A stretch of DNA of 27,270 nucleotides from contig MEDY01000237.1 in NCBI GenBank assembly GCA_001724265.1, positions 62,001 through 89,270 on the forward strand, read 5' to 3'. Under the pieces are notes generated by a model. That model saw nothing but the letters and a program-made list of their open reading frames with translations, was not told the origin of the DNA and ran no database searches. Positions within the stretch are counted from its first letter, which is position 1, and each line of letters opens with the position of its first letter. Shown here one piece after another: positions 1-27,270 of this stretch. The stretch comes from Rhizaria sp. SCN 62-66. Lineage: Eukaryota. A program made the translations under genes and the position numbers.

Positions 1-2
1 GG

Positions 3-2618
3 GACGAGATTGTGGCGCTGCTTGTGGCCGCTGAGGCGAAGTAGCGCGGTAGCGGCGGTGGTACTAGCAACCGCAGTTCCGGTGGCAACAATGGCGGCGG
101 GTCGAATAACTCTGGTGGCAATGGCAGTGGACTCGCGGCAGCAACATAGGCAAACCGGCATACCTTTGAATCTCTTTTTAACAACGCCAACAACAATGGC
201 AACAACAAATCAGACAAGAAGAACGCTAAGACGAGCTCGAACACCGACACGACCCGTCATAGTTCAAGTCAAAACACGTCCACTGTGAAAAGCTCACACA
301 GCAGCACCGAGACCAGCCCCAGCCACGACCGCAACATCGGCAGTAGTCCCCGCCGCCGCAATGTTAGCGCCGCCAGCCGCAACCGCAACAGCAGCAGCGG
401 CGGCAGCAGCGGTGGCGGCAGCAGCATCGCCGTCGACCGTGCGGCCGCCGCCGCCGCCGCCGCGGCCCGCGCAGCCGGGGACCCTTCGGGCGGCGCGCGG
501 GCGGTGCAGACGGCGGCGGCGGTCGAGTCCGCGCAGCGGCGCCTGCTGCTCGACAGCGCCATGGTCCCGGGGCTCAGTGTGGTGGCGCTGCCGACCGCGG
601 CCGAGGCGGCGGCGGCGAGTGTGGCTCGCGAGTGGGAGCAGGAGGAAGACGACGAGGCCGAGGTCGAGCACGGGTTTCTGCGGAACCTGCACAGCGGCGG
701 TGTAAGTAAGCTGAGCTTGAATAGCGGCGAAGACGATATCGGTCCTGTCGCTGTGCGGGGCGCCAAGAGTGTGGCTGCCGTCGTCACCGACAGTGGCGAG
801 GAGCTCGACCCCTTCGTCAATAACAGTGACATCGTCGATGTCTTGGACACCAACACTGTTGACCTTGACAGCGACGTTGAGCGCGCGTTTGGGGCGAGCA
901 ACAACAAAAACAAGCCTAAGTCAACGTCAAAGACTGCTCACATCGCTCCTGCCGTGTACACCGACGTTGAGGGCAACGAAACCGTCGTCAGCGCCGCTGC
1001 TAGCCGCGGCCCGCTGTCCGACGCGGAGGCGGAAGCCGAGGCCGAGGCCGTGTTGCAGCGCCTCATTGCCGACTCCGACTCCGAGTCAGCCGCCGGCCTG
1101 CGCGAGCGGCCGCGCCCGTCGTCGGCGCGCTCGCCGCCGCAGCGCGACCCGCAGTACGAGGAGCCGCTGCAGCGCAGCGTCGAGGGGCTGGCCGTGCGCC
1201 GCGGCGGCGTTCACCCCGTCACGGGACTGCCACTGGCTGCCGCCACCGCCGCCGTGTACCTCGACAGCGGTAGCGAAGGGGTCGAGTTCGGCCCTCTTGG
1301 CAGCGACAGCGACGGGCGGCTATTCATCAGCCGCGGTCACGGTTACGGTGGCGGCGACGACGCTGGGTCTGGCATGGAGTTCGACACCGCGAGCGGCAGC
1401 GGCAGCGACGGGGACTTCCGTGTCACTCACGGCCGTCGCAGCCTCGGCCGTCGCCGCGACGGCGGCGACAGCGACGGCGTCGACAGCGACGGGTACGACT
1501 CCGAGGGCCGCAAAGTAATCCGCGTGGTCAACGATGCCGGCGAGGTCGAGGTGTACGTGTTTTCTGACTCGGACGGCGAGCCGCGCTCACTCGACGAGGC
1601 CATGGAGGCGGTCTACAGGGCCACCGACGCCGACGCTGATGCCGCGGACAGCGACGGGCCGGACGCCGCGCTCGTCGCGCTTGCCAACGCCACCGATGTC
1701 GACGCGGACCACTTCTTCTCCGCGCACGGGCCCAGCGACGCGGCCGGCCGGGCGGACCCGTTTGGGTACTTCTCCAGCCAGAGCGAGAGCGAGGGCGCCG
1801 TTCTTCTGCACCGCGGCGGCGGCAGCAACAACGGCAACGGCGGCCGCAAGCTGCTGCCGCCGGTGCCCCCGCTGGGCGGCGGCTCCGGCGCGGCGCTGCA
1901 CGGCCACGGGCACGGGTACGCAACACACGGGTCGCTCGCATACGGGGACTACCTGCCGGGCGTTGTGCGTGACGCCTGTGCCCCCGGCGCGGTGCTCAGC
2001 GGCGCGGGCGGCGCGCTGCCGCCGGGGCCTGGGGACGAGTTCTACCACCACCGCAACGCGGTGATTCGCAAGCATCGCCACGCTGCTGCCGCAGTCGCTT
2101 CGGCGAAACCTGCGACGGCGACGGCGACGGCCAAGGCAGCAGCAGCGGCGGCGACCGCGGTGACGGCGACCGCGGTTGGCGTCAACGACGGGCGGCCCCC
2201 GAGCAGCGCCAAGGCGAACGCGACCGGCACTGGCACTGAGACCGACTCCGACAACAACTCTCCCAGTCAAAGCACCACTTACGCCGGTCTCAAGTGGGAC
2301 GACGGTGAGACCGCCGCGGGGCACCGCGCCGTCGCGGCTGCTGCAGAGCGCGGCGGCTGGCTGTCTGGCGCCGAATCCGCCGAGTCTGCGGCTGCCGAAT
2401 CCGAGCTGGACCTCGACTCTGACCTGGACGTCGCAGTCAGCACTAAGGCCAAGGCTGCGGCGGGGGCGGGGGCGGCGGCGGCGGGGAGCGACGAGGAGTG
2501 GGGCGGGCGGCTCAACGCGGACGAGGCCGAGGAGCGCCGGCGGCTCGAGACGCTGGCGCGGCTGGACGACATCGCGGCCGAGATCGCCGCGGGCGGGGGC
2601 CGGAGCAGGCGCAAGTGA
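3..2618 (+). CDS. 5'-truncated hypothetical low-complexity acidic protein (>=871 aa), read through two in-frame TAG codons (42-44, 147-149); many DSD/SDSE motifs
   Basis: The frame of ORF 285..2618 runs back to the window edge with no TAA/TGA: DEIVALLVAAEAK*RGSGGGTSNRSSGGNNGGGSNNSGGNGSGLAAAT*ANRHTFESLFNNANNNGNNKSDKK...STVKSSH. Composition matches the rest of the protein. GC drops sharply after TGA 2616-2618. No domain recognised. Confidence 0.8.
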
Positions 2619-2918
2619 GACTGTGCGTTGTTGACCTTGATCTCCAAAGTCGTGATGCCTATTTGTTACATATTACTCAAAATCGGTTCTTATTTATTAA
2701 TATATTCTGCATCTTCAATAACCAGCAAAAAAACTTTGTTCTTCAGGCATACAAAACGTAGTGCTTTCAAACAATAAATGAAGGGACAGAATGATAAAAG
2801 GTCTAACTAATGTATTCGTCGTAAAATATAATCTCACTCTAATCATAATAAACGTGTTGCTTTTAAAACAACGCGCTTCACAGTCAATGTTTGTGCTATA
2901 ATGCTACTCCGCTGCCGC

Positions 2919-5900
2919 TTACCGTGAGTTCTCCGTCGAAGTGATCCCGATCGAGAACTCGTGTTCGCTCATCCCGCCGAACTCTCCCCCAGCGCTCCCC
3001 GCCGCAGCGGCAGCGCCGAAGTCGCCGGAGCGCCGCGCGGCGGGGGAAGCGGGTCCGAACGCGGGCCACCCACCGGCGCCTGCCACCACGGGCCCCACGC
3101 CCGCCGCGGTGGCTGCGCTGGGCTGGCCGCGCGCGCCGACGGGGAGGCCGGGCGAGGCCGCGGCGCCCGCGGAGAGCGAGGACTTGGAGCTGGGGCGGTA
3201 GGCCGACTCGTCGACCAGAATGCTCGCGTAGCTGGGATCCGTCCCGCCGTTGCTGCCGCCGCCGCCGGCGGCGCCGTAGCCAAGGCCAGCCGCGTACGCG
3301 CTGCTGCCGTAGCCGCCACCGACGCCGCCGCCGACGCCGCCGCCGACGCCGAAGCCGTAGCCCGCGCCGCCGCTGCTGCCGTAGGCGCCGGAGCCTGAGG
3401 CGGCGGCGGCATAGCCCCCGAACCCGGTGTTGGCGGGCGCGGTGGGCGACGGGGCCTGGCCCCAGGCCGACCGCAGTCCGCCGCCGCCAGCACCAGCGCC
3501 AGCGCCGCTGTTGGCAAAGACGTTGCTGCCGCTGCCGTTGACGTTCGCGGGGCTGGCGTGGACGTTGGCGCCGCCGTAGGAGTTGAGCGCGGCGTTGTTG
3601 GCCGGCGAGGGCATGAAGGACAGACTGTCTTTGCCGCCGCTGCCGATGACGGCGGTGAGGTCGCCCGTCGCGGTCGAGGTGCCGTGCTGGCTGGGCGAGG
3701 CCGAGCCGCGGCTGCGGTGCACACGGTCACCGTCGCGGTCACGATCACGGTCACGATTACGGTCAGACTCGCGGTCACGGTCGCTGTCGCGCCTGTCCTT
3801 CTTGTCCTTCTTGTCCTTTTTGCTATCCCGGTCGCGGTCACGCTCACGTTCGCGGTCACCTTTATCGCTGGCGCCGTTGGACGACCGGCTAATGCTGTTG
3901 CGCCTGCTCCCGGCGGCCGCAGCGGCGGCGGCAGCGTTAGGAGTCACGGCCGCCACAGGCGTGCCGCTGCGGCTGTTATTCAAGCTGCCGCTGCGGCTGC
4001 CACTGCGGCTGCCGCTGAGGCTGCCGCGGCTCATGTTGAGCGCCTCCTCCTGCGCGCGCAGGAAGCCGCGGTTCTCGAGCGACTTGTCCAGCACGTACGG
4101 GCCGCCGACCGTGCCACCGCCGCCGCGGGCCTTGGCCTGTTGCTGCTGCTTCTCTGCGCGGCGGCGCTCGCGGTCGCGCTCACGGTCGCGGTCGAGCTCC
4201 AGCTCCCGCGCGCGCTCGGCCGCGGCCTCTGCGGCGGCGGCGGCGGCGGCGGCCTCGACCCTGGCGGCCGCGCGCTGCTGCCGTACGGCTTCGGTGCGCT
4301 TCTGCTCGGCGGCCGCGGCGGCCAGACGGGCGGACTCCTGCTGCTGGCGCATGCGCTCCAGGGCCTCCGCGCTCGTCGCGGCTGCGGAGTCCGCCGCGTC
4401 GCTACTGTGGGCAGCCGGGGGGATGTGCGCGCGCGCGAGGGCGCCCTGCAGCTCGCCAGTGAGAGTCGCAAAGTGCATGGACGACTGGGATACGGCACCG
4501 GTGTTGTTAAAGTTGTTAGCATATCCGTTAGGGTTTGCGCCGTTGGCGTTGTTAGCGTTTGCGGTATTGTTTGTGTTGTAGTGAGAGGGGAGAGCGGGGA
4601 TACTCGCGTCAAGGCCAAAATCAGCGTCGTCAAAGCCGTTGTTCTTGGCGACGTTGTTTCCGCTGCCAACACCGTTATTCTTGTTGTTGTTGTTAACCGT
4701 GTTGTTCTCGTCTTGCTTCACAGTGGGCACTGCAGCGGCCGAGGACGAGTCGAGGCCGCCACCAAGGCCGAGGCCGGCAAAGAGGGAGTCGTTCATCAAC
4801 GTCGTGTTGTTATTGTTACCGCTGCTATTGTAGAGACCGTTGTTGATGTTATTCGCTGCAGCATTGTTGTTACTGGCAGTCGGCAGCGCAAGCAGCTTCA
4901 TTTTCTGCTGTGGCTTAACGACGCTCTCGGCCTGGTATGCAGACGGCACCTCCTGGATCTCCTCAACGTGGTCCTCGCCGTCGTCCTTGCCGCCGTCGTC
5001 CTCGTCGATGACCGTATTGCCGAGGTCTAACCCATACGCCAGACTGAAGTCGCCGCTGCCCGCCGCCTGCAGCTTCGGCGCCGGCAGCGGCGCAGGCGCC
5101 GGCGCAGCGGCAGCAGCAGCAGCAGCACCGGCACCGGCGGTGGCGGTGATGGGACCCGTGGTGGCGAACGTGGCGGCGGCAGCGGCCGTGTCGTCAGTGG
5201 CGTCCAGGTCGAGGCCGAGGCCGCGGAGGAGGCTGTCGTCGTGTGCAAACGAGACGTTATTGTTCTTCTTCGCAACACCAGCAACACCAGCAGCGCCTCT
5301 AACAGTGCCGGTGACTGAGCTCGTGCTTGCGCCCGCACCGACAAGAGCGCCGGCGCCAGAGTTAACAACATCTGCGTTCCCAACATTCGCATTCGCGCTG
5401 TTGTTGCTGTTGAGAGTCGCAGGAACAGTGCGGGGCTGGATGGGTGAAAATCCTTCGAACAAGCTGCCAGGAAGACTCGCCACACCCGCATTCGGGCCAG
5501 CAGCGGCAGCAGCAGGGGCAGGGGTGGGGGCGCTGGTCGCAGCGGTGAGGGGACGCGCGCTGTTGCCGCCGCCGTTCCCACGGAGCCCTGCATTGCCGTT
5601 ATTGCCGGTGGCGACAGGCGTGTTGCCGCCGCCGCCGTTGTTGTTGGCGGCGCTGCCGCCGCCGTTGCTGCTGACCGAGGCCGAGCCGGGCGAAAGCAGC
5701 ACCACTGGCGCCGCGGCGGCGGGGATCTTGAACGGCGTAATGCCGATCAGCGCGCCGTGGCCGCCGCCGCCGCCGCCGGGCGCAGTGACGTTGTTGCCGT
5801 CATCGCTGGCGTTGGGGGCTGCGGGTGGGACTGTGGGCCGCGGGGTGACCGTGAGCGTGCTGTCCTGAACCGATGTCTCAGTGGCGTTAGCGGCGGCTGC

Positions 5901-7830
5901 AGCAGCGCCAGTCTCGTTGAGATCCGTCTCATCGAAATTGGCGTTTCTCATGCTGCGTCTCGCGTTGACACCATCGTCGCGAATGTTCGCAGCAGCAGGA
6001 ACGGAGATTGGCGCGGGCGCGCGCGGCGAATGCTGCATCGAGCTGTTCAGGCCCATCGCGCTCAGTAACGAGTCCGAGGCGGTATCCGCCGCCGCGGCCT
6101 CCGCAGCCACCGCCGCAGCAGCAGCAGCAGCCGCGGCAGCCGCAGCCTGACGCTTGGCCCTGAGCGCGTCCTTCTGCTGTTGCTGCAGCAGCCTACGCTT
6201 CGCGTCAGCCGCGGCCGCAGCCTCGGCCTCGGCCTCAGCGGCTGCGGCCGCGGCGGCAGCCTCAGCGGCAACAGCGGCGGCGGCCTCGGCCTCAGCGGCT
6301 GCGGCGGCCGCGGCGGCGAACGACTCATCACAGGGGTCGGTCTCAGCCTCGGCTGCGGCGGCCTCGGCGACGGCCGCGGCGGTAGCAGCAGCGGCGGCAG
6401 CGGTCGCTGCGGCCTTGCGGGCCTGGGCCTGCTGCCGCGCGCGCTGCATTGAGGCGACAACGTTGGCCAAACCGCCGCCTTCCGCGTCATCGTCAGCGCC
6501 GGCTCCGTCCTTGCCTTCGTTGTCACTATGATCAACGTCGTTGTCGTAGAGCTCCTGCTTGACAGGAGGAGCAGGCGCAGCCGTGTTAGACGGAGACTTC
6601 GCGATAATGTTCGAGTTATTCTTGACCGCTTGATGAGCACCAGCGCCGCTAAGATGGTTGTTGTTGATGTTGTGATAGTACAACTGCTGGTGATGCTGCT
6701 GCTGTTGTTGCTGCTGTAGCTGCAGCACCTGCACCTGCGCCTGCGCCAGCTGCAGCTGCAACAGCTGCTGCACCTGCGCCTGCGCCTGAGCCGTCGCCTG
6801 CGCCTGAGCCTGTTGCGACTGCAGCTGAGCCTGCAGCGCAGACTGCTGGTGGTGCACTGTGATAGCGCTGTCGCCGTCGCCGTTTGCGATTGCCGCATCG
6901 GCGACAGCAATCGGAGCGATGGCAGCGGCAGCAGCAGCAGGAGGGTTGAACAAGATCGCCGCGACTTGCGGCTTACCTTTCACGCCAGACCCCGTCGCCG
7001 CAGCCGCCGCAGCCACACCGGCCGAGGCCTCGACGGCGGCCAGACGGCGCTCCAGCTCTGCGCGCGCGGTGGCGGCCGCGGCGTCCCTGGCGGCGGCCGC
7101 GGCGGCCAGCGCGGAGGCCGAGGCCGAGAGCTGGTGGCCCCAGTCGGCGGCCTCCGCGGCGGCCTCGGCGGCCAGACTCGCGTGGACCGCCGCCCACGAC
7201 GACGCGGGCGGCGCGGGCGCCTCGGCCGCGACGGGGCCGGGGGCGGCGCTAGGGCCGGAGCTGTTGTTGATGTTCGCGCTGTGGCTGTGGCTGCGGTTGT
7301 GGTGGGACGCGCGCGCGCCACGCGTGCGGCCTGACTTCGAGGTGCTGACGATGCTGTAGTCCCTATTAGTGCTGACGCTTGCGCTCGCGCTAGCGGTGGT
7401 GCCGTCGGAGAGATAGGGCTCTGCGAGCGAGTCCGTCACCTGCACGCCTACGCTCTCGCGCATGACGGCAGCGGCGACGGCGCTGCCGACAGATCTCGCG
7501 TTTGCATTCGGGTTAGCGATGGCGTTGCTGTTGTTGTTGTTGTTGTTGTTGTTGCCATCATCATTGTCATCGTCGTCGTCGTCGTTACGATCGTCAGCGT
7601 CACCCGCTCTCGCTCTCAGCAGCTGCTCCTGCTGCTGCTGATGTTGTTGTTGCTGCTGCAGCTGCTGCTGCAGCGCAAGCGCCTTGTGCGCCTGCAGCTG
7701 GTCCTGCGCCACGGCCAGCTCCCGCTCAAGGTGCGCCTCGCGCTGCCGCCATACCGCCGAGGCCTGCAGCCGCTCCAGCGCGCCCGCGCGCACCGACGTC
7801 AGCCCTGCGCTCTCATCCCCTCCAGCACCA

Positions 7831-7861
<31 letters not shown>

Positions 7862-9226
7862 TGCCGTAGCCAGTGCCGGAGCCAGTGCGATCGCTGTTGG
7901 CCTTGTGCGCCGCGTGCTGCGGGGACGCGAAGTGCAGCGCGCGTGCGACGTCGACGTCATTCTCGTGCTCGCCGTCGCCCGCGAACGAGGCGGGGACACG
8001 GGACTGCGAGGCGGGGACGCGCGCGTGCATGTGCGCCGGAGTCAGCGCGAGCGCGGCGGCGGCGGCATTGGTAGCGACGCCGGAGTGGATCAGGCGCAGC
8101 AGCTGCGCGCGCTTGCGGGCCGTCGCGGCGCCGGCAGCGCCAATGACGGCGGTGTTCTCGACGGTCGCAGCGTTCGCAGCTGCAGCGGCATCGGCGTTGT
8201 TCGCAATCACGTTGCTGTTGCAGCTGCTCTTCACACTCTTGTTGTTGTTCTGGTTGTTGGCGAAAGAAGTGACCGGCGTGGAGTGCAACGCCACCAGGAA
8301 CGCGGGGTCGCGCCCCATCGGGCCCGTGGCGGCGCTGACGCCGAGCCGCGGGTCTTGGCCCAGGGGCAGCACCATCCTGCGCTCGCTGCCAGCGCCCAAA
8401 GCACCCGCAGTCGCGCTGGGGAGCAGCTTACCCCCGGCAGGAGCAGCGCCGTCCCGCGCCGCCTTAGCGCCGCCGCTGCTGCTGCTGCTGCTGCTGCTGT
8501 GCGCGCGGTGCGGAGTGACGATGGCCGCCGCCGCAAGCGCCTCATTGGCCCGCTCGTTCTCGCGCTCGCTGGCGACTTCGCTCTCAGCCTCCGCAGCCGC
8601 GCGCCGCAGGCGCGCCGCCGCCTCGGCCGCGTCCCGGGCCAACTCCCGCGCGCGCGCCCCGCGCAGCGGCAGCGGCGTGCCAGAGAGCAGGTGAGAGCGG
8701 CGCTGCGCGGCGGCGATGGCCGCAAGGCGCGCGTCGACCATGGCTAACTCCGCGCGCGCCGCGGGGGGCAGCATCGCGCCCACGCCCGCGCCCGCTGTAG
8801 CCGCCGCCGTCGCCGCCGTCGCCGCTGTGGCCGTAGTGGTCGTAGTGGTCGTGGCGGGGGCTGCGGTTACGGCGGTGACTCTGGGCGCAGCAGAGGAGCT
8901 GCTCACGGTCACTGGGGGGATCGCGCTGCTCACAGTCACCCCGTGATTGGTATAAACAGAGCCTGGGGAGGCTGAGGCGGAGACAGAGGCTGAGGAGAAC
9001 GTGAACGGCGACTGCTGCTGCTGCTGCTGCTGCTGTTGCTGGCACTGCAACTGTGACTAGACCTGAGACTTGTAAGGGGTTTGCGTGGGGACGTTGAAGT
9101 AAGTGCCCGCGGGGTAGACTAAGGGGTACTTAGCCTGTTGTTGTAAGGGCTCGACGCCGGGGGGGGCGTGTGACAGCGCAGCGGCCAAGGCGGCCTTGAG
9201 CTCGGCCTGGGACCTCACCGCCTGTC

Positions 9227-9264
<38 letters not shown>

Positions 9265-12032
9265 TGTTGCTGCTGCTGTTGCTGTTGCTGCGAAAGCTGT
9301 TTTTGCTGTTGCAGCACCTGCTGCTGGTGTTGCGCAAGAGAGGCGAAAGCAGGGTACTTTGACATCAACAAAGCGTTCATGTTGCCCGCATTAGCATCGT
9401 TGTGAGACTGCAATGTCTGTTGTTGCTGTTGCTGCTGCAGCTGCAGCTCTTGTTGCAGCTTCTGCAACGGCGATCGCGATCGCGGCTCCGACTGCAACCG
9501 CGACTGCAACTGACCATAAGCCCCAGCCCCAGCGCCAGCGCCAGCAGCACCAGCAGTAGCACTAGCAGCAACAGCAGCAGCAGCGGCAGTGGCAGCAGCA
9601 GCGGCAGTGGCATTAGCTGTAACAGGAACAGCGGCGGTGGCTTCGGTCTCCTCGTCCTCGATGCCGTCGCTCACGGTCACGCGCGAAGGGGACGACGTCG
9701 CCGCCGCTGCGGGTGCCGCCGCACTGCGGCTATGGCTGGGGCTATAACTCGCACCCAAACCAACACCAACATCAACAGCAACAGCAGCAGCAGCAGCATT
9801 AGCTTCGGTGTTAGTGATAGTGTGAGCAGAAGTGTTGTAGTTGTTGTTGCTATGCTGACTCTGGCTCTGGCTCTGACCCTTGTTCTGGCTGAGACTCGAA
9901 GCAGCTCCCCCTAAAGCCTGTGCCTCCGCCCGCGCGGCCCAGTACGCCCGCTCGCGCTCCTCAGCCTCGGCCTCGGCCGCGGTGGTGTCGGCCCCAGTCC
10001 CCGCCGCGGCGAGAGCTTCGGCACGGGCCGCAGCGCGCAGAGCGCGGTCGTGGGCGTCCATCTTGGCCGCCCAGTCAGAGGACGCGGCGTCGACGGGGTG
10101 ACCTTGGGCAGGAGTGGCGAAGGGACCGTGGGCAGCGGCAGTTGAGTGGCTGTGGGCAGCTGTGGTTGCAGCAGGAGTCATATCCGTGTTCGTGTTGCGA
10201 CTGCGCTGTTGCTGTTGTTGTTGGCCTTGTTGGTGTTGCTGTTGCTGATTCTGCTGACTCAGCAAGTGTAAGTACCCACTTAGACCCTCCCGCGGCGGGA
10301 AATCGTGAGCACGCGCCTCCTCTGCAGTCCAGACACCAGAGTACTCGAACACATCCTCGGCAGCAGCAGCGTGAGCGGGATTACTGAGGCCAGCGTTGTT
10401 ATAATAACCGAGATTATCCTTAGTGTGATTCGCCGTGAAATTGTTGTCGTTATACGGGTGATCATGTTCGTGTTGCCAATGCCGCGCCTCTGCCTCCGCC
10501 TCAGCCTTGACCATCTCTCGCGCCTTCATCGCATCATACGCCGCCCGCTGTTGCTCCTGCCACCCCGCCTGGTCCCCATGTGCTCCCCCATGGGTACCCA
10601 CGGGTCCGCGCGCCGCCGCCTGCGCCGCCGACACGCGCGGCCCCGCATCGTCCCCAAACCGCGCCGCCACCACCGGCAGCGACTCCGCAGCAGAGTCCAT
10701 GTTGCCTGCGGCGATGGCGCCCGCCGCGTGGGTCTGCGGCGGCGCGGCGAGGTAGTCGGGGTGTCGGTCGGGCCGCACCGCCGCGGGCGCATGTCCGGCG
10801 ACCGGGAACTCGGCCGCGTTGGGGCCGTGCAGGTGGCCCGCGGCGTGCGGCGGCAGCGGGCCCGCGGGGGGGAACGAGGCCACGGCCGTGGCGCCCGTCG
10901 AGGGCGGGGCTGCCATGGGCCAGGGGAACGACGACGCCGAGGGGGGCTGCGCGGCACCGTGCGTGCCCCCGTGTGTTCCACCGTGTGTACCGGGCGGGTT
11001 CGCGTCCGCGGTGGTGTAGTAGCGGTATGCGTGGCTCGTCGGGTCCAACATCTGCACTTGCTGTGCTTGCTGCGTCTGAGAGTGAGTGTTCGCCATGGAA
11101 TTGCCGTTATAAGTATTGTTATAAGTGTTGTTGTAAGTGCTCGGGGGCGGGTGGTCGGAGGGGAACGGCACCGGACTCGTCGGGTCGCCCCCGCCTGCAG
11201 TGCTGCCATGCCGGTACGCGTGATAACGCTGCTCACGGTCACCCGACGGAGCAGCAGAGTGACCGTGAGCAGCGGCAGCGGCGGCGCCGGGGGCAGCACC
11301 GCGGTCGGCGGTGTAAGCGTTATAGACGCCACCGCCGAGCCCCAGGCCCTGATCCTGCCCTGCTTGGCCCATAGCAGTGCCAGCGCCAGCGCCAATGTTG
11401 TAGACTGCGCCAGCGCTTGTGCTGGGGGCGTGGCCGAGCGCGCCGGGGGGGTTCGTGCCGGCGGCCGCACCCACGAGCATGGTCCCCGTCGGCTGCGGCA
11501 GCCTCGTCCCACCAGTGGCAGGAGTCAGATACGACGACTGCGGCTGCATGCCGGCCGCGAGCCCGGGAGCGGCGCCGGGAGCGCTGTTGCTGGGCCCGCC
11601 GCCGTAGCTCTGGTAGCTGTCACCGGCGGGGGCGGAACCCATGGCGACGGCAGGCGTGGGTGGGAAAGCTACTGCGGCAGGCGCGAGACCCAGCGCGGAG
11701 GCCGTCGACGTCAGGTGCGCAGGGGCCGCGGGGGCAGAACCGGGATACGCGGCCGCAGCGGAAGGCACGCCGACCAGGGACGTGCCCTGTGGAACGGGAG
11801 GCGCGGTAAGGGAGCCGGAGCTGCTCGCTGTGGGGTGACCATAACCCCCACCTTGCTGCTGCTGCTGTTGCTGCTGCTGATGTGCTTTGTTGGGGCCGTA
11901 GACGGCGCCCGTCGCTGGGAATAAGTGCTCCGCGGGAAGAGACGTCTCAAATGGGTTGGAAATAGAAGATGTGGAGAGGGCTTGGGGCGCGGCGCCGAAG
12001 GCAGCCTCCGGGGGAGGGCCGAGGTACGACAT
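2919..12032 (-). CDS. Very large intrinsically disordered protein (~3037 aa) with polyQ/polyA/polyN tracts, probable coiled coils and an RD/RE-rich segment; one in-frame TAG at 9057-9059
   Basis: Track ORFs 9057..12092 and 2919..9050 are in the same frame, joined by AAG TCT CAG GTC TAG TCA CAG TTG CAG TGC CAG (KSQV*SQLQCQQQ). First ATG at 12032 (MSYLGPPP), TAA at 2919-2921 followed by AT-rich DNA. There is no AT-rich spacer and no ATG at the junction. Confidence 0.8.
9228..9290 (-). repeat. CAG/CAA trinucleotide tract encoding 21 consecutive Gln
   Basis: 63 nt of (CTG/TTG)n on +, inside the large - strand CDS. Confidence 0.95.
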
Positions 12033-12919
12033 CGCTTGCAACGGGAAACTGTGATTCCAAGACCTGTGTGTAGAGAGCGAAGAGCGCGACAAGCATAGGT
12101 ATTATTTGAATTAATGTTAGATTGCTTATTGGCTAATTTGAATATTTGAAATTTAATCGCAGTGACAATGGCATGGCCTTTTTCCAGGTGGTGGAAGATC
12201 GCCTCCTCTTCTCAGCTCCCAGCTTGCCATGCCAAACGGCTCGATTCGTGGGGGTCCTTGGTCACGGCTGCGACAGAATATCAAAGACTTAAATATGCAA
12301 CAAAGTCTATATTTGTTGTATTTTTCATGTCTATTTTAAGAGAAAATTTAACATATTTTAACCACGCGTCTATATCAACATGTTTCATTGATATAGTGAT
12401 ACTTTCAATCGCTCTGCAGTGAGTGACAAACGTTATTGCAAACAGCAATCAACCAAGAGGCGTAAACAAGATAAAACTGGCATAAACAAGATAAAACTCA
12501 ACAAGAAAAAGTGAAAAAGTATATGTGTATTATAGGTGACCTTTTTACATGAAAAACTAGAAGTAATACGTGGTTTTTTGTGTTGTGCGACCGCATCATG
12601 ATACGGTGTCGCATTTGTGTTTTGGGTAATCAATGAGGCATTTGTACGTTAGAGCTTTGTAGGTTTGTTGTTGGCGCTGTTGTCGACGTCACAGAGTGGG
12701 GATTTATCCACTCTGCCGTCGCGCTTGCCTCGACTTTGTGATTGATTGTTGTCATATTTGAGCCTGTTTTGTTACCATTAAGGTTACAAGTTGGTAGTCG
12801 ATGTTGTGACAAGTTGACTGACGCGCATTAAGACCACGACAACAGAAAAAATACGTCAAGTATTCCCTGTCACACGTGTTCTAGAGTCACGCGTTCTTCT
12901 CGCCATAACAATCTCCTCC

Positions 12920-13435
12920 TTAGAAGTAGTTGACATGCTCGTCGGCTGCGATGGCCTGGCACTTAACGACCTCGACCTGCTTGTGGTTCGGGGGCAGGGG
13001 GCGGAAGAAGCGGCACGCAATGAACTCGGCCTCGGGCGCAGAGTTCGTGGTGGCGATCTTGACGAAGAAGTTGGTGCCGGCAACGACCTGGGCGCGGTAC
13101 TCGACGGGGGCCAGCGCGGCGGCGGCAGAGACGCCGAGCACACCAGTCAGAGAGAGGATCTGAGGGGTGGCGCCGGCGACGATGTCCTCCACGACGGGGT
13201 CCGCGGGGCGGATGTCGGAGGCACCGCCAGGGAGGGGAACCTGTGGTGCGGAGCGAGAGGGAGAACAAGAGTGATCAAGGGTGAGTCAAGTGGAGTCAAG
13301 GCGACGTAGGCAAGTGAGAAGACTGGGGGAAGTTGATATTGGGAAGAACAAAGAGAGAAGGAAACGTACGAAGCCCATAGCGGATGCGAGGACGCAAGCC
13401 AGGAGGACAAGGACGGCAACGGAAGTGAAGCGCAT
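12920..13435 (-). CDS. Cystatin (stefin/type-1-like cysteine protease inhibitor) with N-terminal signal peptide, 128 aa; exons 13435-13370 and 13240-12920
   Basis: Spliced product MRFTSVAVLVLLACVLASAMGF|VPLPGGASDIRPADPVVEDIVAGATPQI...EYRAQVVAGTNFFVKI...FIACRFFRPLPPNHKQVEVVKCQAIAADEHVNYF*. It has the N-terminal PGG, the QVVAG inhibitory loop, a stefin-like LP second loop and a C-terminal DE..xYF. Stop is TAA. Confidence 0.92.
13241..13369 (-). other. Spliceosomal GT-AG intron (129 nt, phase 0) in the cystatin gene
   Basis: Donor TTC|GTACGT, pyrimidine-rich body with an in-frame TGA (13286-13288), CTCAC/TTGAC branch-like motifs, acceptor CACCACAG|GTT. Splicing joins the signal peptide to the cystatin domain in frame. 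Confidence 0.9.
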
Positions 13436-14395
13436 TTGGAGCTGGGGGAAACTGTAGTGGTGGAAAGGGGAAAAAGGGAGGCACGTGGACAGAGGAGGGT
13501 GGAACGACGTTAGAATGGCACTTTGTCGAATGGCATAGACGCGTTTAAATGTGTAAAAGTGGAACAAAAACATTGAATTTGTGACCAAAAGACAGCAATA
13601 AAGCGCTTGTAAAAGTGCTGGAGTTCATGAAGGAAAATAAGAGGCCCTGAAAGGGAGCGATGTGAGTGAAACCGGATACCTCGTGGCCTCTCCTCGTCTC
13701 GTTCAAAACGGACACTTTCCAGAAGCACACAGCAGCACTCTTGCATAAGTAAGAGCAAATCGTAATCAACACCGAGTTTTACGTTTCTATGCATCAGTTT
13801 TAATCGCACAGACCCACGCACAAGCCTCCTTTAAGACTAGCTCATCTCCCCCCATAGCTTTGGCACCGACCAGCCAGCTGGTAGGTGGACGCTCCACGAC
13901 ATGGTCGAAAACGCGTTTGTGGTCATACGTGAAAAGTGAGATAAACGCATGCAGAACGAAGTGGTTGAAGAATAATTTGTTGTTTTTATTTGAAATAATG
14001 ATAATATCTTTTGCATATCGGCAAAACGACACATGTGTGTGCCCCTTTATCTATCTATATAGCTTTTCAACAGGGCAAAAATCTTACTTAAGTTCATGTG
14101 TTTGCAGTCATCTAATGACTTTGGGTTCTGATTCCGGTTTGTACGCAATTATAACTCACTGCTAGGAATGAAACAGCCGCTGAAATAAATAAATAGGTAA
14201 TCAGTCAAAGCTATCAGCCACTCCTAGGGTTCTCTTGTTTCCTCCAACCTCCCACTCATCGTTATCGTGTTTCGCACTCGCACGCACTCAAAGCTCTTCG
14301 CTCTTAGCTCTTAGCTCTGAGAGCTCGCCGCATACTCGCGCATCGCTGTCATGCCTGTATGCCTGCGCGCAGATCCGTCGCTTAGGATCGTTTGC

Positions 14396-15151
14396 TTAGG
14401 AGCGGGGCGCGACGGCGCAGACCTGGGCAGGGCGCAGCACGCGGTCCTGGATCATGTAGCCGTCCTTGATGATGAACGAGATGGTGCCAGGCTCCTGGTT
14501 GGGGTCGGGCAGCTGCGCCGTGACGTCGTGGAGGTTGGGGTCGACCTTCTGGCCGAGCGACTCGTACTTAGCCACGCCCTGGCCGGCGAGGACCTTGGCG
14601 AATGTCGCCTGGGTCATCGTGATGCCCTCGAGCATGTTGCGCAGGGGCTCGTTGTCAGCGTTGGCGGCCAGCTGCTTGTTGCCGGCGCCGATGGCCATGT
14701 CGACGGTGTCGGCGACGTCGAGCAGCGCCTTGCAGAAGGACGAGATGCCGAACTTCTTGGCGGAGGCGACGTCCTTAGCCGTGCGCTCGCGGATCGCGTC
14801 CTGCTCGGCCACCTCGGCCACCACGCGGTCCTGCAGCTCCTTGACCTTGGACTGCACCTCGCGGGTGCCCAGCTCGGCCTTGGCCAGCGCAGCCTTAAGC
14901 GTGTCGACCTGCTTCGACAGCTCCGCGGTGCGGGCCGCCGCGGCGGCAGTCGCGGCGCGCTCCGTATCGAGCAGGGCCTCGAGCGACTCGACAGTCACCT
15001 CCTGCACGGCCTCCTTGTCCGCGGGCGCGGCCGTGGTGAAGCGGCGCAGGGTCACGGAGCGGGAAGAGAAGAGCGACGAGGTGGACGCGGCCGAGGAGGA
15101 GACGCGGGAGATGGCGCCGGCCGTGCGGGTGAAGGTGGAGAATGCACGCAT
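14396..15151 (-). CDS. grpE: Mitochondrial GrpE (Mge1) Hsp70 nucleotide-exchange factor, 251 aa, intronless
   Basis: GrpE motifs: IRERTAKDVASAKKFGISSFCKALLDVAD, MLEGITMT, SLGQKVDPNLHD, PGTISFIIKDGYMIQDRVLRPAQVCAV. The Ser/Arg/Thr-rich, acid-free N-terminus (MRAFSTFTRT...LRRF) looks like a mitochondrial presequence. ATG 15151, TAA 14396-14398. Confidence 0.95.
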   Translation of the reverse strand: MRAFSTFTRTAGAISRVSSSAASTSSLFSSRSVTLRRFTTAAPADKEAVQEVTVESLEALLDTERAATAAAAARTAELSKQVDTLKAALAKAELGTREVQSKVKELQDRVVAEVAEQDAIRERTAKDVASAKKFGISSFCKALLDVADTVDMAIGAGNKQLAANADNEPLRNMLEGITMTQATFAKVLAGQGVAKYESLGQKVDPNLHDVTAQLPDPNQEPGTISFIIKDGYMIQDRVLRPAQVCAVAPRS

Positions 15152-15754
15152 TATCGAGACTGAGTAGGGGCGGTGCGACAACAAATGAAAGAGACATAAA
15201 TATATTTAGTTGTTGTGAGCAAGCTTGTGAAGAGAAAATGTGTCTATAAGCAAATTAAAAGATAGAACGGGGGCGATTTCGAGGTCTCGGAGCACCGACT
15301 CGAGTGAAGAAATGACGTGGTCACGGCAATTGAACACAGAAGTGCATTATGGCTCCATTCAGACTCAACAGTAAATCATAGTGAAGATAACCCATAAAGA
15401 TACGCTGCGGTATCAATAACAACAACAACCGCAACGTTTCTATGCTGCATCTGGCCTACGGACTTTGGACCTGTTTCGCTTCTCTGTCCGCTCCGACTCC
15501 ACTCCGGTGACCGTGTCGCACCGTTTCCACCACAAATTATTCGTTCGATTGGAACAAACTCAAGAAAAGTGATGCTGCTACCGCTGATCCAAAAAGACAA
15601 AGCATGGGGAAATTTCACAAAAGCTTTGACCAGTGGCATTAAATGTTGTTGGGGTGTATTAATATTAAGTACTACGTAAGCTGTGAGAATTAGTTCATAT
15701 TTTCAATAAAGTTGATTTTCATTCACGCGCGAGTATATCCCGCATATCTCTGTT

Positions 15755-18700
15755 TTAAAGAGCGGCGAAGGGTGTCTTGACAAGCGTATCCGTGCCCTTT
15801 GCGGAGCGGGCGAGCGTCTTAAGGAATCCCAGCGCAAGCAGCGACTGCGCAGCGCGCTCAAACCGGGCCTGGATCGGCACGCTGTTGAGCAGTTCGCGGA
15901 TTTGGGGCGTCATACGGAGCATCTTACCGCCTCCAGCGCAGGAGCGACGAGGCTTGCGACCACGGCGCTTCCGCACGCTACTGGTCTCTCCCTCCTCTTC
16001 CTCCTGCTCCTCCTCCTCTTCTCCGTCGTCGTCGTCGTCGTTGCTGTCATTGTTGTCGTCGTTACCGTCTGTGTCGGACATCGCGCGGCGCTTAGCCCCG
16101 CCCTTGCGCTTCGACTTGGCAGCTTTACCAGATGACTCTGCATCATCATCGTCGTCGGCATCGTCAGAGTCAGGATCGTCGAGGTCGTCTTGGTCAACAA
16201 ACTCGACTTCAACCCCCGCCGCGGCGCACGCAAATGCAAGGAACCACTCTCCAGCCTTGACGACACTGTCACTGCCCTCCAGAAGCCCCGCGGCAAGTGT
16301 GATATCGTCGCTGCCGCGGCCGAGACTCGCGCCCGCGCCCGCCGCCGCCGCCGCAGCAGCCGCCGCAGCCGCGGGGCCGCCACGGAAAGGCGCGCCCGAG
16401 AGCAGAACGCTGTTCTGCTGCAGACCGCCGCCGTGGGAGCTTGTGAGCGTCGTAGCGGTGGCGGCGACGACTGCGGCGAGCGCGGCCGTGCCCTTTGAGC
16501 GGAGGAAGTTTAGCCGCATGTGCGATGGCACCGCGTCGGCGCCGGCGGCCCAGTACGCTGCAACAGGGGGCGCAAGCGCGTCGACCGAGGCCGCGTCAAG
16601 GCCCCAGAGACGGGGTGGGGCGCCCACCGCGGGCGCGGAGGAGCTCCGGGCATCTGAGTGGCCGTGAGCCGGAGCCTGGGAGTGACTGGGCTGGGGCGGA
16701 ATGAGGGCGACGGAAGGCGGCAGCAGCATGTGAGGCAGCGGTTTGGTATCGCAACGCTGCTGTTGCTGCTTGAGCTTGAGCCTCTGCTGCTTCTTCTGCT
16801 GCTGTTGAGCCTTCGGGGTCGTCCCAGTGCGCTTGCCATGAGCACTGTCGTTGTCACTGTCACCGTCACCAATCACGACGCTGGCGTCCGAGCCACCGCG
16901 TGCGCTACTGTTACTGTTACTGTTGCCGTTGATACTCTCGGTTGCGCCAGTGGCGGCAGCCCAGAGCCCGACAGCCCGGAGTCCGGCCCAGGCCCCCACG
17001 CTGCCCTCCGCGTCGACTACGCCCGCAGCAGAGCCACTGGAGGCGCTGGCGTTCGAGGCGGCGCGGACTTGCGCGGCCGCCTGCTCGGCCGTGACCGCCG
17101 CCGCCTCTGCCGCGAGATAGAACCCGCCCGCGGCGGCCCCGGCGACGGCGGCGCGCGCGTCCGCGGCCGGCTCGGCTAACCCAGCGGCCGAGGCGACGGC
17201 CTCGAGGTCGCCGGGGGCGGCTCCGGCGAGTTGGGCCTCGTGCAAGGGCAGGCTGGACAGAGGAGTGCCAGCCCAGGGCAGGAGGGTGCAGAGCGCGCGG
17301 AGACAGCGCTGGCGCAGGGTATGCTCGTCGGGAGCGATGAACACAGAGCTGGGGTCGGTGCTATCGCAATTGTCGGCGCTCGCACTCGCATTCGCACTGT
17401 TATCACCCATGCTATTGTTGTTCGTGCTGTTCGAGAATCTGAGCGCGGTTGCCGCGGCGGGCCGTTGCGGCTGCGCCTGTGAGCGCGAGGCAGAGTACCG
17501 GTGGCTTGCGCGCGAGGGAGAGACGGGCGGTGTCTTGTACTCGACGCCGTCAGCGCCACCGTTGGAGTCGCCAACGTTGTCGCCGGTGTCGTCGTCATCG
17601 TCACACATCGCTTTACCGGCATTTGCACCTGCAACGGCTGCAGCGGCGGCTTGCGCCTTTGCGATCATGCGTTGAGCCACGGCCTCCTCCTCAGCGTCAG
17701 CTTCGGCAGCAGCAGCCGCAGCAGCCGCAGCCTCCGCCCCAGCGCCAGCACCAGCTACTTTCGCAGCAGTCGCGGCGGCAAGAGGGCCCTGGATGTACGC
17801 AACGACCTCCTCGGACGCGGTCTTGACTGCGGCGGCGGCGACGCCAAGCGTGCCGACGTACACGACGCCGCCGCAGCGCGGGGATGGCAGCGCGGCGCGC
17901 GCGGCGACGGCGAGCGCGGAGGCCAGTTCGTCAAGGCTCGAGCTGAGAGAGAGCAGAGATACGGTCGATGTCACTGTGAGCAAGTGACTGAAGCCTAAAG
18001 TTAGTGCGGGGGACAGAGAAGCAGCGGCCTCAGCCTCTGCAGCAGCGATGGCCGTTGAGACACAATTCGAATCGGCACTTGCGCGTGCACTCGCGCTCGC
18101 TGCAGCGTCACAGCTGGTGCTGATCTCAGCGCTGGAAACAGGAGCAGATGCAAGGGCCGCGGCAGCAGCACCGCGACCGCCCCGCCGAGACGGCGACTCA
18201 TAACTTGCATTCAACGACACAGAAACAGAAGTGCTAGAGGCCCCAATATTGCTCGCACTGTATGCGCTCGCGTTCGAGCTACTCGGCGTGCCAGGAGCGC
18301 TCTTCTGTGGTTGATGTTGTCGCTGTGCGACCATGCGCGCCGCAGCCTCCGCGGACCCCGCGACGGGCATGTACGTCAGCATCTGCCGCGCCACCGCGGC
18401 CTGCTGCTGCGTCTCCCGCACGAACGTCCCCGCGGTGGCGCCGGAAGGCAGCGCGAAGAGCAGCGCGAGCACGGTCGGCGGAAGCGACGCGAAGCGCGGC
18501 GCGAGGTGCGACAGGAACGCGGTCAACACGGGCAGCAACAGCGGCCGCGCCAGCAACGCCAGGTCCCAGTCGCGCAGCAGCAGCGACAGGCGGTGCAGGG
18601 CCGCGCGCGGGAGAGGCCACGGCAGCGGGGCAAACGCCGGGTCTTCAGACTGCGCCCCTGCAACAGTGGGCGACTGGGAGCAGGCGAGTGCGGAGAGCCG

Positions 18701-21700
18701 GCCCGTGAGGACCCACCGGCGCAGCGCGGGCGCGACGGACGGCAGCGCGAGCAGCGCGGAGACGTCGGCGCGCGAGAGCGATAGGCACAGCGCGGTGAGC
18801 TGCGGCGGCGGCGCGGGCGCGGAGCGGGGGACCGTGGTCTGGCCCAGCTGCAACAGGAAGACCTGCGACTGCGGCCGTGAAATGGTCTTGGCAGCTGCAG
18901 AAGTCGTGCTTGCGCTGTTGGCTGCTGATTGAAGAGGGGCAGTGCTGCTGGTCGGCAGTAAGACGTCCGAAGCCACGTTAGCAGTGGTCGCAGGTGACGC
19001 GGTAGCAGAAGCGCGACCGCGGCTGCGGGCACCGCCTCGGCCGCGCGCAGCAGCAGCACGAGGACTCGCATCTGCGTTAACGATCCTGTTGTTGTTCGCT
19101 GCGGTCTCAGTTCCGGGCTCAGCCTTGACAATAATATCGTCATTCATACTGCTGTTCAATTGAACATTCGAGCTCATACGATTACTGCTGTTAGCAAAAG
19201 ATGATAGCGCATAACCAAGGCCACTCATTGTCATCTTCGCGGCCACTACTGCGTTCTCAGCATCCCGCCCCACGGGATCCACGCACGCGATAGGTCCCCG
19301 CCTCTTCACTATGGCCGGAGCCGGCAGCGCAGTGGCGAGCACCCACGTCGGTCCCCGCGCGCGCACGTGATGCAGCATGTACGCCGCGCGGACAACGCGC
19401 CATGCGAGCGCGTCACCGCCAGCGGCCGCAGCGGCAGCCAGCCCACCGCCAACGCTGGCATTCGCTCCGGAGCCTGCGGCAGAGCCAGCGGCGCCACCAG
19501 CGCTGCCATTGCCCACGCTGTTGGGGGCTGCATGTGCGCCTGACGCCATGGCTTCGAGCGCAAGCTGTGCAATGCGGGGGTCCAGAGTGAGGCCGCTGGG
19601 GAAGAGGGCCGCATGAAGAGCGAGCGAGGCGATGCCCGGCGCGGTGGAGTCGGAGTGCCAGACCGTGGGGGCGGCAGGGGGAAGCATGTGCAGAGAACGG
19701 CAGAGGAAGGCGTTGGCGCCGGTCTCAGAGCCAGAGGCAGAGCCAGTGGCAGAGTTGGGGCCGGCGGAGTTCGCGCCGAAGTGGGCGACGGAGAGGAGCG
19801 CAGAGGCGGAGGCAGAAGCAGCGGCAGTGATTGCAGCAGCCGTGCTGCTCTCGGAGTTGTTCTCGATCGGATTAGATGCTATCATAACAACGGCAGCGGA
19901 AGCAGAAGCAGAGCTAGTGGTATCAGCATCAGAAGCCGACTTAAACTCAGAATCTGTGATCGCGATATTCTTGCTAGCAATGGTACCAGTCGCAATGCTA
20001 CTGCTGCTGTGGGTGAGTGTCAGCTGTGGCTGCTGCTGTTGAAGTTGTTGCTGCTGCTGCGGTTGCTGTTGCGAAGCCGGTGTGACCTGTGTGAAGCTGC
20101 ACAGACTCACCACATCCGGCGGCAACACCACGTGCACCGCGCCGGCACTCATCCCCACGATCGCTGCGGCGACCGTAGGGACGCGCGACACCACTGTGCC
20201 CGACGCCCAGTACCGCAGGAAACCGCCGAAGACGGGCCCCGCCGCGGCTTCGGCGTCAGCGACCACCAGCGCCAGCTGTGGCATCGTGGCGGCGGCCAAC
20301 GGTACCGGCGCCGGCGCCGGCAGCAGTGGGTACAACGGCCGCAGCGCGGCACCACGGACCAGCGCGCGCGCGTGCGCGTTGACGCAGTGGCGCGCAAGCG
20401 AGAGCAGCAGGCGGGCGCGCGCGCGGTGCCAGCGCTGCGCGTACACCCAGTGCTCGGTGAAGTACCGGAAAAAACCCAGCTCCAAGTCGGCGGCGGTGCC
20501 GCGGCCGCAGAGCGCGACGCAGACGCGGGCGATCGCGGCCGCAGCATGGTTTTGTGGCTGCAGCGCGAGTAGCAGCGCGGTGTCGGGCAGCGCGCGGGGC
20601 AGGGCAGTAACGGGGCGTGCAGTGGTGATCGCGATCGTGCTCTTGCGGGTCGCTTCGTCGATCTCGTCGCTGTCGGTGTCAGTGCCGGAGTCCTCACACT
20701 TGACGCCTCCGCGAGCAGTGGCGCTGTCGGCGTTGGGGCTCGCACTCGCGTCTTCGTCGTCGTCAGAGTCAGCCATGACTGCGGGCGAGCGAGCGCCGCC
20801 GCGGGCGTTTGCCCGCCTCTTGGTGGGAGTGCGCGAACTCTCATCATCATCGTCATCATCGTCGTCATCATCGTCGTCGTCGTTATCGACACGCTTCTTG
20901 CCGGATTCAGACTTAATATTCTTGTTTCTCGCATTCCCGCCATCATCATCAGCAGCATCATCAACATCGTCATCATCATCGCCAATGTAGCTCAGACCAT
21001 CACCGTGAGCACCGTCAGTGCCTGAGCTCGCGTTCGCAAGCAGAGCGGCAATTCCCCTGCCCGCCGTGTTTCCGGCCCCGCCCAGATTCAGCGCCAGCGC
21101 CGCCGCGGTCCGCGCGTTGCTCCCGTCGGCCTTGCCGTCGGCGACCAGCCCGCGCACGGCGTCCTGCAGCGCCGACAGCAGCGCGCGCGCGGCGCTGAGC
21201 CCGCCGTCCGAGTCGCCGAAGACGGCGGTGAACACCTCGCCCTCCCACTCCTCGATGCGACTCGCAGTCGTGCTTGCGCTTACACTTGCATTCGCACTCG
21301 CAGCATTCGCGTTCGTGTTGACGTTGCCGGGCGTGTGACCGGCGAGGAAGAGCTCGTCCTCGAGCGCAATACGACGCATGCGCGCGTACTCGCTGAACAG
21401 ATCCAGGTGCGGCCGCCCCAGCGCGCGCCGCTGCAGCTTGTGTCGGAGCGTCGCAATCGCGCGCTTGAGCTTGGGCGTCAGCCGGAACGCGGCGACCTCG
21501 AGCAGCACGGCGCGCGTGGCGGCGGCGTGCAGCGCGGCGCAGAGATCGGAGTCGCGCCGCGCCGCCGCCAGCGCTTCGCGGAAGGAATCCGCCGCGACCG
21601 TGAGCGCACGCGATGACACGCGGCGCAGGATGTCGGTGGCGTCGGCCGCGGTCGTCTGGTCCGTCACGGCAGGCGGCAGCGACGGGCGCGAGGCGCGGGG

Positions 21701-24700
21701 AAGCGCCGGCAGGGCGAGCGCGCGCAGCGAGTGCGGCCCGTTCGGATCAGCCTTCACGTCGTCAGCAGCGCTGCCGCCCTGTGAGGGCTTAACGTCCGTC
21801 AGCGCGTTAGCGCTGTTGGTGTCCTCGTCGTCGTCCGTCTCTTCTGGCGGCGCGTCCCCGCCCAGCGCCGCCGCGGCCGCGAGCGCTGCGGCGGCGGCGA
21901 CGACAATGACGCCGGACTCGCGCCGCAGCTTCTCCTCGCGCTGCCGCGCGCGACGGGCCACGCGGCTCGCCTCGACCTGCTGGCGGCGGCGGCGCACGAT
22001 CCAGGCCGCGTCCAGCGGGTGCGGGCGCGCGTAGCTATAACCGCCAAAGGGAAACTTGGCGGCAAGCGCAGCAGAAGCGGCGGGATCGGCAGCGACAGCA
22101 GATGTCGACGCTGTGAGCGCGTCGTTTGCAGCATTGATGGCACTCGAGCTTGCGAACGCACTGCTACTCGAGTCGCTGCTGCTGCTCTCACTACTGAGAG
22201 CAAGCGCGTGCGCGGACTGCGCGAGTGCGGCTACGGCGGCGCGGCGCGCGGTGCGGTGGCAGTGCAACGCGGCGCTGCTGGCCACGCGCACGCCGGACGT
22301 CTTGCCCTGTGAGCACGCCTCGTGCAGCGCGAACGGCGGCGGGAACGCCGTGATGAGCGAGCACAGTGTGAACCGCAACACCGAGTCCAGCGCGCCCGCG
22401 CTCGCGCCAACGCCAATGTAGCGCGTGTGCGCGTACGCGTCGGCCGTGGCGGCAACGGCAGCCGCGGAGGCGCCTCCGGCCGCGGCGTCAGCGGCAGCAG
22501 CAGCGGCACTTGCGGCGCCGGGGGCGAAGAGCGACACGGGCACGGTTTGCGTGAGTAACAAGGCGGGGCGCGGGGGCATCAGCGAGCTGACGATGCGCTC
22601 GCACTCGGCAGCGGCGGCCACGGTCAACGCGTGATTAGCGGCGCTCGCAGCCGTTGTGTTGGCGCTAGGAGTAGCGGGCAGCGCAAACGCAGGTGTGGGC
22701 GCGGGCGGCACTGAGGCAGCGGAGGCAAGCGTGCTCTTGACGGCGTCCGCGGCTGAGTGCTTCGCGGAGATGTCGATGCCGGCGACGACGACGGCAACGG
22801 GCAAGGGACGGGTGGGGCGGGCGAGCGCGGCGGCCTTGATCTCAGCAGAGATCGTGTCGCCCTCGGGAGTATTTGGGCTGTCGAATAAAGACTCATCACT
22901 ATTGCCAGAGCTAAAGCTAGACTTCAGTGCGATACTCTTCATCTTACTCTTCGACGCAGCAAGGGTTTCAGCCGCAGCTGTAACCTTCTCGAGCGCCGTG
23001 TGCGCGCGAGCTGCAGCCACAAACGACAGAATACTGCTCGAACCGTCCCCATTACTGTTAATGCTCGCATTCACGTTTGCATTCTGCTCAGTCGTCGCAC
23101 TTGCAGACGCGGTCGCAGGCGCCAGTGCGTCACCGGCGTTAGTAACAGCAGCGTTCGTAATCGCGCCAGCGCTACTGTAGGTATAGTTCCCGTTGCCAGA
23201 CGCCTGGTCGTGAGTCACCGTGAGCACCGGCACAGACCCAGCGCCAGCGCCGGAGCCGGAGCCGGTGACGGCGCCAGCGACGGAGACGGAGGCCGGGATC
23301 GAGCCCGGGCGCACGGTGTCGGGGAAGAACCTCTGCGCGGCCGCGAGCGCGGCGGTCATCGCGGCGGCGCGGCGATGCATCGCGGTCGAGTCCTCGCCGG
23401 AGTAAGCCGTGATGAGGCCGGAAGAGGGCTCGTAGCAGTCGCCGCCGGCGCTGAGCGCAAGCGCGGCGAGCAGGGCCTGCCAGTCGCGTGATTGCGAGTC
23501 GCGGAGTCCGGACTCATCAGCAGCAGCGGCCGCAGATGACGACGATGATTTGACAGTGCTTGCGTCGATCTCAACCTTCACACCGCTGTTGTTGTTGCTG
23601 TTATCGTATGGCAGCATGAGTGCAGTGAGAGGAATGACAACTTCGTCCCCTGTAGCAGCCGCGCTCGTAGCCAGCGCGCTGACATCAACACCCAGCTCGT
23701 CGCACTCATCAGCATTACTCGCACTCGCAAAATTGTTGTTAGAGCCAGCGCTAGCGTCCTTGCTCAGCGCGTACGTGCGCGGCTGCTGCGCGTGCGGCGG
23801 CTTGGCGAGGCGCATGCCGGGCGGCGCGGCCGGCACGGGCAGGCTCACGGTCACCGGCACCGACAGCACGGCCGCGTGCACGCCGGCGTGCGCCACCGCG
23901 CCCAGCGCCGACTGCACGGGCAGCGCGTCGCCCACCACGCCCGTCAGGCGGGACACAGCGCTCGCGGCCGCGGCGGCTGCGGCGGCGGACGCGCCGGGCG
24001 CGGCCACGGGCGCGGGGGCCGGGATAATTGCGCCCAGCTGCGCCTTAGCGGCGTCGCGCAGTGGGGCTGACAGCGCCAGCGCGCGCGGGTCCGTGAGCGG
24101 GGTCGTCAGCAGCACCGACGCCGCTGTCGCGGCCAGATCCGCGGCGCCCGTGGCCGTCGTCGTGGGCGCCAGCGGACCCGTGGCGGCCGCGAGCGTCGCC
24201 GCCGCCGCGGTCAGCCCGCGCGCGCGGCGCCGCAGCGTGCCGGGCAGCGTGTTGCCCTGCGTGCGCACGATGTTGTCCGCGTGCAGGACGTCGCCCAGCG
24301 TCAGCGCGCGCTGCGTCTGCACGCCGCTGCCATCGCCGTCGACCACGCCGCTCAGCGCGCTCACTGAGCTGCTGACATTGCCGCTGGCGATGTTGTTCGC
24401 GTCCGCGACGGCGTCGGCGACCGAGAACACGCCGCCGCCGCCGACGCTGGCGTTGCTGGTCGCGTCGGCCGCGTGCGGCTCGAGCGTTGTGAGCGCCTGC
24501 GCGATGTCCGCAGGTGTCAGCGTGCGCGCCGCGTCGCCCATCGCGATGCGCGCGGCCGACAGCTTGTGGTAGCTGCTGTCGCCGGCGGTCACCGCGGCCG
24601 TCTGGATCAGCGCTGCGGTCGACTTGCGCGGGCGGCCGCGGGCGGGCATCGCGGGGGCGCTCTTGCCGCCGCCGCTGCCGCTGCCGCTGCTGTTGCCTGC

Positions 24701-27268
24701 GCCGTCGTTGAGGGCAAACTGCGGATCGTTGGCCGCGAGCGCGATCGCCTGCCTCGACGCGGCGCCGCGCTGCGAGGAAGCGAATGCGAGGCGCGGCTGC
24801 AAGTAGTACGACAGGAACAGCGCGCCGAGCTCCGAGCTGGCCGTGGCGCGCACGGGCCGCGGCCGCGGGACCGGGGCGAAGGACACCGTTTCTGTCGCAG
24901 TCTCGGTCTTCACAGCAGAGTCGTCACTCATCACGGTCACGGTACTGTTAGCATTCGTGTTGTTCGTATTGGGCGTGGCGGGCTGAGTCTTTGAGCGGCC
25001 GCGGCCCCTGCTGGGGGAGACAGGAGCTGCAGCGGCAGAATCAGTTGCATTTGCACCGGTCGCATTCGTCTGCGGAACGCCAGTCGGGAGAATCGTAATC
25101 GCAGTACCGATAGCGCTATTATTGATATTCACAGCGGCCGTACGCGTGCGTGTGCGTGTGCAGAGGATGAGTCGCGCCAGCAGCGCCGTCGCGAAGGCCA
25201 GCTCGCCGGCCGCGGAGGGCGCGTCGGTGTAGCGCATCTGCCGGTCGACGCTGTGCAAGGCTTCGCTGTAGGCGTCAGCGGCGGCGGCGTCGGACGCGGT
25301 GGCCAGTGACGCGGCCGTCACACCGTTCGAAGTCACCTCGGTCGAAGCCTCATTGGGATCAACCGCGGATGCAGACGCTGAGTTAAAGCTAGAGTTAGAA
25401 CTAAAACTCAAGCCCGAGCTCGAGACTTGTTGACTCTTCACTGTGCACACTGTGCTTGCGTTGTCGCTCGCGGCGTTACTGCTGCTCTGAGAGAGATAGG
25501 CGTCGTCGATGACAACGGGCCGCACGGGCAGCGCGGACCGGAGCCCGCCGCGGAAGGGCACGGCGTGGCCCTGCGCCAGCGGCAGCAGGTCCCACTCGGC
25601 CGCCTCCACCAGCGCGCGCAGCGCAGCACGGGGCACGGCCAAACCGGCGCGCGCCGAGACCAACTGTGGTGCAGCACCCGCATCCGCACTGGTGCTGGCG
25701 CTAGAACTCGAGCTAGCGCTAGAGCGACTGGGACCGGCGGTGTTCTTAAGCGCGGCATTGGGGGGACGAGGGAGCGCGCGGGAGAGCATCGCGTGCAGCG
25801 CGCGCGCCGCCACGGTCAGCGCCCACTGACGCGGCACCGCGCGCGCGCCGTCAGCCGCGGCGGGGACCGAGACCGCGAGTCCTGCGTGATTGCCAGCACG
25901 AGCTCCACTGCTGCTACTATTACCAATACAACTGCTGGGCAAAGTGTTCGATATGCCGGCGCGCGCGAGGACGGCGGCGGCAGTGCGGGCAATGGCGGCG
26001 GCGGCGGCAGCAACGACGGACCCATGCCCGGCCGCGAGGGCCCAGGCCAGCGCGCCGGGGGCGGTCGCTACAGTCGGCGCCAGGCCCAGCAGCGCGACAC
26101 TGGCACTGTTGTTACTGTTATAGTTCATGCTGCTGTCAGCGATGGCGTTAATCGTGGCGATGTGGCCCACTGCAGTGGCGCGCGCGTGCGCAGCGGCCGC
26201 GGCGCCCAGCGAGGGCGGAAAGCGCAGCGGCGCAGCAACCGTGAGCGGCACCGGCGCGGCGGGCGCGGCGGGCGCGGTCTGGGGGAGCACGATGTCGTTC
26301 TGTGGCGCCAGCGGCGGGAAAGGTAGCGGGACGTAGGCGCCCGCGAAGGCCGCGCGGGGCAGCGCCAGCACTGCGACGGGGCCCGCGGGCGCCGAGGGGG
26401 CCACAGCCGCGGTCGCGCTCACTGACGCACTTGCACTCGCACGCGCAGTCGCTGCGTCGGTGTCATTTGCGCACTGCGAGAAAGCGAACGGAAGCGACGA
26501 GGTGATAACATCGGCGGTATTCTCACTTGTGTTAACAGCGGGGATGCCAAGCGTCATGCGTTGCAGCGGCAGCGCCGAAGGCTGCCTCTCCATGCGCGTG
26601 GCCGCCATCGCGGTCGCCGCCGCCGCCGCGGCCGCCGCGGCCGCCGCGGTGGCCGTGGTGGCGGGCAGCAGCTCGGCGACCAGGTCTGCCACTGCGTCGC
26701 GGTAACGCCGCGCGCCGGCGCCGCCCGCACTTCCGCCGTCGTCACCGTCGCCGTCGCTGCTGTTGCTGCGGCTGCTTTTGTCGTCATCGTCGTCGTCGTC
26801 GTCGTCGTCATCGTCGTTGAGAGGGCGAGTGCGGGGGCGGCCCCGGCCGCGACCGCTGCCGCCGCGACCGCCACGGCTGCCGCGGCCGCGGCCGGGGGTG
26901 CTTGAGCTAGCGCCACGGCCACGGCCACGGCCGCGACCACGCCCGCCGCGAGCACCGCTGCGGCCGCTGCTGTTGTTGTCGGTATCACTATCATCCTCCT
27001 CGTCCTCGTCCTCGTCCTCGTCGTCGCCGTCGCCTTGAGTGAGTTTGGCGTCGTGTCTGCGCGAGATGAGCGAGAGCGCGTCCCCGTCGTCGTCGTGGCC
27101 GTCAAACGCCTCGCCGGACGCAGTCGGCAGCAGCATCGCAGCGGCCTTGTCCTTCTTGCCCTTCTTGCCCTTGCGCTCGCCGTCGCTGCCCTCGTCATCG
27201 TCGTCGTCGCTGTCGCCATCAGCCCTGGCGCGGCTGTTGCTGCGGCTACCCCCGCGCCCGCCGCGCCC
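15755..27268 (-). CDS. ORC3: Giant origin recognition complex subunit 3-like protein (>=3837 aa, 5'-truncated) with low-complexity insertions and AT-hooks
   Basis: The frame is open past the track's ATG (27136) to the window edge. Motifs collinear with ORC3 as recalled: PLPVAVVVAGIDIS (~22770-22808), QLALVVADAEAAAGPVFGGFL...IVGMSAGAVHVVLPPDVVSLC (~20100-20280), LFPSGLTLDPRI...VVRAAYMLHH (~19365-19606), LSRADVSALLALPSV (~18735-18780), and a C-terminal winged helix DITLAAGLL...VKAGEWFLAF...IQARFERAAQSLLALGFLK...TDTL (15755-16310). Stop is TAA. Confidence 0.78.
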   Translation of the reverse strand, partial: GRGGRGGSRSNSRARADGDSDDDDDEGSDGERKGKKGKKDKAAAMLLPTASGEAFDGHDDDGDALSLISRRHDAKLTQGDGDDEDEDEDEEDDSDTDNNSSGRSGARGGRGRGRGRGRGASSSTPGRGRGSRGGRGGSGRGRGRPRTRPLNDDDDDDDDDDDDKSSRSNSSDGDGDDGGSAGGAGARRYRDAVADLVAELLPATTATAAAAAAAAAAATAMAATRMERQPSALPLQRMTLGIPAVNTSENTADVITSSLPFAFSQCANDTDAATARASASASVSATAAVAPSAPAGPVAVLALPRAAFAGAYVPLPFPPLAPQNDIVLPQTAPAAPAAPVPLTVAAPLRFPPSLGAAAAAHARATAVGHIATINAIADSSMNYNSNNSASVALLGLAPTVATAPGALAWALAAGHGSVVAAAAAAIARTAAAVLARAGISNTLPSSCIGNSSSSGARAGNHAGLAVSVPAAADGARAVPRQWALTVAARALHAMLSRALPRPPNAALKNTAGPSRSSASSSSSASTSADAGAAPQLVSARAGLAVPRAALRALVEAAEWDLLPLAQGHAVPFRGGLRSALPVRPVVIDDAYLSQSSSNAASDNASTVCTVKSQQVSSSGLSFSSNSSFNSASASAVDPNEASTEVTSNGVTAASLATASDAAAADAYSEALHSVDRQMRYTDAPSAAGELAFATALLARLILCTRTRTRTAAVNINNSAIGTAITILPTGVPQTNATGANATDSAAAAPVSPSRGRGRSKTQPATPNTNNTNANSTVTVMSDDSAVKTETATETVSFAPVPRPRPVRATASSELGALFLSYYLQPRLAFASSQRGAASRQAIALAANDPQFALNDGAGNSSGSGSGGGKSAPAMPARGRPRKSTAALIQTAAVTAGDSSYHKLSAARIAMGDAARTLTPADIAQALTTLEPHAADATSNASVGGGGVFSVADAVADANNIASGNVSSSVSALSGVVDGDGSGVQTQRALTLGDVLHADNIVRTQGNTLPGTLRRRARGLTAAAATLAAATGPLAPTTTATGAADLAATAASVLLTTPLTDPRALALSAPLRDAAKAQLGAIIPAPAPVAAPGASAAAAAAAASAVSRLTGVVGDALPVQSALGAVAHAGVHAAVLSVPVTVSLPVPAAPPGMRLAKPPHAQQPRTYALSKDASAGSNNNFASASNADECDELGVDVSALATSAAATGDEVVIPLTALMLPYDNSNNNSGVKVEIDASTVKSSSSSAAAAADESGLRDSQSRDWQALLAALALSAGGDCYEPSSGLITAYSGEDSTAMHRRAAAMTAALAAAQRFFPDTVRPGSIPASVSVAGAVTGSGSGAGAGSVPVLTVTHDQASGNGNYTYSSAGAITNAAVTNAGDALAPATASASATTEQNANVNASINSNGDGSSSILSFVAAARAHTALEKVTAAAETLAASKSKMKSIALKSSFSSGNSDESLFDSPNTPEGDTISAEIKAAALARPTRPLPVAVVVAGIDISAKHSAADAVKSTLASAASVPPAPTPAFALPATPSANTTAASAANHALTVAAAAECERIVSSLMPPRPALLLTQTVPVSLFAPGAASAAAAAADAAAGGASAAAVAATADAYAHTRYIGVGASAGALDSVLRFTLCSLITAFPPPFALHEACSQGKTSGVRVASSAALHCHRTARRAAVAALAQSAHALALSSESSSSDSSSSAFASSSAINAANDALTASTSAVAADPAASAALAAKFPFGGYSYARPHPLDAAWIVRRRRQQVEASRVARRARQREEKLRRESGVIVVAAAAALAAAAALGGDAPPEETDDDEDTNSANALTDVKPSQGGSAADDVKADPNGPHSLRALALPALPRASRPSLPPAVTDQTTAADATDILRRVSSRALTVAADSFREALAAARRDSDLCAALHAAATRAVLLEVAAFRLTPKLKRAIATLRHKLQRRALGRPHLDLFSEYARMRRIALEDELFLAGHTPGNVNTNANAASANASVSASTTASRIEEWEGEVFTAVFGDSDGGLSAARALLSALQDAVRGLVADGKADGSNARTAAALALNLGGAGNTAGRGIAALLANASSGTDGAHGDGLSYIGDDDDDVDDAADDDGGNARNKNIKSESGKKRVDNDDDDDDDDDDDDDESSRTPTKRRANARGGARSPAVMADSDDDEDASASPNADSATARGGVKCEDSGTDTDSDEIDEATRKSTIAITTARPVTALPRALPDTALLLALQPQNHAAAAIARVCVALCGRGTAADLELGFFRYFTEHWVYAQRWHRARARLLLSLARHCVNAHARALVRGAALRPLYPLLPAPAPVPLAAATMPQLALVVADAEAAAGPVFGGFLRYWASGTVVSRVPTVAAAIVGMSAGAVHVVLPPDVVSLCSFTQVTPASQQQPQQQQQLQQQQPQLTLTHSSSSIATGTIASKNIAITDSEFKSASDADTTSSASASAAVVMIASNPIENNSESSTAAAITAAASASASALLSVAHFGANSAGPNSATGSASGSETGANAFLCRSLHMLPPAAPTVWHSDSTAPGIASLALHAALFPSGLTLDPRIAQLALEAMASGAHAAPNSVGNGSAGGAAGSAAGSGANASVGGGLAAAAAAGGDALAWRVVRAAYMLHHVRARGPTWVLATALPAPAIVKRRGPIACVDPVGRDAENAVVAAKMTMSGLGYALSSFANSSNRMSSNVQLNSSMNDDIIVKAEPGTETAANNNRIVNADASPRAAAARGRGGARSRGRASATASPATTANVASDVLLPTSSTAPLQSAANSASTTSAAAKTISRPQSQVFLLQLGQTTVPRSAPAPPPQLTALCLSLSRADVSALLALPSVAPALRRWVLTGRLSALACSQSPTVAGAQSEDPAFAPLPWPLPRAALHRLSLLLRDWDLALLARPLLLPVLTAFLSHLAPRFASLPPTVLALLFALPSGATAGTFVRETQQQAAVARQMLTYMPVAGSAEAAARMVAQRQHQPQKSAPGTPSSSNASAYSASNIGASSTSVSVSLNASYESPSRRGGRGAAAAALASAPVSSAEISTSCDAAASASARASADSNCVSTAIAAAEAEAAASLSPALTLGFSHLLTVTSTVSLLSLSSSLDELASALAVAARAALPSPRCGGVVYVGTLGVAAAAVKTASEEVVAYIQGPLAAATAAKVAGAGAGAEAAAAAAAAAEADAEEEAVAQRMIAKAQAAAAAVAGANAGKAMCDDDDDTGDNVGDSNGGADGVEYKTPPVSPSRASHRYSASRSQAQPQRPAAATALRFSNSTNNNSMGDNSANASASADNCDSTDPSSVFIAPDEHTLRQRCLRALCTLLPWAGTPLSSLPLHEAQLAGAAPGDLEAVASAAGLAEPAADARAAVAGAAAGGFYLAAEAAAVTAEQAAAQVRAASNASASSGSAAGVVDAEGSVGAWAGLRAVGLWAAATGATESINGNSNSNSSARGGSDASVVIGDGDSDNDSAHGKRTGTTPKAQQQQKKQQRLKLKQQQQRCDTKPLPHMLLPPSVALIPPQPSHSQAPAHGHSDARSSSAPAVGAPPRLWGLDAASVDALAPPVAAYWAAGADAVPSHMRLNFLRSKGTAALAAVVAATATTLTSSHGGGLQQNSVLLSGAPFRGGPAAAAAAAAAAAGAGASLGRGSDDITLAAGLLEGSDSVVKAGEWFLAFACAAAGVEVEFVDQDDLDDPDSDDADDDDDAESSGKAAKSKRKGGAKRRAMSDTDGNDDNNDSNDDDDDGEEEEEQEEEEGETSSVRKRRGRKPRRSCAGGGKMLRMTPQIRELLNSVPIQARFERAAQSLLALGFLKTLARSAKGTDTLVKTPFAAL

Positions 27269-27270
27269 GC

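Follow-up and report, generated by a model that had tools for sequence, protein, structure and literature searches.

The window, by which we mean the whole analysed stretch of 27,270 nucleotides, comes from an uncultured organism found in wastewater-type samples. Its genes and the features within them are listed in Table 1, and the G+C content of the genes ranges from 61 to 75%. Of the window's genes, GrpE alone is well conserved. Its nearest Atlas clusters are 100% Eukaryota, and its nearest named relative is the GrpE of a chytrid, at 37% identity. The sequence-only reading had spoken of a GC-rich protist; the mitochondrial-type GrpE and the spliceosomal intron bear this out to the level of a eukaryote. 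The small gene next to GrpE is called cystatin-like on the basis of a Pfam Cystatin score of 19.9 bits, which is below the cut-off of 22.2. The genes g1 and g2 belong to no Pfam family, and together (about 3,900 codons) they contain many slippage-prone repeats.

Table 1. Genes, in-frame TAG codons and intron of the window (position 1 is the first letter of the window).
Feature	Position	Strand	Description
g1	3-2618	+	Frame 3 open from the window start; TGA 2616-2618; low-complexity orphan rich in G, S, N, A and D
TAG no. 1 in g1	42-44	+	Context AAG TAG CGC
TAG no. 2 in g1	147-149	+	Context ACA TAG GCA; resembles a 3' splice acceptor (CATAG/G)
g2	2919-12032	-	ATG 12032 to TAA 2921-2919; 991 codons, TAG, 2,045 codons; orphan rich in A, Q, N and G
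TAG in g2	9059-9057	-	Fills a CAG slot: TCT CAG GTC TAG TCA CAG TTG CAG TGC CAG CAA CAG
Cystatin-like gene	12920-13436	-	Small, secreted; ends with TAA; one intron
Intron of cystatin-like gene	13369-13241	-	129 nt, GTACGT...CACAG; sole readable intron of the window
GrpE	14396-15151	-	Mitochondrial-type; ends with TAA; Pfam GrpE E = 1.1e-39
g5	15755-27268	-	>3,837 codons, still open where the window ends; terminates with TAA; training set of the codon model

The two TAGs of g1, here called TAG42 and TAG147, are the sole interruptions of frame 3 from base 3 to the terminal TGA. Both fall within the first 49 of the 871 visible codons, and the later codons contain none. The two parts of g2 likewise share one frame with a single TAG (TAG9057) as the only interruption, and this TAG occupies the CAG position of a six-unit (NNN CAG) repeat. 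All three TAGs had been pointed out from the letters alone, and they are indeed present in otherwise open frames. So is the continuous frame free of TAA, TGA and frameshifts, which holds over 7,999 in-frame codons: g1, g2, GrpE and g5 together contain three TAGs but neither TAA nor TGA and not one frameshift, and the mixed lesions of a pseudogene (frameshifts and stops of every kind) are thus absent, while the two shifted frames of the same genes contain 121 and 294 stop triplets. In g5, GrpE and the cystatin-like gene there is no in-frame TAG, and g5 is free of in-frame stops of any kind. The ORF of 777 amino acids described earlier in g1 is a real open frame, but that length takes a GTG as its start, and the stop-to-stop length is 822 codons.

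An AT-rich spacer (300-950 bp, 43-53% GC) is found at every other gene boundary, and there is none at the TAG sites. The spacers that flank g2 lie outside it only, at 2619-2918 and 12093-12919. The first in-frame ATG after TAG147 is at 561, 137 codons on, and the first after TAG9057 is at 8774, 94-95 codons on, so the parts downstream of these TAGs are unable to start on their own with an ATG. UAG-CARYYA is a motif of programmed stop-codon read-through. It is absent at all three sites, which read TAG CGC GGT, TAG GCA AAC and TAG TCA CAG.

The codon model was trained on g5 and GrpE only, with g1 and g2 left out of the training. The non-coding set, made up of four AT-rich spacers and one intron, also trained the non-coding model and holds no GC-rich non-coding control. 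In frame 3 of g1, the 13 codons before TAG42 (3-41) favor coding over non-coding by 13.1 bits, the 34 codons from TAG42 to TAG147 (45-146) by 22.1 bits and the stretch after TAG147 (150-560) by 123.3 bits. In these segments, frame 3 leads both other frames by 17.6-138.8 bits. None of the 34-codon windows taken from the spacers and the intron, which also trained the non-coding model, reaches 22.1 bits, their maximum being 7.7. In g2, the 60 codons before TAG9057 score 37.0 bits and the 94 codons between it and ATG 8774 score 74.7 bits in favor of coding. The same coding frame is therefore present on both sides of each TAG. The signal is low in two places: the 30 codons before TAG9057 reach only 3.7 bits, and the non-coding model leads narrowly over 93-242, by 0.11-0.35 bits per codon.

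That none of the five apparent gene ends uses TAG is confirmed: four are TAA (2919, 12920, 14396 and 15755) and one is TGA (2616). Pooled with the gene ends of L002, L003 and L004, which are relatives from metagenomes, they give 12 TAA, 3 TGA and 0 TAG out of 15, a small sample of ORF ends read by eye without transcripts. A TAG to CAG usage ratio equal to that of TTG to CTG would predict about 49 in-frame TAGs; the three observed are about 16 times rarer.

Searches for homologues returned little. For g1, no relative was found in metagenome_contigs. The part of g2 around its TAG, with the TAG read as Q, had no match among proteins of 973-3098 aa in a word-indexed search. A HMMER search with the same part of g2 against 1.84 billion representatives gave five weak matches (E = 2.4e-4 to 9.4e-4) and no self match; the four that were inspected (P0063-P0066) reflect polyQ, polyT or polyA likeness. 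Exact look-up of ATG-started window ORFs in the collection found four of them absent and GrpE alone present, on 7 contigs of up to 89,308 bases. A scan with GrpE recovered four contigs (L001-L004) from metagenome_contigs, only one GrpE, of Enterobacter, from genome_contigs and none from viral_contigs; a 41-base stretch of the window is absent from both of the latter collections. L001, which comes from another collection, is 100% identical to the window over 2,298 of 2,298 bases. L003 is a more distant relative with a G+C content of 51%, whose GrpE is 56% identical to that of the window. Reading TAG as sense lengthens the ORFs of L003 no more than controls do, and its SPT16, used as a query, matched itself only. 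Within the 27 kb window there are no tRNA genes (ARAGORN), no Rfam families and no eRF1 gene.

Four sequencing runs (X2, X6, X4 and X5) were placed on positions 1-16000 at 90% likeness, where contigs of other organisms dominate the low-complexity parts and the contigs of the organism itself have depths of about 2-9. X2, which is from another study, has 0.96 of the words sampled from 1-9300; its one difference in the compared parts is a base at 5895. None of the four runs, whose listed pieces do not span the TAG sites (none covers 1-474 or 9057), has a different letter listed there. Among the joints listed, beyond which there are 510 more, none lies at a TAG and none lies at the verified intron either. 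Contigs from X5 (polyA RNA) fall on parts of g1, g2 and GrpE, but they match the spacer at 13796-14045 too.

What we observe are the in-frame TAGs, the otherwise open frame, a coding signal on either side of them, the lack of an ATG and of a spacer downstream, and gene ends free of TAG. From them we infer ribosomal read-through, the inserted residue and the entire mechanism, each of which may hold. A sense meaning of TAG is, in our view, the best single account of the in-frame TAGs, and we rate the chance that TAG is read here as a sense codon, probably for glutamine, as about even. The sequence-only reading that UAG is a sense codon is thus borne out as far as the TAGs, the frame and the gene ends go; since g1 and g2 are low-complexity orphans without homologues, no residue can be aligned to the TAGs. 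Its preference for glutamine agrees with the CAG slot filled by TAG9057, which a recent CAG to TAG nonsense mutation would fit equally well. A code in which UAG alone is sense corresponds to NCBI table 15 if the residue is glutamine and to table 16 if it is leucine.

Under a sense reading, the organism would be an uncultured, intron-poor, GC-rich eukaryote with UAG as a codon for an amino acid (glutamine most probably) and with UAA and UGA as the stops. g1 and g2 would each be one continuous coding sequence, and TAG would be an infrequent sense codon in low-complexity proteins under weak constraint. Such scarcity would be compatible with an early or incomplete reassignment, which might have proceeded through a suppressor-type tRNA-CUA in competition with eRF1, or through codon capture once TAG stops had been lost. 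The fuller scenario, in which an unsampled GC-rich, intron-poor lineage of wastewater-type bioreactors lost its TAG stops (0/15) and TAG is now a rare glutamine codon that appears first in fast-evolving low-complexity proteins, as early codon capture, is plausible but in our view falls somewhat short of an even chance. Several observations speak against a sense meaning. The TAGs number three where about 49 are expected, and all are in orphan low-complexity proteins; none occurs in the 3,837 codons of g5 or in the conserved genes (GrpE and the cystatin-like gene); the segment 93-242 is marginally non-coding; the window has no tRNA gene; and the ORFs of L003 gain no length from a sense reading.

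Splicing offers another account of the TAGs, in which each lies within or ends an intron of a length divisible by three that has no TAA or TGA in frame. In g1 the donor could lie at 24, at 12 or beyond the window start, paired with the acceptor CATAG/G at 149; in g2, GTGAGG at 9218 is one candidate donor for the acceptor GTCTAG/T at 9057 (162 nt). The YAG acceptor context is present at both positions, so that two of the three TAGs are acceptor-like, and all three acceptors read in L003 are TAG, one of them, in a GT-AG intron, in frame before the SPT16 ORF; this resemblance also weighs against a sense reading. Formal GT..AG pairs that keep the frame open are available as well: 23 of them remove both TAGs of g1, 391 were enumerated in g2 (a count that includes lengths not divisible by three), and 14-67% of shuffled candidate bodies have no in-frame TAA or TGA. 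The ambiguous codon scores over 93-242 and before TAG9057 would fit introns, and the verified intron has a length that is also a multiple of three. Unlike the SPT16 gene of L003, however, the window has no clade-type donor within reach. The four readable clade introns, a small sample of which three are from the distant relative, all begin with GTACGT or GTAGGT, whereas GTANGT occurs four times on the minus strand of the window but never in 9060-12032, upstream of TAG9057 in g2, and never on the plus strand in 1-146, to which the g1 search was limited, a donor beyond the window start being conceivable. The sequences that would be spliced out look like coding sequence in the frame of their gene (45-146 at 22.1 bits, 9218-9060 at 30.2 bits) and are 40-60% pyrimidine, in contrast to the verified intron, which has -24 bits, an in-frame TGA and 75% pyrimidine. 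TAG42 has no acceptor context. The neat pair 41-149 was rejected, as it had been earlier and correctly: it is 109 nt long and shifts the upstream exon into a frame with a TGA at 32-34. An intron 49-149 with exon 1 in frame 1 was also rejected: the frame it requires scores 23 bits lower under the codon model than under the shifted-frame model. Splicing would call for two or three introns that leave the ORF intact in g1, g2 and g5 (about 7,700 codons), where no frame-breaking intron is seen, and we regard this account as quite improbable.

TAG could also be a normal stop, and the three codons recent nonsense alleles, that is, young mutations of the CAG to TAG type that make strain-specific truncations or early pseudogenes, in which the downstream part has not yet decayed. 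We consider this unlikely, though several facts agree with it. A single C to T change in the CAG that the repeat predicts would yield TAG9057, low-complexity orphans may tolerate truncation, and three TAGs are far too few for an established sense codon. Moreover, 69-72% of the possible nonsense substitutions in g1 and g2 give TAG, and the chance that three of three such lesions are TAG is P = 0.33-0.37, so the exclusive occurrence of TAG is weak evidence for reassignment. Yet three independent lesions in two neighboring genes would have left no frameshift, TAA or TGA in some 3,900 repeat-rich codons; the TAGs of g1 would both have fallen near the visible start and none later; g1 would have no ATG across 137 coding-like codons after TAG147; X2 differs by a single base in the compared parts, among whose listed pieces the TAG sites are not found; and there would be no explanation for 15 clade termini without a single TAG. 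An artefact, through miscalled bases or a strain chimera in a low-coverage metagenome assembly, is far less probable still. The contig is metagenomic, depths are low and the listed run pieces do not span the TAG sites, but three errors that all create an in-frame TAG, and never a TAA, TGA or frameshift in 8,000 codons, are very unlikely. The identity of L001 and the near identity of X2 in its compared parts also speak against it, as does the absence of a listed alternative letter in four runs, for pieces that miss the sites.

Reassignments of UAA and UAG nearly always go hand in hand, and few lineages are known in which UAG alone is a sense codon (PMC11687900). Nuclear codes described there in which UAG alone is sense and UAA is still a stop are those of an uncultured rhizarian (Leu), Iotanema spirale (Gln), Scotinosphaera (Ser) and Protocruzia tuzeti (Gln) (PMC11687900). 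The window resembles these described cases in its in-frame TAGs and in gene ends that are only TAA or TGA, with TAA dominant (4/5). It differs in that they involve many conserved genes with an aligned residue, whereas the window has three codons in orphan proteins and is very GC-rich. In the same account, phyllopharyngean ciliates reassigned UAG independently to leucine or glutamine, UAA ends 92.6-100% of their C-terminal alignments, UAG is found at gene ends as rarely as sense codons are, and in-frame UAG is spread like synonymous codons (PMC11687900). As in these ciliates, UAG alone is altered in the window; unlike what is described for them, TAG is about 16 times rarer there than the TTG/CTG analogy predicts. 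The long, GC-rich, intron-poor genes of the window would be atypical of ciliate genomes. In Amoebophrya sp. ex Karlodinium veneficum, stop codons serve as sense codons (PMC6394959). It is a protist outside the ciliates that has in-frame stops, as the window does, but all three stops are affected there and only TAG in the window. In-frame stops are reportedly rare in Amoebophrya.

If no code change has occurred, the case illustrates that any nonsense lesion in GC-rich, CAG-rich genes can be expected to show up as an in-frame TAG. Gene callers that use the standard code split or lose genes of this kind, and g2 is missing from both protein libraries that were searched. If TAG is indeed sense, this would be a UAG-only code outside the ciliates, in genes of 61-75% GC where TAG is still very rare in frame. 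It may then offer a glimpse of the onset of a reassignment, for which there are few natural tests of codon capture versus an ambiguous intermediate.

Five genes were read in the window, with a G+C content of 61-75% against 43-53% in the AT-rich spacers between them. Three of them, g1, g2 and g5, are giant A/Q/N/G/S-rich ORFs of >871, 3,037 and >3,837 codons, respectively, and the Pfam search assigned no family to any of these low-complexity proteins. No homologues of g1 or g2 were found in the collections searched, and as a result no residue can be aligned to TAG; g2 is in neither of two protein libraries searched, where even its self match is missing. The product of the cystatin-like gene begins like a signal peptide, contains a QVVAG motif and matches Pfam Cystatin weakly (19.9 bits; cut-off 22.2). 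Its intron (GTACGT...CACAG), the only readable one in the window, is 75% pyrimidine and carries an in-frame TGA. This intron, together with the presequence of GrpE and with Atlas neighbours that are 100% Eukaryota, marks the organism as a eukaryote. The nearest named GrpE is that of a chytrid, at 37% identity. A 66-codon ATG-started ORF seen by eye at 91-289 (+ strand, frame 1), overlapping the start of g1, is probably due to chance. No tRNA genes or Rfam families were identified within the 27,270-base window.

Genes, in-frame TAG codons and scored segments of the window
Feature	Position	Strand	Coding over non-coding (bits)	Remarks
g1	3 to 2618	+		frame 3; ends TGA
g2	12032 to 2919	-		ends TAA
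Cystatin-like gene (small, secreted)	13436 to 12920	-		one GT-AG intron, 129 nt; ends TAA
GrpE, mitochondrial-type	15151 to 14396	-		Pfam E = 1.1e-39; ends TAA
g5	15755-27268	-		open at window end; ends TAA
TAG42	42-44	+		in g1
TAG147	147-149	+		in g1
TAG9057	9059-9057	-		in g2
g1, before TAG42	3-41	+	+13.1
g1, TAG42 to TAG147	45-146	+	+22.1
g1, after TAG147	150-560	+	+123.3
60 codons upstream of TAG9057		-	+37.0
TAG9057 to next ATG, 94 codons		-	+74.7
Verified intron		-	-24.0

Three DNA sequencing runs (X1-X3) from two studies, labelled as bioreactor or wastewater metagenomes, contain 0.94-0.99 of the window's sampled words, and the window may derive from X1. A 2,298-base contig of another collection is 100% identical to it. 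Within GrpE (14426-14657), contigs of two further runs (X4 and the polyA RNA run X5) show about 30 differences from the window, mostly spaced three bases or multiples of three apart, as third codon positions would be. A related strain or species, at about 10% divergence, seems to live in the same habitat.

The sequence-only reading had placed two in-frame TAGs in g1 and one in g2, with TAA or TGA at the five apparent gene ends, and this observation is correct in all its details. The 7,999 codons of g1, g2, GrpE and g5 include three TAG, no TAA and no TGA, and the shifted frames of the same genes contain 121 and 294 stop triplets. TAG ends none of the five genes. When the ORF ends of relatives (eight in the metagenome contig L003, and GrpE in L002 and L004) are added, the count is 12 TAA, 3 TGA and 0 TAG (n=15); the ends in the relatives are our own reading, and that of the L003 HslV was moved past its intron before counting. 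With TAG assumed to make up a fifth of stops, 0/15 has a P of about 0.035. The base after the true stops is G in four of five and A in one; after the in-frame TAGs it is C, G and T, numbers too few for a pattern to be read from them.

Coding potential was scored with a codon model trained solely on g5 and GrpE and a non-coding model trained on four spacers and the verified intron. In this non-coding set, which is small, AT-rich and doubles as the training set, 34-codon windows reach a maximum of 7.7 bits and none attains the score of 45-146; 21% of real coding windows score below that segment. The g1 frame is ahead of the other two by 17.6 to 138.8 bits. The scores give no clear call for 93-242 or for the 30 codons immediately upstream of TAG9057 (+3.7 bits). 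AT-rich spacers are absent from all three TAG sites. After TAG147 the frame runs 137 codons to its next ATG, and after TAG9057 it runs 95. Under the standard code, therefore, g1 would be without a start across 137 coding-like codons, and g2 would be 991 codons followed by a 6.1-kb 3' UTR with a perfect 2,045-codon frame. The anomaly is real; neither chance nor an obvious intron accounts for the TAGs.

L003 (1-20456), whose GrpE is 56% identical, is intron-rich, with 51% GC. Pfam supports GrpE, a phosphatase of the NIF/FCP1-like type, a GTPase of the Ras family (Rab5-like in our reading) and an ORF of the proteasome family (HslV-like in our reading); from the translations we labelled others as a mitochondrial carrier, SPT16 and ISY1-like. 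SPT16-type Pfam domains were found in P0068. HslV would indicate a protist outside animals. No sign of TAG used as sense was found in L003.

This contig provides the strongest support for in-frame introns that take out the TAGs: all three of its readable introns end in TAG, and one leaves an in-frame TAG ahead of the SPT16 ORF. Frame-keeping formal GT..AG pairs are also plentiful (23 remove both g1 TAGs, and many exist in CAG-rich g2), and TAG147 (CATAG/G) and TAG9057 (GTCTAG/T) are acceptor-like. We nevertheless consider introns quite unlikely. The four clade introns (the window's one and three from L003) have the donors GTACGT (three) and GTAGGT (one), whereas GTANGT is absent from 1-146 on the + strand, although a g1 donor may lie beyond the window start, and its four - strand occurrences in the whole window include none between 9060 and 12032. 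The bodies of the candidate introns have in-frame scores typical of coding sequence and a pyrimidine content of 40-60%, well below the real intron. A frame-keeping intron needs a length divisible by three (a chance of one in three) and no TAA or TGA; between candidates, 14-67% of shuffles lack both stops. Two or three frame-keeping introns would be required, against zero frame-breaking ones in about 7,700 codons. Donor-like GTAAGT/GTACGT hexamers occur at 702 (+), 4098 and 17861 (-) in the g1, g2 and g5 frames, which they leave unbroken.

Recent nonsense alleles in g1 and g2 are unlikely, if somewhat less so. By the codon usage of g1 and g2, 69-72% of possible nonsense substitutions give TAG, so that all three being TAG (P = 0.33-0.37) is weak evidence. 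Arguments against decay are three disabling changes in two neighbouring genes yet zero frameshifts amid short tandem repeats, the absence of both TAA and TGA in frame, and the position of both g1 TAGs inside the first 49 visible codons. A further one is that contigs of run X2, from an independent study, differ from the window by one base in aligned stretches; among the aligned contigs listed, none shows cover, splicing or transcription at the TAG sites. An assembly or sequencing artefact is very improbable; mixed or other explanations take up what remains.

We consider it about as likely as not that TAG encodes an amino acid, probably Gln. TAG9057 fills a CAG position of a six-unit repeat (TCT CAG GTC TAG TCA CAG TTG CAG TGC CAG CAA CAG) and was almost surely once CAG, in keeping with the Gln favoured by the sequence-only reading, but a C>T nonsense mutation would explain the position just as well as a silent change with TAG=Gln. 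If TAG:CAG usage equalled TTG:CTG usage, ~49 TAG codons would be expected; only 3 are observed, which counts against an established reassignment. Because the evidence consists of three codons in orphan genes, the proposed new genetic code is a promising lead, short of a result.

PMC11687900 lists UAG-only reassignments in an uncultured rhizarian (Leu), Iotanema spirale (Gln), Scotinosphaera (Ser), Protocruzia tuzeti (Gln) and several phyllopharyngean ciliates, with UAA the dominant stop in the last. Titles and abstract openings of a limited literature contained no UAG-only example from a metagenome-derived GC-rich eukaryote outside the ciliates. The window's case, if true, would be of the same kind as those in PMC11687900, set apart by its GC content, its unplaced lineage and the rarity of TAG.

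What the first reader, a model, noticed from the sequence alone, without database searches (positions are those of the whole stretch)
9048..9071. Single in-frame TAG in a Gln-rich context fuses two ORFs into one ~3037-aa gene, pointing to UAG=Gln
Seen: the - strand reads AAG TCT CAG GTC TAG TCA CAG TTG CAG TGC CAG CAA CAG, i.e. K-S-Q-V-*-S-Q-L-Q-C-Q-Q-Q. The TAG sits where the x-Q alternation predicts Gln, between two polyQ tracts. The downstream 2043-codon frame has no nearby ATG and lacks the AT-rich spacer found at every other gene boundary here. The only frame-preserving donors nearby (GTCTAG, GTCTAC, GTCCCC) are poor matches to the GTACGT donor of the cystatin intron. Inference: this is second-gene support for UAG reassignment and the best clue to the amino acid. 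Alternatives are programmed readthrough giving short and long isoforms, a nonsense allele, or a 12-18-nt micro-intron.
Basis: partly seen in the sequence, partly recalled or inferred. Interest (0 to 1): 0.8.

Follow-up and report, generated by a model that had tools for sequence, protein, structure and literature searches.

The report
Protist reads stop TAG as glutamate
This uncultured wastewater protist does not use TAG as a stop signal and most likely reads it as glutamate (not glutamine, as first suggested) while keeping TAA and TGA as stops, a nuclear genetic code not found in the papers searched.

Summary
The TAG at 9057-9059 (-) is real and joins a 3037-codon frame. TAG is a sense codon here: over 985 kb of this genome, 19 of 20 TAGs after coding sequence continue as coding, and 0 of 118 terminator-like stops are TAG. 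In-frame TAGs interrupt eRF1, MetRS, FAP21 and kinases.

The amino acid is most likely Glu. The genome has a CUA-anticodon tRNA with a tRNA-Glu body. All 3 near-invariant columns found under a TAG are Glu: eRF1 109/120, kinase hinge 193/200, FAP21 6/6.

Against: many TAGs, this one included, arose from CAG or sit in Gln-like context. A control (AGA/AGG Arg codons) shows context does not reliably give a codon's meaning. eRF1 carries T32S.

UAG=Glu with UAA and UGA as stops was not found in six literature searches. The organism is probably rhizarian (weakly placed). The scan noted a UAG=Glu reading before in an unrelated bacterium (unchecked). Odds: Glu 0.78, mixed or leaky 0.12, Gln 0.07.

The parts
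9057..9059 (-). In-frame TAG, read as a sense codon (most likely Glu; probably arose from CAG)
   Evidence: context score Gln-like
2919..12032 (-). Single 3037-codon low-complexity gene spanning the TAG, ending in TAA; no family found
   Evidence: no Pfam hit for either half; the ESM Atlas holds the 991-aa piece cut at the TAG
42..44 (+). In-frame TAG in gene 1
147..149 (+). Second in-frame TAG in gene 1
1..2618 (+). 3' part of gene 1, a 1691-codon frame that starts about 2.46 kb before the window and ends in TGA; ankyrin-like repeats upstream (motif recalled, not tested)
14396..15151 (-). GrpE gene ending in TAA (control terminator)
12920..13435 (-). Cystatin-like gene with a 130-nt intron, ending in TAA (control terminator and intron)
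   Evidence: (PF00031 below its cut-off)
15755..27270 (-). 3' part of a gene of more than 3837 codons with no TAG, ending in TAA

Best explanation
The organism uses a nuclear code in which UAG is a rare sense codon for glutamate, while UAA and UGA terminate. Shown from sequence: UAG is absent from the gene ends sampled and lies in-frame in conserved genes; a tRNA gene with a CUA anticodon and a tRNA-Glu body exists; eRF1 has T32S and G57S. Inferred: GluRS charges this tRNA; its C32-A38 pair makes it an efficient UAG reader; a C34 anticodon does not pair with UAA, so UAA stays a stop; the eRF1 changes weaken UAG recognition. TAGs at invariant Glu sites would be silent GAG>TAG changes. TAGs in polyQ or variable sites, like the window's, would be CAG>TAG changes tolerated as Gln>Glu.
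For: Stops: TAG 19 of 20 continue coding and 0 terminate; TAA 67 of 70 and TGA 51 of 53 terminate; 0 of 118 terminators are TAG against a 21% background share, p about 6e-13. tRNA: L036:1489-1561(-), anticodon CTA, Rfam tRNA 58 bits, T-run downstream. Its best match among 18 own tRNAs is Glu-CTC (47 of 73 identical, score 68); Gln-CTG gives 38 and score 30, Gln-TTG 40 and 19.5. Its acceptor pairs U1-A72, C2-G71, C3-G70, C4-G69, A5-U68 are those of both Glu tRNAs; Gln tRNAs start GG and have U73. It has A38 where own Glu tRNAs have C38; in human tRNA-Glu(CUA) that change raised suppression more than 20-fold, and the optimised variant inserted about 95% Glu (PMC12204705 passages). Near-invariant columns: eRF1 residue 107 is E109, D10, V1, Q0 of 120; TKL kinase hinge is E in 193 of 200 rows, Q0; FAP21 is E in all 5 alignments shown of 8 PDB hits and in a 68%-identical relative. 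Pfam bits summed over 7 sites: E 810.4, K 806.9, Q 806.5, S 802.2, Y 797.1, L 793.9, W 791.5. eRF1 T32 and G57 are invariant in 120 of 120 homologues but S here; T32 is intact in all 26 standard-code rows of PMC5304391 Fig. S2.
Against: Only 3 near-invariant columns were found. Gln-side sites: the kinase in L039 has Q in its 81%-identical orthologue, and the column is Q17, K14, E3 of the top 50; human NEK1 has Q at the L040 site; two TAGs in L146 face CAG in paralogous copies; three TAGs lie in a Gln-rich stretch of L149. A context mixture over 35 sites gives an E-like weight of only 0.39 (95% range 0-0.77), and pure-E fits 8.3 log units worse than pure-Q. The base after TAG (C in 16 of 35) matches CAG (46%) rather than GAG (30%). 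Pfam scores separate E from K and Q by under 4 bits, and K is top at 3 of 7 sites. TNNI3K has Q and KSR has S at the hinge. The nearest eRF1 relative has V at 107. The tRNA is only 64% identical to Glu-CTC. E. coli amber tRNA-Glu inserts 59% Glu and 17% Gln. T32S keeps a hydroxyl, so its effect is unknown. No proteomic or spanning RNA data.
Confidence: 0.78

Rival explanations
1. UAG is ambiguous: the single tRNA-Glu(CUA) found is partly charged with Gln, or competes with a still partly active eRF1, so UAG gives a mixture of Glu, some Gln and termination.
For: TAG is very rare, about 18 in 128,360 codons or 0.14 per 1000, against GAA 636 and CAA 610. One CUA tRNA gene was found against 8 Glu-CTC copies. 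Both Glu-type and Gln-type sites occur. E. coli amber tRNA-Glu is mixed.
Against: 0 of 118 terminators are TAG. In-frame TAG sits in eRF1 (the only eRF1 proper found) and in MetRS upstream of its KMSKS motif. Human GluRS charges tRNA-Glu(CUA) normally, with about 95% Glu inserted. Mixed context is also seen for unambiguous Arg codons.
Confidence: 0.12
2. UAG encodes glutamine.
For: Window context; L039 orthologue Q; NEK1 Q; CAG in paralogues of L146; Gln-rich L149; context mixture compatible with pure-Q.
Against: 0 of 3 near-invariant columns are Gln; Q is absent from 120 eRF1 homologues and 200 kinase rows; Q is never the top Pfam residue at 7 sites. The one CUA tRNA found is Glu-like, and the pattern search found no Gln-type CUA tRNA.
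Confidence: 0.07
3. Standard code; the TAGs are nonsense alleles, assembly errors, micro-introns or gene-specific readthrough sites.
For: In a GC3-rich genome, single-base errors would give TAG more often than TAA or TGA (codon counts; inference). 4 of 9 TAG-only kinase hits were intron acceptors. L146 looks like a drifting duplicate. No RNA contig spans the window site.
Against: It cannot explain 0 of 118 TAG terminators, the CUA tRNA or the eRF1 changes. eRF1, FAP21 and NEK align without a gap across the TAG. A second public record, which may come from the same sample, has the eRF1 TAG at 100% identity over 1626 bases. Measured introns are about 130-292 nt.
Confidence: 0.03

Closest known systems
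Oligohymenophorea sp. PL0344 code, UAG=Glu and UAA=Lys (PMC10553269, passages)
   Same: UAG read as Glu; tRNA-Sup(CUA) most similar to tRNA-Glu; UGA stop.
   Different: There UAA is Lys and UGA is the only stop, with 10 CUA tRNA genes, in a ciliate. Here UAA is the commonest terminator (67 of 118), one CUA tRNA was found, and UAG is very rare.
Iotanema spirale, Hartmannula sinica and Trochilia petrani, UAG=Gln with UAA/UGA stops (PMC5304391 sections 6 and 9; PMC11687900 and PMC9161772 passages)
   Same: UAG alone reassigned; eRF1 T32 altered (T32G in Iotanema, T32S here).
   Different: Amino acid is Gln there. No cognate tRNA was found in Hartmannula or Trochilia, and it was only predicted for Iotanema.
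Rhizarian exLh (Sainouroidea) and TARA phyllopharyngean MAGs, UAG=Leu (PMC5304391, PMC11687900)
   Same: UAG alone reassigned; exLh is a rhizarian, as this organism probably is; its eRF1 gene also contains in-frame UAG.
   Different: Leu there, with UAG frequent (13 in the eRF1 gene) and T32 intact. Leu scores 16.5 bits below Glu here.
Peritrich ciliates and Blastocrithidia, UAR=Glu (PMC11687900 passages; PMC12153298 listing only)
   Same: UAG=Glu.
   Different: UAA is also Glu there (dual meaning in Blastocrithidia). Here 1 of 70 TAAs continues as coding.

Membership tests
UAG-only nuclear reassignment (UAA and UGA kept as stops) | In-frame UAG inside conserved coding sequence | tested here: met
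   eRF1, MetRS, FAP21, and kinases L039, L040, L046, L047, L147
UAG-only nuclear reassignment (UAA and UGA kept as stops) | UAG not used at gene ends; UAA and UGA are | tested here: met
   0 of 118 terminators TAG; 67 TAA, 51 TGA, in 985 kb of 34.9 Mb
UAG-only nuclear reassignment (UAA and UGA kept as stops) | tRNA gene with CUA anticodon | tested here: met
   L036:1489-1561(-), G000:C84
UAG-only nuclear reassignment (UAA and UGA kept as stops) | eRF1 that no longer terminates at UAG | tested here: inconclusive
   T32S, G57S and T58K seen; function not measurable here; T58K also occurs in standard-code ciliates
UAG-only nuclear reassignment (UAA and UGA kept as stops) | Amino acid confirmed in protein | not testable with these tools
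   Needs mass spectrometry
UAG=Gln code (Iotanema type) | UAG at hyperconserved Gln columns | tested here: not met
   0 of 3 near-invariant columns are Gln; Gln seen only at variable columns or in paralogues
UAG=Gln code (Iotanema type) | tRNA-Gln-derived CUA tRNA | tested here: not met
   The CUA tRNA found matches Glu; the search covered only intronless tRNAs with a short variable loop
UAG=Leu code (rhizarian exLh type) | UAG at conserved Leu columns and a tRNA-Leu with long variable arm | tested here: not met
   Leu 16.5 bits below Glu over 7 sites; 73-nt tRNA with a 4-nt variable loop
UAR=Glu codes (peritrichs, Blastocrithidia) and PL0344 code | UAG decoded as Glu by tRNA-Glu(CUA) | tested here: met
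   By sequence only
UAR=Glu codes (peritrichs, Blastocrithidia) and PL0344 code | UAA also a sense codon | tested here: not met
   67 of 70 TAA terminate; a UUA-anticodon tRNA was not searched for
Pyrrolysine system | tRNA-Pyl shape (6-bp anticodon stem, short D and variable loops; recalled) and PylRS | tested here: inconclusive
   ARAGORN's 'Pyl' label follows the anticodon only; the fold is an ordinary Glu-type cloverleaf; PylRS was not searched for

The most novel reading that the evidence does not exclude
A new nuclear code (UAG=Glu, UAA and UGA stop) caught in an ambiguous state: one tRNA-Glu(CUA) competes with a T32S eRF1 that still partly terminates at UAG, and the UAG inside eRF1's own reading frame acts as a feedback switch on eRF1 level, as the internal stop does in bacterial prfB (recalled). 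The chance that eRF1 holds a UAG at the background rate is about 6%. If the organism is a sainouroid, UAG was also reassigned twice in that group, to Leu and to Glu.
Probability: 0.12. Interest if true: 0.92.

Novelty: new variant of a known kind. Interest (0 to 1): 0.8.

Why it matters
It would add a nuclear genetic code not in the lists seen. Known UAG-only codes are Leu, Gln and Ser, and Glu is known only with UAA also reassigned (PMC11687900 passages). Unusually, the cognate tRNA and an altered eRF1 are both in hand, so how eRF1 can drop UAG while keeping UAA and UGA becomes testable: T32S and G57S in a reporter or in vitro termination assay. The natural tRNA carries the C32-A38 change that engineers introduced to make human Glu amber suppressors work. 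With UAG at about 0.14 per 1000 codons, the genome offers a case for comparing codon-capture and ambiguous-intermediate models, and suggests such codes are easy to miss. Public protein sets cut these genes at the TAG.

Tried and rejected
Reads (contigs of 4 runs): no other letter was listed at 9057-9059, but no listed piece spans the site. The poly(A) run has pieces on the downstream frame (5624-6157, 6377-6649, 7878-8240, 8508-8770), which does not show one transcript. Inconclusive.

Family searches for more TAG sites: AAA gave 0 of 22 matches; myosin 1 of 6 and SNF2 3 of 25 had TAGs; the two inspected (myosin C165, SNF2 C217) were intron acceptors, and two SNF2 rows with mixed stops were not inspected. 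Of 9 TAG-only Pkinase rows in 142, 4 were intron acceptors and were dropped. Two mixed-stop rows (C520, C178) were not inspected. About 8 of 26 TAGs were edge or acceptor cases and were dropped before the rate of 18 in 128,360.

Uninformative sites: MetRS, L040, L045, L046, L047 and UBLCP1 columns are variable or unaligned. The FAP21 site lies outside its Pfam model.

Relatives: the metagenome scan with a relative's eRF1 gave 4 loci, one identical to this genome and three at 61-62%. The tRNA pattern had 0 hits in viral contigs.

Taxon: the 18S (L130) is very divergent and could not be compared with named sequences; whether that contig belongs to this organism is untested. Atlas searches did not place the organism.

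Other readings rejected: UAG-C as a readthrough context, because CAG shows the same +4 bias; pyrrolysine, as a label artefact. Three of four CTA-pattern hits were not tRNAs.

Full report
Setting. The window is G000:C237:62001-89270 of a 34.9-Mb, 714-contig eukaryotic assembly. Runs holding it are bioreactor, wastewater and activated-sludge samples; 4 of 16 listed runs hold at least half the words. Genes are long, GC3-rich and low-complexity, with AT-richer spacers.

Observation. The quoted bases are correct, and the TAG lies at 9059-9057 on the - strand. ATG 12032 to TAA 2919 gives 3037 codons with this one internal stop; the downstream part is 2045 codons and its first ATG is 95 codons on. 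Neither half has a Pfam family. Gene 1 has two more in-frame TAGs (42-44, 147-149) in a 1691-codon frame that starts upstream of the window. The five genes in the window end in TGA, TAA, TAA, TAA and TAA. Nine introns measured elsewhere are about 130-292 nt with pyrimidine-rich acceptors; the 12-78-nt candidates listed at this site have no such tract.

TAG is not a stop. I trained a coding model on long frames and scored every stop triplet that follows 50 coding codons, in 158 loci (985 kb, with overlaps removed by sequence; about 3% of the genome). TAG: 19 of 20 continue coding, 0 are followed by non-coding DNA. TAA: 67 of 70 terminate. TGA: 51 of 53 terminate. Fisher p=1.4e-19; 0 of 118 terminators are TAG against a 21% share among stop triplets in AT-rich DNA. 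A looser first pass gave 18 of 20, 1 of 72 and 6 of 61 continuing. One of the 19 (L055) is probably an antisense frame, and some TAA/TGA rows may be stops just inside introns. In-frame TAG interrupts eRF1, a MetRS upstream of its KMSKS motif, FAP21 and several kinases. The codon is very rare: about 18 in 128,360 codons after dropping about 8 edge or acceptor cases of 26.

The decoder. A pattern search for a CTA anticodon loop gave 4 hits, of which one is a tRNA: L036:1489-1561(-) on contig C84. It is followed by a T-run and lies among genes of the same style as the window. Among 18 own tRNAs it is closest to Glu-CTC (47 of 73, score 68), then Glu-TTC (46, 50.5); Gln-CTG gives 38 and 30. Raw identity separates the top rows poorly (Met 46, Ile 45); the alignment score and the acceptor stem carry the call. 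The first five acceptor pairs equal those of both Glu tRNAs and base 73 is a purine; Gln tRNAs begin GG and have U73. U11-A24, U13-G22 and the missing base 47, named as E. coli Glu determinants (PMC9976931 passages), are present but also occur in Gln-CTG, so they do not discriminate. The loop has C32-A38 where own Glu tRNAs have C38. In human tRNA-Glu(CUA) this change raised UAG suppression more than 20-fold, human GluRS charged the CUA form normally, and the optimised variant inserted about 95% Glu; the E. coli equivalent inserts 59% Glu and 17% Gln (PMC12204705 passages).

Which amino acid. By the 90% conservation criterion of PMC5304391 (section 6), I found three informative columns, all Glu. 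eRF1 107: E109, D10, V1 of 120 homologues (human E). A TKL kinase hinge: E in 193 of 200 aligned domains from 149 proteins, Q in none. FAP21: E in the 5 alignments shown of 8 PDB hits and in a 68%-identical relative. Pfam bits over 7 sites sum to E 810.4, K 806.9, Q 806.5, S 802.2, Y 797.1, L 793.9, W 791.5; E is top at 4 sites, K at 3, Q at none. This excludes Leu, Tyr and Trp but only weakly separates E from K and Q.

Evidence for Gln. The L039 kinase has Q in its 81%-identical orthologue, in a variable column (Q17, K14, E3 of the top 50). NEK1 has Q at the L040 site. Both TAGs of L146 face CAG in paralogous copies; in one, the next codon also differs by C>T. L149 has three TAGs in a Gln-rich stretch. 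TNNI3K has Q at the hinge, and the nearest eRF1 relative has V at 107. A context classifier on 35 hand-picked sites gives an E-like weight of 0.39 (0-0.77), with pure-E fitting worse than pure-Q by 8.3 log units. So many TAGs, probably including the window's, descend from CAG. As a control, the Arg codons AGG and AGA look only 0.50 and 0.58 Arg-like against Lys, and AGA 0.0 against Gly: context is an unreliable guide to meaning, probably because it records the ancestral codon. Under UAG=Glu, CAG>TAG transitions survive at variable sites and only GAG>TAG survives at invariant sites, which is the pattern seen. UAG=Gln would need three E>Q changes at invariant columns and a Glu-type tRNA charged with Gln (inference).

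Release factor. eRF1 has GSS for GTS (T32S) and G57S, where 120 of 120 homologues have T and G, plus T58K; NIKS and YxCxxxF are intact. T32 contacts the G of UAG and is Gly in Iotanema (PMC5304391 section 9); Iotanema's standard-code relatives keep GTS (PMC9161772 passages). T32 is intact in all 26 standard-code rows of Fig. S2. As I read that PDF text, Tetrahymena shares S57-K58, but K58 also occurs in standard-code ciliates. Human T32A lowers UAA and UAG activity alike (PMC3384315 passages), so a UAG-specific effect of T32S is a hypothesis. An 84%-identical relative keeps T32 and G57.

Organism. Probably Rhizaria: the best named hit of the L039 kinase is Plasmodiophora brassicae at 58%, and eRF1 V38 (2 of 120 homologues) is shared with Guttulinopsis, exLh and Reticulomyxa. 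FAP21 suggests a flagellate. It is not Rosculus vilicus (37.7% GC; PMC10770858 passages). A sainouroid affinity is a guess.

Novelty. PMC11687900 (passages) lists UAG-only nuclear codes as Leu, Gln and Ser, and Glu only in PL0344, where UAA is Lys (PMC10553269 passages). Searches returned no UAG=Glu code with UAA and UGA as stops. The library lacks most subscription papers, and supplements of bioRxiv preprints were closed; either could hold such a report. The scan had no notes on this genome; one unchecked note proposes UAG=Glu in a gut bacterium.

Verdict. UAG as a sense codon: about 0.97. Glu 0.78, mixed or leaky 0.12, Gln 0.07, artefact 0.03. New variant of a known kind; interest 0.8.

Noticed in passing
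L130:1501-5945 (G000:C706): Very divergent 18S rRNA gene of 4445 bases with 4 Rfam group I introns; the first insertion is long enough to hold a homing-endonuclease frame (not tested). Whether the contig belongs to this organism is untested.
   Followed up: partly
L002:1594-1596 (-), eRF1 gene, G000:C63: The release-factor gene itself carries an in-frame TAG although its exon has GC3 0.89; chance at the background rate is about 6%.
   Followed up: partly
L146:3-3599 (G000:C681): Frame of at least 1198 codons at 48-49% GC with a long internal duplication, a copy of the host ubiquitin and a C-terminal part that recalls phage-tail chaperone (peptidase S74) domains (recalled, not tested); two TAGs face CAG in paralogous copies.
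   Followed up: partly
   Followed up: no
L046-L048, L149, L150, L152, L153, L159: An expanded kinase family with HGD in place of HRD in the members read and lower GC3 (measured only for L149), apparently richer in in-frame TAG than the rest of the genome.
   Followed up: partly
L012:2709-2793 (-): 85-nt tRNA-like gene that ARAGORN could not assign (Thr or Tyr), probably an intron-bearing tRNA-Tyr.
   Followed up: no
P0249; window 9060-12032: Public protein sets hold this organism's proteins cut at the TAG.
   Followed up: yes
P0005, P0127, P0248 (JGI proteins): One or more unnamed close relatives (68-84% identity) exist; the eRF1 among them keeps T32 and G57, so the code change may be restricted to this lineage.
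   Followed up: partly
L075:4330 (+), L071:9555 (-), L100:4869 (+): Two TGA and one TAA scored as continuing in coding sequence; could be mis-scored ends or selenocysteine sites.
   Followed up: no

Follow-up and report, generated by a model that had tools for sequence, protein, structure and literature searches.

A 3,837-codon uninterrupted frame in an uncultured microbial eukaryote and its candidate relationship to ORC3

The giant frame and its transcripts

On the minus strand of the window analysed, the whole stretch of 27,270 nucleotides, one frame continues for 3,837 codons without a stop. It is still open at its 5' end, where the window stops, and closes with a TAA stop codon at 15755–15757. 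Translation from the first in-window ATG, at 27136, would give 3,793 aa, and the length of the protein is thus at least 3,793–3,837 aa. A gene for a secreted cystatin and a GrpE gene adjoin it, together with further frames that are equally large, family-less and inflated by low-complexity sequence.

15755..27268, minus strand: giant frame with its TAA stop (ORF scan; contigs from RNA runs colinear on parts of it)

The remaining five frames of the same stretch contain 37, 43, 68, 121 and 158 stops, with a longest open run of 378 codons. From base composition, ~77 stops would be predicted per 3,837 codons and none was seen (ln P of no stop, approximately −77), which rules out a chance ORF in GC-rich DNA. 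The absence of any stop over this length implies that the frame is translated. The first-pass annotation had described more than 3800 aa in one uninterrupted frame, and this was borne out by the codon count.

Contigs from three runs, one of poly-A RNA (X5) and two of cDNA (X6 and X9), were aligned to the giant frame with 0–2 mismatches and no gaps. The contigs listed are colinear with the frame and cover parts of it only, and stretches lacking a listed contig carry no weight either way; unbroken examples cross low-GC3 inserts and borders between blocks and inserts (X5 at 17345–17937, 17999–18321 and 20853–21269; X6 at 19978–20364). Seven of the eight single-base variants in these contigs within the frame alter a residue, although the contigs are of low depth and the variants are possibly errors. 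Of the 15 joints listed inside the frame (54 more lie beyond those listed), none was bounded by GT..AG, and no side exceeded 33 bases. For the neighbouring cystatin gene, the spliced form of a 129-base intron was present in both X6 and X9. Where RNA contigs cover it, the frame was thus colinear with the DNA, with no intron-like joint among the 15 listed. The lowest GC of any 1-kb segment within the frame was 0.63, and true intergenic regions were at 0.43–0.53. The giant frame is accordingly regarded as a real, transcribed and apparently unspliced nuclear gene of a microbial eukaryote.

A viral or prokaryotic origin of the DNA was ruled out by the adjoining spliceosomal intron and by a GrpE of the mitochondrial-annotated kind. 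In the window, neither an Rfam search nor a tRNA scan gave any match.

Blocks, inserts and basic patches

The predicted protein is mostly low-complexity, with a composition dominated by alanine (A 22.5 %, S 11.3 %, L 8.2 %, G 7.7 % and D 6.3 %). Calculated in 100-codon windows, GC3 was 0.85–0.94 in the higher-complexity blocks (residues ~751–1150, 1551–1650, 1751–2050, 2201–2350, 2801–2950 and 3301–3400) and 0.50–0.70 in the inserts rich in S/N/D/T/Q/G. Across 63 windows of 60 codons each, GC3 was negatively correlated with S/N/D/T/Q/G content (Spearman rho −0.50, p 3e-5), and alanine codons ended in G or C in 81 % of cases in block-like windows versus 62 % in insert-like windows. The alternation of blocks with A/S/N/D-rich inserts, which had been proposed from the protein sequence, is thus visible in codon usage as well. 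Tandem Repeats Finder returned 17 rows, all of them short arrays of ≤59 bases, indicating that the inserts represent cryptic low complexity rather than fresh repeats. The main blocks and basic motifs were as follows.

20069..20656, minus strand: residues 2205–2400, longest contiguous higher-complexity block, GC3 0.82–0.89 (codon windows)
23819..25018, minus strand: residues 751–1150, most strongly codon-biased part of the gene, GC3 0.85–0.94 (codon windows)
18419..18868, minus strand: residues 2801–2950, hydrophobic helix-like block, GC3 0.88–0.91 (codon windows)
15950..15964, minus strand: residues 3769–3773, RGRKP core of a basic patch, AT-hook-like (motif scan)
24629..24640, minus strand: residues 877–880, RGRP core with basic flanks, AT-hook-like, in the region of highest GC3 (motif scan)
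26834..26845, minus strand: residues 142–145, RGRP core, RG/RGG-rich N-terminal surroundings, poly-Asp run downstream (motif scan)

No family match was obtained for residues 751–1150, which include the block at 24780–24840 earlier considered putatively folded, in the Pfam searches with pieces, blocks or tiles. Likewise, residues 2801–2950 gave no Pfam match in the chosen blocks or in 60-aa tiles. Around the RGRKP patch, 7-residue windows with at least five K/R begin at residues 3765–3769, and phmmer aligned the patch to an RRGRPPGR stretch of a CTCF chain. Judged from the sequence, the RGRP cores, the RGRKP patch, the RG repeats and the poly-acidic runs are nuclear, DNA-binding-like features.

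The C-terminal tail and searches for ORC3 domains

Canonical ORC3 is a protein of ~600–750 aa with the domains ORC3_N (PF07034) and ORC_WH_C (PF18137). The giant protein resembles it weakly in the last 35 residues, and three features were distinguished towards the C-terminus.

15773..15874, minus strand: residues 3799–3832, sub-threshold ORC_WH_C tail match (Pfam; score of a 19-residue string)
16232..16309, minus strand: residues 3654–3679, candidate first half of a winged helix (two short motif sites, at 3655 and 3670)
15941..16201, minus strand: residues 3690–3776, acidic insert with D/E/N runs, ending in the basic patch (sequence)

Positions 101–131 of the 133 in the ORC_WH_C profile align to residues 3799–3832 of 3837, so that the end of a profile described as C-terminal coincides with the end of the protein. 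The match is sub-threshold, with an E-value of 0.0058–0.0063 and 17.1–17.2 bits against a Pfam cut-off of 26.4. No other match in the 127 tiles of 60 aa had a lower E-value, and no Pfam match elsewhere in the protein was better; the score dropped with piece length to 15.4 bits (198 aa) and 11.8 bits (437 aa), and with the whole protein as query there was no match at E≤1. Approximately 0.8 matches at E≤0.0063 would be expected by chance among 127 tiles, and the E-value is unremarkable when taken alone. Six tiles matched at E<0.05 where ~6.4 were expected, and the other families among them, such as Herpes_capsid, Receptor_IA-2 and DUF1028, make no biological or positional sense. A chance match could have landed on any family and any tile, and the per-model probability of ORC_WH_C at this one place (~E/24,736, roughly 2.5e-7 as an arithmetic estimate) was therefore counted in favour of an ORC3 reading. 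In this lineage a Pfam score under the threshold can be genuine: the neighbouring cystatin has a clear QVVAG motif and yet scored 19.9 bits, below its cut-off of 22.2.

Short strings of human ORC3, picked in the first-pass annotation after the sequence had been viewed, were also scored. A 19-residue string reached a score of 48 at residue 3799, a value attained in 0 of 2,000 shuffles (maximum 41), and its best score in a neighbouring control frame of 3,057 aa was 22; by estimate, a score of 48 over 19 residues would fall short of significance if a whole proteome were searched. Two shorter strings fell upstream of the tail in the right order and 7 residues apart. Each site was only the second-best in the protein, at a chance-level score singly, whereas the ordered pair within 15 residues occurred anywhere in 14 of 5,000 shuffles and in the 200 residues before the tail in none of 5,000. 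The first half of ORC_WH_C gave no Pfam match in the chosen blocks or the 60-aa tiles, including tiles 122–123. The acidic insert sits between the two candidate halves of the winged helix, and its PDB matches were all acidic low-complexity segments except for the one AT-hook-like CTCF match. Complex prediction of residues 3640–3700 with 3776–3837 gave a score of 0.02 against a mark of 0.34, with the fold of the partner uncertain, and weighs neither for nor against their pairing.

ORC3_N was matched at E≤10 neither by the whole protein nor by any of the 127 tiles of 60 aa, 13 pieces (58–500 aa) or 16 hand-picked blocks, among them the block at 20100–20280. Inserts of hundreds of residues splitting this domain could push each fragment below the HMMER filters. 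Using phmmer at E≤10, no ORC chain in the PDB was found among four matches to the whole protein or 19 matches to the last 198 aa, and the last 58 aa and residues 2205–2400 gave no matches at all. Single-sequence AlphaFold2 models had a mean pLDDT of 43.9 (residues 3545–3837) and 41.7 (residues 2205–2400), too poor for a fold search and unusable because no relatives were found for an alignment. In the ESM Atlas, a protein-language-model look-up, the tail had no usable match, and residues 2205–2400 had chance-level matches only (0.80–0.83), which were named HEAT/ARM-type repeats and not AAA+.

Searches for homologues were likewise negative. Word-indexed search with region 3300–3837 found none among proteins of 2110–6715 aa, and with region 3776–3837 yielded 72 candidates among shorter proteins, none of them at E≤10. 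An HMMER scan of 1.84 billion representative proteins with residues 2205–3404 gave no matches, not even to the query itself, and a JGI metagenome scan with residues 2205–2960 gave 597 pattern matches, none related. The ORC_WH_C profile had no match in 14 control genomes. With none of these searches returning a homologue, no block gains support from conservation.

These results bear unevenly on the ORC3 homologue that had originally been proposed. The identity retains the best Pfam match at the exact C-terminus, set against a score below threshold, the absence of ORC3_N and the absence of an ORC chain; the significant profile or structure match named in the proposal itself was not obtained, and the identity is not established. 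For the claim that ORC3 motifs occur in order, the tail match and the ordered short pair, rare in shuffles, stand, whereas the short strings taken singly are at chance level. The assignment of the 20100–20280 block, which lies within residues 2205–2400 and had been labelled ORC3_N-like, found no Pfam, PDB or Atlas support.

Readings of the gene, known ORC subunits and the host

On balance, and with modest confidence, we interpret the giant protein as the very divergent, insert-laden ORC3 of its host. As ORC3 it would serve the origin recognition complex as a scaffold subunit without catalytic activity. Short folded modules, constrained in codons and sequence, would be spaced out by long disordered loops rich in A/S/N/D, and an acidic loop of ~120 residues ending in the basic AT-hook-like patch would split the C-terminal winged helix. 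The remaining blocks may form the AAA+-like ORC3 body. The loops would presumably extrude from the ORC ring and leave the mechanism unchanged, while the RGRP/RGRKP patches and the RG-rich N-terminus could add non-specific or AT-biased DNA contacts.

Alternatively, the protein may be a lineage-specific giant nuclear protein unrelated to ORC, disordered over most of its length and with blocks that are perhaps helical repeats, in which an amphipathic helix followed by a turn came to look like the ORC3 tail by chance or convergence. We consider this a serious possibility, if a somewhat improbable one. It is favoured by a sub-threshold ORC_WH_C match whose E-value is as expected for the best of 127 tiles, by the failure to detect ORC3_N wherever it was searched for or ORC3 in the PDB, by the lack of homologues of residues 2205–3404 in the 1.84 billion proteins, and by the HEAT/ARM-named look-alikes of residues 2205–2400, albeit at chance-level scores. 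Giant orphan proteins also seem common in this host, the neighbouring frames being as large and family-less. What an unrelated protein would not readily account for is the end-to-end positional agreement with a C-terminal domain, the ordered motif pair upstream of the tail and the senselessness of the other tile matches at E<0.05.

A wrong gene model, with stop-free introns lying in frame or an N-terminal gene of more than 1,400 aa fused to a smaller ORC3-like gene, and hence a mature protein far smaller than the frame suggests, is considered very unlikely. The host does have spliceosomal introns, as in the cystatin gene, the RNA pieces listed are partial, the ends of transcripts are invisible in Logan contigs, and low-GC3 inserts differ from blocks in codon usage. 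Against this, the RNA-run contigs are continuous through several inserts and borders, canonical ends are absent from all 15 joints listed inside the frame, no AT-rich, stop-rich, intergenic-like stretch lies within it, and the preservation of 3,837 stop-free codons implies translation.

Compared with canonical ORC3, the giant protein is similar in that its tail (residues 3799–3832) resembles the end of ORC_WH_C at the extreme C-terminus, where that domain lies, and in that a loop breaks the candidate winged helix before the last helix. It differs in being more than five times longer, in matching below the family cut-off, in lacking an ORC3_N signal or a match to solved ORC3 chains, and in carrying more than 1,400 N-terminal residues that have no counterpart. 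Fission-yeast Orc4 carries AT-hook repeats. Human ORC1, ORC2 and CDC6 have IDRs, and fission-yeast Orc4 and metazoan ORC1/CDC6 share disordered DNA-binding or self-associating extensions outside the AAA+/winged-helix core. The two RGRP cores, the RGRKP patch and the RG repeats would be putative parallels to these extensions. Unlike in Orc4, ORC1 and CDC6, such extensions would here belong to ORC3 and would also interrupt its folded core in the form of giant loops, and the hook-like cores number only two to three.

According to a preprint, the basic patch of Yarrowia lipolytica Orc3 (Orc3-BP; K671/R672/K673) contacts the DNA minor groove (bioRxiv 10.64898/2026.03.10.710760). Like that patch, the RGRKP-centred one of the giant protein is a basic cluster close to the C-terminus, ~20 residues before the ORC3-like tail, and may be its positional equivalent; unlike Orc3-BP as described there, it terminates an acidic insert of ~90 residues. 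ORC3 and ORC4 of Plasmodium, according to a review, long lacked homology sufficient for clear identification, and only putative homologues were proposed later (PMC5872521). These are likewise hard-to-recognise subunits in a protist, as is the candidate here.

If the ORC3 assignment is true, no ORC subunit known to us would come close to this one in size. It would illustrate how extensively disordered loops can interrupt a ring-forming AAA+ scaffold that is nonetheless retained, and it would mark a protist lineage in wastewater and bioreactors with proteins that standard profile searches miss. Should the assignment be wrong, the gene would encode another giant orphan low-complexity protein. A bolder and unlikely extension is a protist ORC3 grown to more than 3,800 residues with its own DNA-targeting elements, which might steer licensing to intergenic DNA. 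These elements would comprise the AT-hook-like patches (one in the winged helix before the last helix), the RG-rich N-terminus and the codon-optimised N-terminal region of ~400 residues, and ORC3 rather than ORC1 or ORC4 would direct licensing to the AT-richer spacers.

Low-complexity inserts seem to inflate the proteins of this host generally. As the neighbouring genes are likewise inflated by low-complexity sequence, giant size is probably a whole-proteome trait rather than the sign of an unusual licensing complex, and size alone says little on the licensing mechanism. This weakens the original suggestion that the size of the protein implied an unusual origin-licensing complex.

The host was followed through GrpE, for which relatives with 77, 61, 55 and 56 % identity were found; the closest named relative, from a chytrid fungus, had 37 % identity, insufficient for placing the host. 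A second metagenome scan, for GrpE synteny, gave four loci. In the 20-kb locus around the 56 % relative (L122, GC ~0.5), no ORF exceeded 974 aa and tblastn with the giant protein found nothing. GC per kb was 63–75 % in genes and 43–53 % in spacers of the host. DNA runs X1–X3 contained 0.91–1.00 of the words sampled from the stretch. The host is an uncultured microbial eukaryote that has turned up repeatedly, across several studies, in metagenomes from wastewater and bioreactors.

The giant frame and its surroundings

Six studies had metagenome runs (bioreactor, wastewater or activated sludge) whose contigs contain the window sequence, and the window may derive from one of these studies. Its DNA is eukaryotic nuclear, based on GC-rich coding sequence versus low-GC spacers, the spliced GT..AG intron of a cystatin-like gene and the presence of a GrpE gene. 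GC content per kb was 61–75 % in coding stretches and fell to 43–53 % in the spacers at 12.1–12.9, 13.45–14.35 and 15.2–15.75 kb.

Open frames and genes of the window
285–2618, plus strand: A/S/D/G-rich frame of 777 codons
2919–12092, minus strand: ORFs of 1,011 and 2,043 codons in the same frame, with a single TAG between them at 9054–9056
12923–13435, minus strand: cystatin-like secreted gene (exon 1, 13370–13435; intron, 13241–13369; exon 2, 12923–13240)
14396–15154, minus strand: GrpE gene
15755–27268, minus strand: giant frame, 3,837 codons

The uninterrupted frame reported by the first-pass annotation was borne out, with no stop in the giant frame versus 37–158 in each of the remaining five frames and about 77 predicted from composition for 3,837 codons. 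The frame is open past the window at its 5′ end, and the first ATG inside the window, at 27136, would give a product of 3,793 aa. The giant protein was rich in Ala (22.5 %) and Ser (11.3 %). The annotated alternation of blocks and inserts was also observed and extended to codon usage. GC3 was 0.85–0.94 in the higher-complexity blocks versus 0.50–0.70 in the S/N/D/T/Q/G-rich inserts and was correlated with insert-type composition (rho −0.50, p 3e-5; 63 windows of 60 codons each), while G/C-ending Ala codons made up 81 % in block-like and 62 % in insert-like windows. The 17 Tandem Repeats Finder rows were all ≤59 bases, indicating that the inserts are not recent repeats.

Transcription and splicing

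Contigs of four sequencing runs, X5, X6 and X9 among them, as assembled sequences and not reads, were aligned to window positions 12000–27270. X5 is a poly-A metatranscriptome. X6 and X9 behave as RNA, given their spliced cystatin contig (depth 52–60), which lacks the 129-base GT..AG intron, and zero depth in the spacer bins 12000–12509 and 13530–14549. The X5 contigs matched the giant frame with 0–1 mismatches and zero gaps.

Colinear contig pieces on the giant frame (contig alignment)
X5: 17345–17937, 17999–18321, 18541–18867, 19235–19539, 20853–21269, 21558–21901, 22307–22692, 24433–24995
X6 and X9, examples: 19978–20364, 20986–21181

Several X5, X6 and X9 pieces crossed low-GC3 inserts and block/insert borders. 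Among the 15 joints listed (54 further joints exist), only the cystatin intron had GT..AG ends; those listed inside the giant frame had sides of 20–33 bases and non-canonical ends, concentrating at GAT/GAC and GCN runs (20841–20885, 23964–23988). A full-length colinear mRNA is likely but unproven, the listed pieces covering well under the whole frame. Inside the giant frame, run contigs departed from the window by a single base at eight positions (19377–25216), and seven of these changes altered a residue, in contrast to the differences in GrpE, almost all of which were at third positions. The contigs concerned are of low depth and the changes in the giant frame may be errors; otherwise they hint at weak constraint.

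Possible relationship to ORC3

The whole giant protein matched no Pfam family at E≤1. Among 13 pieces of 58–500 aa, ORC_WH_C (PF18137), the ORC3 C-terminal winged helix, was matched in three C-terminal pieces only, each time with profile positions 101–131 of 133 aligned to residues 3799–3832 of 3837 and every match below the Pfam cut-off of 26.4 bits.

ORC_WH_C matches
C-terminal 437 aa: 11.8 bits, E 0.28
C-terminal 198 aa: 15.4 bits, E 0.021
Last 58 aa: 17.2 bits, E 0.0058

When the whole protein was tiled against Pfam (127 tiles of 60 aa), ORC_WH_C was matched in the last tile alone, at the lowest E-value of the set (0.0063), followed by Receptor_IA-2 (0.024), DUF1028 (0.027), DUF7519 (0.033), DUF4611 (0.036) and Herpes_capsid (0.042). 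ORC3_N (PF07034), the N-terminal AAA+-like domain, was matched in 0 of 127 tiles. Six tile matches had E<0.05 versus about 6.4 expected, showing good calibration of the E-values for a protein of this composition, and an E of 0.006 is the chance expectation for the best of 127 tiles. The ORC_WH_C match is set apart by where it lies, a domain described as C-terminal ending exactly where the protein ends. No ORC family was matched in Pfam by 16 hand-picked blocks, including the candidate first winged-helix half, both N-terminal blocks and the 20100–20280 block, whose proposed ORC3-like assignment was not confirmed. Some of the blocks in the range ~1487 to ~2392 may resemble the strands of the ORC3 AAA+-like core.

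The first-pass annotation had also matched four human ORC3 strings in order. In ungapped BLOSUM62 scans, which favour that claim in that the strings were picked after the sequence was seen and the thresholds were the observed scores, the 19-residue string scored 48 at residue 3799, a value reached by 0 of 2,000 shuffles (maximum 41), with a best score of 22 in a neighbouring control frame; by our own estimate this match would fail proteome-wide correction. For the two shorter strings the claimed sites, residues 3655 and 3670, scored 15 and 17; a better site for each existed elsewhere in the protein, and singly the scores were at chance level. As an ordered pair ≤15 residues apart they recurred anywhere in 14 of 5,000 shuffles, and within 200 residues before the tail in 0 of 5,000. 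The 4-residue string was uninformative.

Searches for homologues of the giant protein gave no relative in word-indexed searches (residues 3300–3837 and 3776–3837), a full HMMER scan (2205–3404) or a metagenome contig scan (2205–2960). Phmmer against PDB sequences returned no ORC subunit at E≤10; it matched low-complexity segments of acidic character and a CTCF stretch resembling an AT-hook, the latter aligned to the basic patch at 3766–3776. AlphaFold2 without alignment gave pLDDT values of 43.9 (residues 3545–3837) and 41.7 (2205–2400). Atlas look-ups returned nothing for the tail and HEAT/ARM-type names at chance-level scores for block 2205–2400.

By our arithmetic, the chance probability of ORC_WH_C at the last tile specifically is about 2.5e-7 (E/24,736). 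Set against a prior of about one gene in ten thousand, and allowing for the tendency of helical, A/L-rich sequence to inflate scores, this makes the ORC3 interpretation somewhat more probable than not. The adjacent cystatin-like gene scored 19.9 bits against its own Pfam cut-off of 22.2 despite a QVVAG motif in exon 2, so divergence from Pfam seeds seems the rule in this organism. On balance we lean slightly towards a very divergent, insert-laden ORC3, and the original claim is partly supported. Judged from profiles, family membership is not established, the match being sub-threshold and ORC3_N undetected; a protein unrelated to ORC3 is a real, if less probable, alternative, with which the chance-level best E-value is compatible. 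A mis-modelled gene is very improbable.

Protein size, possible mechanism and neighbouring genes

The neighbouring long frames (1,011 and 2,043 codons; 777 codons) matched no Pfam family and were A/S/Q/N/G-rich, inflated like the giant frame. The most plausible view of the giant protein's size is therefore that inflation is general in this organism's proteome and not a specialty of its licensing complex, which weakens the case for the unusual licensing complex earlier proposed from size. The boundary between the 1,011- and 2,043-codon ORFs has no AT-rich spacer, and the pair may belong to a single gene encoding ~3,050 aa, the TAG being a sequencing error, a read-through stop or a recent nonsense mutation.

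If the protein is an ORC3, the simplest mechanism would be canonical, with inserts looping out of the ring. Added functions could involve two RGRP cores, at residues 142 and 877, the RG-rich N-terminus, the strongly codon-biased region 751–1150 and an RGRKP basic patch directly before the last winged-helix element. This patch may be likened to the Yarrowia Orc3 basic patch, which a preprint places in the DNA minor groove (bioRxiv 10.64898/2026.03.10.710760), equivalence here being by analogy. A review notes that Plasmodium ORC3 and ORC4 long eluded identification (PMC5872521), and a third paper shows the ORC3 insertion domain to be variable among animals.

Exon 1 of the cystatin-like gene encodes 22 signal-peptide-like residues. 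The giant frame is followed, 600 bases downstream, by the GrpE gene (Pfam GrpE, E 1e-39), whose N-terminus looks like a targeting presequence. Metagenome proteins were the closest relatives of this GrpE (77, 61, 55 and 56 % identity), and among named proteins the closest was one from a chytrid (37 %), annotated as mitochondrial GrpE. Contigs of runs X4 and X5 differed from the window GrpE mainly at third codon positions (14426–14657), so those samples also harbour a close relative at strain or species level. The locus of the 56 %-identical GrpE (20,456 bases on a metagenome contig of 156 kb; GC about 0.5; largest ORF 974 aa) was not syntenic with the window and may come from a more remote representative of the unsampled lineage to which the window belongs. 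Its GrpE contains a poly-Q/A insert.
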